From NCBI GenBank assembly GCA_963764385.1, contig CAVXSJ010000001.1, positions 8,582-72,581 of the forward strand: 64,000 nt of DNA, given 5' to 3'. Position 1 is the stretch's first letter, and the number at the start of each line of letters is the position of its first letter. The notes below the pieces were generated by a model. It was not told the DNA's origin and searched no databases. It was given only the letters and a program-made list of their open reading frames with translations. Made by a program: the position numbers and the translations under genes. This document shows, piece by piece, positions 1-64,000 of the stretch. This stretch comes from an uncultured Solirubrobacteraceae bacterium (GTDB taxonomy: Bacteria > Actinomycetota > Thermoleophilia > Solirubrobacterales > Solirubrobacteraceae).

Positions 1-355
1 CCCGGCCGACCTCACGAGCATCGCGGTGGCCCTGGCCACCCAGTGCGAGGGCTCGGTGCTGATCTTCGAGAAGATGTTCGAGAACCGCCTGTTCTTCGTG
101 GACAAGCTGATCACCATGGGCGCCGAGATCACGATCTGCGACCCGCACCGGGCGATCGTCATCGGGCCGCGGCGGCTGCGCGGCCAGCGGCTCTCCTCGC
201 CCGACATCCGCGCCGGCATGGCGATGCTGATCGCCGCGCTGTGCGCCGACGGGATCAGCGAGATCCACAACGTCGAGCAGATCGACCGCGGCTACGAGCG
301 CATCGACGCACGCCTGCGCGACCTGGGCGCGGCGATCGAGCGCGTTCCGGCGTGA
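1..355 (+). CDS. murA: UDP-N-acetylglucosamine 1-carboxyvinyltransferase, C-terminal fragment (5' end lies outside the window)
   Basis: The frame is open to the window edge. The translation ...[23 protein letters not shown]...[13 protein letters not shown]...[17 protein letters not shown] matches the conserved MurA C-terminus. Confidence 0.85.
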
Positions 356-1278
356 TCCACCCGACGCCGTCGGGGACGCGCGACGTCCTGCCGGACGAGA
401 TGCGCGAGCTGAGGGCGATCACGGAGGCCATCCACGAGGTGTTCTCCGCCCGCGGGTACGGCGAGATCGCGACCCCGGCGCTCGAGTACGAGCAGGTCCT
501 GGTGCGCGGCGATGCGGCCGCGGCGGACCCGGCCTACAAGCTCTTCGACGAGCGCGGCGACGTGATGGTGCTGCGCTCGGACATGACGATCCCGATCGCC
601 CGCGTGGTGGCGTCCCGCTACCCGAGCGCCGAGCCCCCGCTGCGGTTCTGTTACTTCGCCCACGCGTACCGCAGCGTCCAGCCCCAGCGCGGGCAGACGC
701 GCGAGGTGCGCCAGGCCGGCATCGAGCTGGTCGGCGCTCCGGGGCCGGAAGGGACGGCGGAGGCGCTCGCGGTGCTGTGCGAGTCGCTGCAGGCGGCGGG
801 CCTGGAGAACTGGCGGATCGGGATCGGCGACGCGTCGCTGTACCCGCGGCTGCTGGACCGCATCGGCGTGCCGGACGGCGCGCGGGCGCAGATCCTCCAC
901 GAGCTGGTCACGCGCGACTACGTCGGGCTGGAGCGGGAGGTCGAGCGCTTCGGCGCGCCGGAGCTGCTCGAGGTGCCCCAGCGCCGCGGCGGGCCGGAGA
1001 TCCTCGACGCGCCGGAGACCGCCCAGCTGGCCGCCGTGCACGCGCTGCTGCCCGAGGAGGTGTGCGGGCGGCTGATCTTCGACCTCGGCCTCACGCGCTC
1101 GCTCGGCTATTACACGGGCGCCGTGTTCGAGGTCTACGACGCCGCGCTGGGCACGCCGATCGGCGGCGGCGGGCGCTACGACGACCTGCTCGGGCGCTTC
1201 GGGCGCGAGCTGCCGGCCTGCGGGTGGGCGCTCGACGTCGAGCGGCTGCACGCCGCCAAGGTCGGGGAGGGTCGATGA
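352..1278 (+). CDS. hisZ: ATP phosphoribosyltransferase regulatory subunit HisZ (HisRS paralogue)
   Basis: GTG 352 overlaps the murA stop. It has a HisRS-like core (TPALEYEQV..., [35 protein letters not shown]) but no anticodon-binding domain. An ATGA overlap couples it to hisG. Confidence 0.85.
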
Positions 1279-1938
1279 CGCCGCTCACCATCGCGGTGCC
1301 GCGCGGCGCCATGCTCGGCCACACGCTCGACCTGCTCGACCGGCTCGGGATCGATACCGCCGAGGTGCGCGCCAACGACCGCAAGCTGCTCTTCGAGGAC
1401 GCCGGGCTGGTCACGATGCGGCCCTCCGACGTGCCGACCTACGTGGAGGCGGGCGCCGCCGACCTGGGGATCACCGGCAAGGACGTGCTGGCCGAGAACC
1501 CCGACCGCGACGTCTACGAGCTGCTCGACCTCGGCTTCGGACCGTGCCGGATGGTGTTCGCGACCGTCGCCGGCGAGGACCGCGCCGCCGAGGCGCTGCG
1601 GCGGCTGGGCGTGATGCGGGTGGCGACGAAGTACCCGCGGATCGCGGCGCGCCTACTTCGAGCGCACCGGCCGCCAGGCGGAGATCGTCGAGGTCAAGGG
1701 CTCGGTCGAGCTCGCGCCGCTGACGGGGCTCGTGCACGGGATCGTGGACGTGACCGCCACCGGCACCACGCTGCGCGAGAACGGGCTCGTGATCCGCGAG
1801 GAGATCTCGGCCTCGACGGCGCGGCTGATCGCCAACCCGGTGGCGCACAAGCTCAAGGCGGCGGCGATCGACGACGTCGTGGCTCGGATCCGGAGCGGCG
1901 GGCCGGTGGCCGGCGAGGCGATCCGCGGTGGCGGCTGA
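1275..1938 (+). pseudogene. hisG: ATP phosphoribosyltransferase, short form, interrupted by one extra base near 1653
   Basis: The N-terminal part ([21 protein letters not shown]...VATKYPRIAAR) is in the frame of ORF 777..1946. The continuation (YFERTGRQAEIVEVKGSVELAPLTGLVHGIVDVTATGTTLRENGL...) is in the frame of ORF 1732..1938. The total length is 3n+1. Confidence 0.8.
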
Positions 1939-3166
1939 GCGGCTGACCTGCACCGTCGCCGACGCGGCGGAGGTCGCCGCGCGGGTGCGCGCGAGCGTGC
2001 CGCCGGGCGCTCGGTGGCCGAGGAGGTGCGCGACATCGTGGCCGCGGTGCGCGCGGGCGGCGACGAGGCGCTGCTCCGGTATGAGCGGCGCTTCGGTGGC
2101 GGCGACGCACCGCTGCGCGTCGCTCCCGACGAGTTGTCGGCGGCCCTGGAGGCGCTCGACGACGACGTCCGGAGCGGCCTCGAGGTGGCCATCGCCAACG
2201 TCCGGCGCAGTCGCCGAGGCGGGCGTCGACGCCGAGGCCGAGGCGCAACTGCCCCAGGGCCACACCGTGCGGCTGCGCGAGGTGCCCGTCTCCCGTGCCG
2301 CCATCTACGTCCCGGCGGGGCGCAACCCGTACCCCTCGACCGTGGTGATGGGGGCCGTGACCGCCCGCGCGGCCGGCGTCGACGAGGTGGTCGTGGCGGC
2401 CGGCGAGCACCCGGTGATCCTGGCCGCGTGCGCGCTGTGCGGGGTGGACGCGGTGTACCGGATGGGCGGCGCGCAGGCGATCGCGGCGCTCGCCTACGGC
2501 ACCGAGACGATCCCCGCCGCCGACGTGATCGTCGGCCCGGGCAGCCTGTGGGTGCAGGAGGCCAAGCGCCAGGTGTCGGGGGACGTGGGGATCGACGGGT
2601 TCGCCGGCCCCAGCGATCTGACGGTGATCCTCAGCGAGGGCGGCGACACCGAGGCGCTCCGGCTCGACCTGCTCGCCCAGGCCGAGCACGGCGAGGGCTC
2701 GCTGGTGGTGGCGGTGAGCGACGACGAGGCGCTGCTGGAGGCGGTGGGCGACATCGGCGACGAGGTGGCCGCCGGGGGCGGCCAGGCCATCGCGGTGCTC
2801 GCCGAGTCGCTCGAGGCGGCGCTGGCGTTCGCGGACGCGCTGGCGCCCGAGCACCTGCAGCTCGCCGGCGAGGCCGCGGAGGCGCTCGCGCCCCGCGTGC
2901 GCCGCGCCGGCTGCCTGTTCGTGGGCTCCGACACCGGCACGGCGTTCGGCGACTACGTGGCCGGCTCCAACCACACGCTGCCCACCGGCGGGGCGGCGCG
3001 TTTCGCCTCCGGGCTGTCCGCGCGGCACTTCCGGCGGCGCATGGCCGAGGTGCGCCTCGGGCCCGCCGCGGGAGAGCTCGCGCGGGCCGGTGCGCCCATC
3101 GCGAGGGCGGAGGGGTTCGCCCGGCACGCCGCTTCGATGGAGATCCGGGAGAATCCCCGCCCGTGA
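1928..3166 (+). CDS. hisD: Histidinol dehydrogenase; continuous ORF, but about 65 codons (2011-2209) are read out of frame
   Basis: The C-terminal 340 aa are typical HisD (YVPAGRNPYPSTVVM, YRMGGAQAIAALAYGT, GPGSLWVQEAKR, LLAQAEHG, FGDYVAGSNHTLPT). The conserved N-terminal block VAEEVRDIVAAVRAGGDEALLRYERRFGG...LEVAIANVR is encoded in the other frame (ORF 2014..). Confidence 0.85.
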   Translation: MAAERLTCTVADAAEVAARVRASVPPGARWPRRCATSWPRCARAATRRCSGMSGASVAATHRCASLPTSCRRPWRRSTTTSGAASRWPSPTSGAVAEAGVDAEAEAQLPQGHTVRLREVPVSRAAIYVPAGRNPYPSTVVMGAVTARAAGVDEVVVAAGEHPVILAACALCGVDAVYRMGGAQAIAALAYGTETIPAADVIVGPGSLWVQEAKRQVSGDVGIDGFAGPSDLTVILSEGGDTEALRLDLLAQAEHGEGSLVVAVSDDEALLEAVGDIGDEVAAGGGQAIAVLAESLEAALAFADALAPEHLQLAGEAAEALAPRVRRAGCLFVGSDTGTAFGDYVAGSNHTLPTGGAARFASGLSARHFRRRMAEVRLGPAAGELARAGAPIARAEGFARHAASMEIRENPRP

Positions 3167-3765
3167 CCGAGCGCAGCGCGGACATCGAACGACGGACCGC
3201 GGAGACGAGCGTCTTCCTGCGGCTGGGCCTCGACGGGACCGGGGCGGGCACCCGGAGCACCGGCGTCGGGTTCCTGGACCATATGCTCGACCTGCTCGCC
3301 CGCCACGGGCGGCTGGACCTCGAGGTGCGGGTGGAGGGCGACCTGCAGACGGGCTCGCACCACACCGTCGAGGACACCGGGATCGTGCTCGGTCAGGCGC
3401 TCGACAGCGCGCTCGGCGAGCGGCGCGGGATCGTGCGCTACGGGCACGCCGTGGTGCCGATGGACGAGGCGCGCGCCGCCTGTGCGATCGACATCTCCGG
3501 GCGGCCGTACTGCGCCATCGAGGGCTTCGAGCGCCTCCCGGCGGGCGACATCGCCGGCTTCGAGCACGAGGTCGCCGAGGAGTTCTTCCGCGCGGTGGCC
3601 TCCGCCGCCCGGCTGACGCTGCACCTCGACCTGCAGGCCGGCACCAACGCGCACCACATGATCGAGGCGTGCTTCAAGGCCCTCGCCCGCGCGCTGCGGG
3701 CCGCGGTGGCGATCGACCCGACCGAGACCGGCGTGCCGTCCACGAAGGGGACCCTGTCGACGTGA
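3163..3765 (+). CDS. hisB: Imidazoleglycerol-phosphate dehydratase
   Basis: GTG 3163 overlaps the hisD stop. Motifs seen: RRTAETSV, GVGFLDHMLDLLARHG, HHTVEDTGIVLG, HHMIEACFKALARAL. Confidence 0.9.
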   Translation: MTERSADIERRTAETSVFLRLGLDGTGAGTRSTGVGFLDHMLDLLARHGRLDLEVRVEGDLQTGSHHTVEDTGIVLGQALDSALGERRGIVRYGHAVVPMDEARAACAIDISGRPYCAIEGFERLPAGDIAGFEHEVAEEFFRAVASAARLTLHLDLQAGTNAHHMIEACFKALARALRAAVAIDPTETGVPSTKGTLST

Positions 3766-4376
3766 TCGCGATCTGCGACTACGGGATGGGCAATCGCCGC
3801 AGCGTGGAGAAGGCGCTCGAGCACGTCGGCGCGAGCACGGTCGTCACCGCCGACCACGACGTGCTGCGGTCCGCGGACGGGGTGATCCTCCCGGGCGTCG
3901 GCGCGTTCCCCGAGGCGATGCGCAACGTGATGGCGCTCGGCCTCGACGAGGTGCTCCGTGAGCGCGCGGCCTCCGGCGCGCCGCTGCTCGGCGTCTGCCT
4001 CGGGATGCAACTGCTGTTCGAGCGCTCCACCGAGTTCGAGGGCGCCGCGGGCCTCGGCCTGCTGCCCGGCGACGTGACGCCGCTGCGCGCGCCCAAGCTC
4101 CCGCACATCGGCTGGAACCTGGTCGCCCTCGAGCGCCCGAGCGCGCTCACCGAGGGCCTCGGCGAGGCGGCGGCCTTCTACCACGTGCACTCGTTCGCCT
4201 GCCGGCCGTCGGAGCCTGGCGACGTCGTCGGGCGCGGCACCTACGGCGAGCCGTTCGCCTCGATCGTCGAGCGCGGCGCCGTGTTCGGGGTCCAGTTCCA
4301 CCCGGAGAAGTCCTCGCGCGACGGGCTCGCGCTGCTCGCCAACTTCGCCAGGGTGTGCGCGAGGGTGGCGGCGTGA
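3762..4376 (+). CDS. hisH: Imidazole glycerol phosphate synthase, glutamine amidotransferase subunit
   Basis: GTGA overlap with hisB. Motifs seen: VIAICDYGMGNRRSV, ILPGVGAF, GVCLGMQLL, HVHSF, GVQFHPEKS. Confidence 0.9.
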   Translation: MIAICDYGMGNRRSVEKALEHVGASTVVTADHDVLRSADGVILPGVGAFPEAMRNVMALGLDEVLRERAASGAPLLGVCLGMQLLFERSTEFEGAAGLGLLPGDVTPLRAPKLPHIGWNLVALERPSALTEGLGEAAAFYHVHSFACRPSEPGDVVGRGTYGEPFASIVERGAVFGVQFHPEKSSRDGLALLANFARVCARVAA

Positions 4377-5101
4377 TCCTCTACCCGGCCATCGACATCC
4401 TCGAGGGGCAGGCGGTGCGGCTCGTGCAGGGCCGCTTCGAGGACCGCACCGTCTACAACGACGACCCGGCGCAGGCCGCGCAGAGCTGGGTCGACGCCGG
4501 GGCGCGCTTCCTGCACGTCGTCGACCTCGACGGCGCGCGCTCCGGCGAGCCGAAGTCGATCGAGCACCTGCGCCGGATCACCAAAGGGACCGGCGTCCCC
4601 GTCCAGTACGGCGGCGGGCTGCGTACGCTCGCTGCGGTGCGGGAGGCGCTGCGCGCCGGCGCCGAGCGCGCCGTGGTCGGCACCGCCGCGTTCCGCGACG
4701 TCGACTTCCTCGACGACATCCTGCGCGCCTTCGGGCCGCGGATCGTCGTCTCGGTCGACGTGCGCGCCGGGATGATCTCCACGTCGGGCTGGACGCAGAC
4801 CACGCAGATGCCGGCCGCGGACGCGATCCGCCGGCTCGGCGACCGCGGCGTGCGCTCGTTCGTCTACACCAACGTCGACCGCGACGGCAAGCTCGAGGGA
4901 CCCGACCTCGACGAGGTCGCCGCCGTGGCCGAGGCCGTGCGCGGCCGCTTCATCTACTCCGGCGGGATCGGGCAGCTCGAGGACCTCAGCGGCCTCGCCG
5001 CGCTGCGGCAGGTCAACCTCGCCGGGGTGATCGTCGGCAAGGCGCTCTACGAGGGCCGCTTCACGATCGCCGAGGGGCAGGCGGCGCTCGACGGCGCGTG
5101 A
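4373..5101 (+). CDS. hisA: ProFAR isomerase (HisA/PriA type)
   Basis: GTG 4373 overlaps the hisH stop. Motifs seen: ILYPAIDILEGQAVRLVQG, LHVVDLDGA, QYGGGLR, VVGTAA, FVYTNVDRDG, YSGGIG, GVIVGKALYEG. Confidence 0.88.
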   Translation: MILYPAIDILEGQAVRLVQGRFEDRTVYNDDPAQAAQSWVDAGARFLHVVDLDGARSGEPKSIEHLRRITKGTGVPVQYGGGLRTLAAVREALRAGAERAVVGTAAFRDVDFLDDILRAFGPRIVVSVDVRAGMISTSGWTQTTQMPAADAIRRLGDRGVRSFVYTNVDRDGKLEGPDLDEVAAVAEAVRGRFIYSGGIGQLEDLSGLAALRQVNLAGVIVGKALYEGRFTIAEGQAALDGA

Positions 5102-5619
5102 GGATCCGCCGCGGCACAGCCGCCGACGCGGACGCCGTGATCGGGCTGTTCGACGAGGCCGTCGCCTGGATGGTCGCGCGCGGGCAGACCGGGCAGTGGG
5201 GCACCAGGCCGATGTCCGAGAACGAGAAGCTCGGCGCCCGGGTGCGCGAGTGGGCGACCGGCGATGGGCTGTGGATGGCCGAGCAGGACGGCGCGACGGC
5301 CGGCGCGCTGGTCGTTGGGGAGCGCCCGGAGCACGTGCACCCCGCCGACGAGCCCGAGCTGTACGTCGAGTTGCTGCTGAGCTCGCGCCGGCTGGCGGGG
5401 AACCGGATCGGGGCGCGCCTGATCATGCGCGCCATCGAGCTGGCCCGGGAGCGCGGGGTGGAGCTGCTGCGGGTGGACTGCTGGGCGGGCGCGCCGAAGC
5501 TGGTCGGGTTCTACGAGGACCAGGGGTTCGTCAAGGACGGGACCTTCGACGTGCGCGGCTGGATCGGTCAGGTCTTCTCGATGCGCCTCGGCCACCAGCC
5601 GGGCACCTCGCTCCGGTAA
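5098..5619 (+). CDS. GNAT-family N-acetyltransferase
   Basis: 173 aa with an acetyl-CoA-binding-like segment (RRLAGNRIGARLIMRAIELARERG) and a C-terminal FYEDQGF motif. The start overlaps the hisA stop. Confidence 0.7.
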   Translation: MRIRRGTAADADAVIGLFDEAVAWMVARGQTGQWGTRPMSENEKLGARVREWATGDGLWMAEQDGATAGALVVGERPEHVHPADEPELYVELLLSSRRLAGNRIGARLIMRAIELARERGVELLRVDCWAGAPKLVGFYEDQGFVKDGTFDVRGWIGQVFSMRLGHQPGTSLR

Positions 5620-6062
5620 CGCTCGTACTCGGCGCCGTACCGGGCGGCCAGCGTCGGCTCCTCGTAGCCGGTCGCGAACGCCCACATCGCGGCGCCCGCG
5701 ACCGCGGCCCACACCACCAGCACGGGCTGGGCGAGCAGCGCCGCCTGGCCGAGGATGGTCGCCACCACCGCCAGGTACATCGGGTTGCGCACGCGGCGGT
5801 ACAGCCCACCGACCACGAGGTGCTCGGTGGGGGCGACGGGGGCGGGCGTACCGACGCCCTCGCTGACGAAGCGCGCGAACGCCTGCACCAGCAGCGGCAC
5901 CCCGGCCGCGATCAGCACGCCGCCCGCGACCCGCAGCGCGAGCGGACCGCCGTCGGCGTCCCAGCCGGTCAGCGCGTATGGGATCGCGCCCGCCACCATG
6001 CCGGGGGCGAACGCGAAGAACAGCGAGCTGCCGGCGGCGGCCCGCGCGCGGTCCTGGCTCAT
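5568..6062 (-). CDS. Isoprenylcysteine carboxyl methyltransferase (ICMT/PEMT) family membrane protein
   Basis: Multi-TM protein with the family C-terminal signature: GLYRRVRNPMYLAVV ... YEEPTLAARYGAEYERYRSEVP. Confidence 0.75.
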   Translation of the reverse strand: MSQDRARAAAGSSLFFAFAPGMVAGAIPYALTGWDADGGPLALRVAGGVLIAAGVPLLVQAFARFVSEGVGTPAPVAPTEHLVVGGLYRRVRNPMYLAVVATILGQAALLAQPVLVVWAAVAGAAMWAFATGYEEPTLAARYGAEYERYRSEVPGWWPRRIEKT

Positions 6063-6976
6063 GCCGGAACCGCGACGCGGGGGGTGGACCGCTGCGGCTC
6101 GCGCGCGGCAGCCGGGGAGCGCCGCCGGGAGAGCACGATCAGCGTCGCGCCGGCCAGCGCCCAGCCGGCCAGCACCAGCAGCGGCTGCGTGAGCGCGGAG
6201 GCGTCGAAGTACGCGACGGTGCGCAGAGCCTGGCCGCCGGCGCCGGGCGGGAGCAGCTGGCCGGCGACGTGCCAGAAGCCGGGGAGCAGCTCGGGAGCGC
6301 CCGCGTTGCCCGAGCCCGGGTTGCCGATCGCGACGAACAGCAGGGCGGCGATCCCGGCGCCGAGGGAACCCATGAGACGGATCAGCCCGGCCACCGGCAG
6401 CGTTACGGCGAGCACGATCAGCGCAGCAACCGCCGACAGTGCGAGGTAGTCGCCCGGCATCGCGTCCATGACCGGCGAGATCAGCGCGACGACGAGCAAC
6501 CCGCTGGCCGCGGCGAAGGCGGTCAGCGCCCCCAGCAAACGGCCGCGGCTCAGGCCCGCGCGGACCAGCAGGAAGGCGAGCGGGAACGTCACGAGGATCA
6601 GCGGCAGGAACGCGGCGTTGATGGTCGCCCCGCGCGGGTCGGCCTTGGCGGTGGGCACGACGTCACGGACGGTCATGCCTCCGGCGTTCTCGCGCAGCAT
6701 CTGCGCGACCACCGGGCTCGCTGCGGAGGCGACCAGCACCGTGCGCTCGGCGGGGATCACGGCGCCGTACACGTCGCGCCGCTCGATCGCGGCGCGGGCC
6801 CGATCGGCGTCGGCGTAGCGGTGGACCTCGAAGGCGCCCGGCAGCTTTGCCTGGCCGACGACGCCGACCGGGAGGTCGTGAGGACGCGGGTCGTGGGCGG
6901 GGACGACGAAGGCGGCCACGAGCAGGACCTGGAGGAGGAGAAGGCCGACGATGAGCTGTATGGCGCGGCGGGGCAT
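6059..6976 (-). CDS. Integral membrane protein, YhgE/Pip- or ABC-2-like topology
   Basis: An N-terminal TM helix, an extracytoplasmic segment of about 120 aa, then 5 predicted TM helices. Divergent from a TetR gene and translationally coupled to the ICMT gene. Confidence 0.55.
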   Translation of the reverse strand: MPRRAIQLIVGLLLLQVLLVAAFVVPAHDPRPHDLPVGVVGQAKLPGAFEVHRYADADRARAAIERRDVYGAVIPAERTVLVASAASPVVAQMLRENAGGMTVRDVVPTAKADPRGATINAAFLPLILVTFPLAFLLVRAGLSRGRLLGALTAFAAASGLLVVALISPVMDAMPGDYLALSAVAALIVLAVTLPVAGLIRLMGSLGAGIAALLFVAIGNPGSGNAGAPELLPGFWHVAGQLLPPGAGGQALRTVAYFDASALTQPLLVLAGWALAGATLIVLSRRRSPAAAREPQRSTPRVAVPA

Positions 6977-6994
6977 GGAGGACCCTCCTTAGAA

Positions 6995-7009
6995 TTCAAC
7001 AGTGGTTGA
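6995..7009. promoter_or_regulatory. Candidate TetR operator 1 (TTCAACAGTGGTTGA; arms TCAAC/GTTGA)
   Basis: Inverted repeat in the 69-nt divergent intergenic region. The same 15-mer recurs 44 nt downstream. Confidence 0.45.
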
Positions 7010-7038
7010 GAAGGACGTTACAGGTCCTCGGCTAATAT

Positions 7039-7053
7039 TTCAACCGTGGCTGA
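7039..7053. promoter_or_regulatory. Candidate TetR operator 2 (TTCAACCGTGGCTGA), overlapping the tetR start codon
   Basis: 13 of 15 positions are identical to site 1. It lies inside the imperfect palindrome TTTCAACCGTGGCTGAAA and overlaps GTG 7046. Confidence 0.45.
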
Positions 7054-7642
7054 AATCAAGCGAGGCCGCCGGCCGGGCCCGAGCAGGACGCGAGAGGCGA
7101 TCCTCGCTGCGGCCCGTGAGTCGTTCAGCGCGCAGGGGTACGACCGCACGCGGATGCGCGACGTCGCCGCGAGCGCCGGCGTCGACGTGGCGCTCGTCAA
7201 CTACCACTTCAAATCCAAGGACGGACTGTTCGCCGCCGCCCTGGAGATGCCCGTGAGCCTTCCGGAGCTGCTGGCCGGCGTGCTCGACGAGGGCGAGCTG
7301 GAGGACTTCGCCGCCCGCTTCCTGCGCCGGATCCTGGAGGTGTGGGACGACGATCTGCACGCCTCGGCGCTCGTCGCCATGGTGCGCTCGGCGATGAGCC
7401 ACGAGCCCGCCGCGGCGGCGCTGCGCGGGTTCGTCCGCGCCGAGCTGCTCGACCGGATCGCGGCGCGGCTCGACGAGCCCGACGCCGAGGAGCGCTCCGC
7501 GCTGTTCGGCTCCCAGCTGCTGGGGCTGTTGATGTACCGCCACGTCCTCAAGGTCGAGCCGATCGCCTCGATGGCCCCGGAGGCGATCGTGGAGCGGATG
7601 GCGCCCGGGATGCAGCACTACCTCACCGGTCACACTGGGTGA
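7046..7642 (+). CDS. TetR/AcrR-family transcriptional regulator
   Basis: N-terminal HTH: [48 protein letters not shown]. Confidence 0.85.
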
Positions 7643-7643
7643 C

Positions 7644-8399
7644 GTGCACTACAAGCGCGTGATCCCCTGCATGGACGTCGACGCCGGCCGCGTGGTCAAG
7701 GGCACGAAGTTCATCGACATCCGTGACGCCGGCGACCCGGTCGAGCTGGCCGCGCATTACGACGCGGAGGGCGCCGACGAGCTCGTGTTCCTCGACATCA
7801 CGGCGACCTCGGACAAGCGCTCGACCGTGGTGGAGCTCGCGCGCCGGGCGGCCGACGACGTGTTCGTCCCCTTCACGATCGGCGGCGGGGTGCGCGAGGT
7901 GGCCGACGCACACGCGGTGCTCGACGCGGGGGCCGACAAGGTCTCGATCAACTCCGCGGCGGTCGCGCGCCCGGCCCTGCTCGACGAGCTCGCCCAGGTG
8001 TTCGGCGCCCAGTGCGTGGTGCTGGCCATCGACGCCAAGCGCGGCGCGGACGGCTGGGAGGTGTACGTGGCGGGCGGCCGGACGGCGACGGGGGTCGACG
8101 CGGTGACGTGGGCGCGCGAGGGCGTCGAGCGAGGGGCGGGGGAGATCCTGCTGACCTCGATGGACCGCGACGGCACCCAGGACGGCTACGACACCGACCT
8201 GCTGCGGGCGATCTCCGGGGCGGTCGACGTGCCCGTGATCGCCTCGGGCGGCGCGGGTGAGCCCGAGCACCTCGTCGACGGATTCGCCGCCGGGGCCGAC
8301 GCCGTGCTGTGCGCGTCGATCTTCCACTACGGGCGCTACCGCGTGGGCGAGGTCAAGGACCACCTCGCCGCCGCCGGCGTGCCGGTGAGGCCGCGGTGA
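7644..8399 (+). CDS. hisF: Imidazole glycerol phosphate synthase, cyclase subunit
   Basis: Motifs seen: [66 protein letters not shown]. Confidence 0.92.
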
Positions 8400-8427
8400 A
8401 GCGCGGCATCTCCATCGCCGAGGTCGG

Positions 8428-8793
8428 CTAGGCGAGGCCGAACACGCGGCGGGCGTTGCCGGCCAGGAACAGCTCGCGCGTCTCTCTGTCGAGATCGAGG
8501 GCGTCGAGGTGCTCGAGCGCCTGCCGCGGCGCGCGGCCGGTCTCGGAGGGCCGCAGCGGCCCGGTGTGCCCGACCTGCGTGCAGAACGGGATGCCGAGCT
8601 CCACGCACGCGGCGTACAGCGGGTAGTGGCGGCGGTCGGTGGGCGGGGCTTCCCACAGCCACGGGATCACGCGCAGCGCCTTGAAGCCGAGCTCGCTGGG
8701 CATCTCGCCGGCGGTCCAGCGCCGCAGCGGCGCGAACATGTCGTGCGCGATGAAGCGCGGCGTCGGATGCTGCAGCCAGGCGTCGACGATCAT
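8428..8793 (-). CDS. Short amidohydrolase-2 (TIM-barrel metal hydrolase)-like protein, probably a shortened relic
   Basis: 121 aa. It keeps the family N-terminus (MIVDAWLQHP), the YPLYAACVELGIPF block and the C-terminus (LFLAGNARRVFGL). It appears to lack over 100 aa of the usual fold of about 280 aa. Confidence 0.4.
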   Translation of the reverse strand: MIVDAWLQHPTPRFIAHDMFAPLRRWTAGEMPSELGFKALRVIPWLWEAPPTDRRHYPLYAACVELGIPFCTQVGHTGPLRPSETGRAPRQALEHLDALDLDRETRELFLAGNARRVFGLA

Positions 8794-9254
8794 CGGACGC
8801 GGAGCTCGATCTCGTCGGCCGGCGCGAGCAGCATCGTCAGCCCGACCCGAGGATCGCGCGGGGAGGCCCGCAGCTCGCGCAGGACGATCGCGGCCAGCGG
8901 ACGCCCCGCGTCGAGCTCGCCGGCCAGCTCGGCGGCGATCTCACGCGGGACCCAGCCGAGTTGCTCGCCGCCGGGGACGTGGACGGCGATCGCGTTCGGG
9001 TCGTGCTCGTTGCCGGCGTCGCGGCGCAGCTCCAGCGGCCGCCCTGGGGCGACCTCGTCGGAGTGGAGCGCCTCGGCGTGGTGCCGGGCGGCGCCCGCCA
9101 CCCCGGCGATGGTCAGGCCGGCCGCGGCGAGCTCCGGCGCGTCGCGGGCCAGGAAGCGCCCGTCGGCGCCGACGGGCTGGTAACCGGCGAGCCAGACGAC
9201 GCCGCCGTCGTCCGGGTACCAGTAGCGCTCCTCGAGCTCGACGTCGACGACCAC
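8790..9254 (-). CDS. HIRAN-domain protein
   Basis: LELRRDAGNEHDPNAIAVHVPGGEQLGWVPREIAAELAGELDAG is a typical HIRAN core. I chose GTG 9254 as the start because the longer ORF (to 9353) overlaps the neighbouring gene with an Arg-rich tail. Confidence 0.6.
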   Translation of the reverse strand: MVVDVELEERYWYPDDGGVVWLAGYQPVGADGRFLARDAPELAAAGLTIAGVAGAARHHAEALHSDEVAPGRPLELRRDAGNEHDPNAIAVHVPGGEQLGWVPREIAAELAGELDAGRPLAAIVLRELRASPRDPRVGLTMLLAPADEIELRVR

Positions 9255-9277
9255 TCGGGCGAGGCTACTCTGGCGGC

Positions 9278-10597
9278 ATGGTCCGGGGACTCTTGTTCGC
9301 CGTCGCCGGGCTGCTCCTCCTTGCCCCGGCGGCGTCCGCCGTCCGCCGCGCACCGTGCGTGGAGGGCGCGCAGCGACCGGTGTGCACGTTCTGGGACGCG
9401 AAGGTGAAGTTCATCGCCGACGGAGACACCATCCGCGCCGACGTCGAGGCCGACGGCACCCGGGCGGTCAAGACGATCCGCTTCACCGGGCTCAACGCGA
9501 TGGAGCTGACCCGCTACAGCAAGTACCCGGGCCGCCGCCGCGGCGCGTGCCACGGCCTCGAGGCGACCGCGCTGGTGGAGCGCCACATCCGGCGCTCGAA
9601 GTGGCGGGTGCGGGTCGCGGCGCAGCGGGCGAGCAGCCACAGCAACCGGCGCCAGCGCCGCTCGGTGTGGGTCAAGACCGGCGGGCGGTGGCGCGACCTC
9701 GCGCGGATCGAGATGGCGCAGGGCCTTGCGCTGTGGCTGCCGAACGGGATCGAGACCGCGCACAACCGCGAGTACCTGGCTCTGGCGGAGCGAGCGGCCG
9801 CCGACCGTCGCGGCCTCTACGACCCCGCCGCGTGCGGCGCGGGCCCCGACCAGGACGTCCCGATCGAGGTCTCGGTCAACTGGGACGCGGACGGCAACGA
9901 CGCGGTCAACCTCAACGGGGAGTGGATCGACGTCCACAACGGCGGTCCACGCGAGCTGCGCATCGGCGGCTGGTGGCTGCGCGACTCGTGGCTGCGCATC
10001 GGCCGCGGGCACGTCCCTGGCTACCGCCTGCCCGACTCCGCCGTGATCCCGCCCGGCGGGACGCTGCGGCTGCGCGGCGGGTGCGGGAGCGACACCCCCA
10101 CTGAGCTGCACTGGTGCCTGAAGGAGTCGGCCTTCGAGAACGTCGGCCCGGGCGGGCTCGGCGACGGCGCCTATCTGTTCGATCCGCAGGGCGACCTGCG
10201 CGCGTCGGCGATCTACCCCTGCGTGGTCGCGTGCGTCGATCCCCTCGCCGGGAAGGTGCGCGTGACCGTCCATCCGTCGCGGCCCGAGTCGATCACCATC
10301 GCCAACGTCGGCGGCGAGCCGGTCGACCTCGAGGGCCACACCGTGAAGCTCCACCTCAGCGGCCGGCCCGACGCGTTCGTGTTCGGCTACCCGTTCCGGC
10401 ACGGCTCGGTGATCGCGCCGGGCGAGGCGATGACGGTGCTCCCGCAGGGCTCACCGGACTCCGACACCGCGCTGGTCCGCCACCTGGGCCGCGACGAGTT
10501 CGCGATCGCGGACGGGCGCGGTGCGGTGAGCCTGCGCACCCTCGACGACCAGCTCACCGCCTGCGAAACGTGGGGCGGAGGCCGCTGCTCGGGGTAG
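9278..10597 (+). CDS. Secreted thermonuclease (SNase)-like nuclease with two lamin-tail (LTD) domains
   Basis: ATG 9278 is followed by a signal peptide (MVRGLLFAVAGLLLLAPAASA). SNase-like motifs: IADGDTIRA..., IRFTGLNAMEL, ARIEMAQGLA, ERAAADRRGLY. Two LTD-like repeats follow (NLNGEWIDVHNGGPRELRIGGWWLRD; ITIANVGGEPVDLEGHTVKL). Confidence 0.65.
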   Translation: MVRGLLFAVAGLLLLAPAASAVRRAPCVEGAQRPVCTFWDAKVKFIADGDTIRADVEADGTRAVKTIRFTGLNAMELTRYSKYPGRRRGACHGLEATALVERHIRRSKWRVRVAAQRASSHSNRRQRRSVWVKTGGRWRDLARIEMAQGLALWLPNGIETAHNREYLALAERAAADRRGLYDPAACGAGPDQDVPIEVSVNWDADGNDAVNLNGEWIDVHNGGPRELRIGGWWLRDSWLRIGRGHVPGYRLPDSAVIPPGGTLRLRGGCGSDTPTELHWCLKESAFENVGPGGLGDGAYLFDPQGDLRASAIYPCVVACVDPLAGKVRVTVHPSRPESITIANVGGEPVDLEGHTVKLHLSGRPDAFVFGYPFRHGSVIAPGEAMTVLPQGSPDSDTALVRHLGRDEFAIADGRGAVSLRTLDDQLTACETWGGGRCSG

Positions 10598-10607
10598 GCT
10601 CCCCGCC

Positions 10608-11333
10608 GTGACCGACCCGTCGCAGCTGCGCTCCGCCCTCCAGGCCGGCGGCCCCGTGATCGGCCTGTGGCTGATGATCCCGTCGCCGCTGACCGCCGAG
10701 GCGGCCGCCCGGTCCGGCGCCGGCTACGTCGTCGTCGATCAGCAGCACGGCGCCGTCTCGCCGGAGGCGATGGTCTCGATGCTCGTGGCGATCGAGGCCG
10801 GTGGAGCCCCGTCGCTGGTCCGCGTGGCGCGCAACGAGCCGTTCACCATCGGCAGCGCGCTCGACCTCGGCGCGCACGGCGTGATCGTGCCGATGGTCGA
10901 GGACGGCGAGCAGGCCGCCCGCGCCGTCGCGTCGTGCCGGTACGCCACGGAGGGGATCCGCTCCGTCGGCGCGCTGCGCGCCGCGGGCGGGGAGCCGCTG
11001 TGCCTGGTGATGATCGAGACCCGTGCCGGTCTCGAGCGGGCCGAGGAGATCGCCGCCACGCCCGGCCTGGACGGCATCTACGTCGGCCCGTCGGATCTCG
11101 CGCTCTCGTTCGGGCTGCAGCCCACGATCCGGCTCGAGCACCCGCCGGTGCTGGAGGCGCTCGACACCGTGCGCGAGGTGTGCGCGCGCGCCGGGATCAT
11201 CGCCGGCGTGCACTGCCTGGCCGCCGAGGACGCCGCCCTCTATCGCGACCGCTTCGCGATGCTCACCGCGGGCACCGACATGCCGGCGCTGCGCGACGGC
11301 CTGGCGGCGGCGCTCGCCACGGCCCGCGGCTGA
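10608..11333 (+). CDS. HpcH/HpaI-family aldolase
   Basis: GLWLMIPSPLTAEAAARSGAGYVVVDQQHG, VRVARNEP, GAHGVIVPMVE, MIETRAGLERAEEIAATPGLDGIYVGPSDL. Confidence 0.75.
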   Translation: MTDPSQLRSALQAGGPVIGLWLMIPSPLTAEAAARSGAGYVVVDQQHGAVSPEAMVSMLVAIEAGGAPSLVRVARNEPFTIGSALDLGAHGVIVPMVEDGEQAARAVASCRYATEGIRSVGALRAAGGEPLCLVMIETRAGLERAEEIAATPGLDGIYVGPSDLALSFGLQPTIRLEHPPVLEALDTVREVCARAGIIAGVHCLAAEDAALYRDRFAMLTAGTDMPALRDGLAAALATARG

Positions 11334-11334
11334 G

Positions 11335-12541
11335 GTGGCGCTGCTCGAGCTGATGCGCGGCGCGCCGGGCGCCGGGGCGGCGCTCGCGCGCGCTGGACGG
11401 CGAGCCCGACGTCCACGTGGTCGGCGGGGCGGTCCGCGACGCGATGCTGGGCAACGTGCCGAGGGAGCTCGACTTCGTCGTCGTAGGGGACGCGGTGCCC
11501 GTGGCCCGTCGCGCGGCGGAGCGGCTGGGCGGGGAGGTGGTGGTGCACGAGCGGTTCGGGACCGCGACCGTGCGCGCCGATGCGACGACCTTCGACGTGG
11601 TGTCGGCGCGGACGGAGACCTACGAGCGGCCGGGGGCGCTCCCCGACGTGCGGCCGGGGGCGAGCATCGCGGAGGACCTGTCGCGTCGCGACTTCACCGT
11701 CAACGCGATCGCCTTCCACCTCGACGACGGGGCGCTGACGGCGGTGGACCGAGCGGAGGAGGACCTGGCCGCCAGGCGGCTGCGGGTGCTCCACGACGCC
11801 TCCTTCGAGGACGACCCGACGCGGCTGCTGCGCATGGCCCGCTACGCCGCGCGTCTCGGGTTCGGGCCCGATCCGCACACCGACGCGCTGGCCGCGAAGG
11901 CGACGGTGGACACGGTCAGCGGCGCGCGGCTGGGGTCGGAGCTGCGGCTGCTCCTGCGCGAGCCGCAGCCGGCGGCGCTGTGGGAGCTGAGGCGCCACGA
12001 CCTGGGCGCGCGCGTCGTGCACCCGGACTTCTCGGTCGTCGGGGACAACGTCGCGCGCGTCATCGACATGTGCCCGCCGGACGCGCGTGCGGACCTGGCG
12101 GCGCTGGCGGGCTGCCTGGCCGGGAGGGTGCACCCGCCGCCGCTGCAGGAGCGCCTCGACGCGCTCGAGTTCGACGCCACCTCGCGCGGGATCGTCGTCA
12201 AGGCCGCCGAGGGCGCGCATCTCCTGTGCGATGCGCTCGGCGAAGAGGTGCTCGACGACGCCGAGCTGTGGCGGATGCTGCATCGCATGACGCCCGAGGC
12301 GGTCGCGGTGGCGGGCGCTTTGGAGCCCGGCCGGCCCGCGGAGGCCAACGCGCGCCGCTGGCTCGGCGACGTCCGCACGCGCCGCCTCGACATCACCGGC
12401 GACGACTTCGTCGCCGCCGGCCTCACGGGGCCCGCGGTGGGCGACGCGCTGGAGGCGGCCCAGCTCGCGCTGCTGCGCGGCAAGGCGCGGACGCGCGAGC
12501 TCCAGGTCGCCGCGGGGCTCGAGGCCGTGCGGCCCTCGTAG
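11335..12541 (+). pseudogene. tRNA nucleotidyltransferase / poly(A) polymerase family (CCA-adding type) with one extra base near 11392
   Basis: VVGGAVRDAMLG...DFVV, RRDFTVNAIA and FEDDPTRLLRMARYAARLGF are in the frame of ORF 11417... The expected 20-aa N-terminal lead (VALLELMRGAPGAGAALAR) is in the frame starting at GTG 11335. The length is 3n+1. Confidence 0.7.
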
Positions 12542-12552
12542 GATCGGTCGGG

Positions 12553-13305
12553 ATGGATCGACCTTCGCTCGACGCGCCGTTTCGCTGGGACGGCGAGCAC
12601 ATCGCCGCCGAGCTGCCCGGAGCGCGGGTGCTGTTCTGCACCCGCCACGGCGGCGTGTCCCCGGCGCCGTTCGACTCGCTCAACATCGGGCGCCTGACGG
12701 ACGACGACGGAGCCAACGTGGACGCCAACCGCGAGCGGGTCGCCTCCGCCGTCGGCGTCCCGCGTGAGCGGTTCCTGTACGGCCGCCAGGTCCACGGCAC
12801 GACGGTGCGCCGCGCCACCGAGCCGCCGTCGGACACCCGGCCCGTCGCCGACGAGGACGGCCAGGCCACCACGCTCGACGACGCCGCGGCGCTCGTGTTC
12901 GTCGCCGACTGCCTCCCGGTCCTGCTCGCCGCCGACGGCGCGGTGGCGGCGCTGCACGTCGGCTACCGGCCGCTGGCCGGCCGCATCATCGCCGAGGGCG
13001 TCGCCGCGCTGCGCGAGCTCGGGGCGGACGGCGAGGTACGGGCGGCGATCGGACCCGGCGCGCGCGGCTGCTGCTATGAGGTCGGCGAGGAGGTCCACGA
13101 GCGCTTCGTGGGCGTGCCCGGCGCCCGCGTGGGGGAGCGCAACCTCGACATGCCCGCCGTCGCGCGCGTCCAGCTCGAGGAGGCCGGGGTGGAGGAGGTC
13201 CACGACCTCGGGCTGTGCACGATGTGCCGCAACGACCTGTTCTTCTCCCACCGCGCCGACGGCGGGACCACGGGCCGCCAGGCGGGGGTCGTATGGCGCG
13301 CCTGA
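12553..13305 (+). CDS. pgeF: Peptidoglycan editing factor PgeF / YfiH (DUF152, laccase-domain) family
   Basis: FCTRHGGVS..PFDSLN, QVHG, DCLPVLL, HVGYRPLAGRI, GPGARGCCYEVG, LCTMC...FFSHR. Confidence 0.85.
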   Translation: MDRPSLDAPFRWDGEHIAAELPGARVLFCTRHGGVSPAPFDSLNIGRLTDDDGANVDANRERVASAVGVPRERFLYGRQVHGTTVRRATEPPSDTRPVADEDGQATTLDDAAALVFVADCLPVLLAADGAVAALHVGYRPLAGRIIAEGVAALRELGADGEVRAAIGPGARGCCYEVGEEVHERFVGVPGARVGERNLDMPAVARVQLEEAGVEEVHDLGLCTMCRNDLFFSHRADGGTTGRQAGVVWRA

Positions 13306-13922
13306 TCACCGGCCTCGACGCGGCGCGGGTGCGCGAGAACGCCGAGCGGATCCGCGAGAGGATCGGCGACGCCGAGCTGCTCGCGGCGGTGAAGTACGTC
13401 CCGCTCGAGGAGATGGAGGTGCTCGCCGAGGCCGGCGTGACGCTGCTCGGCGAGAACCGCGCCCAGGACCTCGCCGCCAAGGCCGACGCGCACCCGGGCA
13501 CGTTCCGCTGGCACTTCATCGGCCAGCTCCAGAGCCGCAAGGTCAAGGACATCCTCCCGTACGTGGAGCTGATCCACTCGGTCGCGTCGGACTCGGCGCT
13601 GCGCAAGCTCGAGCAGTACGGGGCGCCGGAGACCGAGGTGCTGGTCGAGGTCAACGTGGCGGGCGACGACGACAAGGCGGGCATCGCGCCGTCCGTGCTG
13701 GGCGAGTTCATCGCCCGCTGCCCCGTCGCCGTCGTCGGGCTGATGACGATGCCCCCGTTCGCCGAGGATCCGGAGGCCAGCCGCCCGCACTTCGCCCGCC
13801 TGCGCGAGCTGGCGGCCGAGCACGGCCTCCGGCACCTCTCGATGGGCACGTCGCAGGACTACGAGGTGGCGGCCGAGGAGGGCGCCACCATCGTCCGCGT
13901 CGGCTCCAGCCTCTACACCTGA
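13293..13922 (+). CDS. yggS: YggS-family pyridoxal-phosphate homeostasis protein
   Basis: LLAAVKYVP, LLGENRAQDL, WHFIGQLQSRKVK, VNVAGDDDKAGI, GLMTMPP, LSMGTSQDYEVAAEEGATIVRVGSSLY. Confidence 0.88.
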   Translation: MARLITGLDAARVRENAERIRERIGDAELLAAVKYVPLEEMEVLAEAGVTLLGENRAQDLAAKADAHPGTFRWHFIGQLQSRKVKDILPYVELIHSVASDSALRKLEQYGAPETEVLVEVNVAGDDDKAGIAPSVLGEFIARCPVAVVGLMTMPPFAEDPEASRPHFARLRELAAEHGLRHLSMGTSQDYEVAAEEGATIVRVGSSLYT

Positions 13923-15136
13923 GCTGCCAATGCGGCCGTCTCGGCCGCGTGCATCGCCGAGACCGCCTCGGCAAGCGCGTCGAAGGGGACGGCGTACGAC
14001 GCGTCGAGGCGCTCCTGCAGCGCCCACCGCTCGCGGTCGAGACGCTCGCCGCCGCCGTGGGCGATCGCGGCGTCGGCGGCGTCGATCGCCGCGCGGAGCT
14101 CGCTGCCGGCGGGCAGCGCCACGTCGACGACGCGCTCCCATGCCGCGGCCGCCTCGCGCCACGCGGCCGCGGCGCCCCGGAGGTCGCGGCCCAGCAGCGT
14201 GGCCGCCTCGTCGAGGAAGTCCGCGTAGAGCCCGCGCAGGTGCGCGCCCCGGCCCGCGTAGGTGTAGATCGAGGCCGTCGCGCTCGCCAGCCCGCGGCCG
14301 TCGTCGAACACCTGCGGCCACGCCTTGGCGCCGCGGCCGGTCAGCATGCGCGCCCACTTCGCCCAGGCCGGCAGCGAGAACGAGTCCGAGCGGGAGGACA
14401 GGTGCTCGACCTGCAGCGCGAGGCCCTCCTCGATCGCGGCGCGCAGCCGGTCGCCGTCGATCTCGACCAGCGCCGGGTCGATCTCGATCAGCCGGTGCTT
14501 GTAGGAGCCCACCCGCGCCCGCGCGGCCGCCAGGCGCTGGGCCGGGACCGCGAGGCGCCCGGACGAGCGGTCGTCGATCAGCACGTCGCCGCCGTCACGG
14601 CCGTATACGACCACCGGGCCGCCGCCGTGGCCGTCGAGCCAGGTGGGGAGGTGGCGATGGCCGAGCTGGTACGGATCGACCCACACGATCGCGGGCAGGC
14701 CGCGATCGAGCACCGCGTCGAGACTCTGCGCCGCGCCCTTGGCGCCGCCGGTCTCGTGGACGTCGGCGTGCAGGCCGAGCCGCTCGGCCGTCTCGGCGGC
14801 CCAGCGCGCCGGGTACTGCCACAGGCGCCGGTGCCCGAGCACCAGCACCCGCGCGTCGTGCTCGCCGAACTCCCACAGGATGTAGCCGGCGCCCAGCCCG
14901 CCGCCGACGCCGAGCACCATCGCCTCGGTCAACGGCTCGCCGGTGTGGGGGGCGACGACGCCCGTGTTGGCGAGCACGTTCGCGTAGGCCGCGGTGTCGG
15001 CGTGCAGGCCGCCACGCAGCTCCCAGGCGTCGCCGGGCGTCTCGCCCGCGACGTGGGCGCGGGCGACGCTGTAGCGCTCGCCCGTGTGGCGCATGCGCTC
15101 GCGTACGAGCGCCTTGAAGTGCTTGCGAGTGGTCAT
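13913..15136 (-). CDS. BtrH-N / DUF4872-like protein (papain-fold peptidase-like, function unknown)
   Basis: 407 aa. The N-terminal LTEAMVLGVGGGLGAGYILWEF segment resembles the BtrH N-terminal domain. The assignment is from memory. Confidence 0.45.
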   Translation of the reverse strand: MTTRKHFKALVRERMRHTGERYSVARAHVAGETPGDAWELRGGLHADTAAYANVLANTGVVAPHTGEPLTEAMVLGVGGGLGAGYILWEFGEHDARVLVLGHRRLWQYPARWAAETAERLGLHADVHETGGAKGAAQSLDAVLDRGLPAIVWVDPYQLGHRHLPTWLDGHGGGPVVVYGRDGGDVLIDDRSSGRLAVPAQRLAAARARVGSYKHRLIEIDPALVEIDGDRLRAAIEEGLALQVEHLSSRSDSFSLPAWAKWARMLTGRGAKAWPQVFDDGRGLASATASIYTYAGRGAHLRGLYADFLDEAATLLGRDLRGAAAAWREAAAAWERVVDVALPAGSELRAAIDAADAAIAHGGGERLDRERWALQERLDASYAVPFDALAEAVSAMHAAETAALAAQV

Positions 15137-15368
15137 GGTCCCTCCACCGGTCCGGGGCCCGCCTCCACGCCTGCGGCGCCCCGCCGGAGCAGGTCGACCG
15201 TTCGTGCCGCTCGTCCCGAGGACATGATCCCCTTTCCCTCCGCGTGGCCGGGTGGCGTGGACACCCGGTCAGGAGGTCAGGCGAGGGACTCGCCCATGGC
15301 GCTCGAGCCTACCGCCTAGAATTGCCCGTTGCAGGGAACTCCGGCTCGACCCCGAACCCTCACGCGAC

Positions 15369-15938
15369 ATGGGCTTCAGCGATACCTGGCACCGCACGCT
15401 CGTCTACTTCGGCCTCGCCGAGGACCGCGATGCTGCCTACGACGAGTACGAAGAGGAGCCGGATCCCCGTGAGCACGAGGAAGAGCTGGAGAGCCGGTAC
15501 CGCGAACGCCCGAACGTACGGCGCCTGCAGTCGCGCCGCCGCCGGGACGAGATCGACGACATCTTCGCCGACGACGCGCCGTCCGAGCGGCGCACCGCGC
15601 AGTTGAAGTCGGTCGGCAGCGGAGGCGGCTCGGTGGCCGCCGGCCGCGCCAACGGGCGCGACGTCCGCGTGCACCTGGTGATCCCCAAGTCCTTCAACGA
15701 CGCCCAGGACGTGGCGGACAAGTTCAAGGAATCGATCCCGGTGATCCTGAACCTCCAGAGCTCCGATGCCGACCTCTCGAAGCGCCTGATCGACTTCGCC
15801 TCCGGTCTCACCTACGCGATGGACGGCGGGATGCAGCGGATCGCCGACAAGGTGTTCCTGCTCACGCCGCGCAACGTCGAGGTGTCGGCCGAGGAGCGCG
15901 CTCGGCTGATCGAGAAGGGCTTCTTCAACCAGTCCTGA
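15369..15938 (+). CDS. sepF: Cell division protein SepF
   Basis: N-terminal MGFSDTWHRTLVYFGL membrane-targeting helix, an acidic linker, and the C-terminal core VHLVIPKSFNDAQDVADKFKESIPVILNL...ADKVFLLTP. Confidence 0.88.
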   Translation: MGFSDTWHRTLVYFGLAEDRDAAYDEYEEEPDPREHEEELESRYRERPNVRRLQSRRRRDEIDDIFADDAPSERRTAQLKSVGSGGGSVAAGRANGRDVRVHLVIPKSFNDAQDVADKFKESIPVILNLQSSDADLSKRLIDFASGLTYAMDGGMQRIADKVFLLTPRNVEVSAEERARLIEKGFFNQS

Positions 15939-16028
15939 GCGCCCGGATCGGGCCTTCGGCCTCCCCGGATCGCTCACAAGGGGGTTGTGACACCGCTTCG
16001 CTTACCTGCGGCTCGTAAGCTGCGGCGC

Positions 16029-16784
16029 ATGGAAGTTGGCTTCATCGGCTCCGGCAACATGGCCTCCGCGCTCGCGCGCGGCTGGGGCGATCCCGTGTTG
16101 TGCACCGACTCCGGCTCCGGCCGCGCGGCCGCGCTGGCCGCCGAGCTCGGGGGCGAGGCGCTGGGGAGCAACCGTCAGCTGGCCGAGCGCGCCGACGTGG
16201 TCGTGCTCGCCCACAAGCCCCGCCAGCTGGCCGACGTGGCGGCTGAGATCGCCGGCACGGCCAAGGGCGTCGTCTCGATCCTCGGCGACGTCCCGCTGGC
16301 CGACCTCCGCGCCGCCTATCCCGGCACGCCCGTGTTCCGCCTGGAGCCGAACACGCCGTCCGAGGTCGGCCGCGGCGTGCTGGCCTTCGCGGAGCCCGAC
16401 GAGCCCGTCGACGAGGCGCTGCACACCGAGTTGCTCGAACGCTTCGGGCGCCTGGGCACCGTGGTCGAGGTGCCCGAGCGGCTGCTGGGCGTCGCGGGCG
16501 CCTGCTCCGGGGTCGCGCCCGCGTACTGGGCAGTGTTCGTGGAGGCCTGGGTCGACGCCGCGGTGCGGCAGGGGCTGCCGGTCGCCACGGCGTCGACGCT
16601 CGTCACCGAGGGCATGGCCGGCACCGCCGAGCTGCTGAGCCGCCGCTACGACGGCGACACGCTCGGGTTGCGGCGCGCGGTCGCCTCGCCGGGCGGGTCG
16701 ACGGCGCGGGGGCTCGCGGCGCTCGACCGCCACGGCGTGCGCACGGCGCTCGCCGAGGCGATGGACGAAGTGATGGACGGCTGA
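16029..16784 (+). CDS. proC: Pyrroline-5-carboxylate reductase
   Basis: VGFIGSGNMASALARG, VVVLAHKP, EPNTPSEVGRGV, ASPGGSTARGLAAL. ATG 16029 was chosen over the upstream in-frame start at 15987. Confidence 0.85.
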   Translation: MEVGFIGSGNMASALARGWGDPVLCTDSGSGRAAALAAELGGEALGSNRQLAERADVVVLAHKPRQLADVAAEIAGTAKGVVSILGDVPLADLRAAYPGTPVFRLEPNTPSEVGRGVLAFAEPDEPVDEALHTELLERFGRLGTVVEVPERLLGVAGACSGVAPAYWAVFVEAWVDAAVRQGLPVATASTLVTEGMAGTAELLSRRYDGDTLGLRRAVASPGGSTARGLAALDRHGVRTALAEAMDEVMDG

Positions 16785-17074
16785 TGGAGGTCCGTCAGGA
16801 GATCGCCGACTTCGTGGGGGCCCTGATCGGGGTCTACTCGATCTGCATCATCGCCTGGGTCGTGATCTCGTTCGTGTTCTCGCTCGGCGTCCGCGTCCCG
16901 TACAACCGCTTCACCAACGTGATCATGGACTTCCTGCGCGACGTGTCCGAGCCGTTCCTGCGGATCTTCCGCCGGCTCGGCCTGCGGGTCGGCCCGCTCG
17001 ACCTGAGCCCGATCGTCGCCCTGCTCACCCTGAGCATCGGCGGACGCATCATCGTCGGCCTGATCGCCCCGTGA
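16784..17074 (+). CDS. YggT-family membrane protein
   Basis: 96 aa with two TM helices and the PLDLSPIVALL motif. It sits in the conserved sepF-neighbourhood position. Confidence 0.75.
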   Translation: MEVRQEIADFVGALIGVYSICIIAWVVISFVFSLGVRVPYNRFTNVIMDFLRDVSEPFLRIFRRLGLRVGPLDLSPIVALLTLSIGGRIIVGLIAP

Positions 17075-17541
17075 ACCGCGGCGGGGCGCTCCTGCGCGCC
17101 ATCGCGGTGGCGGTGGTGGTGCTCGTGCTCGACCAGGGCACCAAGGCGCTCGTGCGCGGCTCGATCGACCGCGGCGAGCGGATCGACGTGCTCCCCGGCG
17201 TCGATCTGATCAACACCCGCAACACCGGCGTGGCGTTCGGCCTGTTCAGCGGCGGCGGGGCGATCGTGGCGATCGTGGCGGCGCTGGCGCTGGTCGGCCT
17301 GCTGGCGTTCTTCGTCACCCACCTGGGTCGCCGGCTCGTGTGGCTGCCGACCGGGCTGCTGGTCGGCGGCGCGGCGGGCAACCTGATCGACCGCGCGCGG
17401 CAGGGGTACGTGACCGACTTCGTCGACCTCCCGCTGTGGCCGGCCTTCAACGTCGCCGACACCGCGATCACGATCGGCGTGCTCACCTTGCTCTACGTCC
17501 TCGAGGGGCCACCCAGCCGTGGATCTGCCGGTCGGACCTGA
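17071..17541 (+). CDS. lspA: Lipoprotein signal peptidase II
   Basis: LDQGTKALV, NTGVAFG, GGAAGNLIDR, VTDFVD, FNVADTAITIG. Confidence 0.88.
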   Translation: MNRGGALLRAIAVAVVVLVLDQGTKALVRGSIDRGERIDVLPGVDLINTRNTGVAFGLFSGGGAIVAIVAALALVGLLAFFVTHLGRRLVWLPTGLLVGGAAGNLIDRARQGYVTDFVDLPLWPAFNVADTAITIGVLTLLYVLEGPPSRGSAGRT

Positions 17542-18406
17542 GCACGCCGGGGAGCGGCTCGACGTCTTCCTCGCGCGCACGGCCGGCTCGCGCACGGCCG
17601 CTCAGCGGCTGATCGAGGGCGGCGTCGTGCTCGTCGACGGGCGCCCGCGTCCCAAGCGGCACGCGGTCAGCGCGGGGGAGACGGTCAGCGTCGGCGAGCT
17701 GGCCGCGGAGCCCGAGCCCGAGGCGCCGCCGGCCACGTTCGGCGTCGCGTGGGAGGACGAGCACCTGCTGGTGGTCGACAAGCCGCCGGGCGTCGTGGTG
17801 CACCCCGGCGCCGGGCATCGCAGCGGCACGCTCGTGCAGGCGCTCGCCGGGCGGGTGGCGGGCGGGCCTGACCCCGAGCGTCCCGGCGTCGTGCACCGGT
17901 TGGACCGCGACACCTCCGGCCTGCTCGTGCTGTCGCGCTCCGACGAGGTCCACGCGGCGCTGGTCGCGGCGTTGCAGGCGCGCGACATCACCCGCGAGTA
18001 CCTCGCGCTGGTGGAAGGCCGCCCCGGCGCGCGGCGCGGCACCATCGACGCCCCGCTGGGCCGCGACCGCCACGTGCGCACGCGCATGAGCACCGACGCC
18101 GACGAGCCGCGCGAGGCGGTCACCCACTTCGAGTCCGAGCGCAACCTCCGCTCGGCGACGCTGCTGCGCGTGCGGCTCGAGACCGGCCGCACCCACCAGA
18201 TCCGCGCCCACCTGCAGGCGATCGGCCATCCGGTGCTCGGCGACCCCGAGTACGGCGGGGTGGGTGGGGGCGGTGTCCTCGGCCTGCGGCGGCAGTTCCT
18301 GCACGCTACGCGGCTCGCGTTCCCACACCCGGTGACGGGCGAGGCCCTGGACCTCGTCTCGCCGCTCCCCGCGGACCTCGCGGCGGCGCTCGAAGCGGCT
18401 GCTTAG
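17519..18406 (+). CDS. rluD: RluA-family 23S rRNA pseudouridine synthase (RluD-like)
   Basis: S4-like N-terminus (GERLDVFLAR), VVDKPPGVVVHPG, HRLDRDTSGLLV, ETGRTHQIRAHL, LHA. Confidence 0.85.
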   Translation: MDLPVGPEHAGERLDVFLARTAGSRTAAQRLIEGGVVLVDGRPRPKRHAVSAGETVSVGELAAEPEPEAPPATFGVAWEDEHLLVVDKPPGVVVHPGAGHRSGTLVQALAGRVAGGPDPERPGVVHRLDRDTSGLLVLSRSDEVHAALVAALQARDITREYLALVEGRPGARRGTIDAPLGRDRHVRTRMSTDADEPREAVTHFESERNLRSATLLRVRLETGRTHQIRAHLQAIGHPVLGDPEYGGVGGGGVLGLRRQFLHATRLAFPHPVTGEALDLVSPLPADLAAALEAAA

Positions 18407-18473
18407 CCTGGATTCACCGATGATCCGCGACCGGCCACGGTGGCGAGACGCCACGGGGATCGGTGAATTCAGG
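18407..18473 (+). terminator. Long imperfect hairpin of 67 nt immediately after the rluD stop
   Basis: CCTGGATTCACCGAT (18407-18421) pairs with ATCGGTGAATTCAGG (18459-18473) with one mismatch. An inner stem GTGGCG-AGA-CGCCAC is present. There is no T-tract. Confidence 0.4.
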
Positions 18474-18743
18474 CTTTACGCGCGGCAGGGCGGTTCTGGG
18501 AACCGCCCCACCGGCCAGGAAAGCGAACCGATCCACCGGAGGTAGGGGAAGGAGGGCCGGCTCGCTGAGGGTTCCAACGAAGGGCTGCGTGGGAACTTGC
18601 CTAAACTGTCCTGGAATTCATCACTCCAACCCCGGGCGGCGGCACATGACGCCACCTGAGCAGCGGACCCTGCCGGGCACAAGCCTGGTCCCGCACCGCT
18701 CTTCGCCCGGGCCGTGTCACCAAATCGAAAAGGGAGCATCACC

Positions 18744-20054
18744 GTGGCTCAGGTAGGACTTCGCGAGCTGCTGGAGGCCGGCGTGCACTTCGGCCACCAG
18801 ACTCGCCGCTGGAACCCCAAGATGCGCCGGTTCATCCATGGCGAGAACGGCGGCATCTATCTCATCGACCTGCTGAAGACCGAGGCCCTGCTGCGGCAGG
18901 CCCAGGAGTTCGCGGGCGAGGTCGCCCACCGCGGCGGCACCGTGCTGTTCGTCGGCACGAAGAAGCAGGCGCGCGATTCCATCAAGGAGATCGCCGAGGC
19001 GGCCGGACAGCCGTACGTCAACCATCGCTGGCTGGGCGGCCTGCTGACGAACTTCCAGACCATCTCGCTTCGCATCCGGCGGCTGCACGATCTCGAGCGC
19101 TACGAGGCCGAGGGGCAGCTCGCGCTGCTGCCGACCCGCGAGCGCCTGTCCGCGCAGGCCGATCTGGAGAAGCTCCAGGCCAACCTGGGCGGCGTCAAGA
19201 ACATGCAGCGCCCGCCCGACGCGATGTTCGTGGTCGACCTCAAGACCGAGGTGATCGCGGTGCACGAGGCCCAGCGCCTGCGGATCCCGATCATCGGGCT
19301 GGTCGACACCAACTGCGACCCCGACGGCATCGACTACGTGGTCCCGGGCAACGACGACGCGATCCGAGCCTGCGCGCTGATCACGCGGGCGATCGGCGAC
19401 GTCGTCTCCGAGGGCCGCTCGGTGTTCCGCGCCCAGGAGGAGCAGGCGCGCAAGGAGGCCGAGGAGCAGGCCCGCCGCGAGCAGGAGGAGAAGGCCCGCC
19501 GCGAGCAGGAGGAGCGCGACCGTGCCGAGGCCGAGGAGCGCGAGCGCGCCGAGGCCGAGGCTGCGCTGACGCAGACCCCGGACGCCCAGACGCGTGACGT
19601 GGCCGAGGCCCAGGTGGCCGAGGCCGTGCAGGCGGCGCCGGCGAAGCCCGAGGGCCGTGCCGGCGCGGAGGCCAGCGCGGCCGCCGCTGCGGCTGCCGAG
19701 CCCGCCGTGGCGAGCGCGCCCGCGGCCGCGGAGGTCCCGGCCGTGGCCGAGACCCCCGCCGCCGACGCCGCGCCTGCCGCGGAGCCGGTGGCTGAGCCTG
19801 CGCCCGCCGCCGAGGCGCCTGCGGAGCCGGTCGCTGAGGCTGCGCCTGCCGCTGAGGCGCCCGCCGCGACCGAGGAGGTGGCTGTCGCCACGGAAGAGCC
19901 GGCCGCCGAGGCGCCCGCCGCGACCGAGGAGGTGGCTGTCGCCACCGAGGAACCGGCCGCCGAGGCGCCCGCCAAGAAGAAGGCCCCGGCCAAGCCGCGG
20001 GCCAAGAAGACGACGACAGCGAAGCCGAAGAAGAAGGACGAGGACGCCAAGTGA
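18744..20054 (+). CDS. rpsB: 30S ribosomal protein S2 with a C-terminal extension of about 200 aa
   Basis: GTG 18744 is preceded by an AAGGGAG ribosome-binding site. The core is LLEAGVHFGHQTRRWNPKM...VVDLKTEVIAVHEAQRLRIPIIGLVDTNCDP. It is followed by an EQR-rich segment, an Ala/Pro/Glu-rich segment and a Lys-rich tail. Confidence 0.9.
   Translation: MAQVGLRELLEAGVHFGHQTRRWNPKMRRFIHGENGGIYLIDLLKTEALLRQAQEFAGEVAHRGGTVLFVGTKKQARDSIKEIAEAAGQPYVNHRWLGGLLTNFQTISLRIRRLHDLERYEAEGQLALLPTRERLSAQADLEKLQANLGGVKNMQRPPDAMFVVDLKTEVIAVHEAQRLRIPIIGLVDTNCDPDGIDYVVPGNDDAIRACALITRAIGDVVSEGRSVFRAQEEQARKEAEEQARREQEEKARREQEERDRAEAEERERAEAEAALTQTPDAQTRDVAEAQVAEAVQAAPAKPEGRAGAEASAAAAAAAEPAVASAPAAAEVPAVAETPAADAAPAAEPVAEPAPAAEAPAEPVAEAAPAAEAPAATEEVAVATEEPAAEAPAATEEVAVATEEPAAEAPAKKKAPAKPRAKKTTTAKPKKKDEDAK
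19848..19973 (+). repeat. In-frame 54-nt tandem repeat (2.3 copies) inside the rpsB extension
   Basis: AAEAPAATEEVAVATEEP is encoded twice (19848-19901 and 19902-19955) with only 4 of 54 positions differing (all in synonymous codons). A partial third copy follows. Confidence 0.85.
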
Positions 20055-20659
20055 GCACCCCTACGATCACCGCCGCGCAGGTCAAGGAGCTGCGCGACCG
20101 CACCGGCGCGGGAATGATGGACTGCAAGAAGGCGCTCGGTGAGACCGACGGCGACATCGACGCCGCGGCCGAGCTGCTGCGCGTCCGCCTGGGCGACAAG
20201 GCCCTGAAGATGGGCGGCCGCGAGGCCACCGAGGGCACCGTGCAGTCGTACATCCACGCCAACAACAAGGTCGGCGTGCTGATCGAGGTCGATTGCAACA
20301 CCGACTTCGTGGCCCGCAACGACGACTTCACGGCGTTCGCCCGCGAGATCGCGCTGCACATCGCCGCCTCGCCGACCACCCTGTACGTCTCCGAGGACGA
20401 GATCCCGGAGGAGGCCAAGCAGGCCGAGCTGCGCGTGTTCGAGCAGCAGGCCGCCGACAAGCCGGAGAACGTGCGCGGGCGGATCGCCGAGGGCAAGCTC
20501 CGCAAGTGGATGGAGGAGACCGTCCTCCTGAACCAGGTGCACGTGAACACCGACAAGTACGAGGGCAAGACGATCGAGCAGCTGCGGTCAGAGCTGTCGG
20601 GAACGACGGGCGAGAACGTCGTCATCCGCCGCTTCGCGCGCTTCTCCGTCGGGGCCTAG
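20051..20659 (+). CDS. tsf: Elongation factor Ts, short form (202 aa)
   Basis: [41 protein letters not shown], and a conserved C-terminal segment. GTGA overlap with rpsB. Confidence 0.9.
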
Positions 20660-20664
20660 CGCCG

Positions 20665-21384
20665 GTGGCCGAGCCGGTCTTCAAGCGGATCCTGCTGAAG
20701 CTGTCCGGGGAGGCCCTGATGGGCGACCTCGACTACGGGACCGACCCCGAGGTCGTCCGCAAGCTCGCCCGCCAGATCAAGGGGCTGCACGACCGCGGCG
20801 TCGAAGTCGCGGTCGTGCTCGGAGCCGGCAACATCTACCGCGGCGTGTCCGCCGCCGCCGAGGACATGGACCGCGCCACGGCGGATTACATGGGGATGCT
20901 GGCCATCGTGCTGAACGCGCTGACGCTGCAGGACGCGCTGGAGAAGCTCGGCGTGCACACCCGCGTGCAGTCGGCGATCACGATCTCCGAGGTCGCCGAG
21001 CCCTACATCCGCCGCCGCGCGATGCGCCACCTCGAGAAGGGGCGGGTCGTGATCTTCGCCGCCGGCACCGGCAACCCGTTCTTCACCTCCGACACCGCGG
21101 CCGCCCTGCGCGCCCTCGAGATGCACGCGGAGATCATCCTGATGGCCAAGAACGGGACCGAGGGGATCTACACGTCGGACCCCAACACGGACCCCGACGC
21201 GGAGTTCATCCCGGAGATCGCGGCGCGCGAGGCGCTCCAGCGCGGCCTCAAGGTGATGGACTCCACGGCGCTCTCGCTGTGCATGGACAACCACGTCCCG
21301 ATCTGCGTGTTCAACATGGGCGACGAGCGCAATATCGACCGGATAGTCTCCGGCGAACGCGTGGGGACACTGGTGACGACATGA
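20665..21384 (+). CDS. pyrH: UMP kinase
   Basis: [65 protein letters not shown]. Confidence 0.92.
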
Positions 21385-21944
21385 CCATCATCGACGACTT
21401 CCTCAAGGACGCTGGCGACCACATGGACAAGTCCGTGGACGCCACGCGCGCCAAGTTCGGCTCCGTGCGCACGGGCCGCGCGTCGCCGGCGCTGCTGGAC
21501 CGGATCATGGTCGACTACTACGGCGCCATGACCCCGCTCAAGCAGCTCGCCACCGTCTCGGCCCCCGAGGCGCGCCTGCTCACCGTGCAGCCCTACGACA
21601 AGACCTCGGTGAAGGCGATCGAGCGCGCGATCCTCGAGTCCGACATCGGGCTGACGCCGAACAACGACGGGGCGATCATCCGCCTGCAGATCCCCGAGCT
21701 GACCGAGGAGCGTCGCCGCGAGCTGGTGAAAGTGGTGCGCGGTCTGGCCGAGGAGGGCAAGGTCGCGATCCGCAACATCCGCCGCGACACGATGCACGAC
21801 CTGCGCGAGCTGCGCGACGCGGGCGAGGCGGGCTCCGACGACGAGCACCGCGCCGAGGACCAGCTGCAGAAGCTCACCGACGAGAAGATCAAGCTGCTCG
21901 ACGCCGTGGTCAAGAGCAAGGAAGAAGAGATCCTCGAGGTGTGA
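21381..21944 (+). CDS. frr: Ribosome recycling factor
   Basis: [59 protein letters not shown]. Confidence 0.92.
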
Positions 21945-22603
21945 GCGCCTCTTACGTGGCCATCATCACGGATGGCAACGGCCGCTGGGCCCAGCAGCGG
22001 GGCCTGCCGGTGGCCGAAGGGCATGAGGCCGGGGCGGACACCGTCAAGGCGAGGCTGCGCGACGCGGTCGACCTCGGCGTGCGCGAGTTGACCGTCTACT
22101 CGTTCTCGACCGAGAACTGGTCGCGCTCCCCCGACGAGATCGCCGGCCTGATGGGGATGTTCTCCGAGCGGATCCTCGGCGAGACGCCCGAGCTCAACGG
22201 CGAGGGCGTGCGGATGCGCTTCATCGGCCGCCGCGAGGGGGTCGCGCCCGAGCTGGTCGAGCAGATGGAGTGGGCGGAGCAGACGACCGCCGGCAACGAC
22301 CGGATCACGCTGTTCGTCGCCTTCAACTACGGCGGCCGGGCCGAGATCGTCGACGCCGCGCGGCGCTTCGAGGGCGGCGACGAAGAGGACTTCGCCAAGC
22401 TCCTGTACGCGCCGGAGATGCACGACCCGGACCTCGTGATCCGCACGAGCGGCGAGCAGCGCCTGTCCAACTACCTGCTGTGGCAGTCGGCCTACTCGGA
22501 GCTGCACTTCACCGACGTGCTGTGGCCCGACTTCTCGCGGGCGGACCTCGAGGCGGCGCTGGAGGCCTACGCGGCCCGCGGCCGCCGCTTCGGCGGGCGC
22601 TGA
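21941..22603 (+). CDS. uppS: Undecaprenyl (isoprenyl) diphosphate synthase
   Basis: VAIITDGNGRWA, GHEAG, LTVYSFSTENWSR, FNYGGRAEIV, IRTSGEQRLSNYLLWQSAYSEL, RRFGG. Confidence 0.9.
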   Translation: MSASYVAIITDGNGRWAQQRGLPVAEGHEAGADTVKARLRDAVDLGVRELTVYSFSTENWSRSPDEIAGLMGMFSERILGETPELNGEGVRMRFIGRREGVAPELVEQMEWAEQTTAGNDRITLFVAFNYGGRAEIVDAARRFEGGDEEDFAKLLYAPEMHDPDLVIRTSGEQRLSNYLLWQSAYSELHFTDVLWPDFSRADLEAALEAYAARGRRFGGR

Positions 22604-23436
22604 TGGCCGCGCGCTCGCGATCCCGGCGCCGCTCGCGCGGCGCGTCAGACCTCCCGGCGCGCGTGCTCGTCGCGATCCCGGCGATCGCGTTCGCGATCTT
22701 CATCATCGTCTCCGGCGGCTGGGTGTTCACGCTCGGCGTGCTGGCGCTGGGGATCCTCTGCCTGCACGAGCTGTTCCGGATGTACGAGGGCCTGCGGCCG
22801 GTCAAGCTCGTCGGCTTCGCGGCGGTCGCGGGGCTGGCCGTCGCGGCGCAGCTGGGCGACGAGCGCCAGGTGCTGCTGGCCGCGGTCGCCTTCGTGCCCC
22901 TGATGTTCCTGCTCGCGGTGGCGATGCCGCTGCGCGAGGGGGTCACCGTGACCGCGTCGATGATGATCACCGTCTTCGGCGTGTTCTGGATCGGGATGGC
23001 GATCGCCCACGCCGTCCTGCTGCGGGGAACGCCGCACGGCGACGGGATCCTGATCGACATCCTGGTCGGCACGTTCGTCGGCGACACCGGCGCCTACATC
23101 GGCGGGCGCTACTTCGGGGCGCGCCGGCTGGCGCCTCGCATCTCGCCCAACAAGACCGTCGAGGGACTGGTGATCGGGTTCGTGATCGCCGTGCTCGCCA
23201 CCTGGGCGGCCGGGCTCTACCAGGACTGGCTCCCGGGCACCGATGCGGTGCTGCTGGGCGTCGCGGTCGGGCTGGTGGCACCGCTCGGCGACCTGTTCGA
23301 ATCCCAGGTCAAGCGCGACGCGGGGGCGAAGGATGCCGGCCGCGCGTTCGGCGCCCACGGCGGCGCGTTGGACCGCCTCGACGCGGCGTTCTTCACGATC
23401 GTCGCGGGCTACTACGTCTGGCTGGCCCTGCTTTAG
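22603..23436 (+). CDS. cdsA: Phosphatidate cytidylyltransferase
   Basis: Multi-TM protein with VGDTGAYIGGRYFG..L.P.ISPNKTVEG and LGDLFESQVKRDAGAKD...GHGGALDRLD. Confidence 0.88.
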   Translation: MAARSRSRRRSRGASDLPARVLVAIPAIAFAIFIIVSGGWVFTLGVLALGILCLHELFRMYEGLRPVKLVGFAAVAGLAVAAQLGDERQVLLAAVAFVPLMFLLAVAMPLREGVTVTASMMITVFGVFWIGMAIAHAVLLRGTPHGDGILIDILVGTFVGDTGAYIGGRYFGARRLAPRISPNKTVEGLVIGFVIAVLATWAAGLYQDWLPGTDAVLLGVAVGLVAPLGDLFESQVKRDAGAKDAGRAFGAHGGALDRLDAAFFTIVAGYYVWLALL

Positions 23437-23602
23437 AGTCGGCCTGTCGCGGACGGCGTCCAGGCGGCAGTGGATCTACCCGGGCGCGCTGGCGCTGCTG
23501 CTCGTGACGCTGTGGTTCATCCGGCCGCTCCTCCGGTACCCCGGAGACCGCTAAGGCCCGCGCACGCTCAAGTCGCACCCTCCCGCGGCCGACCACTGGG
23601 CT

Positions 23603-25503
23603 ATGTCTGCGGGGCGGCCGATCACGAGGCTGACAGCGCCGTTCGCCGCGCTGCAAACCTGGCTGCCCCAGGGGCAACTGCTCGCCGAGCCGGTCTGGCG
23701 GCACCGTCACCGCACGGTCGTGACCCTGATCTGGCTGCACGCGGTCGGGCTGACCGCGTTCGCGCTGATCCAGGGGCTCGGGATCGTGCACGCGCTGACC
23801 GAGGGCGGGATTCTCGCGGTCGCGGCGATCGCCGCGTCGAGCGAGGGCGTCAGCCCCCGGGTGCGGTCGCTGTGCGCCTCGTTCGGCCTGATCGCCTCCT
23901 CTGCGGTGCTCGTGCACCTCTGGAACGGCGCCATCGAGGCGCACTTCCACTTCTTCGTGATGATCGCCGTCCTGGCCCTCTACCAGGACTGGCTGCCGTT
24001 CGGGATGGCGCTGGTGATGGTGATCGTGCACCACGGCCTGGGGAGCGTCATCAGCACCGACCAGGTCTTCAACCACCCCGCCGCGATCGCGCACCCGTGG
24101 CGATGGTCGCTGATCCACGGCGGCTTCGTGCTCGCCGCGAGCGCCGCCCACGTCGTCGCGTGGCGCGCCAACGAGACGCAGCTCCTGCGCGACCCGCTCA
24201 CCAGCCTGCCGAGCCGGCATGCTGTTCACGCACCGCCTGGAGGCCGCGCTCGCGCGCCTGAACCGCCAGCCCGGGGCCGTGGCGGTGCTGTTCCTCGACC
24301 TCGACCGCTTCAAGCTCGTCAACGACAGCCTCGGCCACGGGGCCGGCGACGAGCTGCTCACCGCGACCGCTCAGCGGCTGTGCTCGGCCGTTCGCCGCCA
24401 CGAGCTGGTGGCCCGCTTCGGCGGCGACGAGTTCGCGATCCTGTGCGAGGACCTCGGCGACGAGGGCGACGCCGTCGCCGTCGCCGAGCGCATCCTGAAG
24501 GCGCTCGGGCGGCCGTTCACGCTCGGCCGCGGCCAGCAGGTGTTCTCGAACGCCAGCATCGGCATCGCGACCGCCTCCACGTTCGGCCGCAGCGCCGACG
24601 AGCTGATCCGCGACGCCGACGCCGCGATGTACCGCGCCAAGCAGACCGGCGGCGGGCGCGCCGCGCTGTTCGACGACGTGATGCTCCAGCGTTCCGCCGC
24701 TCGCCTTGACCTCGAGAACGACCTTCGCCGCGCGCTGGTCCAGGACGAGCTGGTCGTCCACTTCCAGCCGGAGCTGTCGCTCCCCGGCGGCGGGCTGGTC
24801 GGGATGGAGGCGCTGGTGCGCTGGGAGCACCCCGACCGGGGCCTGCTCGCGCCGGGCGAGTTCATCTCGCTCGCCGAGGAGACCGGCCTGATCGTCCCGA
24901 TCGGCGCGTGGGTGCTCGAGGAGGCGTGCCAACACGCCCAGACCTGGCGGGAGACGGGCGTGATGGCCGACGGCGTGCTGATGCGCGTCAACGTCTCCGC
25001 GGTCCAGCTCTCCGACGGGCGACGAGCTGATCGCCGTGGTCGCCGGGGTGCTCGAGCGGACGGGGCTCGACCCCGCCGCGCTGTGCCTGGAGGTGACCGA
25101 GAGCGTGCTCGCCGACGACGCCGACGCCTCGATCGCCACCCTGCGCGAGCTCAGGGCGCTCGGGGTCCAGATCGCCGTCGACGACTTCGGCACCGGCTAC
25201 TCGTCGCTGAGCTACCTGCGCCAGTTCCCGCTCGACTGCGTGAAGATCGACCGCTCCTTCGTGCGCGGGCTGCCCTCCAGCGGCGAGGACGCCGCGATCG
25301 TGGCCGCCGTGATCGAGCTCGGGCATTCGCTGGGGCTGTCCGTCACGGCCGAGGGCGTGGAGACCGACGAGCAGCTCGCCCACCTCAAGGCGGCCGGCTG
25401 CGACACCGCCCAGGGGTTCCTGTTCAGCCGCCCGCAGACCGCCAAGGCGATCGACGGGCTGCTCGCCGACGGGTTCGCGCCACACACGCTTACCGAAGCC
25501 TGA
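23603..25503 (+). pseudogene. Membrane-sensor GGDEF-EAL protein (c-di-GMP turnover) split over three frames by extra bases near 24218 and 25017
   Basis: Frame 1 (23603-24217) is a His-rich multi-TM domain ending in DPLTSLPSR. Frame 2 (24219-25016) holds the GGDEF domain (RFGGDEFAIL) and the start of the EAL domain (MEALVRWEHP). Frame 3 (25018-25503) holds the rest of the EAL domain (CLEVTES, DDFGTGYSSLSYL, KIDRSF, VTAEGVET, QGFLFSRP). Confidence 0.85.
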
Positions 25504-25514
25504 GAACCCGCGGT

Positions 25515-25562
25515 CTTCGCCCCCTGGGCGAAGCCGCAAGGGAACCTGGCCCCCAGGGCCAG
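25515..25562 (+). terminator. Two GC-rich hairpins after the GGDEF-EAL stop
   Basis: CTTCGCCC-CCT-GGGCGAAG (25515-25533) and CTGGCCC-CCA-GGGCCAG (25546-25562). There is no U-tract, so these are putative only. Confidence 0.35.
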
Positions 25563-25588
25563 CGTTCCCCCTGCCACAATGGGCCGCC

Positions 25589-26743
25589 GTGAAGCGCTTG
25601 CTCATCCTGGGCTCGACGGGCTCGATCGGCACGCAGGCGCTCGACGTCGTCGAGCGCGCGGCCGGAGAGTTCGAGATCGTCGGGCTATCGGCCGGAACGG
25701 CGCATGACGCGCTGGTCGCGCAGGCGCGCGCCCACGGCGTGCAGCGGATCGCGCTGTCCGATCCCGACTCCGCCGCCCGCGCCGCCGAGGCGTGGACCGA
25801 GGGCGAGGTGCTGGCCGGGCCCGAGGGCCTCGTGCGCCTTGTCGCCGAGTCCGACGCCGACATGGTCCTGAACGCCATCGTCGGCTCGGCCGGGCTCGGC
25901 CCCACCATCGTGGCCCTCACCGAGGGCATCGACGTGGCGCTGGCCAACAAGGAGTCGCTGGTGGTGGGCGGCGAGCTGGTGACCGCGCTCGCGGAGGCCA
26001 CCGGCGCGCAGCTGATCCCCGTCGACTCCGAGCACGCCGCCCTGCACCAGCTGATCGCCGGCGAGCGGGCCGGCACCATCGACCGCCTGACCGTCACGGC
26101 CTCCGGAGGCCCGTTCCGCGGCCGCTCGCGCGCCGAGATGGAGGAGGTCACCGTCGAGCAGGCGCTCAAGCACCCGACGTGGGCGATGGGCGGCAAGATC
26201 ACCATCGACTCCGCGACGCTGATGAACAAGGGGCTCGAGGTGATCGAGGCCCACCACCTGTTCGGCACGCCCTACTCCCGGATCGACGTCGTGGTGCACC
26301 CGCAGTCGATCGTCCACGCGCTCGTCTCGCTGTGCGACGGCTCGACGCTCGCCCACCTCGGCCACCCTGACATGCGGGTGCCGATCGCCTACGCGCTGCA
26401 CCATCCCGAGCGCGTCGACGTCCCGGTGCCGACGCTCGACCTCGCGCAGGTCGGCTCGCTCACCTTCGAGCCGCCCGACATCGAGGCGTTCCCCTGCCTG
26501 CGCCTCTCGCGCGAGGCCGCCGAGGCGGGCGGGACCGCGCCGTGCGTGCTCAACGCCGCCAACGAGGTCGCCGTCCACGCCTTCCTCAACGGGCGGCTCC
26601 CGTTCATGGGCATCCCCGCGGTGATCGAGCAGACGCTGGACCGCGTCGGCGCGTCGCGCGTGCACGCGTTCGAGTCGCTGTACGTGGCCGACGGCGAGGC
26701 CCGCGGCGTGGCCGGCGAGCTGATCGGGGCCCTGGCCGCGTGA
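25589..26743 (+). CDS. dxr: 1-deoxy-D-xylulose 5-phosphate reductoisomerase
   Basis: ILGSTGSIGTQALDV, LANKESLV, PVDSEHAALHQL, LTASGGPFR, HPTWAMGGKITIDSATLMNKGLEVIEAH, NAANEVAV. Confidence 0.93.
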   Translation: MKRLLILGSTGSIGTQALDVVERAAGEFEIVGLSAGTAHDALVAQARAHGVQRIALSDPDSAARAAEAWTEGEVLAGPEGLVRLVAESDADMVLNAIVGSAGLGPTIVALTEGIDVALANKESLVVGGELVTALAEATGAQLIPVDSEHAALHQLIAGERAGTIDRLTVTASGGPFRGRSRAEMEEVTVEQALKHPTWAMGGKITIDSATLMNKGLEVIEAHHLFGTPYSRIDVVVHPQSIVHALVSLCDGSTLAHLGHPDMRVPIAYALHHPERVDVPVPTLDLAQVGSLTFEPPDIEAFPCLRLSREAAEAGGTAPCVLNAANEVAVHAFLNGRLPFMGIPAVIEQTLDRVGASRVHAFESLYVADGEARGVAGELIGALAA

Positions 26744-27837
26744 GCTTCGTCCTGGCGTTCCTGGGCTTCGCGGTCCTGATCATCCTGCACGAGGCGGGGC
26801 ACTTCGCGGCCGCCAAGGCGGTCGGCATGCGCGTCGAGCGCTTCGCGCTGTTCTTCCCGCCGCTGATCGCGCGGAAGCAGTGGGGCGAGACCGAGTACGC
26901 GATCGGCGCCGTCCCGCTCGGCGGCTACGTGAAGATCACCGGGATGAACCCGGAGGAGGAGATCCCTCCGGAGCACGCCCACCGCGCCTACTTCCGCCAG
27001 CCGGTGTGGAAGCGCATCGTGGTCATCTCGGCCGGCCCGGCCGTGAACATCGTCCTCGCGTTCGTGATGTTGGCCGGGATCTACTGGGCCAACGGGACCA
27101 CCGAGCCGCCGCCGCGCGTCGCCGACATCAAGGCCGGCTCGCCCGCCTCCGGGATCCTCGAGTCCGGCGACGTGCTGGTCTCCGTCGACGGCAAGCGCCC
27201 GCCGGCCGACGGCACGCTGCGCGAGCAGAACCAGCTGATCTCCGGGCAGATCGCCAAGCACCGCTGCGCCGACAACGGCCCGGGCTGCAAGGCGACGGAG
27301 CCGGTCACGCTCGTGGTCCGCCGCGACGGCGAGCTGAAGACGCTGACCGCCACCCCCGTGTACGACCCCGAGGTGAAGCGTCCGCTGCTGGGCTTCCAGT
27401 TCGGCGGCACCGAGTACCCGGCCGGGCCGCTGCGCGCCGCCGGGCTCGGCGTCGAGCAGATGTGGCTCGTCACGAGCGCCACGGTGGAGACGATCGCCGG
27501 CATCTTCGAGGCGGAGAAGCGCAAGCAGATCTCCGGCGTGGTCGGGTCCTACGAGGCAACGCGGCAGTCGATCTCGGTCAGCGTGACGCAGGCGCTGTTC
27601 CTGCTGGCGATCATCTCGCTCTCGCTGGGCGTCATCAACCTGTTCCCGTTCCTGCCGTTGGACGGCGGGCACATCTTCTGGGCGATCGCCGAGAAGGTCC
27701 GCGGCGGCAAGCCGATCCCGCTCGCGACCATGGAGAAGGCGGGCTTCGTGGGCTTCGCGCTCGTGATCGCCCTGGCGGTGATCGGGCTCACGAACGACAT
27801 CGGACGCTTGACGGGCGAAGGCTTCAACGTCCGTTAA
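26740..27837 (+). CDS. rseP: RIP site-2 metalloprotease (M50, RseP/Rip1 type) with a PDZ domain
   Basis: GTGA overlap with dxr. Motifs seen: LHEAGHFAAAK, GGYVKITG, a PDZ-like ADIKAGSPASGILESGDVLVSVDG segment, and NLFPFLPLDGGH. Confidence 0.88.
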   Translation: MSFVLAFLGFAVLIILHEAGHFAAAKAVGMRVERFALFFPPLIARKQWGETEYAIGAVPLGGYVKITGMNPEEEIPPEHAHRAYFRQPVWKRIVVISAGPAVNIVLAFVMLAGIYWANGTTEPPPRVADIKAGSPASGILESGDVLVSVDGKRPPADGTLREQNQLISGQIAKHRCADNGPGCKATEPVTLVVRRDGELKTLTATPVYDPEVKRPLLGFQFGGTEYPAGPLRAAGLGVEQMWLVTSATVETIAGIFEAEKRKQISGVVGSYEATRQSISVSVTQALFLLAIISLSLGVINLFPFLPLDGGHIFWAIAEKVRGGKPIPLATMEKAGFVGFALVIALAVIGLTNDIGRLTGEGFNVR

Positions 27838-27861
27838 CCGCATCGAGGTAGGGTCGCGCTC

Positions 27862-29688
27862 ATGACCGCCCCATCTGCCGCCGGGTCGCGCGCCGTCGGC
27901 GCCGCCACCATCGCCGAAGCCTTCCGGATCACCGCGGAGGACCACCCCGACCGGGTCGCCGTGCGCACCAAGGACGACGAGGTCTCGCTCACGTGGTCCG
28001 AGCTGCGCGACCGCGTCGACGCGCTCGCCCGCGGGCTGCACGAGCTGGGCGTCCGCAAGGGCGACAACGTCGCGCTGATGCTGGCCAACCGGCCGGAGTT
28101 CCACCTCGCCGACCTCGCGGTCATGACGCTGGGGGCGACGCCGTTCTCGATCTACGCGACCTCCTCGCCCGAGCAGATCGCCTACGTGGTCGGGGACTCC
28201 GAGGCCAAGGTGGCGATCGTGGAGGAGCTGTTCGCCGCCACGTTCGACGCCGCGCGCGCCGAGCTGCCCGCGCTGGACACGGTCATCGTGCTCGAGGGCG
28301 CCCAGGGCCCGGGCACGATCGCGTGGGCCGACGTGGAGGCCACCGAGTCGGACTTCGACGTCGAGGCCGCGTGGCGCGCCGTCGAGCCCGAGGACCTGAT
28401 CACGCTGATCTACACGTCGGGCACCACCGGCCCGCCGAAGGGCGTCCAGCTCGTGCACCGCAACCTGATGGCCGCCACCCGCGGCGTCGAGCAGCTGATC
28501 CGCTTCCCTGACGGCTCGAAGGTCATCTCCTGGCTGCCGGCCGCTCACATCGCTGAGCGGATGGCCCACCACTACCTGCCGATCGTCTACGCGATGACGA
28601 TCACCTGCTGCCCGAACCCGCGCGAGGTCGTGGCCTACCTGCCCGCCGTCAAGCCGACGTGGTTCTTCGCCGTGCCGCGGATCTGGGAGAAGCTCAAGGC
28701 CGGGATGGAGGCCTACCTGGCCACCGGCGAGGGCGCCGAGCAGAAGCGCGCGTGGCTGGACGCCGCCATGCGCAAGGTCGAGCTCGAGCAGGCCGGCGAG
28801 GACGTGCCCGAGGACCTCGCGGCGACCGTCGCGGAGGGCGAGGCGCACCTGTTCGGCGGGATCCGGGCGATGCTCGGCCTCGACGAGATCGCGGCCGTCA
28901 ACGTGGGTGCGGCGCCGACGCCCCGCGAGGTGCTCGTGTTCTTCCACGCCATCGGCGTCCCGCTCGCCGAGCTGTGGGGCATGTCGGAGACCTGCGGCGC
29001 CGGCGCCTGCAACCCGCCCGAGAAGATCAAGCTCGGCTCCGTCGGCCCGCCCACGCCGGGCGTCGAGGTGCGGCTCGCCGACGAGCGAAGCGGTGATGAG
29101 GGCTCTGCCCGAGGCAGGGGGGAGCTGCTCGTGCGCTCCGACGTCGTCATGACGGGCTACCGCAACCTGCCCGATCGCACGTCGGAGTCGCTCGACGCCG
29201 ACGGCTGGCTGCACACCGGCGACATCGCCACGATCGACGATGACGGCTACATCACGATCGTGGACCGCAAGAAGGAGATCATCATCAACGCGGCCGGCAA
29301 GAACATGTCGCCGGCCAACATCGAGTCCGAGCTCAAGGGCGCCAGCCCGCTGATCGGGCAGGCGTGCGTGATCGGCGACGGGCGCTCCTACAACACGGCC
29401 CTGATCGTGCTCGACGCCGACTTCGCCCCGGCCTTCGCGGCCCAGCACGGGATGGCGGTCAAGGAGCTCGACGAGCTGGCGGGCGAGGAGGCGATCATCG
29501 CCGCCGTCCAGCAGGGCGTCGACAAGGCCAACGGCCACCTCGCGCGCGTCGAGCAGGTCAAGAAGTTCACGATCATCCGCGGCGACTGGGCGCCCGGCGC
29601 CGACGAGCTGACGCCGACGATGAAGCTCAAGCGGCGCCCGATCGCCGAGAAGTACGCCGGCGAGATCGAGTCGATGTACGCGAAGTAG
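27862..29688 (+). CDS. AMP-dependent synthetase / long-chain fatty-acid-CoA ligase
   Basis: YTSGTTGPPKGV, WGMSETCG, TGDIATIDDDGYITIVDRKKEIIINAAGKNMSP, TPTMKLKRR. Confidence 0.85.
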   Translation: MTAPSAAGSRAVGAATIAEAFRITAEDHPDRVAVRTKDDEVSLTWSELRDRVDALARGLHELGVRKGDNVALMLANRPEFHLADLAVMTLGATPFSIYATSSPEQIAYVVGDSEAKVAIVEELFAATFDAARAELPALDTVIVLEGAQGPGTIAWADVEATESDFDVEAAWRAVEPEDLITLIYTSGTTGPPKGVQLVHRNLMAATRGVEQLIRFPDGSKVISWLPAAHIAERMAHHYLPIVYAMTITCCPNPREVVAYLPAVKPTWFFAVPRIWEKLKAGMEAYLATGEGAEQKRAWLDAAMRKVELEQAGEDVPEDLAATVAEGEAHLFGGIRAMLGLDEIAAVNVGAAPTPREVLVFFHAIGVPLAELWGMSETCGAGACNPPEKIKLGSVGPPTPGVEVRLADERSGDEGSARGRGELLVRSDVVMTGYRNLPDRTSESLDADGWLHTGDIATIDDDGYITIVDRKKEIIINAAGKNMSPANIESELKGASPLIGQACVIGDGRSYNTALIVLDADFAPAFAAQHGMAVKELDELAGEEAIIAAVQQGVDKANGHLARVEQVKKFTIIRGDWAPGADELTPTMKLKRRPIAEKYAGEIESMYAK

Positions 29689-31267
29689 CCGCCAGCGACT
29701 CGACCTCGGCCCGGCCGCGCGGGACCCGGAAGCGGGCCAGCGTGGCCGGCGGCGAGGTCGGCTGCTGGGTGGTGCCGACGCCCTTGTAGGTGACCAGCAG
29801 CTCGTCGGGGCGCGCCTCCAGGACGGCGTAGCCCTTCGTGCTCTGGTTTGCGTAGGCGAAGTGGGGGTTGTTGGCGCGCAGCACCGCGTCGGCGGGGATC
29901 GTGCCGATCTCGCGCCCGCCCTCGCCGGTCGTCGTGTCGGCGACGCCCTTGGAGGTGATCGAGCCGCCCACGAACTCGGTCGCCACCGCCGCCGGCTGCC
30001 CGACGCCCTCGCGGCCGCTGGGCGTGACGCGCCCGGCGAAGAAGGTGTGGATGTCGCCGGTGACGAACGTGAGGTCCTTGACGCCACGGTCGCGCACGCG
30101 CTCGAGCACCTCGCGCCGCTCGGCGGCGTAGCCGTCCCACTGGTCGGGGTTGATGGCGCTGCCGGCCGGGAGGTCGAGGGACATGATCATCGCCTGGTTG
30201 CCGACGATCTTCCACGTCGCCTTGGAGGCGGCCAGCGAGGACACCAGCCACTCCTTCTGGGCGCCGCCGAGCATCGTGCGGCCCGGCGCCGAGCCGTCGG
30301 CGCACGGGATGAACAGCTGGTCGCCGCACGGCTGGTCGTCGCGGTAGGAGCGCTGGTCGAGCAGGAACACCTCGGCGTTGGCGCCGAACCGCTGGGCGCC
30401 GTAGATCCGGTCCCGGTCGCCGCTGACGCGTAAGCGCGGGTGGTGCTCGAAGAAGGCCTGGAAGCCGGCCGCGCGGCGCTCGAGGAACGACGCGCGCGGG
30501 TTGTCGGTGGCGCTGCCGGGCTGGTCGCGCGCCCAGTTGTCCTCGACCTCGTGGTCGTCCCAGATCGCGAGCATCGGGTGCGCGGCGCGGACCGCCCGCA
30601 GGTCGGCGTCGGAGTGGTACAGCGCGTACTTGTCGCGGTACTCCGGGAGCGTCTGCACCTCGGCGTCGCCGTTGGCGCCGGTCGAGTCCTTGCGGACCGC
30701 CGCGTCGTCGTAGTGCTTCTCGTAGATGTAGTCGCCGAGGCAGATCACGAAGTCGAGGTCTTGCTCCTTCGCCAGCGCGGCGTGCGGCGTGTAGTAGCCG
30801 GACTCGTAGTCCTGGCAGGAGAAGAAGGCGATCCGGACGGGCTCGCGCGAGTCGGCGGGCCGCGCGGTGGCGAAGCGGCCGACCGGGCCGTCGACGGTGC
30901 AGGAGACGAAGCGGTAGTAGTAGCGCTCGCCCGGCTTGAGGACCTCGTGCTCGGCACGGTGGTGGACCGCGTAGCCGTTGCCGCCCGCCGCGGTGGCGGA
31001 CTTGCGGTAGACGACGCGGCGGAAGTCGGCGTCGGGAGAGATCTCCACCTGCAGCCGCGCATCGCGTGTGAGGCCCTCGACCTTGCTCCACAGCGTGATC
31101 CCGTTGGTGGTCGGCTGGCCGGAGGCCACCCCCTGGGGGAACGCGACGTCGCGCGCCAGAGGGAGTTGGAGGCGGCGGCTGAAGGCCGCCTTCGGGAGCA
31201 GCAGGGTGCCGGCTCCGGCGGCGGCGGTCGCGAGGAAGGCGCGGCGGTTCACAGGCTGGTTGCGCAT
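29627..31267 (-). CDS. phoD: Tat-exported alkaline phosphatase D
   Basis: Twin-arginine signal (NRRAFLATAAAGAGTLL). PhoD motifs: FPQGVASGQPT, IAFFSCQDY, VICLGDYIYE, IWDDHEVEDN, LGGAQKEWL, NPDQWDGY, FVTGDIH. The 3' tail overlaps the convergent CoA-ligase gene by 62 nt. Confidence 0.88.
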   Translation of the reverse strand: MRNQPVNRRAFLATAAAGAGTLLLPKAAFSRRLQLPLARDVAFPQGVASGQPTTNGITLWSKVEGLTRDARLQVEISPDADFRRVVYRKSATAAGGNGYAVHHRAEHEVLKPGERYYYRFVSCTVDGPVGRFATARPADSREPVRIAFFSCQDYESGYYTPHAALAKEQDLDFVICLGDYIYEKHYDDAAVRKDSTGANGDAEVQTLPEYRDKYALYHSDADLRAVRAAHPMLAIWDDHEVEDNWARDQPGSATDNPRASFLERRAAGFQAFFEHHPRLRVSGDRDRIYGAQRFGANAEVFLLDQRSYRDDQPCGDQLFIPCADGSAPGRTMLGGAQKEWLVSSLAASKATWKIVGNQAMIMSLDLPAGSAINPDQWDGYAAERREVLERVRDRGVKDLTFVTGDIHTFFAGRVTPSGREGVGQPAAVATEFVGGSITSKGVADTTTGEGGREIGTIPADAVLRANNPHFAYANQSTKGYAVLEARPDELLVTYKGVGTTQQPTSPPATLARFRVPRGRAEVESLAATSRTSTRSRRRTSRRSGAA

Positions 31268-31300
31268 CGGTACAGCAGTTTGCCGGATACTGGACCGAAC

Positions 31301-32047
31301 ATGGTGCGGTTCCTGTTACTTCTGCTCGCCCTTGCCCTCGGGGCGGCGCTCGCGCCGTCCGCGGGTGCGCAGGACGTGTGCGCCGCCCAGGACCCGGTCG
31401 ACCCGCGCGAGCGCTGCGACTCGGGCGGCGGTGCGGGGGCGTGTGTGGCGACCTCGGGCTTCAAGTCGGTCTCAGCACGGGCGCGCGGCCGCGGGCTGCG
31501 GCTCGGCTTCACGCGGCGGCGGGCGCGACGGGTCACCGTCGACGTGTTCCAGCACTCGGCCGGGCGGCGCGTGCTCGGCAACCGGCGGGTCGCGCACTTC
31601 ACGGGGCGCCGGGCGGGGGTCGTGTGGGGCGGGCGGCGCGGGAGCGCCGGGCTGTACTCGGCGCGGTTCACGATGAAGCTGCCCGGCGGGCTGCGCGACG
31701 TGCGCCGCGTGGCGCTGCGGCGCGCCGGTGGGCGGTTCACGAGGCGGCCGTCCTTCTACCGGCGCGCCTCGTGCGGAGCCGTCACCTCCTTCAAGCTCGA
31801 GCGGCCGGCCTTCGCCCGGCGCGGCTTGGGGATCGCGTTCCGGCTCGGTGGTCCGGCACGGGTCACGGTGACGGTGCGCCGGGGCGGGAAGACGGTCCGG
31901 CGCTTCAAGGCGCGCTCTGGCGTGGCGGGCCGGACCTATCGGCTGCGGCTGCGCTCGGCGCGGCGCGGCGACCACGTGGTGCGGCTGAGCGCGCGCCTTG
32001 CCTCGGGCCGCGTCGTGCGAGCGAGGCTCACCTCGAGGCGCCTGTGA
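31301..32047 (+). CDS. Secreted arginine-rich protein with two tandem Ig/FlgD-Ig-like beta-sandwich modules; function unknown
   Basis: Signal peptide MVRFLLLLLALALGAALAPSAGA, a Cys-containing linker, then two repeats of about 100 aa (RVTVDVFQHSAGRRVL...; RVTVTVRRGGKTVRRF...RGDHVVRLSA). It is collinear with the module at 33490-34144. Confidence 0.55.
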   Translation: MVRFLLLLLALALGAALAPSAGAQDVCAAQDPVDPRERCDSGGGAGACVATSGFKSVSARARGRGLRLGFTRRRARRVTVDVFQHSAGRRVLGNRRVAHFTGRRAGVVWGGRRGSAGLYSARFTMKLPGGLRDVRRVALRRAGGRFTRRPSFYRRASCGAVTSFKLERPAFARRGLGIAFRLGGPARVTVTVRRGGKTVRRFKARSGVAGRTYRLRLRSARRGDHVVRLSARLASGRVVRARLTSRRL

Positions 32048-34144
32048 GGGTCCTGCTCGCGCTGCTGGCGCTGGCGGTCCTCGCCCCGGCGGCGGCCGCG
32101 CAGGTGCCGGCCGACGCCGGCGGGCCGCTCGTCTACGTGTTCGTGCTCGACGGCCTGGACGGCGACAAGGTCGACGAGGGCAAGGCGCCGTTCCTGAGCT
32201 CGCTGCTGGCGGGCGAGGGCGCGCATGCCACGTACTACCGCGAGTCGCGCTCGGTGATGGTGGCCGAGACCAACCCGAACCACACCGCGATGGCCACCGG
32301 CGCGTTCGGCGACCGTTCGGGGATCCCCGGCAACGCGTTCGCCGTCTACGACGCGGCGGCCCAGGGCGCCTGCCCGACCGACGGCGCGACGGCGGGCGCC
32401 CCGGCCGAGACCGACGGCCAGGCCGCGGACTGCGTGCTGGCCGAGAACTTCTTCACCGCCGCGCGGCGCCAGGCGGGCGCTGAGGCGATCACCACGGCGG
32501 GGATCTTCGGCAAGCCCAAGCTCGCGCGGCTGTTCTCCACCCGCCGGGCGGTGGCCGCTCCCGCGTTCGACGCGGACTACCTGTGGACGCCGTGCGAGGC
32601 GCCGGGCGACGACACGCCGTACTGCAAGACCGTCCCGCTGAACCCGGCGACGATGTACGCGGCGTCGGACGGGATCGTGATGGACGAGGTGCTGCGCAGC
32701 GTGCGCGAGGGCGTGGACGCCGACGGCGCCCGCAAGCGGCCGAACCTGACGTTCGTGAACCTCCCGCAGATCGATTCGGCGGGCCACGCCACCGGCACCG
32801 GGGCCGCCTACGACGCGGCGATCGGGCTCGCCGACGACGAGCTGCGGCGGTTCGCCGACCAGCAGCGCTCGCTCGGGCTGTGGGAGCGCACGGTGATGCT
32901 CGTCGTCTCCGACCACTCGATGGACACGACGGGGGACAAGGCCTCGCTCGACCTGCGCTTCCGCGCGGCGGGCATCGCCTCCGGCGACTACCTGATCGTG
33001 CAGAACGGGTCCGTCGACATGGTCTACCTGACCGACCGCGGGCGGGCCGATCGCGACGCGCTGCTCGCGAAGCTGCGCGCGGCGGCGCTCCCCGTGGCGG
33101 ACGAGGCGCTCTATCGCGTGGGCAACCCCGCCGACGGTGGCGCGGCGCACACACTGGACGCGGTGCATCCGGGGTGGCGGATCGCGGGGGAGCGCTCCGG
33201 CGACCTGTTCGTGACACGGGGGGCGGGCGCCGCGTGGTCGGATCCGGCCAACCCGCTGACGGGCAACCACGGCGGGCCGCTGACGAGCGACAACACGTTC
33301 GCGGTGATCTCCGGCGGCGAGCAGGTGCGCCAGCAGTCGCTCTCCGGCGTCGTAGGCGCGCGGTTCGACGACACGCTGGCCAACCCGGGGCAGGCGCAGA
33401 ACGTCGACGTCGCGCCGACCGTGCTCGCGCTGCTGGGACGCGGGGCGCCGGCCGACAGCGAGGGACGGGTGCTCGGCGAGGCGTTCGCGCCGGGGGTGCT
33501 CCCGACGGCGCGGGGGCGGGGGCGGTTCGTCGGCGTGCGTCGCGACGCCGGCTTTGCGATCGCTGCGGGTGCGCGCGGTACGGCGCGGGCTGCGGATCGG
33601 CTTCCGTCGCACGGGGTCCGCACGGGTGTCCGTCGACGTCGTGCGGGCCTCCCGTGGCCGGCGGGTCGTCTCGCGCGTGGTGGCGCGCTTCCCGCGTCGT
33701 GCGCGGGGGTTCGTGTGGCGCGGGCGGGGAGCGGGGCGCGGCGAGTACGTGGTGCGCCTGCGCACGCGCGATGCCTCGGGCGCGCGGGTGACGCGGCGGG
33801 TGGCGGTCCACCGCGGTGCGCGCCGGTTCTCGCGCCGCCCGGCGATCGAGCGCTCGACCCGATGCGGCGTCCTGCGCTCGCTGCGGCTGTCGCGGCCGGT
33901 GTTCGGCTCGCGGCGGGCGGCCCGGGTGTCGTTCTCGCTGCGCCGGCCGGCTGTGGGCTCGGCGACTGTGTTGCGGCGCGGCGGCGTCGTGCGCCGCTTC
34001 CCCGCGCGTTCGCGGCGGGCGGGGAAGGTCCACCGGCTGCGGATCGCAGGCGGCTCGCTGAGGCGGGGCCACTACCGGATTCGGTTGCGTTTGCGTGCTG
34101 ACGGGCGGACCGCGACGTACGCGGTCACCGCGCGCCGCCTCTGA
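32044..34144 (+). CDS. Secreted nucleotide pyrophosphatase/phosphodiesterase (alkaline-phosphatase superfamily); its C-terminal Arg-rich double beta-sandwich module is in a different frame (shift about 33490-33525)
   Basis: GTG 32044 overlaps the upstream stop and is followed by the signal peptide VRVLLALLALAVLAPAAAAQ. NPP motifs: VFVLDGLDG, ETNPNHTAMATG, PQIDSAGHATG, VSDHSM, GNHGG. As written, the catalytic frame runs on to 34101 as Arg/Ala-rich text. The frame of ORF 33554..34144, open from about 33420, encodes GGGGGSSACVATPALRSLRVRAVRRGLRIGF..., a paralogue of 31301-32047. Confidence 0.7.
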
Positions 34145-34269
34145 CGCAGTCGCCGCGTTCCCGCCCGCGGCCTGTGAACTCGGCCGCCGCGATGACCGTT
34201 GGGGCGGCCAGGCGGGCAGACTTGCGCGGCGCTCTCGACGCCCGCCGGCGCGCGAGGTACCGTCGCCCC

Positions 34270-34557
34270 ATGGATCGCCTCCAGCGCGAGCGCGGCGAGC
34301 ACGCCGCCGATCTCCACGGTGAAGAGGAAATCGCGCCGGTTCCGGCGCAGGCCGGCTCGCTCGCGTGGGCCTCGGCCGTCGGCAACCAGGCAGTGCAGCG
34401 CCTCGCCCGCGAGGCGATGCCCGAGACCGAGATGGAGGCAGAGGAGGACGCGGCGCCGCCGGAGGTCGAGGCGATGACCGCGGCCGGGATCGGCCCTGCC
34501 GAGGCTGCCGGCCTCGCGGCCGTGGACGACCTCGCGGAGGACGACCTCCCCGGCTAG
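34270..34557 (+). CDS. Small acidic protein carrying an 'A-x-GNQAVQRL' box; possible partner of the downstream toxin
   Basis: The ORF is open from 34174; ATG 34270 gives 95 aa. The box SLAWASAVGNQAVQRLARE resembles the box at the N-terminus of the next gene. The stop lies 4 nt before the next ATG. The start is uncertain. Confidence 0.4.
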   Translation: MDRLQRERGEHAADLHGEEEIAPVPAQAGSLAWASAVGNQAVQRLAREAMPETEMEAEEDAAPPEVEAMTAAGIGPAEAAGLAAVDDLAEDDLPG

Positions 34558-34561
34558 CCGC

Positions 34562-37500
34562 ATGGCAGCGGCCCGGGAACGCGAACAGGAGGAGCAGGCC
34601 GAGGCCGCCGCTCCCGAGGCGGCCGCCCAAGCGCCCGTCTCGGTGCCGGTCGGCCCGATGAGCCCTGCCGGGGTGATGGCGCTCCAGCGCCTCGTCGGCA
34701 ACTCCGCCGTCACGGGCATGCTCGACGAGCGCCGTGAGCCAGGTGCCGCCGAGTCGGCGCACGGCGCCGCGGAGTCGCAGGCGGCAAACGGCGCCGCTGC
34801 GCCAGGGCAGGCCGCGGAGGCCCGTGCGGGGGTCGGCCAGGCCGCGCAGGGTGGCGCCTACGGCGCCGGGGTCGGCCAGGCTGCCGAGGCCGATGCCGGC
34901 GGTGGGGCCGGCCAGGGCGCGCAGGGCGGCGCCGCGGCCGGGGGCGCCGCGCAGCGGCCGGGCGCGGGCGGCGTGTTGGAGGCCTTTGAGGCGATCGTGC
35001 GCGGGACCGCCGGCGCGACGCCCGCCGAGGGGTCGTCGATGCAGGACTTCCTCAGGAGGCTGGCGGGTGGCGCCGCGGGCGGGGCTGGTGCGGGCGCCGA
35101 GGGCGCGGCGGCGGGCGGCGCCGCGGGTGCGGGTGCGGCTGGTGCGACCGCGGAGGGCGCGGTGGCGGGCGGCGCTGCGGGCGCGGGTGGTGCGACCGCG
35201 GAGGGCGCGGTGGCGGGCGGCGCTGCGGGTGCGGGCGCGGCGTGGTGCGACCGCGGAGGGCGCGGTGGCGGGCGGCGCTGCGGGCGCGGCTGGAGCGGCC
35301 GCCGAGGGCGCGGCGGCTGCGGCCGCGGGCGGTGCGGCCGGTGCCGCGGCGGCGGGCGGGGCGGCCGGTGCCGCGGCGGCGGGCGGTGGTGTCGGCGCGG
35401 TCGCCGCGAGCGCCAAGGCCGGGGCCGGTGCGGCCGCCCAGGAGGGTGCGGCGGCCGGAGCGGCGCCGGCAGGCGGCGCGGGCGCGGCGGCGGCCGGGGG
35501 AGCCCAGCAGGCCGCGGGAGGCGGCGGAGGGGCCGCCGCCGGTGGCTCCGCCGCGGCGGCGGAAGCCGCTCCCGCGCGCGCCCCCGAGGAGGACCCGAAC
35601 TTCCAGGCCATGAAGGGCAAGGCCGGAGCGGCCGGCGCCAAGGCCAAGGCCCACCAGCCGGCCGCCGCGGGCGCCTCCGCCGCTCAGGCCGCCGCCCAGC
35701 CGCCCGGCAACGACATCGCCGGCCAGGCGGCGGGCCACCAGGTCGAGGAGATGGGCAAGCAGCAGCCCGGCACCTTCGACCGCAAGGCCTTCATCGCCGC
35801 GGTCAAGAAGGCGATCGACGCGGCGGCGCCCAAGAACCTCGAGGAGGCCGACGACTTCAAGGACTCCGGCAAGGCCGGCAAGGTCAAGGACGAGGTCGGC
35901 GGCCTCGTCAAGGGCGGCAAGAAGGACTCCGAGAAGGACATCAAGCAGGCCACCGACGCGCCACCCGACGCCTCCAAGGCCACGCCCAAGCAGGTCGTCC
36001 CGCTCTCACCCGACGAGCCAGGCGCCGCCACCCCCTCCGTGGGCGCCGCCTCCTCGATGCCGGGTCCGAGGCCCGCGGAGGAGACCGACCTGTCCGCCGG
36101 TCCCGCCGAGGTCGACCAGCAGATGGTCGACGCCGAGGTCACCGACGAGCAGCTCCAGAAGTCCAACGAGCCCGAGTTCACGGGCGCCCTCGACGCCCGC
36201 CAGGAGGCCAAGGAGCACGCCACCACGGCGCCGATGGAGTACCGCGCCCAGGAGAGCGAGATCCTCGAGAAGGGCCGCGAGGAGGCGACCGCCGCCGAGG
36301 GCATGCACCTCAAGGGCATGCAGGGCGCCAAGCTCGAGACGATCGCCAAGGTCGCCGGCGAGAAGGGGGAGACCAAGAGCCAGGACGAGTCCAAGCGCGC
36401 GAAGGTCGCCGCCGACATCCAGGCGATCTACGACAAGACCAAGACCGACGTCACGGGGATCCTCACCGCGCTCGACGGCAAGGTCGACGCGACCTTCACC
36501 CGCGGCGAGGCCAGCGCGCGCCAGCAGTTCGAGGACTACGTCGGCACGAAGATGGCCGCCTACAAGGAGGACCGCTACAGCGGTTGGTTCGGCGGCGCCC
36601 GGTGGCTCAAGGACAAGCTCTTCGGAATGCCCGACGCGGTCAACGCCTTCTACTCAGACGGCCGCGACGCGTACATGACGACGATGGACGGCGTGATCGG
36701 CGAAGTCGCCGACCTCGTCGGCAACGAGCTCAACGCGGCGCGCCTGAAGATCGCCGCGGGCCGCGCCGAGGTCCACGACTACGTGACGCAGCTCCCCCAG
36801 GACCTGCAGAAGGTGGGCAAGGACGCGGAGGGCAAGCTCGACCAGCAGTGGGACGACCTCTCCAGCGACGTCGACAACAAGCAGGACGCGATGGTCGACA
36901 CGATCGCGCAGAAGTACGTCGCCTCGCGCGACGCGCTCAACGACCGCATCGAGGAGCTGAAGGCGGCCAACAAGGGCCTGGTCGCGAAGGCGCTGGACGC
37001 CGTCGTCGGCGTCATCAAGACGATCCTCAAGCTCAAGGACATGCTGCTCAACGTCCTGGCCAAGGCCGCGGACGTGATCGGCGACATCATCACGGACCCG
37101 ATCGGCTTCCTGGGCAACCTGATCGGCGGCATCAAGGACGGCCTCAGCCGGTTCGTCGACAACATCGGGACCCACTTGCAGAACGGCCTGATGGGCTGGC
37201 TGTTCGGCGCGCTCGGCGACGCCGGCATCAAGATGCCCAAGACCTTCGACCTGGCCGGGATCTTCGAGCTCGTGATGGACGTGCTCGGCTTCAGCTACCG
37301 GAGCATCCGCGGGCGGGTCGCGAAGATCGTCGGCGAGCCCGTCGTCGAGAAGATGGAGTCGACCGTCGACGTCTTCAAGAAGCTCGCCACCGAGGGCGTC
37401 GCGGGGCTGTGGGAGTGGATCAAGGACAAGATCGGCGACTTCCAGGACCTCGTCCTCGGAGGGATCAAGGACTTCATCATCGAGCGCGTGATCAAGGGCG

Positions 37501-38579
37501 GGATCACGTGGCTGCTCTCGCTCCTGAACCCCGCCGCGGCGTTCATCAAGGCGTGCCAGGCGATCTACAACATCGTCATGTTCATCGTCGAGCGCGGCTC
37601 GCAGATCATGGAGTTCGTCAACTCCGTGCTGGACTCGATCGGCGCCATCGCGCGAGGCCAGCTCAGCGTCGCCGCCGAGAAGGTCGAGAGCGCCCTCGCC
37701 AAGGCCCTCCCGCTCGCGATCTCCTTCCTCGCCAGCCTGCTCAACCTCGGCGGCATCACCGACAAGATCCGCGAGGGCATCGACAAGGTCCGCAAGCCGA
37801 TCGAGAAGGCGGTCGACTTCGTCGTCCTCGGCGCCGTCAAGGGCTTCAAGAAGCTGTTCGGCGGCGCGGTCGGGTGGGTCAAGGACAAGGCCGCGAAGGG
37901 CAAGCAGTGGGCGACCGACAAGGCGACCGCCGCCAAGGAGTGGGGCGCCGGCAAGGTCAAGGGGATCAAGGACCGCTTCACCGGCGGGGGAGACGAGCCG
38001 GCGACCGAGGCCGAGCAGGCACCGGACGGGGACGAGCGCACTCCGGACCAGAAGAAGGCCGACGTCGACGCCGCCGTCGCCGAGGCGGACGGGCTCGAGG
38101 AGGCGCCGGAGGCGAGCACGGATTCCGTGCGCGACCGGCTGCCCGAGATTCAGGAGCGCTATCGCCTGCGCAGCCTCGTCCTGGTCGAGGACAGCGACAC
38201 CGAGTTCCACGTCGAGGGCAAGGTCAACCCAGAGAAGAAGGGCAAGCAGTGGCGGCGGCCGGCCGACCTGCCCGCATGGGGGAAACTGACCGTCAGGGAG
38301 GACTGGCAGCACATCTATGACGGCCACTGGGAGGGCACTCCGGTCCAGACGCGGGGCAACAACGACGTCTTCTGGGGACTGACCAAGGAGCAAATCAAGC
38401 GGGTCGTTCGCGGCGCCTATGACAACATCGCCTCGAAGCTGCAGACGCAGGGTCCTCGCATCAGGGTTCGCGGGGAGTACGACGGCTGGACCGTTGAGTT
38501 CTGGATCAACAAGGAAGACAAGGTGCTCGAGTCGGCCTATCCGATCGGCACGGGCGGCGGCGAGCGGGGTGAGCCGTGA
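34562..38579 (+). CDS. Giant polymorphic-toxin-like protein (about 1,338 aa once one extra base near 35242 is removed) with an EndoU-like C-terminal module
   Basis: The N-terminus (frame of ORF 34562) carries MALQRLVGNSAVTGML, then an Ala/Gly low-complexity tract. From 35244 the frame of ORF 34734 carries a Lys/Glu-rich coiled coil. It then carries an amphipathic/hydrophobic helical core (DPIGFLGNLIGGIKDGLSRFVDNIGTHLQNGLMGWLFGAL...LPLAISFLASLLNLGG). A distinct terminal module follows (WQHIYDGHWEG...VFWGLTKEQIKRVV...WTVEFWINKEDKVLESAYPIG). Confidence 0.7.
35141..35291 (+). repeat. Three copies of a 48-nt tandem repeat (ATAEGAVAGGAAGAG) with a 7-nt spacer that breaks the frame
   Basis: Copies lie at 35141-35188, 35189-35236 and 35244-35291. 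The junction GCGGCGT (35237-35243) is 7 nt long, so it breaks the reading frame. The sequence just upstream of copy 1 (...GCGGCT-GGTGCGACC) suggests a 6-nt GCGGCT spacer was expected there. Confidence 0.85.
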
Positions 38580-38992
38580 GCTTCACGATCGTGGTCGGCC
38601 CAGGTGCGGCGGCGACGCGCGACTGTCATCTCGAGGTGGACGGCACGGCGTTCCCAGCGGACCCATGGCGAGACCGGCCGCTCGTGATCGTCGGTTGGTG
38701 GACGGAGAACCATGTCGAGATGCGCCGGACCGGCAATCGGGTGCGCAACTCGTTCATGGAAGGGCCCTACGAGTTCACGGTCACGCCGGAGGGAGCGACG
38801 CTCACGCTCGAGTTGATCGCGCGGCGGCGCGACGCCGACGAGACCCTCGGCCGGCACACGGTCGCCGTCCAGGACTACGAGTCGGCGCTCCTCGGGGCCG
38901 CGCAGTCGGTCCTGGACACCGCCTCGGCGGTGGCCGGCGACCACGACCTCGACACGCTGCGGGCGAACGTAAGCACGCTGAGAACGCCCTGA
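38576..38992 (+). CDS. Candidate cognate immunity protein (138 aa, no recognisable family)
   Basis: GTGA start/stop overlap with the toxin gene, a small cytoplasmic protein with no signal peptide. The position and size are typical of immunity genes. Confidence 0.5.
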   Translation: MSFTIVVGPGAAATRDCHLEVDGTAFPADPWRDRPLVIVGWWTENHVEMRRTGNRVRNSFMEGPYEFTVTPEGATLTLELIARRRDADETLGRHTVAVQDYESALLGAAQSVLDTASAVAGDHDLDTLRANVSTLRTP

Positions 38993-39012
38993 CCGGCTTC
39001 TAGACTGGATCC

Positions 39013-40281
39013 ATGGCCTCCAAGCACCACGTGATGGTCGGCGGCGTCCAGGTCGGCGGCGGCGCGCCCGTCGCCGTCCAGACGATGACGAAGACCGAGA
39101 CGGCGAACCTCTCCGCCACGATGGACCAGATCCGGACCGTGGCGGAGGCCGGGGCCGACATCGTGCGCGTGGCGGTGCCGCGCGAGAAGGACGTGGAGGC
39201 GCTCAAGACGATCGTGGTCGAGTCGCCGATCCCGATCATCGCCGACATCCACTTCAACCACACGCTGGCGCTGAAGTCGATCGACGCCGGGGCGCACTGC
39301 ATCCGCCTCAACCCGGGCAACATCGGCGGCCCGGAGAAGGTCGCGGAGGTGGCCGACAAGGCCCGCACGGCCGGCACCCCGATGCGCATCGGGGTCAACT
39401 CGGGCAGCCTCCCCAAGCACCTGCACGCGCTGGAGCGCGAGAACCCCGTGGAGGCGCTGGTGACCGCCGGCGTGGAGTTCGTCGAGCTGATGGAGCGCCT
39501 GGACTTCACCGACTTCAAGGTGTCGATCAAGTCGACCAACGTGCCGAACACGATCGCCGCGAACCGCCTGCTCAGCGAGAGGATCGACTACCCGCTGCAC
39601 CTCGGGATCACCGAGGCGGGCACGAAGTGGTCGGGCTCGCTGAAGTCCGCCGTCGGCCTCGGCACGCTGCTCGCCGACGGGATCGGCGACACGATCCGGA
39701 TCTCGCTCTCCACCTTCCACGCGGAGGAGGAGGTCAAGGTCGCCTGGGAGATCCTCAAGGCGCTGAAGCTGCGCGAGAAGGGTCCGGTCCTGATCGCCTG
39801 CCCGACGTGCGGGCGGCTGCAGTTCGACATGGACACCGTGGTGGCCGACATCGAGGACCGCCTGCGCGCCTACGAGGACCCGGTCGAGGTCGCCGTGCTG
39901 GGCTGCGCGGTCAACGGCATCGGCGAGGCCTCGCACGCCGACTTCGGCATCACCGGCGCCAAGAACGAGGGCCTGATCTTCTCCCGCGGCAAGGCGCTCA
40001 AGAAGGTCCCGCAGGAGCAGCTCGTCGATGCGCTGTTCCTCGAGATCGACAAGTACGCCAAGACCAAGCGGATCGACGTGGACGCCGCCGAGCAGCAGGC
40101 CGGCGCCGCGTGGCTGGAGCGCATCGAGGAGGAGAACGCCGGCGAGCTGACGCCCGAGCGCCTCGCGAAGCTCGAGGCCGAGTCCGCCCGCGCCGGCGCC
40201 GACGCGATGGACGAGGTGCTCAAGCCGCGCCTCGACGAGGCCGACTCGCCCACCGACGGGCGTCGCTTCACCCGCGCCTGA
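39013..40281 (+). CDS. ispG: 4-hydroxy-3-methylbut-2-en-1-yl diphosphate synthase
   Basis: VQVGGGAPVAVQTMT, IVRVAVP, IPIIADIHF, IRLNPGNIG, MRIGVNSGSL, HLGITEAG, IACPTCGR, AVLGCAVNGIGEA. It has an extra C-terminal tail of about 60 aa. Confidence 0.93.
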   Translation: MASKHHVMVGGVQVGGGAPVAVQTMTKTETANLSATMDQIRTVAEAGADIVRVAVPREKDVEALKTIVVESPIPIIADIHFNHTLALKSIDAGAHCIRLNPGNIGGPEKVAEVADKARTAGTPMRIGVNSGSLPKHLHALERENPVEALVTAGVEFVELMERLDFTDFKVSIKSTNVPNTIAANRLLSERIDYPLHLGITEAGTKWSGSLKSAVGLGTLLADGIGDTIRISLSTFHAEEEVKVAWEILKALKLREKGPVLIACPTCGRLQFDMDTVVADIEDRLRAYEDPVEVAVLGCAVNGIGEASHADFGITGAKNEGLIFSRGKALKKVPQEQLVDALFLEIDKYAKTKRIDVDAAEQQAGAAWLERIEEENAGELTPERLAKLEAESARAGADAMDEVLKPRLDEADSPTDGRRFTRA

Positions 40282-41638
40282 GCGCGTCGCCGAGCGCCGC
40301 GGCCGCTGCGCGCAGCCCCGGCTCGCCGATGCGCGCGTAGCCGAGGATCAACGCGGGCTCCTGCTCGCTCGCCATCACGTGCTCGGCCATCGTGGCGAGT
40401 CCCACGCCGGCGTCGACCGCGGCCGCATACGCCGCGCGCTCGTCGTCTTCCAGGCCCAGCACGAGGTGCAGGCCCGCCGCCACGCCTCCGATCCGCGGCG
40501 CGGGCACGTGCTCGTGCAGCGCGGCCACGAGCGTGTCGCGCCGCCGCCGGTACTCGGCGCGGGTGCGGCGCAGGTGGCGGTCGTACTCGCCGCGCTCGAC
40601 GAACCGCGCGAGCGCGAGCTGGTCGAACGCCGCGGTCCCGAGGTCGCTGCGCCGGCGCGCCTCGGCGACCGGCTCGCGGAGGCGCGGGGGCAGCACCGCC
40701 CAGCCCAGCCGCAGCGCGGGGCTGAGCGTCTTGGACACCGAGCCGCAGTAGACGACGCGATCGGGATCGAGGCCCTGGAGCGCTCCGACGGGGTGGCGGT
40801 CGTAGCGGTACTCGGCGTCGTAGTCGTCCTCGAGGATCGTCGCGTCGTGGCGCCGCGCCCAGTCGACGAGGGCGGCGCGACGGTCCGGGTGCAGCACCGC
40901 GCCGGTCGGGAATTGATGCGCGGGCGTGACCAGGACGGCGTCCGCCGCGGGCATGCCGTCGACCACCAGCCCGTCTCCGTCCACCGGCGCCGCCACCGGC
41001 TCCAGGCCCGCGTCGCGCAGCACGGCGCGCGTGCCCGCGTGGGAGGGGTCCTCGACCGCGACGGTCCGGCCGCCCGCGGCGTGGAGTGCGCGCCCGGCCA
41101 GCGCGAGCGCGTGGCCGACGCCGGCGCACACGACGACGCCGCCCGGGCCGGTGCGCACGCCGCGGACGCGCGCGAGGTACGCGGCGAGGGTGGCGCGCAG
41201 GGCGGGGACGCCGAGCACGTCGGGGTACTCCAGCGCGGCCGGGTCGGCGTCGCGCAGCACCGCGCGGAGCGCCGCCGCCCAGCCCGTGCGCGGGAACAGC
41301 AGCGGGTCGGGCCCGCCCGGGCGCAGGTCGTGGCGCGGCCGCAACGGAGCGGAGCCGTCGGTACCGGCCGGCGGATCGGCCGGCACCCGCGCGACGCGGT
41401 GGGCGGCGCCGGGACGCACGTCGAGCCAGCCCTCGGCGCGCAGCTGCGCGTAGGCCTCCACCACGACGCCGCGCGACACGCCGAGGTCGGCGGCCAGCCC
41501 TCGCGTCGACGGCAGGAGGTGCCCCGCCTCCAGGCGCCCCGAGCGGATCGCCTCCCGCAGGCCTGCCTCCAGGCGGCCGTGCAGCGATCCGTCGCCGAGG
41601 AGGAGCGGGCGCGCCGAACTGGACCTTTCATCTGCCAT
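40268..41638 (-). CDS. MocR/GabR-type PLP-dependent GntR-family regulator
   Basis: ATG 41638. GntR HTH (LPSTRGLAADLGVSRGVVVEAYAQLRAEGW) plus an aminotransferase fold (TPAHQFPTG, EDDYDAEYRY, YCGSVSKTLSPALRLGW). Confidence 0.85.
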   Translation of the reverse strand: MADERSSSARPLLLGDGSLHGRLEAGLREAIRSGRLEAGHLLPSTRGLAADLGVSRGVVVEAYAQLRAEGWLDVRPGAAHRVARVPADPPAGTDGSAPLRPRHDLRPGGPDPLLFPRTGWAAALRAVLRDADPAALEYPDVLGVPALRATLAAYLARVRGVRTGPGGVVVCAGVGHALALAGRALHAAGGRTVAVEDPSHAGTRAVLRDAGLEPVAAPVDGDGLVVDGMPAADAVLVTPAHQFPTGAVLHPDRRAALVDWARRHDATILEDDYDAEYRYDRHPVGALQGLDPDRVVYCGSVSKTLSPALRLGWAVLPPRLREPVAEARRRSDLGTAAFDQLALARFVERGEYDRHLRRTRAEYRRRRDTLVAALHEHVPAPRIGGVAAGLHLVLGLEDDERAAYAAAVDAGVGLATMAEHVMASEQEPALILGYARIGEPGLRAAAAALGDALRRG

Positions 41639-41686
41639 CAGACTGGACCTTACGCCCGGACCGGTTCGACGAGTACGGTCCGCGGC

Positions 41687-42604
41687 ATGAAGAGCCGGAC
41701 GCTCACGGGATCGGGGCTGGCGGTGCTGGCCTTCATGGCGATCGGCTCGTCCGTCGCCGCCGCCGAGGAGCTCACGCACTACCCGATCGCGGGCGGCCAG
41801 GCGGCGCGCTATGCCGTCGCCGCCGTGCTCCTGCTCGTGATCGTCCGCGGCCGGCTGCGCCGCCCCTCTATGCGCGAGCTGGGCCAGCTCGTCGCGCTCT
41901 CGGCCACCGGGCTCGTGCTGTTCAACGTGCTGCTGCTGGAGGCCGTCCGCCGCGCGGACGCGGGCAGCGTGGGCGTGATCGTCGGCGCCGTGCCGGTCGT
42001 GCTGGTGATCGTCGTGCCGCTGCTCGGCCGCGAGCGCATCCGGCCGGCGCTGCTGGCCGCTGCCGTCGCGGTCGCCCTCGGCGCCGCGCTCGTGCAGGCC
42101 GCGGGCGGGCGGATGCCCGCCGACGCGCTGCTGCTCTCGCTCGGCGTGCTCGCCTGCGAGGCCTGCTTCGGGCTGCTCGCGCGGCCGCTGATCCCCGCCT
42201 TCGGGCCCGCGGGCGTGTCCGCGTGGATCGTGCTGCTGGCGGTGCCCATGCTCGTTGTCATCGGGCTCGCCGCCGACGGCTCCGAGGCGCTGGCGGTCCC
42301 GACCGCCCGCGAGGCGCTCGCACTCGCCTACATGGCGGCCGTGGTCACAGCCGGCGGCTTCGTCGCCTGGTACGGCGCGATCGCCCGCCTCGGCGTGGAG
42401 CGCGCGGGGCTGTTCTCCGGCGTGCTGCCCGTGACCGCGCTGTTCACCGGGGCGCTGCTGGGGCACGCCGAGGTCACGCCCCAGCGGATCGCGGGCATCG
42501 CCGTGGTGGCCGCCGGGATCACCGCGGGGCTGCTGGCGGCCCAGCGTCCGGTGCGCCCCCGGCGCGGCGAGGCGCGCGCCAGCGAGGTGCCCGTCCACGT
42601 ATAG
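41687..42604 (+). CDS. EamA/DMT-family transporter
   Basis: Ten predicted TM helices in two EamA-like halves. Divergent from the MocR regulator. Confidence 0.75.
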   Translation: MKSRTLTGSGLAVLAFMAIGSSVAAAEELTHYPIAGGQAARYAVAAVLLLVIVRGRLRRPSMRELGQLVALSATGLVLFNVLLLEAVRRADAGSVGVIVGAVPVVLVIVVPLLGRERIRPALLAAAVAVALGAALVQAAGGRMPADALLLSLGVLACEACFGLLARPLIPAFGPAGVSAWIVLLAVPMLVVIGLAADGSEALAVPTAREALALAYMAAVVTAGGFVAWYGAIARLGVERAGLFSGVLPVTALFTGALLGHAEVTPQRIAGIAVVAAGITAGLLAAQRPVRPRRGEARASEVPVHV

Positions 42605-42615
42605 GGTCCGCGGCC

Positions 42616-43845
42616 ATGACGGCCAGGGAGATGCTCGAGGCCTACGCCGCAGGCACGTTGTCGCCGGTCGAGGTCGTCGCCGACCTCGCGGCGCGGATCG
42701 AGGCGGACGAGCACGGGGTGTTCTGGGCGCTGTGCCTGGACCGCGCCGCCGAGGAGGCGCGCGCCGCCGAGGCCGCCTGGCGCGGCGACACCGCACGCCC
42801 CCTGGAGGGCGTCCCGCTCGCGGTCAAGGACCTGTTCGATACGGAGGGCGTGGAGACGACCTACGGCTCCGCCATGTACCGCGGGCACGTCCCCACCCGC
42901 GACGCCGAGGCCGTGCGGCGCTGCCGGGCCGCGGGAGCGATCGTGCTCGGCAAGACCGCCACCCACGAGTTCGCGTGGGGCTACAGCTCGATCAACGACG
43001 CGATGGGCACCGTGCGCAACCCGCACGATCCGCAGCGGGTGGCAGGCGGCTCCAGCGGCGGGTCGGCGGCCGCGCTGGCGGCCGGGCTGGCGCCGCTCGC
43101 GCTGGGCACCGACACCGGGGGCTCGATCCGGGTTCCGAGCTCCTTCTGCCGCGTGTACGGCCTCAAGCCCACCTTCGGCCGCGTGAGCCTCGACGGCGTG
43201 TGGCCGCTGGCGCCCACGCTCGACCACGCCGGGCCGATGGCCACCACGGTCGAGGACCTCGCGCTGCTCTACGCCGTGCTGGCCCGCCCGCTCGAGCCGT
43301 CCGAGCCGCGCCGCGTCGGCATCTGCCCCGACCTCCACCTCGTCCCGTTCGAGCCGCAGATCGAGGCCGCGCTCGCGGCGGCGACCGAGGGCGCCGTCGA
43401 GGTGGCGCTGCCCGAGGCCGCGCTGATCGCCAGCACGTTCCGCGTCGTGCAGTTCGCCGAGGGACACGCGAGCCACCGCCGCGCCGGGCTGTTCCCCGAC
43501 CGCGCCGAGGAGTACGGCGACGACGTCCGCGGCCGGCTCGAGATGGGCGCCGAGGTGACACTCGAGCAGTTCCTCGACGCCTCCATCGCCCGCGAGGCCG
43601 TCCGCGCCGGCTTCACCCGCCTCTTCGACGAGGTCGACGTCGTGATCACCCCGGCGGTGTCCGGCGGGCCGCCGCTGATCGAGGAGGAGCGCGCCACGCA
43701 GGGGCTGCGCACCTCGGTGGGCCCGTGCACGACGCCGCAGGACTTCGCCGGGCTCCCGGCCTGCTCGCTCCCGAACGGGCTGCAGGTGACGGGCCGGCCC
43801 GGCGGCGAGGCGCAGGTCCTCGCCGCCGCCGCGGCGCTGGCCTAG
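42616..43845 (+). CDS. Amidase (amidase-signature family)
   Basis: GVPLAVKDLFDT, GGSSGGSAAALAAGLAPLALGTDTGGSIRVPSSFC, GLKPTFG. Confidence 0.85.
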   Translation: MTAREMLEAYAAGTLSPVEVVADLAARIEADEHGVFWALCLDRAAEEARAAEAAWRGDTARPLEGVPLAVKDLFDTEGVETTYGSAMYRGHVPTRDAEAVRRCRAAGAIVLGKTATHEFAWGYSSINDAMGTVRNPHDPQRVAGGSSGGSAAALAAGLAPLALGTDTGGSIRVPSSFCRVYGLKPTFGRVSLDGVWPLAPTLDHAGPMATTVEDLALLYAVLARPLEPSEPRRVGICPDLHLVPFEPQIEAALAAATEGAVEVALPEAALIASTFRVVQFAEGHASHRRAGLFPDRAEEYGDDVRGRLEMGAEVTLEQFLDASIAREAVRAGFTRLFDEVDVVITPAVSGGPPLIEEERATQGLRTSVGPCTTPQDFAGLPACSLPNGLQVTGRPGGEAQVLAAAAALA

Positions 43846-43980
43846 GACGGGCTCCTTGACCGGCCGGCACGCGCACGGCGCGGGAGCCGCCGGTGGCGTA
43901 CGGATACGACGCGTCCGCCCGCCCGACGGCGCGGATCGGGAACGTGCCGCGCGCCCCGGGCGAGAAGCGCGCTCGGGATC

Positions 43981-44384
43981 GTGCCGGCTCCGCTCGCGCT
44001 GGCGCGGATCCCGGAGAGCTTCGGGCCCGATCGCGCGCTCGACGTCCGCGGCGTCGTGCTCGTCACGGGTGGCGTGCTCGGCATCGTGTGGGGCCTCGTG
44101 CGCGGCAACCTCGCGGGCTGGACGAGCCTCGAGGTTCTCGCCTCGCTGGCGGGCGGCGTGCTGCTGCTGGCCGCGTTCGTGGCCTGGCAGCTGCGGGCGC
44201 AGGCGCCGATGCTGCCGCTCGGCCGGTTCCGCTCGCGCGCCTTCTCGGCCGGCGACGCGGCGCTCTCTTCGCGTTCGGCTCGCTGTTCTGCGGGGTCTTC
44301 CTCCTCAGCCAGCACACGCAGACCGCGCTCGGCTCCGGCCCGCTGGAGGCCGGCCTGCAACTGCTGGGACGGAGCCCGTTGTGA
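43981..44384 (+). pseudogene. Internal remnant of an EmrB/QacA-type MFS efflux pump (about 130 of about 480 aa, also frameshifted near 44258)
   Basis: IPESFGPDRALDVRGVVLVTGGVLGIVWGLVRGNLAGWTS...PMLPLGRFRSRAFS matches the central loop and TM6-8 region. It continues in another frame (FAFGSLFCGVFLLSQHTQTALGSGPLEAGLQLL) and then stops. No N- or C-terminal halves are present. Confidence 0.6.
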
Positions 44385-44423
44385 ACACCGTTCGAAGTTG
44401 ACGATCATCGTTCCATCTGTAGA

Positions 44424-45134
44424 TTGGTGTTCGTGTCGAGCGAGCTCCCGGCACCGCCACGACTGGGCCGACGGGCGCGGATCGTCGAGCGGACCCCGTT
44501 GTCGCGCGGCCGGATCGTCGACGCGGCGATGGGCATCGTCGACGCCGGCGGCCTCGACGCGCTCAGCATGCGCTCGGTGGCACAGGCGCTCGGGACCGGC
44601 CCGGCCTCGCTGTACGCCCACGTGGCCAACAAGGACGAGCTGCTCCAGCTGCTGATCGAGCGGGTGGCCGAGGGGCTCGAGCTCCCGCACCCCGACCCGC
44701 AGCGCTGGCAGGAGCAGCTCAAGGAGCTGGTCCGCTCCGTCCATTACGGGCTGCTCGCGCACCGCGACCTGGCGCGAGCCAACCTCGCGCGGATCCCGCT
44801 CGGCGAGGGCGCGCTCGCCTTCAGCGACCGGATGATCGAGATCATGCGCCTCGGCGGGCTGCCCGACCAGGTCGTCGCCTACGGCCGCGACCTGCTGCCG
44901 CTGTACGCGGTCACCACCGCCTACGCGCAGGCGCTGGCCGCGGAGCGCATGAGCACCGAGGAGGGGGAGCGCTACGCCCGGGAGCTGCGGGAGTACTTCG
45001 CCGCGCTGCCGGCCGATCGCTTCCCCCACCTCGTCTCGCTGTCCGGGGCCGGCGAGGGGGAGCGCTTCGAGTTCGGGCTCGACGTGCTGGTCGCGGGCCT
45101 GGCCGCCTACGGGCGGCGCGCCAACACCGCGTAG
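44424..45134 (+). CDS. TetR-family regulator (tetracycline-repressor-like C-terminal domain)
   Basis: HTH: IVDAAMGIVDAGGLDALSMRSVAQALGTGPASLYAHVANKDELL. Alternative in-frame starts at 44427 and 44433. Confidence 0.8.
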   Translation: MVFVSSELPAPPRLGRRARIVERTPLSRGRIVDAAMGIVDAGGLDALSMRSVAQALGTGPASLYAHVANKDELLQLLIERVAEGLELPHPDPQRWQEQLKELVRSVHYGLLAHRDLARANLARIPLGEGALAFSDRMIEIMRLGGLPDQVVAYGRDLLPLYAVTTAYAQALAAERMSTEEGERYARELREYFAALPADRFPHLVSLSGAGEGERFEFGLDVLVAGLAAYGRRANTA

Positions 45135-45834
45135 TGCAGGGTGAACAGCCCTTCGGCGGTGTGCGGCGCCACGCGGTGGATCGCGCGCCGCACCGCCCAC
45201 TTGGCGGCGGCGCGTCCGCGGTGGCCGAAGAAGGCGTGGTGCTCGTAGGGCAGGGGGTCGGTCAGCTCGCCCACGACCACCAGGCCGGCCTCGGTCAGCA
45301 GCGCGTGGACGTCCGAGCGCTCGAAGCGGTGCAGGTGGCCGATCCGCTCCGATTCGGCGAGGTTGACGGGCCGGCGGCCCGAGCGGTTGTCCTCCAGCGG
45401 CACCTCGACGAGCACCTCGTGTGCGACCCGCGCCGCCTCGGCCAGCAGCGGCACCGGGTCGTCGACGTGCTCGATCACGTGGGAGAGGATCGCGAGGTCG
45501 TACGCGTCGTCCTCGGCCGGGACGTGCTCGCCGTCGTAGGCCTCGATCCGCCGGGCCTCCGGGACCGCGATGCGCGCCAGCTCGGCCGCGGGCGCGGACA
45601 GCTCGAAGCCGTCGAGCGCCGCTGCGAGCCCGCGCAGCTGGGCCAGCAGCGCGCCGTCGCCGCACCCGATCTCGACCACCGAGCGGGGCCGCAGCCCGGC
45701 TTCGGCGCACAGCCTGCGGACGTGCGCCGCCTTCGAGCGCGCGCCGATCTCGCGCCAGCGGCCGAGGCGGAGCGCCTCGGCCGCGTCGGGCTGCGTGTAG
45801 CCCGCCTCGTAGAACGCGCGGCTGTCGTCCAGGC

Positions 45835-46440
<606 letters not shown>

Positions 46441-46509
46441 GCGGTGGTCCTCCCAGTGGGGACGGCAAAGGATTCGAACGAGTTTCTACCACTAGGCTCT
46501 CCCCACTCC

Positions 46510-48192
46510 ATGACCCGCCTATCCACCTACTTACTGCCGACCGAGAAGCAAGCGCCCGCGGATGCCGAGCAGCTGTCGCACAAGCTGATGGTCCGCGCGG
46601 GCCTCGTCCGCCAGCTCGGGGCCGGCCTGTGGACGTTCCTGCCCGCCGGCTGGCGGGTGCACCAGAAGGTGGAGCAGATCATCCGCGAGGAGATAGACGC
46701 GGCGGGCGGCCAGGAGATCCTGATGCCCCTGCTCCAGCAGGCCGACCTGTGGCAGCGCAGCGGGCGCTACGAGATCCCCGAGCTGTTCAAGCTCCATGAC
46801 CGCAAGGGCGCCGAGCTCGTGCTGGCCATGACCCACGAGGAAGCGGTCACCGTCCACGTGGCGCAGGTGGTGCGCTCCTACCGCGACCTGCCGTTCAGCC
46901 TCTACCACTTCCAGGTCAAGGAACGCGACGAGCCACGTCCGCGAGCGGGCCTGCTGCGTACTCGTGAGTTCATCATGAAGGACGCCTACACCTTCGACCG
47001 CGACCGCGAGGGGCTCGACGTGCAGTACGAGCGCTACCGCGAGGCCTACGACCGCATCATGGACCGCTGCGGCCTCGAGTGGTACCGCGTCGAGTCCGAC
47101 GTGGGGATGATGGGCGGCGTCGGCGCGCACGAGTACATGGCGCCCTCCCCGGCGGGCGAGAACGACGTCGCGCTCGCCAGCGGCTACGCCGCCAACGTCG
47201 AGGTGGCCAGCGCCGACGCCCAGCCGGTCGAGCTGCCCGCGCCGCTGAGCGCGCCCGAGCTGGCCCAGACGCCCGGGCTGGTGACGGTCGCCGAGGTGGC
47301 GGCGCGGCTCGACGTGCCAGCCGGCGCGCTGCTGAAGGCCTACCCGGTGATGGCCGAGGGCCGCGGCCTCGTGCTGGTGATGGTGCGCGGCGACCACCGC
47401 GTCAACGACATCAAGCTCCAGAACGCGCTCGGCGCCGAGTTCCGTCCCGCGCGCGAGGATGAGTTCGCGCACCGGATCGGGCCCGCCGGCTACATCGGCC
47501 CCGTCGGCGCCGACGTCCCGATCCTGCTCGACGACGCGGTGGAGCCGGGCGGCTACGTGACCGGCGCCAACCGCGAGAACGCGCACCTGCGCGGCGTGGA
47601 GCCCGGCCGCGACTTCCCCTTCAAGCGCGCCGACGTGCGCACCGTCGAGGCCGGCGACACCGTCAACGGGCATCCGGTCCGGATCGAGCCGGCCATCGAG
47701 GTCGGCAACATCTTCAAGCTCGGCACCCGCTTCTCCGAGCCGCTCGGCGCCACGTATCTCGACGAGTCGGGCACCTCGCGGCCGATCTGGATGGGCTCCT
47801 ACGGCCTCGGCCCGGCGCGCATCTCCGCCGCCGCCGTCGAGCAGCACGCCGACGAGCAGGGGATCTCGTGGCCGCGCGCGCTGTCGCCGTTCGACATCGA
47901 GCTGGTCGGGCTGGGGCGCGAGGGCACCGAGGAGCGCGCGCTGGCCGAGCGGCTCTACGACGAGCTCCGCGAGACCGGCCTGGAGATCATCTACGACGAC
48001 CGCGACGCCGGGCCCGGTGAGAAGTTCGCCGACGCCGAGCTGCTCGGCGTGCCGCTGCGCCTCACGGTCGGCAAGCGCACGCTGGCGGCCGGTGAGATCG
48101 AGGCGCAGGTCCGCCGCGGCCAGGAGCCCCGCTCGATCCCGCTGGAGGGCGCCGCGCAGGCGGCGGCCGAGCTATGGCGCAGCCTCCCGTAA
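46510..48192 (+). CDS. proS: Prolyl-tRNA synthetase (bacterial type with an editing domain)
   Basis: SHKLMVRAGLVRQL..G, MTHEEAVT, FQVKERDEPRPRAGLLRTREFIMKDAYTF, MGSYGLGPAR. There is no Shine-Dalgarno sequence, and a TAGGCT -10-like hexamer lies 11 nt upstream of the ATG (possibly near-leaderless). Confidence 0.92.
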   Translation: MTRLSTYLLPTEKQAPADAEQLSHKLMVRAGLVRQLGAGLWTFLPAGWRVHQKVEQIIREEIDAAGGQEILMPLLQQADLWQRSGRYEIPELFKLHDRKGAELVLAMTHEEAVTVHVAQVVRSYRDLPFSLYHFQVKERDEPRPRAGLLRTREFIMKDAYTFDRDREGLDVQYERYREAYDRIMDRCGLEWYRVESDVGMMGGVGAHEYMAPSPAGENDVALASGYAANVEVASADAQPVELPAPLSAPELAQTPGLVTVAEVAARLDVPAGALLKAYPVMAEGRGLVLVMVRGDHRVNDIKLQNALGAEFRPAREDEFAHRIGPAGYIGPVGADVPILLDDAVEPGGYVTGANRENAHLRGVEPGRDFPFKRADVRTVEAGDTVNGHPVRIEPAIEVGNIFKLGTRFSEPLGATYLDESGTSRPIWMGSYGLGPARISAAAVEQHADEQGISWPRALSPFDIELVGLGREGTEERALAERLYDELRETGLEIIYDDRDAGPGEKFADAELLGVPLRLTVGKRTLAAGEIEAQVRRGQEPRSIPLEGAAQAAAELWRSLP

Positions 48193-48893
48193 ACGACGGC
48201 ACCGGCCGCCGGACCCCCCGCGAGGTCGGCGAGGAGGCGGCCGCCCGCGCGCAGGAGACCGCCGAGAAGGCGCGCCTCACGTTCCGGCGGCTGTTCGGGC
48301 TGGACCGCTCCGGCCCGCCGCCGCCGCAGACGCTGGTCGGCCAGCCGCTGAACATCTGGACGATCCCCAACGCGATCGGCTTCGTGCGGCTCGCGCTGCT
48401 GCCCGTGTTCCTCGCGTTCGCGTTCTCCTCCGGCGACGGCGTCAGCCGCACGGCGGTGATCCTGTTCGCCGTCGTCGCGGGCAGCGACTACCTGGACGGC
48501 ATCGCGGCCCGGCTGACCGGCCAGTACTCGCGGTTCGGCGCGCTGCTGGACCCGGCGGTCGACCGGCTGCTCGTGCTCTCCGGCGTGGTCGTGTGCTGGC
48601 ACTTCGAGCTGCTCCCGCGGTGGGCGCTCGCGGTGCTCGTGGCGCGTGAGCTGTTCGTGGTCGGCCTCGTGCGCTGGGGCCTGCGCCGGCGCATGGACGC
48701 CAAGGTCAACTGGCTTGGGCGGGCGGGCGTGTGGCCGGTGATGGGAGGCCTGTTCTTCGGCATGGCGGGGCTGGCCACGCTGGGGGAGATTTGCCTCTAC
48801 CTGGGCCTCGTACTGGTGCTCGGCTCGACCGCCCAGTACGTTCGGGAAGCGATGCGCATGAGCCGCTCGCCGCAAGGCTCAAGCTCAGCTTGA
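48174..48893 (+). CDS. pgsA: CDP-alcohol phosphatidyltransferase (PgsA type)
   Basis: PNAIGFVRL, DYLDGIAARLTGQYSRFGALLDPAVDR motif, multi-TM. Confidence 0.85.
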   Translation: MAQPPVNDGTGRRTPREVGEEAAARAQETAEKARLTFRRLFGLDRSGPPPPQTLVGQPLNIWTIPNAIGFVRLALLPVFLAFAFSSGDGVSRTAVILFAVVAGSDYLDGIAARLTGQYSRFGALLDPAVDRLLVLSGVVVCWHFELLPRWALAVLVARELFVVGLVRWGLRRRMDAKVNWLGRAGVWPVMGGLFFGMAGLATLGEICLYLGLVLVLGSTAQYVREAMRMSRSPQGSSSA

Positions 48894-48939
48894 CATTGCT
48901 ATGGTCCCGGACATCACGCGAGGAGAGGACACGACCACG

Positions 48940-49197
48940 ATGGACACATTCCCTGACCTGGGGTCCCTCTCCGACCAGGAACTCAAGGACCTCATCCAGC
49001 AGCTCACGGATGAAGAGCAGGAGGTGTCGTATCGCCGGCGGATCCTCCACGGCAAGATCGACATCCTCCGCGCCGAGCTCGTGAACCGCCTGCGCAAGAA
49101 GCACGAGGGCGGCGAAGAAGTCATCTCCGGTGCCGACGTCCAGCGCCTGACCGACATCCTGGCCGGGCGAGCTTCGGGCGGCGGCGAGGCGCTCTAG
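48940..49197 (+). CDS. Small coiled-coil protein with a single RsiG-like c-di-GMP-binding motif
   Basis: GAGGAGAGGA lies 10 nt upstream of ATG 48940; the ORF is open from ATG 48901. The helix LTDEEQEVSYRRRILHGKIDILRAEL fits E-x3-S-x2-R-x3-(Q>H)-x3-D. Confidence 0.55.
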   Translation: MDTFPDLGSLSDQELKDLIQQLTDEEQEVSYRRRILHGKIDILRAELVNRLRKKHEGGEEVISGADVQRLTDILAGRASGGGEAL

Positions 49198-49218
49198 CCC
49201 CGGTCGGGGCTCAGCCGC

Positions 49219-49692
49219 GTGGCCCGCCACTGTCCAGAGTGCGGATTCGTCGTCACCGACGGGGCGAACTACTGCCCCAAGTGCGGCGCGTTCCAGGGCA
49301 CGCATGAGCCGACGCGCGACGACGCGACGACCGCGACGTACATCATCGACGAGACGACCGGAGAGCTACGGCCGGTCGACGTCGGTGATGTCGCGGCCGA
49401 AAGCGGCGCGCTCGTCATCCGCTCCGGCGGCGGGCGGGTCGGGCAGTCTTTCGCGCTGCACGGCGAGCGGCTCGCGATCGGGCGCACCCCCGAGGCCGAG
49501 ATCTTCCTCGACGACGTGACCGTCTCGCGCGACCACGCCGTGCTCGTACGGCGCTCGGGCGACTGGTACCTCGACGACTCCGGTTCGCTCAACGGCACCT
49601 ACGTGAACCGCCGGCGCATCGACTCGCATCGCCTCGAGGACGGCGACGAGTTGCAGATCGGCAAATACAAGCTGACCTACTTGGCCCGTTAG
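49219..49692 (+). CDS. FHA-domain protein with an N-terminal zinc ribbon (GarA/OdhI-like position)
   Basis: CPECG...CPKCG zinc ribbon. FHA core: [25 protein letters not shown]...[14 protein letters not shown]...[11 protein letters not shown]. Confidence 0.85.
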
Positions 49693-49694
49693 AC

Positions 49695-50498
49695 GTGGCC
49701 GACCCGACCCGCACGCAAGCGGACGGCGACGCTGCCCGGTCACCCGAAGGGCCGCCTCCGGGCACGGGCAAGTCGCTGACCATCGGGGCGGTCTGCAAGG
49801 CGCTCTCGCAGGAGTTCCCGGACATCTCGATCTCCAAGATCCGGTACCTGGAGGACCAGAAGCTGCTGCAGCCGCGGCGCACGCCCGGCGGCTACCGGCT
49901 CTACTCCTCGACCGACGTCTCGCGGCTGCGCACGATCCTGCGCATGCAGCGCGACGAGTTCCTGCCGCTGCGGGTGATCCGCCAGGAGCTGGCCGCGGGC
50001 CGCACGTCCGACGAAGAGGTGCCGGCGCCCACCACCCCCGGCGCGGCGGCCGCCGGCGACGCGCGCCCCGGCGCCGCGCTGCGGCGGCTGACGTTCTCGA
50101 TCCGGGCGGGCGGTGCGCTGTACTCGCTCGAGGACGTCGTCGAGGACACGGGCGCCGACCCGAAGCTGGTCTCCGAGCTCGAGGACTACGGGATCGTCAA
50201 GGGCGAGCAGCGCGGCGGGCCGGGCGGGCCGACCTACTACGACGAGACCGAGCGCGAGATCGTGCGGGCCGTCACCGAGCTCTCCCGGTACGGCGTCGCA
50301 GGGCGCAACCTGCGCGTGTTCCGCACCTCCGCGGAGCGCGAGGCCGCGTTGCTGCAGCAGATCCTCGCCCCGGCGCTGCGCTCGCGCAACCCGGAGCGCC
50401 GCAAGGAGGCCGTCGAGGCGCTGGAGAACCTCGCCGCGGTCGCTTCGCACCTCAAGCACCTGCTGCTGGTCCGGGATCTGAGGCGGATCGCCAAGTGA
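49695..50498 (+). CDS. MerR-family regulator (FtsR-like, conserved downstream of the FHA gene)
   Basis: [65 protein letters not shown]. Confidence 0.8.
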
Positions 50499-51022
50499 GC
50501 GCCGAGTCGCTCCGGGATCACATCCGCGACATTCCGGACTTCCCCAAGCCGGGGATCGTCTTCAAGGACATCACGCCGCTGCTGCTCGACTCCGCCGCGC
50601 TCGACGAGGCGGTCGGCCTGCTGGCCGAGTGGGCGCGCCCGCGGAACATCGACCTCGTGCTGGCGGCCGAGGCGCGCGGGTTCATCCTCGGCGCGGCGCT
50701 CGCGCGCGAGCTGGGCGCAGGCTTCGTACCGGCGCGCAAGCCGGGCAAGCTCCCGCACGACACCGTCTCGGCGGAGTACATCCTCGAGTACGGCGTCGAC
50801 GCGCTGGAGATGCACGCCGACGCGCTCGCCGACGGCGCGCGGGTCCTCCTCCACGACGATCTGCTGGCCACGGGCGGGACGGCGCGCGCGCTCGCGCAGC
50901 TCGCCGAGGGCGCCGGTGCCCAGATCGCCGGCTGCGCGTTCCTCGTCGAGCTCGCGTTCCTCAACGGGCGCGACCAGCTCGCGGACTACGACGTCCACGC
51001 GCTGATCTCGTACGAGGCCTAG
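50495..51022 (+). CDS. apt: Adenine phosphoribosyltransferase
   Basis: [41 protein letters not shown]. Confidence 0.92.
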
Positions 51023-51089
51023 TGGTCCGGCCTGTGAGTCGTGGCCCCGATCGATCCGACGGCGTCAGGACTCGCAGGATGGGCCACCG

Positions 51090-51518
51090 GTGAACGTCCG
51101 GCGCTCGCGGACCGTGCCGTCGCCGCTCGACCACGTCTGGGCGGTGGTCGGCGACCCGTACCAGCTCCCGCGCTGGTGGCCGCTGACCGAGCGGGTCGAG
51201 TCGGTCGACGCGGACGCCTGGACGTCGGTGCTGCGCAGCGACCGTGGCAAGCCGGTGCGCGCCGACTACAAGGTGGAGGTCCACGAGCCGCCTCGGCGGC
51301 GCGTGTGGGCGCAGCAGATCGCCGGCAGCCCGTTCGAGCGGGTGCTGCGCGAGCAGCGCACGGAGGTCGCGCTCGCGGAGTCCGGCGCCGGCACCACGAT
51401 CACGCTGATCGTCGCGCAGAAGGCGCGCGGCACCGCGAAGCTCGGCGGGTTCATGTTTCGCCACGCGACCCGCAAGCGGCTCGAGGCGGCGCTCGACCGC
51501 CTCGAAGCGGTGCTGTAG
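51090..51518 (+). CDS. SRPBCC (polyketide cyclase/START-like) family protein
   Basis: 142 aa. The N-terminal VPSPLDHVWAVVGDPYQLPRWWP is typical of the family. Confidence 0.65.
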   Translation: MNVRRSRTVPSPLDHVWAVVGDPYQLPRWWPLTERVESVDADAWTSVLRSDRGKPVRADYKVEVHEPPRRRVWAQQIAGSPFERVLREQRTEVALAESGAGTTITLIVAQKARGTAKLGGFMFRHATRKRLEAALDRLEAVL

Positions 51519-53132
51519 GTGCGCGAGCAGGTCTTCTGGGGCTGGGGCGAGCCCGGGGCGGGGCCGCGGCTGCCCGAGCATGCCGAGGCGTTCCTGCGCG
51601 ACGAGCTCGGGGTGCCGGGCGGCGTGGTCGACACGCCCGTCGCGCTCGAGGCCGTGTCGCTGCCCGAGCCGCGGCTGCCGGAGGCGCTGCGGCGCGAGCT
51701 GGAGACGATCGTCGGCACCGTGCGCGACGACCGGTCCACCCGGGTGCTGCGCTGCCGCGGCAAGAGCTACCTCGACCTGCTGGCCCAGCGCGCGGGCGAT
51801 TGCGCCTCCGCCCCTGACGCGGTCGTGCGCCCCGCGGACCACGAGCAGGTCCTGGCCGTGCTGCGCGCGTGCGCCGAGGCCGACGTGGCGGTGGTGCCGT
51901 TCGGCGGCGGGACGAGCGTCGTGGGCGGCCTGGAGGCGTCGCGCGAGGGCTTCGAGGGCGTGCTCTCGCTCGACCTCGGCGGGATGGACCGGCTGATGGG
52001 CGTCGACGAGCGTTCGCTGACCGCCCGCTTCGAGCCGGGGATCCGGCTGCCCGAGGCGGATCGGGCGCTGCGCGAGCACGGCCTCACGCTGGCCCACGTG
52101 CCGCAGAGCTACGAGTGGGCGACGGTCGGCGGCTGCGTCGCGACCCGCTCGGCGGGGCAGTCCTCGACGGGGAACGGGCGGATCGACGAGAACGTCGTCT
52201 CGCTGCGCTGCGCGACGCCAGCGGGCGAGATCGCCACGGTGGGCGTTCCGGCCACAGCGGCCGGGCCGTCGCTGCGCCAGCTGCTGGTGGGCTCCGAGGG
52301 CGCGCTGGGCGTGATCACCCGGGCCGACCTGCACGTGCGCGCGGCGCCGGAGACCTCGCGCTTCGAGGGCTGGCTGGTGCGTTCGTTCGGAGAGGGCTGC
52401 GAGATGCTCCGCGACCTCGAGCAGTCGGGGCTGGCCTCCGACGTGGCGCGGCTCTCCGACGAGACGGAGACCCGGGTGGGGCTGGCCATGGCGGGCCGCG
52501 GCAGCGTCGCGCGGCGGGCCGGCGTGGCCGCGACGCGGGCGCTCGGCTACGGCGACGGCTGCCTGCTCGTGCTCGGCTGGGAGGGCGAGGAGCGCACCAT
52601 CTCCGCGCGGCGGCGCCCCGTCGGCAACCTGCTTCGCCATTCGGGAGCGCTCCCGGCGGGCCGCGGCGTGGGCGAGGGCTGGGCGCGGACGCGCTTCGCG
52701 GGCCCGCACCTGCGCGACGACCTGCTCGACCGCGCGGTGCTGGTGGAGACGCTGGAGACGGCGGCGAGCTGGACCGACCTCGAGCGGGTCCGCACCGACG
52801 TCGTGGGGGCGCTGCGCGGCGCGCTCGGGAGCCCGCTGGTCGGCTGCCACGTCTCCCACCTGTACGCGACCGGCGCGTCGCTGTACTTCACCGTCCTGGC
52901 CGCCCGCGATCGCGAGGATCCCGCCGGCCAGTGGCGGCGCGCGAAGACGGCCGCCGGCGACGCGATCGCCGCCGCGGGCGCCACCATCACCCACCACCAC
53001 GCCGTCGGGCGCGACCACGAGCCGTGGATGGCCGCCGAGCACGGCCCGCTCGGCGTCGAGCTGCTGCGCACGCTGAAGGAGCGCTGCGACCCGGCCGGGA
53101 TCATGAACCCCGGCGTCCTAGTGGGTCGCTGA
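51519..53132 (+). CDS. FAD-linked oxidase (alkyl-DHAP-synthase / glycolate-oxidase-like)
   Basis: FAD-binding PCMH segment (VVPFGGGTSVVGG, LVGSEGALGVIT) and the C-terminal HHHAVGRDH...DPAGIMNPG. Confidence 0.8.
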   Translation: MREQVFWGWGEPGAGPRLPEHAEAFLRDELGVPGGVVDTPVALEAVSLPEPRLPEALRRELETIVGTVRDDRSTRVLRCRGKSYLDLLAQRAGDCASAPDAVVRPADHEQVLAVLRACAEADVAVVPFGGGTSVVGGLEASREGFEGVLSLDLGGMDRLMGVDERSLTARFEPGIRLPEADRALREHGLTLAHVPQSYEWATVGGCVATRSAGQSSTGNGRIDENVVSLRCATPAGEIATVGVPATAAGPSLRQLLVGSEGALGVITRADLHVRAAPETSRFEGWLVRSFGEGCEMLRDLEQSGLASDVARLSDETETRVGLAMAGRGSVARRAGVAATRALGYGDGCLLVLGWEGEERTISARRRPVGNLLRHSGALPAGRGVGEGWARTRFAGPHLRDDLLDRAVLVETLETAASWTDLERVRTDVVGALRGALGSPLVGCHVSHLYATGASLYFTVLAARDREDPAGQWRRAKTAAGDAIAAAGATITHHHAVGRDHEPWMAAEHGPLGVELLRTLKERCDPAGIMNPGVLVGR

Positions 53133-54263
53133 CTCCAGGCGGCGGATGTCGGGGACGGCGAGGAGCGCCGCGGCCGAGGCGAACGTCAGGCCGGCGGCCA
53201 GCAGCAGCGCCGGCTCGAGGCCCATCACCTCCGACAACGGCCCCCACAGGGCGGCGCCGATCGGCGCGAACACGATCGATCCAAACCAGTCGTAGGCGCT
53301 GACGCGGGACAGCGACTCGATCGGGATGTGGGTCTGCAGCGTGGCCTCCCAGACGGTGTTGCCGAACATCATCCCGAAGCCGATCAGCACGGCCCCGAGC
53401 GCGACCACGCCCGTCGGCGCGCCCACGGCGAGCAGCGCGAGGGCCGGCGCGCCGAAGAAGCAGGTCCGGGCGACCATCAGCATCGGCCGGCGCAGCGTGC
53501 CGCGGATCGCCGCCACGGCGCCGATCAGGGCGCCGACGCCGAGCGAGCCGAGGATCACGCCCCAGGCGGCCGCGCCGCCCAGCTCCCGGTCGGCGATCAC
53601 CGGCCCGAGGACGCTCCACGCGCCCCACACCAGGTTCGCCACCGCCGCCCACACCACGAACGTCCACACCCACGTGTAGGAGCGGAACGTGTCCCAGCCG
53701 TCGCGGAGGTCGGCGAGGAACGACGTCGCGGCGCGCTCGGCGCGCGGCGCCACGCTCAGCGCCGCCAGGAACGCCGCGCTGACCGCGAACGTCGCGGCGT
53801 CGATGCCCAGCGCCCACCCGGCGCCGAAGCCGGCGACGAGGATCCCGGCCAGCAGCGGGCCCGCGATCTCGCTCACCGAGTAGACGGCGGCGCGGATGCC
53901 GTTGGCCTGCTGGAGGTGCTCCGGCGAGACGATGCCCGGGAGCAGCCCGACCGCCGCCGGGTTGAAGAAGCCGCCGGCCGCGCCCGTGATGCCCGCCAGC
54001 ACGGCGATCGTCCAGACGTCGGCGGCGCCCGCGATCAGCAGCCCCGCCATCAGCCCCTGGCTCGCGAGCCGCACCAGGTCGGAGACGACCATCACGCCGC
54101 GCCGCGACACGCGGTCGGCGACCACGCCGCCGAGCAGCAGGCACGCCACGAGCGGGAGCGTCCTGGCGGCGAGCACGAGGCCCACCTCGGTCGGCGAGCC
54201 GTCGATCTCGAGCACGGCGAAGGCGAGCGCGACGGCCACCATCCGGTCGCCGAACATGGACAC
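53118..54263 (-). CDS. MFS transporter (EntS/MFS_3-like); the start codon is unclear
   Basis: 12-TM-like protein. The conserved N-terminal RDFRLLLGAQGVSMFGD lies upstream of the first canonical in-frame start (GTG 54263). The frame is open up to 54337. Confidence 0.7.
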   Translation of the reverse strand: MSMFGDRMVAVALAFAVLEIDGSPTEVGLVLAARTLPLVACLLLGGVVADRVSRRGVMVVSDLVRLASQGLMAGLLIAGAADVWTIAVLAGITGAAGGFFNPAAVGLLPGIVSPEHLQQANGIRAAVYSVSEIAGPLLAGILVAGFGAGWALGIDAATFAVSAAFLAALSVAPRAERAATSFLADLRDGWDTFRSYTWVWTFVVWAAVANLVWGAWSVLGPVIADRELGGAAAWGVILGSLGVGALIGAVAAIRGTLRRPMLMVARTCFFGAPALALLAVGAPTGVVALGAVLIGFGMMFGNTVWEATLQTHIPIESLSRVSAYDWFGSIVFAPIGAALWGPLSEVMGLEPALLLAAGLTFASAAALLAVPDIRRLESATH

Positions 54264-54337
54264 GCCCTGAGCGCCCAGGAGGAGCCGGAAGTCGCGCTCC
54301 CGGAGTACGTTCGAGGTTGGCCCGCAGGCCCGGAAGG

Positions 54338-55382
54338 CTAGCTCTGGCCGCCGGGCAACGTGCCCCGCAGGATGACCTGGCCGGGCCGCTTCGCGTTCGC
54401 GCTGTTGGCGGCGGCCCGCGCGACGACGACCGAGTCGTAGTCGGCCAGCCACTTCGCGAAGTCGGCCTCCTGGCCCTCCTGGGGTCCGCCGGTCGTGAAG
54501 ACGTTGTCGTCGCCGACCTGGGTCTGGGCGAAGCCGAGGTTGCGCGGCGTCCCGCCCTTCTTGGTGAACCAGACCGCGTAGACCTCCTGCGCCTTGTTCT
54601 TCGGCACGCTGTCGGCGGCCAGCGCGAACACCAGCTTGCCGTCCTCGCGGCGGAACACGCGCATCAGGCCCTGGGACTTGTTGCCGATGCCCTTCAGCGG
54701 CACCTCGTTGACGACCTCGGGCGTGGCGGTCGCCGTCGCGGTCGGGGTGGCGCTGTCGCTGCTGGCGGTCTGCGGGTCGTCGTCGCCGTTGCCGGTGAGC
54801 AGCAGCACGAGGGCGACGCCGACGACGATCACGATGGCGCCGAGCACGAGCGCGCCGCCGAGGCGGGAGGAGCGGGGCGTGATGGCGTTGCCGGCGCTCG
54901 GGGTCGGCGCAGCGGGCTCGGGAGCCGGCTCGGCGGCCGGTCGGCCGAAGGCGTCGGATTCGGGCTTGGGCGGCGGGCTTCTTGGCGTCGCGCACCGGGC
55001 GCGGCCGGCGGGCGGCCGGCGCTGCCTCTTGGACCTCGGCGTCGGGGACCTCGGGCAGCTCCGCGCCGTCGACCTCCGACAGCCGATCGGTGACCTCGAC
55101 GGCCCACGCGCGCCACGCGGGCATGCGCGCGACCGCCGCGGCGGTCTGCGCGGCCTCGCCGTTGTCCTGCTGGCCGAGGATCCAGTCGGCCACCACGCCG
55201 TCCTCGCCGACCGGGGCCACGCGCTCGGGCGCCAGCGCGGCGAGCGCCGTATGGGCGCGGTCGCGCACCCCGGCCTCGGGCAGCCCGAGCATCTCTGAGA
55301 GCTCCGAGTAGGACCGGCCCTGGCGCAGCAGCAGCTCCAGCACGGCGCGCTGGTCGGGGGCAAGGGCTCGTAGGGGGCTCAT
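54338..55382 (-). pseudogene. Sigma-70 region-4 HTH, TM helix and RskA-like extracytoplasmic domain protein, frameshifted near 54970
   Basis: ATG 55382. N-terminus LAPDQRAVLELLLRQGRSYSELSEMLGLPEAGVRDRAHTAL (region 4.2-like). After the shift: TM helix LGGALVLGAIVIVVGVALVLLL and a C-terminal domain with EVYAVWFTKKGGTPRNLGF (anti-sigma-K RskA-like). Confidence 0.6.
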
Positions 55383-55454
55383 CGGCAGCGGAGAGGGTAG
55401 TGGCTCTCTGTAAGAACAGCCCAAGGTGCAGGGCGTCTATCCTGCCGGGCCGCG

Positions 55455-55817
55455 ATGGCTCCCTTCGACGCCCTCTACGGCCTGCAGGTCGACGCCGCCG
55501 GGAGCGAGGAGGCGCGGGGGCGCGTCGAGGTCTCCAACCGCGTCAAGCAGCCCGCCGGGCTCGTCCATGGCGGCATCTACGCCTCGATGGCCGAATCGCT
55601 GGCCACCATCGCCACCGCCGAGGCGGTCGGCGAGGGGAAGGCGACGGTGGGGTACTCGAGCCAGACCAGCTTCCTGCGCCCGATCCTCGCGGGCACCGTC
55701 CACGCCGCCGGCCGCCCGCGCCACCGCGGCCGCTCGACCTGGGTGTGGGAGTTCGACATCACCGACGACGAGGGCCGCCTGTGCGCCCTCGTCCGGATGA
55801 CCGTCGCGGTCAAGTAG
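55455..55817 (+). CDS. PaaI-family hotdog thioesterase
   Basis: NRVKQPAGLVHGGIYASMAESLA...GRSTWVWEFDITDDEGRLCAL. Confidence 0.8.
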   Translation: MAPFDALYGLQVDAAGSEEARGRVEVSNRVKQPAGLVHGGIYASMAESLATIATAEAVGEGKATVGYSSQTSFLRPILAGTVHAAGRPRHRGRSTWVWEFDITDDEGRLCALVRMTVAVK

Positions 55818-56348
55818 TCAGGCGCCGCGGCCGATCCAGGCCTCGGCGAACTCGCGCACCTGCGGGTCGGCCGGGTCGTCGGACCGCAGCAGCCGCCGCC
55901 ACGCCGCGGCCGTGACCGCCCCGGCCCCCTCGCGCCGCGCCAGGATCACCTGCTGCCCCGCCGCCGCCACCTCGGCGTCGAAGGGGCCGCTGACGTCGTC
56001 CTGCACCCGCCGCAGGGCCGCCGGTGGGCGCGGCGCGTCGTAGAAGAGGATCACGTCGCCGAGCTCGAGCGCATGGAGGATCTCGTCCGGGCTCAGCCGG
56101 CCCTCGCGCGTGGGCAGGCGCGGGTGGTGGGCGCCGCTGGTCGGCGGGTCGGTGAGCCCGTCGAGCGGGACGTGCTCGCCGGCGGGGAGGTGGCGCGAGC
56201 CGCGGTCGGGCTGCAGCTCGCCCGGGCCCGAGGCCGTCGAGCCGTCGCTCACCCCGGCGTCGTCGCGCGAGTTGGCGAGCAGCACCAGGCCGGCCAGGCC
56301 GCCGATCACCAGCACGGCGCCGGCCAGGACCACCACGATCTTGCGCAC
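55818..56348 (-). CDS. DUF3105-family membrane-anchored protein
   Basis: N-terminal TM helix, PPTSGAHHP and ILHALELGDVILFYD blocks. The GTG start shares one base with the upstream stop. Confidence 0.6.
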   Translation of the reverse strand: MRKIVVVLAGAVLVIGGLAGLVLLANSRDDAGVSDGSTASGPGELQPDRGSRHLPAGEHVPLDGLTDPPTSGAHHPRLPTREGRLSPDEILHALELGDVILFYDAPRPPAALRRVQDDVSGPFDAEVAAAGQQVILARREGAGAVTAAAWRRLLRSDDPADPQVREFAEAWIGRGA

Positions 56349-57793
56349 TAGGGCCTGTCTTCCCCCCTGCCGCGGCCTTGCGCCGGCTCGCCGGGGCGGC
56401 GCTTGGCGCCCGTCTTGGCCACGCCGGCGACCTGGGCAGCTCCGCGATCGACGCCTCGAGGTCGTGCGCGACGTCGTCGAGCTCGGGCAGCGCGTCGTAG
56501 TCGCCGAGCAGGCCGAAGCCGAGCCGGCCGTCGTAGGACATGATCGCGATCCCCAGCGCCGTGTTGAGCGTGAGCGGGACCTGCGGATAGAAGCGCCGCA
56601 TCCGGCGGCCCATCAGGTAGAGGGGGAACTGCGGGCCGGGGACGTTCGTGACGACGAGGTTGAAGAAGCGCTGGCGGGTCTGCAGCCGGGCCGCCTGGTC
56701 GAGGATCGTGGGCGCCGCGAAGCCGGTCGAGGCGCGTCAGCACCTCGGCGCCGACCGCCTGGCCCGAGCCCTTCAGGTCGCCCATCGCGTCGTGGACGAT
56801 CCGGAAGCGCTGGGCGGCGTCGGGCTCGTAGACGGGAAGCGGCGCGTACATCGCCGCCACGCGATTGCCGAGCGCGCCGCGCTCGGCCTCCGCCCGGATC
56901 GAGACCGGGACCATCGCCTTCAGCTCGAGGCCCTCGGGGTCGCGCCCGCGGCGGATCACGAACGCCCGCAGCGCGCCCGCCACGGCGGTGAGCACGACGT
57001 CGTTGACGGTCCCGCCGAGCGCCGCCTTGATCGCCTTGAACTCGCTCAGGTCGGCGTCCACCCAGGCGAACCGCCGGTGAGGGCCGATGCGGACGTTGAG
57101 CGGGCTCGGCGGCGCGCCCGACACGCCGGCGCGCGCCATCGCCGCCAGGCCGCCGACCGCGCGGCCGGCGCGCTCAGGATGGCGGGCGGAGCCGATCGCT
57201 CCCCGCGCGGCATGCACCGGCGCGGCGGCGCTCTCGGCCAGCGACGCGGACAGCAGCGCGGCGCCGCTCGGCTCCGGGCGCGGGAACCAGGGCGGCGCGG
57301 GGGCCGGCTCGGGCGGGTCGGCCTCCAGGTCGAAGAGCACGGTCGAGATGTCCACGCCCGAGACGCCGTCGACGAGCGCGTGGTGGGTCTTGGAGACGAT
57401 CGCGAACGAGTCCTCGCCGACCTTGTCGACCAGCCACAGCTCCCACAGCGGCTTCGAGCGGTCGAGGCCCTGGGCGAACACCCGCCCGGCGAGGCGCCGG
57501 AGCGCCTCCTCGCCGCCCGGCGCGGGGAGCGCGGTGTGGCGAACGTGGTAGCCGGCGTTGAAGTGCGGGTCGTCGATCCACACCGGCCGCGACTGCACGA
57601 AGGGCGGATACGCGAGCTTCTGCCGGTAGCGCGGGACGAGGTGCAGCCGCTGCTCGATCGCCGCCACGAGGTCCTCGTAGGGCGGCGCCTCGCCGTCGAA
57701 GAGCAGCACCGAGCCGACGTGCATGTGCGCGCCGCTGCGCTCGAGCGAGAGGAAGGAGGCGTCGAGACCGCTGAGCCGGTCGGGGTTCGGCAT
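56348..57793 (-). CDS. Wax-ester synthase / diacylglycerol acyltransferase (WS/DGAT); about 95 codons (56435-56728) are encoded out of frame
   Basis: ATG 57793. Motifs seen: LDASFLSLE, HMHVGSVLLF, the active site HHALVDGVSG, and NDVVLT. The conserved distal block FNLVVTNVPGPQFPLYLMGRRMRRFYPQVPL...GIAIMSYDGRLGFGLLGD is in the frame of ORF 55810..56613. The frame then returns, so the ORF is continuous. Confidence 0.8.
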   Translation of the reverse strand: MPNPDRLSGLDASFLSLERSGAHMHVGSVLLFDGEAPPYEDLVAAIEQRLHLVPRYRQKLAYPPFVQSRPVWIDDPHFNAGYHVRHTALPAPGGEEALRRLAGRVFAQGLDRSKPLWELWLVDKVGEDSFAIVSKTHHALVDGVSGVDISTVLFDLEADPPEPAPAPPWFPRPEPSGAALLSASLAESAAAPVHAARGAIGSARHPERAGRAVGGLAAMARAGVSGAPPSPLNVRIGPHRRFAWVDADLSEFKAIKAALGGTVNDVVLTAVAGALRAFVIRRGRDPEGLELKAMVPVSIRAEAERGALGNRVAAMYAPLPVYEPDAAQRFRIVHDAMGDLKGSGQAVGAEVLTRLDRLRGAHDPRPGGPAADPPALLQPRRHERPRPAVPPLPDGPPDAALLSAGPAHAQHGAGDRDHVLRRPARLRPARRLRRAARARRRRARPRGVDRGAAQVAGVAKTGAKRRPGEPAQGRGRGEDRP

Positions 57794-57821
57794 GGCGCGG
57801 ATTCTCGCGGTTCGCGCCAGG

Positions 57822-57849
57822 TTTGCAAACCTTAGACATCGTGTAGAAT
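57822..57849 (+). promoter_or_regulatory. Candidate sigma-70-type promoter for the ECF sigma gene (TTTGCA, 16 nt, TAGAAT)
   Basis: An AT-richer patch in the divergent intergenic region: -35-like hexamer at 57822-57827 and -10-like hexamer at 57844-57849. Confidence 0.3.
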
Positions 57850-57886
57850 GTTCTTCAACAACCTGATGAGTCTCAAAGGACATCGC

Positions 57887-58432
57887 ATGGACTACGACCT
57901 CTCCGATCCAGCCGGCCTCGCGCACGCCTTCGACGAGCATTCCCGGGGCGTGTACACCGCGGCCTTCCGCGTGCTCGGCAACGCCACGCTGGCCCAGGAC
58001 GTCGTCCAGGACGTGTTCCTGCGGCTGTGGCGGCGCCCGAAGAGCTTCGACGCCTCGCGCGGCGAGCTCGGCGCCTACCTGCGGATGATGGCCCGCTCGC
58101 GCGCGCTGGACCTGTGGCGCGAGACGCAGGCCGCCGGCCGCGCGACCGACCGCATGAAGCTCGTCGTCGCCGACGAGGAGCCGCGCGTCGAGGACCGGCC
58201 GAGCGCGCTGGTCGAGCGCCGCGCCGAGGGCGCCACGGTGCGCGAGGCGCTCGGGCGGCTCCCGCTGCCGCAGCGCGAGGCGCTCGTGCTCGCCTACTTC
58301 GGCGGCATGACCGCCGACGAGGTCGCCCGGCGCGTCGAGATTCCCCTGGGCACCGCCAAGAGCCGGATCCGCCTCGGGCTCGAGAAGCTCCGCTCCGAGT
58401 GCGAGGTCGCCGAGCTCGCCACGGCCGCCTGA
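57887..58432 (+). CDS. ECF-type RNA polymerase sigma factor
   Basis: AAAGGA lies 8 nt before ATG 57887; the ORF is open from 57848. Region 2 is LAQDVVQDVFLRLW, and region 4 is LPLPQREALVLAYFGGMTADEVARRVEIPLGTAKSRIRLGLEKL. Confidence 0.85.
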   Translation: MDYDLSDPAGLAHAFDEHSRGVYTAAFRVLGNATLAQDVVQDVFLRLWRRPKSFDASRGELGAYLRMMARSRALDLWRETQAAGRATDRMKLVVADEEPRVEDRPSALVERRAEGATVREALGRLPLPQREALVLAYFGGMTADEVARRVEIPLGTAKSRIRLGLEKLRSECEVAELATAA

Positions 58433-58626
58433 GCGGTCTTTTCCCTGCTTTCTTGTGTGATTCGCCCCACGGGAGAGCTCGGAACGGCTGCTAGGGTCGA
58501 ACGCCAGTTCGGCCACGCCGAGCCGCGGTGACACGACGTCACTGCGGGCGGAGCGAGTTGGAACGACGGTCCGCATCGATGCGGATCGCACGCTCCGCAG
58601 GCAGACGCGGCCGATGAACCGAGGAG

Positions 58627-59307
58627 GTGCCTCGCTTGAGGCTTTCCCCGCTACGCCGCGGGCTGTTCGCCGTGGCGCTTGGAACGACCATGACCGCTGC
58701 CGGGGCCGTGCCCGCCCTCGCGCAAGCGCAGGACACGAACCAGGGCACGACACCCACCGCGATCTCGCGCGTGGGGGTCGAGAAGAAGCGCGTCAACGTG
58801 CGCGCAGGCCGACGGGCGCTCGTCACGGGCACCGTGGCACCGCGGCAGGCGGGGATGATCGCCTCGCTGCAGGTCCGCAAGAAGGGCCGCTGGATCACGC
58901 TGGACCGCGACCGGACGGGAACGTCGGGCCGCTACCGCCTGCGCGACAAGCGGACCGTCCCGATGAGCGTGCCCGTGCGCGTGCACGTGCGCGGCGGTGG
59001 AGGCGTCGTCAAGCGCGGCCTCGGCCGCATGAACGTGTACCGCAGCGCGCTGGCGTCGTGGTACGGGCCGGGCTTCTACGGCCGCCAGACGGGCTGCGGC
59101 GGCACGCTCGGCTACAGCCAGCTCGGCGTGGCGCACAAGACGCTGCCGTGCGGCACCAAGATCACGCTCCGCCACCACGGCCGGCGCGTCCGCGTGCCGG
59201 TGATCGACCGCGGCCCCTACGCGGGCGCCCGCGAGTACGACCTCACCGCCGCCACCGCCCGGAAGCTGGGCTTCCGCGGCCACGGTGGCATCGACACCAC
59301 GCGGTAG
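58627..59307 (+). CDS. Secreted RlpA-like double-psi beta-barrel (DPBB) protein
   Basis: Signal peptide ...LFAVALGTTMTAAGAVPALAQA. C-terminal DPBB: ASWYGPGFYGRQTGCGGTL...VAHKTLPCGTKITL...VPVIDRGPY. TTG 58636 is an alternative start with better spacing from GAGGAGG. Confidence 0.75.
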   Translation: MPRLRLSPLRRGLFAVALGTTMTAAGAVPALAQAQDTNQGTTPTAISRVGVEKKRVNVRAGRRALVTGTVAPRQAGMIASLQVRKKGRWITLDRDRTGTSGRYRLRDKRTVPMSVPVRVHVRGGGGVVKRGLGRMNVYRSALASWYGPGFYGRQTGCGGTLGYSQLGVAHKTLPCGTKITLRHHGRRVRVPVIDRGPYAGAREYDLTAATARKLGFRGHGGIDTTR

Positions 59308-59340
59308 ATCGCTTCCGGGCTCACCCGTACCTTTGTTCGG

Positions 59341-60427
59341 GTGAGCCCGAAGCGCGTCATCGCCCATCTCGACTGCGACGCCTTCTACGCCACCGTCGAG
59401 CTGATCCGGCGGCCCGAGCTGAAGGGCAAGCCCGTGATCGTCGCCGGCTCCGGCCCGCGCGCGGTCGTCACCACCGCCAGCTACGAGGCGCGCAAGTTCG
59501 GCGTCGGCTCCGCGATGCCCGCTTCCCGCGCCCGGCGGCTGTGCCCCGCCGCGGTCGTCATCCCGCCCGACTTCACCTCCTACCGCGAGACCTCGAAGGC
59601 CGTGTGGGCGATCGTCGGCGAGCGGCTGGACCGCCTGCAGCCGATGGGCCTCGACGAGGCGTACGCCGACCTGACCGGCGTCCCGAAGCCGCTGCGGGTG
59701 CTGCGCGAGCTGATCGACGAGGTGCGCGACAAGACCGGGATCACGATCTCGGCCGGCGTCGGGCCGTCGCGGCTGGTGGCCAAGTGCTGCAGCGACCACG
59801 GCAAGCCCGCCGGGCTGGTGGCGATGGGCCGCGAGGAGGCGTGCGAGCGGTTCGCCACGGCGCCCACCAGCCGCGTGCCCGGCATCGGCCCCAAGACCGC
59901 CGATCGCCTGGCCGAGCTGGGCCTGCGCACGATCGGCCAGCTCCAGCGCGCCGACGAGGGTGAGCTGGCCGCGCGCTTCGGCTCGCGCACGGCGCGGTTC
60001 CTGAAGGCGCGGGCGGAGTTCCACGACGACTCGCCGGTGGAGACCGAGCGGGGCGCGGCCAAGTCGCGCTCCAACGAGACGACGTTCGACACCGACATCT
60101 CCGACCTCGACGAGCTGGAGTCGGTGCTCCGGCGGCTGTCCGCGGAGCTGTGCGAAGGGCTGGTGGCGCGCGGCCGCCGCGGGCGCACGATCGCCATCAA
60201 GGTCCGCCTCGACGACTGGACGACGGTGACGCGGGCGCGCTCGGTGGAGGCGCCGACGAACGACGTCAAGCTCGTCACCGAGGTCGCGCTGGAGCTGCTG
60301 CGCGCCTACGCCCCGCCCAAGCCGGTGCGGCTGCTGGGCGTGCGGCTGGCGTCCTTCGAGGACGTACGGAGCCGCCACGGCCGCCGGCCCCGGCGGCGGT
60401 GGGCCAGCTCGGTGCTTGCCGCTCTAG
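59341..60427 (+). pseudogene. dinB: DNA polymerase IV; the last 15-25 codons or so are out of frame, so the written ORF reads through to 60933
   Basis: IAHLDCDAFYATVE, PVIVAG, ASYEARKFGV, GLDEAY(A)DLT, SAGVGPSRLVAK, GIGPKT. After ...LLGVRLASFEDV the frame has no stop. TAG 60425-60427 is in the +1 frame, and 59341..60427 is 3n+1. Confidence 0.75.
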
Positions 60428-61165
60428 TACAGCGCGGAGGCGAGCTTGCGGCGCGACTCGCGCGCCACGGGGTGCTCGACGCCGAGCTCGTCCAGCACGC
60501 CGACCACGGAGCGGCGCAGGTCGTCGCGCCGGTCGGCGTCGCTCTCGGCGGGGATCGCGGCGATCAGCCCGTCGAGGCCGGCCTCGAAGTTCCCGCCGTC
60601 GAGCGCCGCGAACGCGTCGCGGAGCGCCTCGTCGTCCTCGAGGCGCAGGCGCGCGGCGAGGCCGTCGGCGGCGAAGGAGCCGGGCACGTCGGCCAGCACG
60701 CGCCAGCGCCTCGTCGCGGTCCCCGCGCTCGGCGAGCAGCCTGGCGAGCGGGACGGCGGCGTCGGCGCGGCCCGGCTCGAGCTCCAGCGCGCGGCGCAGG
60801 TTGGCCTCGCCGCCGGCCTCCACGAGCGCCTCGGCCTCGGAGGGCGCGAGGTCGTCGAGGAACCGCTCCACCTGCGCGGGCGGCTGGGCGCCGACGAACT
60901 CGGAGACCATCGCGCCGTCGCGGAACGCCTTGACGGCCGGGATGCTCTGGATCTGGTACGCCGCGGAGACGCGCGGGTTGGCGTCGGTGTCGACCTTGGC
61001 CAGCGCGACCTTGCCGTCGCGCGCGGTGACGGCCTTCTCGAGCACCGGGGTGAGCATCCGGCACGGGCCGCACCACGCGGCCCAGAAGTCGACGATCACG
61101 GGCAGCTCGCGGGAGCGCTCGATGACGTCGCGGTCGAAGGTCTCGTCGGTGGCGTCGAAGATCAC
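60424..61165 (-). pseudogene. Thioredoxin-domain protein with a TPR-like C-terminal domain (YbbN/CnoX-like), frameshifted near 60702
   Basis: GTG 61165. VIVDFWAAWCGPCRMLTPVLE...IQSIPAVKAF sits in one frame, and the C-terminal helical part (ORF 60424..60699: ...GNFEAGLDGLIAAIP...RRKLASALY) in another. Confidence 0.75.
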
Positions 61166-61189
61166 GTCTCCCAGTCTAGGCTCTCGCGG

Positions 61190-62033
61190 ATGGCCGAGAT
61201 CAGCGTGCAGGCGGACGGCGTGACGCTCTCCGGAGACGACGCGGGGGAGGGGATCCCCGTGGTGCTGCTGCACGGGCTGACCGCCACGCGGCGCTACGTG
61301 GTGATGGGCTCGCGCGCCCTGGAGCGCGGCGGGCACCGGGTGGTCGCCTACGACGCGCGCGCCCACGGGCGCTCGACCCCCGCGCCCGAGCCGGACGCCT
61401 ACGGCTACGAGGTGCTGGCCGCCGACCTGCTGGCCGTGCTCGACGACCGTGGCATCGACCGGGCGCTGCTGGCCGGCGCCTCGATGGGCGCGCACACGCT
61501 CGTGCGCTTCGCGCTCGACCACGGCGACCGCGTGTCGGGCCTCGTCGTGGTCACGCCCGCCTTCGAGCCCGGTGACGAGGCCGAGGAGCGCCGTCTCGAG
61601 CGTGGGACAGGCTCGTCGAAGGGGTTGCGCGAGGGCGGCGTCGAGGGGTTCGTGGAGGCCTACGGAGAGCCCAACGTGCCCGAGCAGTGGCGCGAGACGG
61701 TGTTCAAGGTCCTGCGCCAGCGGCTCGCGGCGCACGAGCACCCGGAGGCGCTGGCCGACGCGCTGCGCGCGGTGCCGCGCTCGCGGCCCTTCGTCTCGTG
61801 GGAGGAGCTGGCCGAGCTCGAGGTGCCGGCCGTCGTGGTGGCCAGCCGCGACGAGGCCGATCCCGGAGCACCCCTACGCGGTCGGCGAGCGCTACGCGGA
61901 GGCGATCCCGGGCGCCGAGCTGCGCTCCGAGGAGCCGGGCTCCTCGCCGATGGCGTGGCAGGGCAGCCAGCTCTCGAAGGTGATCGCGGAGCTCGGCGCG
62001 AGGCTTGAGCCGGGGCCGCGTCAGTCGCCGTGA
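61190..62033 (+). pseudogene. Alpha/beta-fold hydrolase, frameshifted near 61866
   Basis: VVLLHGLTATRRY, nucleophile elbow GASMGA, VVASRDEADP, then a shift to ...EHPYAVGERYAEAIPGAELR (frame of ORF 61449..62033). Confidence 0.7.
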
Positions 62034-63214
62034 ACGGCGAGCGACGGCATCCGCGCCATCAGGACGACCGCGCACTCGACCACGGTCTCGCGGTCGTAGG
62101 AGGTGGCGAACCGCCAGCTGCCGTCGTCCTCGTGACGGGCCACGAAGCAGGCGCCGAAGCCCGGGCCGAGCGCGACCTCGGTCCAGGTGCCGCGGAGCGG
62201 GTCGGCGGGGGAGAGCGGGCCGCCGCGGATCCCCTCCTCTGAGGCCGCCGCGTCGCCGCCGAGCACCGCCACGAACCCGATCCGGTCCGCCAGCTCCACG
62301 TAGCGGCTCAGCTGGCCGCCGGGAAGGGGCTCGTCGTCGGGCACCGACGCCAGCAGCATCCCGGTGTGGCCGAGTGCCGCGGCCTGGTCGGTGATCATCG
62401 TCGCGCTGCGTTCCGCGAGCTCGATCGCCCCATGAGCGGGGCGCCGCCAGTTCGTCACGCGCTGGTAGGGCACGGCGTTGTCGGGCACGCCGCCGGAGCT
62501 GGTCAGCCGCAGCGCGCGGCCGGGGGCCGGGAGCTCGGCCGGCAGCGGCGCCGGCTCGCCGAGCAGGAAGCCCTGCCCGAGCGTCGCGCCCGCCGCCCGC
62601 GCGGCGGCGAGCTGCTCCTCGGAGTCGATCCCCTCGGCCAGCACGGTCGCGAGGCGGTGCTCGGCCTCGGCGCCGACGGCGGTGACGATCCGCGCCAGGT
62701 CGCTCGGGCTCGCGATCGCGCAGGAGCCGCAGGTCCAGCTTGATCACGTCCGGATACAGCACCGGCATCAGCGCCAGCGAGCGGGAGTCGCCGCCCACGT
62801 TGTCGAGCGCCACGCCCCAGCCGCGGCGCCGTAGCTCGGTGAGCGCGCGCAGCAGCGGCTCGGGACGCTCGGTGAGCGAGCGCTCGGAGACCTCCATGAT
62901 CATCGTGAAGTCGGCTCCGCGCGGGGTGCCGGGCACGTCGTCCTCCAGCGCCCCAGCGTCGGCGTTCACGAACAGGCAGAACGGCGCGCCGAGGCCCGGC
63001 GGCCTGGGCGCCCGCGATGGCGGCCTCGCGGCACGCGCGGTCCAGCTCGCCGACCTCTCCCTGTTCGCGGGCGAGCGGCGAACAGCTCATCCGGAGACAG
63101 GAAGGCCGCGCCGTTACGGCCGCGCGCAAGCGCCTCGTAGCCGACGACCCCGCCGTCGCGCAGGTCGACGATGGGCTGGAACACCGACTCGATCGTCGAT
63201 GTGTCGAACCGCAT
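62021..63214 (-). pseudogene. EAL phosphodiesterase with a DICT-like C-terminal sensor domain, broken by at least 3 frameshifts (about 63069, 62994 and 62708)
   Basis: Four frame segments: MRFDTSTIESVFQPIVDL..GYEALAR; REQGEVGELDRACREAAI; FVNADAGAL...MEVSERSL...GWGVALDNVGGD...IKLDL; then LAEGIDSEEQL...GQGFLLGEP. A DICT-like tail follows (RYVELADRIGFVAVLG...TWTEVALGPGFGACFVA). Confidence 0.7.
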
Positions 63215-63304
63215 ACGTCAGCACACCGGCTTCCGGCTTCCCACCATCAACATTCAACCGCCTGGGGAGGACCGATGCGAGCGCGGTGGTTACCGTTCGG
63301 GCGC

Positions 63305-63716
63305 ATGTCCGGCTACTCGGGCACCCCGCTGCCCCGCAAGCTCGGCATCAAGCCGGGTCACCGCCTGCTCGTGCTCGGCGCGCCCGAGGGGTTCCTGGAG
63401 ACGACGCTGGGCGAGCTGCCCGACGGCGTGACGGTGCGCCGCGCGGTCGGCGGGCACGGCGGACGTGATCGTGGCCTTCCACGACCGCCGGGCGACGCTG
63501 GCACGGCGGCTGCCGGGCCTGCGCGAGCGGATGGAGCCCGCCGCCGGGCTGTGGATCGCGTGGCCCAAGCGCGCCTCGGGCGTGGCGACCGACATCACCG
63601 AGGACGTGGTGCGCGAGCTCGCCCTCGCGCACCGGCTGGTGGACAACAAGGTGTGCGCGATCGACGACACCTGGAGCGGGCTGCGGCTCGTCATCCGCCT
63701 CGTGGACCGCGTGTAG
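63305..63716 (+). pseudogene. DUF3052-family protein, frameshifted near 63458
   Basis: MSGYSGTPLPRKLGIKPGHRLLVLGAPEGF... sits in one frame. ...DVIVAFHDRRATLARRLPGLRERMEPAAGLWIAWPKRASGVATDITED... sits in the frame of ORF 63465..63716. Confidence 0.6.
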
Positions 63717-63759
63717 TCGCTGTGACCTGTGTCCTGGCCGACCCGCTACCGTCCCCGCG

Positions 63760-64000
63760 ATGAGCGAGCCGCTGCCGGAGGACCAGCGTCTCGTCGAGCT
63801 GTCGCCGAAGGCCTACGAGCATCCGGCCGACCGCGCGGCGACCGCGGCGCTGCAGAGCATCCCGATGCTCGACCAGGTGGTCCGCAGGCTGATCGAGTAC
63901 GGCTACGAGCGCGCGCTGCGCCAGGTGTTCATGGGCGGCTCCGTGAAGCTCGGCACCGACCAGCTCCCCGAGGTGTGGGCTGCGCACCGCGCCGCGCTCG
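63760..64000 (+). CDS. N-terminal part of a probable M48-family peptidase-like protein (3' end outside the window)
   Basis: ATG 63760, open to the window end. AYEHPADRAATAALQSIPMLDQVVRRLIEYGYERALRQVFMGGSVKLG resembles, from memory, the pre-HExxH region of actinobacterial M48 proteins. The catalytic motif is not in the window. Confidence 0.35.
   Translation, partial: MSEPLPEDQRLVELSPKAYEHPADRAATAALQSIPMLDQVVRRLIEYGYERALRQVFMGGSVKLGTDQLPEVWAAHRAAL

What the first reader, a model, noticed from the sequence alone, without database searches (positions are those of the whole stretch)
34174..38992. Orphan polymorphic-toxin / immunity module with an unusual scaffold and no visible delivery system
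Three co-directional, tightly packed genes are present.

1. A small acidic ORF carries the box AWASAVGNQAVQRLA.
2. Four nt later begins a gene of about 1,338 aa whose N-terminus repeats a similar box (MALQRLVGNSAVTGML). It continues through an Ala/Gly tract and a Lys/Glu coiled coil. An amphipathic/hydrophobic helical core of about 250 aa follows (37090-37860: DPIGFLGNLIGGIKDG...WLFGALGDAGIKMP...LAISFLASLLNLGG), then a linker. It ends in a separate module of about 130 aa (about 38150-38576).
3. A 138-aa ORF overlaps the stop by GTGA.

The end module has two His in WQHIYDGHWEG, then FWGLTKEQIKRVV and a terminal ...VLESAYPIG. From memory this pattern (H-x-x-x-GH ... F-x-x-W ... aYP) resembles bacterial EndoU-type RNase toxin domains. 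Also from memory, the 'LQR-x-x-GN-x-A' box and the helical core recur in long DUF4157/eCIS-associated cargo proteins. However, this protein has no HExxH peptidase domain and no LXG, WXG, Rhs or PAAR element, and the window holds no eCIS, T6SS or T7SS genes. How such a protein would be exported, and what the duplicated N-terminal box does, is undescribed as far as I know.
Basis: partly seen in the sequence, partly recalled or inferred. Interest (0 to 1): 0.78.

Follow-up and report, generated by a model that had tools for sequence, protein, structure and literature searches.

The report
Orphan contractile-injection toxin–immunity cassette
This is a three-gene toxin cassette: a small acidic helper, a 1,338-residue carrier ending in a probable RNA-cutting domain, and its antidote. 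It belongs to a very large family of cargo proteins of phage-tail-like injection machines, but here it lies far from any such machine and is broken by a one-base frameshift.

Summary
The three co-directional genes exist, but the "1,338-aa gene" is not one ORF. One extra base near 35242, inside a GC-rich Ala/Gly tandem repeat, splits it into two frames.

The polymorphic-toxin reading holds.
- The ~800-aa helical scaffold is found in at least 473 species genomes and 6,021 representative proteins.
- 309 C-terminal tails fall into 122 clusters.
- This tail links to Pfam EndoU_bacteria through relatives. Its own score is below threshold, and the fold search was inconclusive.
- The 138-aa ORF follows the same tail in five independent loci.

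The scaffold is not undescribed and not without a delivery route.
- In 41 of 83 loci the homologous gene lies between a small DUF4157 (eCIS_core) protein and the sheath and tube genes of a contractile injection system (CIS).
- 34 of the 150 best representatives carry DUF4157 fused.
- One relative with the same toxin and immunity pair sits inside such a cluster.
- The N-terminal LQRxxGNxA box heads many cargo families in these loci.
- Solirubrobacter soli carries an orphan copy plus an eCIS operon on another scaffold.

The window's cassette is therefore a detached CIS cargo module with a DUF4157-less helper. It is closest to the Tme and Sle1/Sle2 effectors described in 2024 and 2026. Whether this genome encodes a CIS could not be tested.

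The parts
34270..34557 (+). Small acidic helper protein of 95 aa from ATG 34270 (longest ORF starts at GTG 34174). It has an N-terminal box, an acidic tail and a conserved C-terminus ending ...DDLAEDDLPG. It has no DUF4157 domain.
   Evidence: ORF. It is conserved, with box and tail, in 10 Solirubrobacterales-type loci in all (window, L001, L003, L004, L005, L007, L008, L010, L011, L012). No Pfam, NCBIfam, PHROG or PADLOC hit. It occupies the position held by a small eCIS_core protein in CIS-linked loci.
34363..34407 (+). Box 1: AWASAVGNQAVQRLA
   Evidence: Coordinates. WASA[VLM]GNxAV is conserved upstream of the big gene's box in nine loci including the window.
34562..38579 (+). Large polymorphic effector gene, 1,338 aa if one base is removed. 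As sequenced it is two frames: A from 34562 and B to 38579.
   Evidence: GC3 is 0.94 in frame B. Relatives P0002-P0005 (82-87% identical) are intact proteins of 1,387-1,487 aa with the box near residue 36-41.
34676..34723 (+). Box 2: MALQRLVGNSAVTGML (LQRxxGNxAV) at residues 39-54. Inferred to be a CIS cargo recognition or loading tag.
   Evidence: The same box lies at residue ~40-48 in most full-length relatives. N-termini of small DUF4157 proteins match 34658-34741 by tblastn (E = 3e-5). The box also heads other cargo-like proteins.
34740..35591 (+). Low-complexity Ala/Gly spacer (45% Ala, 29% Gly). It contains tandem repeats of 48 and 103 nt at 35061-35388.
   Evidence: The spacer is absent in relatives such as P0040, P0076, P0083 and P0084.
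35242..35242 (+). One extra base (+1 frameshift) inside the repeat. Either an assembly error or a real inactivating mutation.
   Evidence: Comparable breaks in the tract occur in L003, L005, L010 and L012, and many database gene calls start after the tract.
35592..37094 (+). Conserved helical, coiled-coil region that resembles a tape measure protein.
   Evidence: The AlphaFold2 model is all-alpha, with pLDDT above 90 for residues ~270-470 of the modelled segment. PHROG phrog_167 'tail length tape measure protein' E = 7.7e-11 and phrog_4070 E = 5e-5. Foldseek hits are not significant, but the BFVD list is dominated by tape measure proteins.
37095..37860 (+). Hydrophobic, amphipathic helical core. 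The most hydrophobic segments are residues 977-1010 (a helix-NP-helix hairpin) and 1041-1067. Inferred to insert into membranes.
   Evidence: Hydropathy. These are the most conserved columns of the family alignment. The patterns NPA[ASG]AF[IV]KA and WLFG[TA]L[GA][EDG]A retrieved 473 genomes.
38034..38246 (+). Pre-toxin segment (...RTPDQKKADVDAAV...LPEIQERYRLRSLVLV...FHVEGKVNPEKKGK). The variable tail begins after it.
   Evidence: It is conserved in P0040, P0082 and P0099. P0099 carries a different tail after it.
38253..38576 (+). C-terminal toxin module, a probable EndoU-type RNase. H1250 and H1255 lie in WQHIYDGH.
   Evidence: PF14436: E = 0.013 and 16.3 bits for the window; all five related tails hit it, the best at 2.6e-12. 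BLASTP against the P0082 tail gives E = 1e-14. The same tail follows a PT-HINT domain in P0122. The AlphaFold2 model (pLDDT 71.6) and Foldseek were inconclusive.
38576..38992 (+). 138-aa cognate immunity protein (inferred). Its GTG start overlaps the toxin stop as GTGA.
   Evidence: Nine homologues were found. A homologue lies directly downstream of the same tail in the P0121/P0125 contig (4-nt overlap), in L003, in L002 (E = 3e-11) and in L084/L085 (E = 1e-20).

Best explanation
The region is a detached cargo cassette of a contractile injection system (CIS/eCIS, PVC-type). It has three parts.

1. A polymorphic effector. Its N-terminal LQRxxGNxA box serves as the recognition or loading tag. 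Its long helical body, which resembles a tape measure protein, is packed in the tube lumen. After ejection its hydrophobic hairpins insert into the target membrane. Its exchangeable C-terminal module is an EndoU-like RNase that poisons the recipient.
2. A small acidic protein carrying the same kind of box. It takes the place of the DUF4157 (eCIS_core) adaptor that pairs with this effector in CIS clusters, but it has lost the metallopeptidase domain.
3. A translationally coupled immunity protein that protects the producer and its kin.

In Solirubrobacterales the cassette sits at a fixed chromosomal site next to ispG. The injection machine, if present, is encoded elsewhere. In this assembly the effector gene is interrupted by a +1 frameshift in its Ala/Gly repeat.

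Shown:
- family membership
- CIS linkage of the homologues
- polymorphism of the tail
- co-occurrence of toxin and immunity
- conservation of the box

Inferred:
- loading by the box
- membrane insertion by the core
- RNase activity
- existence of a CIS in this genome
For: - Family size: at least 473 species genomes and 6,021 representative proteins at E <= 1e-3.
- CIS linkage: 41 of 83 loci have sheath, tube, spike or gp25 genes within the flanks. Five more have only AAA, DUF4157 or Pvc16_N.
- Gene order verified by Pfam in L016: Pvc16_N, AAA, eCIS_core, the scaffold gene, sheath, gp19 tube, CIS_tube+LysM, spike, gp25.
- L084 is the closest relative with the same tail (55% identity, 99% coverage). 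Its order is BTAD, AAA, eCIS_core, effector, immunity homologue, Pvc16_N.
- 34 of the 150 best representatives have DUF4157 fused N-terminally.
- In Solirubrobacteraceae loci L013 and L014 an eCIS_core protein follows directly.
- Box: shared between adaptors and effectors. 117 hits against about 3 expected, all N-terminal, in several cargo families including box+Peptidase_M15_4 and box+SH3.
- Solirubrobacter soli DSM 22325 has an orphan copy on AUIK01000009.1. An eCIS operon is listed on scaffold00004.4 in Geller 2021, supplementary file 4.
- Resemblance to tape measure proteins: PHROG E = 7.7e-11.
- Polymorphism: 309 tails fall into 122 clusters. Pfam toxin domains in relatives include RNase A-like, Ntox15, Endonuclea_NS_2, deaminases, colicin E3 and EndoU.
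- The same site next to ispG holds different tail and immunity pairs in the window, L004 and L006.
- Immunity co-occurrence in five loci.
- Published experiments on proteins of matching architecture and context: Tme (PMC11126660) and Sle1/Sle2 (PMC13277306).
Against: - No CIS gene and no DUF4157 domain occurs in the 64-kb window. The rest of the genome could not be searched.
- All 13 Solirubrobacterales-type loci are orphan. Geller et al. found an eCIS in only 1 of 3 Solirubrobacter genomes.
- The gene is frameshifted as sequenced, so it may be dead.
- The window's tail scores below Pfam's EndoU cut-off. Only G1254-H1255 of the H-x4-H motif is invariant among the five tails. Foldseek found nothing significant; XendoU ranked 19th at E = 0.8.
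- The PHROG tape-measure hit was not reproduced with the L016 homologue, and helical low-complexity proteins give such hits easily.
- Direct sequence comparison with Sle1, Tme or RS14790 was not possible.
Confidence: 0.65

Rival explanations
1. Decaying relic. The frameshift is real, the effector is no longer made in full length, and only the immunity gene (and perhaps the small ORF) still functions, as an orphan immunity locus. This concerns present function, not identity, so it is compatible with the best explanation.
For: The +1 insertion at ~35242 is present in the deposited assembly, where P0001 is called as 1,104 aa in frame B. The cassette is detached from any CIS.
Against: - Codon bias is intact throughout frame B, with GC3 of 0.94.
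- There are no other stops.
- The lesion lies in a GC-rich tandem repeat, where assemblies often fail. L003, L005, L010 and L012 are broken in the same tract, and many gene calls start just after it.
- Close relatives are intact.
Confidence: 0.3
2. Delivery without a CIS. In Solirubrobacterales the scaffold has become a self-contained toxin. It is released by lysis or an unknown route and enters targets through its own membrane-inserting helical core. The small acidic protein acts as chaperone or inhibitor.
For: - All 13 Solirubrobacterales-type loci lack CIS genes within the fetched flanks.
- 22 of the 83 loci (the window's own included) lack structural CIS genes despite at least 8 kb on each side.
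- The helper has lost DUF4157.
- Immunity genes are regularly present here, whereas in many CIS-linked loci the sheath gene follows directly.
Against: - The scaffold, including the N-terminal box, stays 50-65% identical to CIS-embedded copies. That is hard to explain without the same partners.
- There is no signal peptide; the N-terminus is acidic and Ala-rich.
- S. soli does have an eCIS elsewhere.
- eCIS_core proteins lie next to the gene in L013 and L014.
Confidence: 0.12
3. A structural tail component: the tape measure protein of a CIS or prophage, as NCBI's name 'phage tail protein' suggests, rather than a toxin.
For: NCBI names such as 'phage tail protein [Solirubrobacter soli]'. PHROG tape-measure hits. 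Position next to sheath and tube genes in relatives.
Against: - The C-termini are hypervariable, carry recognised toxin domains and have cognate immunity genes.
- CIS clusters contain a separate Pro/Ala-rich candidate ruler protein of 704 aa (L016 16049-18163).
- Only 1 of 2.9 million viral contigs encodes a relative, against at least 473 cellular species.
- Scaffold length is nearly constant while N- and C-terminal parts vary.
Confidence: 0.05
4. A type VII (LXG/WXG), type VI (PAAR/Rhs) or umbrella-particle toxin.
For: It is a long helical protein with a C-terminal polymorphic toxin in a Gram-positive lineage. An umbrella toxin particle chain appears at rank 27 in Foldseek (E = 2.8, not significant).
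Against: No LXG, WXG, PAAR, Rhs or ALF domains were found by Pfam. None of the ten other window genes scanned with Pfam is such a partner, and the conserved neighbours in related loci are CIS genes.
Confidence: 0.02

Closest known systems
Sle1/Sle2 and 'Sle1-type' effectors of actinobacterial CIS (Nagakubo et al. 2026, J Bacteriol, PMC13277306)
   Same: - A large alpha-helical effector with a long coiled coil and remote similarity to tape measure proteins.
- Hydrophobic helices.
- Pairing with a small adjacent protein that binds its N-terminal part.
- A position just upstream of the sheath gene in relatives.
- Unrelated C-terminal functional domains between species. One of these (M. eburnea RS14790, deaminase-like) is neutralised by the downstream gene.
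   Different: - The window's cassette is not next to any CIS.
- Its small partner has no DUF4157 domain.
- The C-terminal module is EndoU-like.
- Sequence homology to Sle1 or RS14790 could not be tested here.
- Sle1 begins MCDRLNQT according to its primers, so it may lack the box.
Tme, the tape measure-related endonuclease effector of the Streptomyces davawensis CIS (Nagakubo et al. 2024, Nat Commun, PMC11126660)
   Same: A CIS cargo with a coiled coil, predicted transmembrane helices, a disordered low-complexity part and a C-terminal nuclease. Its DUF4157 is fused, as in 34 of the 150 representatives of this family.
   Different: Tme is 2,247 aa with DUF4157 in the same chain and an EndA-like DNase. 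No immunity gene is described for it. It acts on the producer's own development.
PVC/eCIS-delivered polymorphic toxins marked by the PVC-metallopeptidase (DUF4157, eCIS_core): Zhang et al. 2012 (PMC3482391); Geller et al. 2021 (PMC8213781); Danov et al. 2024 (PMC11297309)
   Same: An N-terminal trafficking part, a long linker and an exchangeable C-terminal toxin. DUF4157 lies in the protein or in the neighbouring gene in relatives.
   Different: Neither the window's proteins nor its neighbours have DUF4157, and the locus is outside any eCIS operon. An adjacent immunity gene is present, which those papers note is often missing.
Bacterial EndoU nuclease toxins (Pfam PF14436)
   Same: A C-terminal toxin module of ~100 aa with a GH motif and the ...AYP ending, followed by a small immunity gene. 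The same module is also found on another trafficking scaffold (PT-HINT).
   Different: The window's module scores below the family cut-off. Its catalytic residues are not assigned and its fold is not confirmed.

Membership tests
Polymorphic toxin system (general definition) | A conserved N-terminal or central part combined with many unrelated C-terminal toxin domains | tested here: met
   309 tails fall into 122 BLAST clusters, 79 of them singletons. Pfam toxin domains PF18431, PF15604, PF13930, PF14424, PF14436, PF18785, PF09000 and PF15541 occur in relatives.
Polymorphic toxin system (general definition) | A cognate immunity gene immediately downstream that co-varies with the toxin domain | tested here: met
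   The same tail is followed by a homologue of the 138-aa ORF in five loci. L005 and L007 share another tail and another downstream ORF family. Different pairs occupy the same ispG site.
Polymorphic toxin system (general definition) | The toxin domain is also found on other trafficking scaffolds | tested here: met
   P0122 has a PT-HINT domain (PF07591) followed by the same tail, 64% identical.
eCIS/PVC-associated toxin (EAT; Zhang 2012, Geller 2021) | DUF4157 (PVC-metallopeptidase, HExxH) in the protein or in an adjacent gene | tested here: not met
   There is no PF13699 hit and no HExxH in the effector or the small ORF. My DUF4157 HMM gives no domain-level hit either. The feature is met in homologues: an adjacent gene in L016 and L084 and a fusion in 34 of 150 representatives.
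eCIS/PVC-associated toxin (EAT; Zhang 2012, Geller 2021) | Encoded in or next to an eCIS operon | tested here: not met
   No sheath, tube, spike, gp25, AAA or Pvc16_N gene occurs in the 64 kb. The feature is met in 41 of 83 related loci.
eCIS/PVC-associated toxin (EAT; Zhang 2012, Geller 2021) | Physically loaded into and ejected from the particle | not testable with these tools
   This needs particle purification and mass spectrometry.
Sle1-type / Tme-like CIS effector related to tape measure proteins (Nagakubo 2024, 2026) | A long coiled-coil region with remote homology to phage tape measure proteins | tested here: inconclusive
   phrog_167 E = 7.7e-11 and phrog_4070 E = 5e-5 for the window, but no such hit for the L016 homologue. 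The model is all-alpha. Foldseek hits are not significant.
Sle1-type / Tme-like CIS effector related to tape measure proteins (Nagakubo 2024, 2026) | A small DUF4157 partner gene adjacent, and a position just upstream of the sheath gene | tested here: not met
   Not met in the window: the partner lacks DUF4157 and there is no sheath gene. Met in homologues.
Sle1-type / Tme-like CIS effector related to tape measure proteins (Nagakubo 2024, 2026) | Sequence homology to Sle1 (SLIV_17115), RS14790 or Tme (BN159_7576) | not tested
Matching the published primers to the fetched loci gave only noise.
Bacterial EndoU nuclease (PF14436) | Score at or above Pfam's gathering threshold | tested here: not met
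   The window scores 16.3 bits against a 25.3-bit cut-off (E = 0.013). The homologous P0082 tail hits at 2.6e-12 and is 34% identical to the window's tail (E = 1e-14).
Bacterial EndoU nuclease (PF14436) | EndoU fold and catalytic His/His/Lys | tested here: inconclusive
   The AlphaFold2 model has pLDDT 71.6 with the putative active-site loop below 50. Foldseek against the PDB gave no hit at E <= 0.001. Only G-H1255 is invariant.
Phage tail tape measure protein (structural) | Encoded in phage genomes among tail genes | tested here: not met
   One locus in 2.9 million viral contigs. That locus has a CIS-type AAA gene next to it.

The most novel reading that the evidence does not exclude
In Solirubrobacterales this scaffold may have become independent of any contractile injection system. 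On this reading it is a self-delivering toxin whose tape measure-like hydrophobic core carries the RNase across the target membrane. The DUF4157-less acidic mini-protein would act as its chaperone or release factor.

A milder version is more likely, at roughly 0.45. On that reading the LQRxxGNxA box is a sequence-defined, trans-acting loading tag. It lets cassettes scattered around the chromosome feed a distant CIS. This would contrast with published statements that eCIS loading signals share no conserved sequence.
Probability: 0.1. Interest if true: 0.8.

Novelty: new variant of a known kind. Interest (0 to 1): 0.42.

Why it matters
**What the result changes.** It removes the apparent mystery. 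The protein is not an export-less toxin. It belongs to what may be the most widespread cargo family of Gram-positive and Chloroflexota contractile injection systems. That family has no Pfam or NCBIfam model and is named 'hypothetical' or 'phage tail protein' in databases.

**Three points that could be useful if they hold.**
- A strongly conserved N-terminal box (LQRxxGNxA) shared by adaptors and by several unrelated cargo families would be a sequence-defined loading tag. Recent eCIS papers report no conserved signal sequence. Such a tag would make cargo prediction and engineering directly testable in these phyla.
- Orphan cassettes at a fixed housekeeping site, with swapped toxin and immunity pairs, show that CIS cargo can evolve like T6SS or CDI orphan modules. 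Their regular immunity genes argue for use between bacteria.
- A helper that keeps the box and acidic tail but has lost the metallopeptidase domain suggests what the minimal adaptor function of DUF4157 proteins is.

Tried and rejected
- Looking up the window's own IspG and P0001 in the contig index found nothing on record.
- NCBIfam on all three proteins gave nothing, so the source of NCBI's 'phage tail protein' name remains unexplained.
- A word-indexed search with the tail alone found only two relatives.
- PDB sequence searches with a full-length and a tail-only profile gave no meaningful hit.
- Foldseek of the tail model against the PDB, and of the scaffold model against the PDB and BFVD, gave nothing at E <= 0.001.
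- My first scaffold alignment, A1, was made in the wrong frame and was discarded.
- Matching the published RS14790, RS14785, RS24535 and Sle1 primers to the fetched loci gave only chance matches.
- A cluster look-up for the organism name returned no names.
- PADLOC gave only a weak, insignificant ZorA match (E = 0.0092) to the helical region, and nothing for the other two proteins, so this is not a known defence system.
- I considered and rejected T7SS/LXG, T6SS/PAAR-Rhs and umbrella toxins (no domains, no partners), and a bona fide phage tape measure protein (near absence from viral contigs).
- Programmed frameshifting in the Ala/Gly tract was not pursued. Close relatives are in frame, so nothing supports it.

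Full report
**1. What is in the sequence**

The window has about 74% G+C. Three co-directional, tightly packed genes are present.

- A small ORF ends at 34557. Its longest form starts at GTG 34174, but comparison with relatives favours ATG 34270, which gives 95 aa with 22 acidic and 5 basic residues. It carries AWASAVGNQAVQRLA at 34363-34407.
- Four bases later, at ATG 34562, a second gene opens with MALQRLVGNSAVTGML at 34676-34723.
- A 138-aa ORF at 38576-38992 overlaps the stop of the large gene as GTGA.
- ispG starts 20 nt further on.

The large gene is not a single ORF. The N-terminal part is in one frame and everything from the Ala/Gly tract onwards is in another (34734-38579). The break lies inside a GC-rich tandem repeat (periods of 48 and 103 nt, 35061-35388). 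There GCGGCGTGGTGCG has one base more than the GCGGCTGGTGCG of the first repeat copy. Removing base ~35242 gives exactly 1,338 aa. The database copy of this protein (P0001, 100% identical) was called as 1,104 aa in the second frame, so the lesion is in the public assembly.

Close relatives (P0002-P0005, 82-87% identical) are intact. Several other assemblies are broken in the same tract, and many gene calls start just after it. I cannot decide between an assembly error and a recent inactivating mutation.

**2. Anatomy of the large protein** (numbering of the corrected 1,338 aa)

- Residues 1-38: acidic and Ala-rich. No signal peptide is apparent from composition.
- Residues 39-54: the box.
- Residues ~60-343: Ala/Gly spacer, absent in many relatives.
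- Residues 344-844: conserved helical region. The AlphaFold2 model shows very long helices, locally with pLDDT above 90.
- Residues 845-1095: the most conserved part. It is rich in Gly, Leu and Ile, with a hydrophobic helix-NP-helix hairpin (977-1010) and a further hydrophobic helix (1041-1067).
- A Lys-rich linker follows.
- Residues ~1158-1228: a conserved pre-toxin segment ending ...HVEGKVNPEKKGK.
- The last ~108 residues form the variable tail.

Pfam and NCBIfam find nothing in the full protein.

**3. It is a polymorphic toxin with an immunity gene**

Family size. The scaffold query found 913 relatives among the 8,000 candidates scored. Relatives cover about 80% of the query, that is, everything except the tail. 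A profile search of 1.84 billion representatives gave 6,021 hits at E <= 1e-3 and 4,135 at E <= 1e-30. A scan of one genome per species found at least 473 genomes across Actinomycetota, Chloroflexota and Dormibacterota.

Tail diversity. Relatives carry RNase A-like, Ntox15, non-specific endonuclease, deaminase, colicin E3 and EndoU domains. 309 tails fall into 122 BLAST clusters.

The window's tail. It is shared with P0040, P0121, P0191, L003, more distantly with P0082, and with P0122, where it follows a PT-HINT domain.

EndoU assignment.
- The window's tail alone gives PF14436 at E = 0.013 (16.3 bits, below the 25.3-bit cut-off).
- All five related tails hit the family, the best at 2.6e-12.
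- The window's tail matches the P0082 tail at E = 1e-14.
- The model (pLDDT 71.6) found nothing significant in the PDB; XendoU ranked 19th at E = 0.8.
- EndoU-type RNase is therefore probable but not established.

Immunity. The 138-aa ORF has nine homologues. A homologue lies directly after the same tail in the P0121/P0125 contig (4-nt overlap), in L003, in L002 (E = 3e-11) and in L084/L085 (E = 1e-20).

**4. The scaffold is CIS cargo**

I clustered the ORFs of the 83 loci. The recurrent neighbours are a contractile injection system. Pfam confirmed the order in L016 (Nocardioides panacisoli): Pvc16_N, AAA ATPase, small eCIS_core (DUF4157) protein, the scaffold gene, sheath, gp19 tube, CIS_tube+LysM, spike, gp25.

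- 41 loci have structural CIS genes within the flanks, and five more have only AAA, DUF4157 or Pvc16_N.
- 22 loci have no structural CIS gene despite at least 8 kb on each side.
- 34 of the 150 best representatives have DUF4157 fused to the N-terminus of the same scaffold.
- The relative that shares both the full architecture and the toxin-immunity pair with the window (P0040, locus L084) lies in the order BTAD regulator, AAA, eCIS_core, effector, immunity, Pvc16_N.
- The family is almost absent from viral contigs, with one locus in 2.9 million.
- CIS clusters hold a separate Pro/Ala-rich candidate ruler protein. The protein is therefore cargo, not a phage or CIS tape measure, although PHROG models of tape measure proteins match the window's helical region (E = 7.7e-11).

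**5. The duplicated box**

In CIS-linked loci the small DUF4157 protein starts with ...LGLQRAAGNAA... followed by SPVHDV and the HExxH domain. The effector starts with ...LALQRxAGNAAV.... In nine Solirubrobacterales-type loci including the window the upstream gene has WASA[VLM]GNxAV, and the effector's box follows 277-352 nt later.

A box pattern hits 117 times in 1,613 ORFs of these loci, against about 3 expected from composition. All hits lie within the first ~165 residues. They comprise 61 effectors, 33 DUF4157 adaptors and 23 others. The others include:
- a ~250-aa family in nine loci;
- a protein ending in Peptidase_M15_4;
- a protein ending in an SH3 domain.

The box is therefore an N-terminal signature common to several cargo-like families. 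That it is a recognition or loading tag is my inference. It fits the published findings that Sle2 binds the N-terminal part of Sle1 and the tube initiator (PMC13277306), and that N-terminal sequences are required for eCIS loading (10.64898/2026.05.27.728243; PMC11297309). Those papers state that no conserved sequence was found. I found no description of this box in the papers I read.

**6. The Solirubrobacterales variant**

The window's helper has the box, an acidic tail and a conserved C-terminus (...D-L-x-E-x-x-LPE), but no metallopeptidase domain. It is conserved in ten loci in all.

The cassette lies inside a housekeeping cluster:
- rpsB
- dxr
- M50 protease
- AMP-binding enzyme
- PhoD and a phosphodiesterase
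- the cassette
- ispG
- proS
.

L004, L006 and L011 have the cassette next to ispG too. L004 and L011 lack the 4.5-kb PhoD and phosphodiesterase segment. The window, L004 and L006 carry different tail and immunity pairs, while L011's tail could not be classified.

No CIS gene is in the window. Three observations still point to a CIS elsewhere.
- In the Solirubrobacteraceae loci L013 and L014 a large eCIS_core protein follows directly.
- Solirubrobacter soli DSM 22325 has an orphan copy on AUIK01000009.1.
- The same strain has an eCIS operon listed on scaffold00004.4 by Geller et al., in supplementary file 4.

**7. Comparison with what is known**

- PVC/eCIS-type polymorphic toxins marked by the PVC-metallopeptidase were defined by Zhang et al. 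2012 (PMC3482391) and extended by Geller 2021 and Danov 2024.
- Tme is a large helical effector with tape measure similarity, fused DUF4157 and a C-terminal nuclease. It was shown to be CIS-associated (PMC11126660).
- Sle1/Sle2 is a helical effector plus a small DUF4157 partner next to the sheath gene. Sle1-type relatives have unrelated C-termini, one forming a toxin-antitoxin pair (PMC13277306).
- The present family matches these in architecture and context. Direct homology to those proteins could not be tested.
- The window's cassette fails the two locus-level criteria (DUF4157 and CIS adjacency) but belongs by sequence to a family that meets them.

**8. Verdict**

The toxin and immunity reading is right. 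The claim of an undescribed scaffold with no delivery route is not. This is a detached cargo cassette of a known kind of system with a DUF4157-less helper. It is of moderate interest, mainly for the conserved box and the orphan organisation.

Noticed in passing
window 35061-35388 (frameshift at ~35242); also L003, L005, L010, L012: The GC-rich Ala/Gly tandem-repeat tract breaks the reading frame in several independent assemblies. Many database gene calls start just after it (MKGKAGAAG...). The cause is either systematic assembly error or a hypermutable tract.
   Followed up: partly
window 18744-48192: The cassette is inserted in a conserved housekeeping cluster: rpsB, dxr, M50 protease, AMP-binding enzyme, PhoD, phosphodiesterase, the cassette, ispG, amidase, proS. 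In L004 and L011 the AMP-binding gene is followed directly by the cassette, so the 4.5-kb segment with PhoD and the phosphodiesterase (29680-34170) is absent there.
   Followed up: partly
window 33554-34144 and the C-terminal part of the frame 30440-32047: Two Arg-rich segments of ~100-190 aa share a pattern (...RVxVDV....GRRV...RV..F.GRR.G..W.GR...). One lies after the phosphodiesterase gene and the other in the stretch between the PhoD gene (minus strand) and the phosphodiesterase gene. Their nature is unknown, and they may be out-of-frame artefacts of the high G+C content.
   Followed up: no
L016 16049-18163; L084 3689-4549: CIS clusters encode a Pro/Ala-rich 704-aa protein with about eight [IV]QR motifs and a C-terminal LDRERRG. 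DUF4157 adaptors carry repeated S[LV]QRA motifs in their acidic tails. This short QR motif echoes the LQRxxGNxA box and may be a common docking peptide.
   Followed up: no
L066 13210-13959, L070 14372-15121, L073 14106-14870 and six more loci: A family of ~250-aa proteins (my ORF cluster 22) carries the same N-terminal box and lies downstream of the effector gene. It has no Pfam domain.
   Followed up: partly
L002 13913-17095 (-); L035 6093-8477: Other large proteins headed by the box end in Peptidase_M15_4 (a cell-wall hydrolase) or in an SH3_3 domain. They are further candidate cargo of the same systems.
   Followed up: partly
L013 3598-6816; L014 12889-17751; L080 ~15500-16330: In Solirubrobacteraceae a second, distantly related (~35% identical) helical-core protein follows the scaffold gene. 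Those of L013 and L014 have an internal eCIS_core domain, and L014's also has an Endonuclea_NS_2 tail. L080's was seen only as a similarity match. Cargo genes are therefore arrayed in tandem.
   Followed up: partly
CIS-linked loci, e.g. L016 13312/13436, L035, L044, L083: In many CIS-embedded copies the sheath gene follows the effector within 100-350 nt, with no room for an immunity gene. Orphan copies usually have one. This may reflect different targets (self or distant organisms versus kin).
   Followed up: no
window 40268-42796: Long ORFs overlap on both strands. A MocR-like GntR/aminotransferase is encoded on the minus strand and an EamA-type transporter on the plus strand. This is typical of high-G+C sequence and not a feature in itself.
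   Followed up: no
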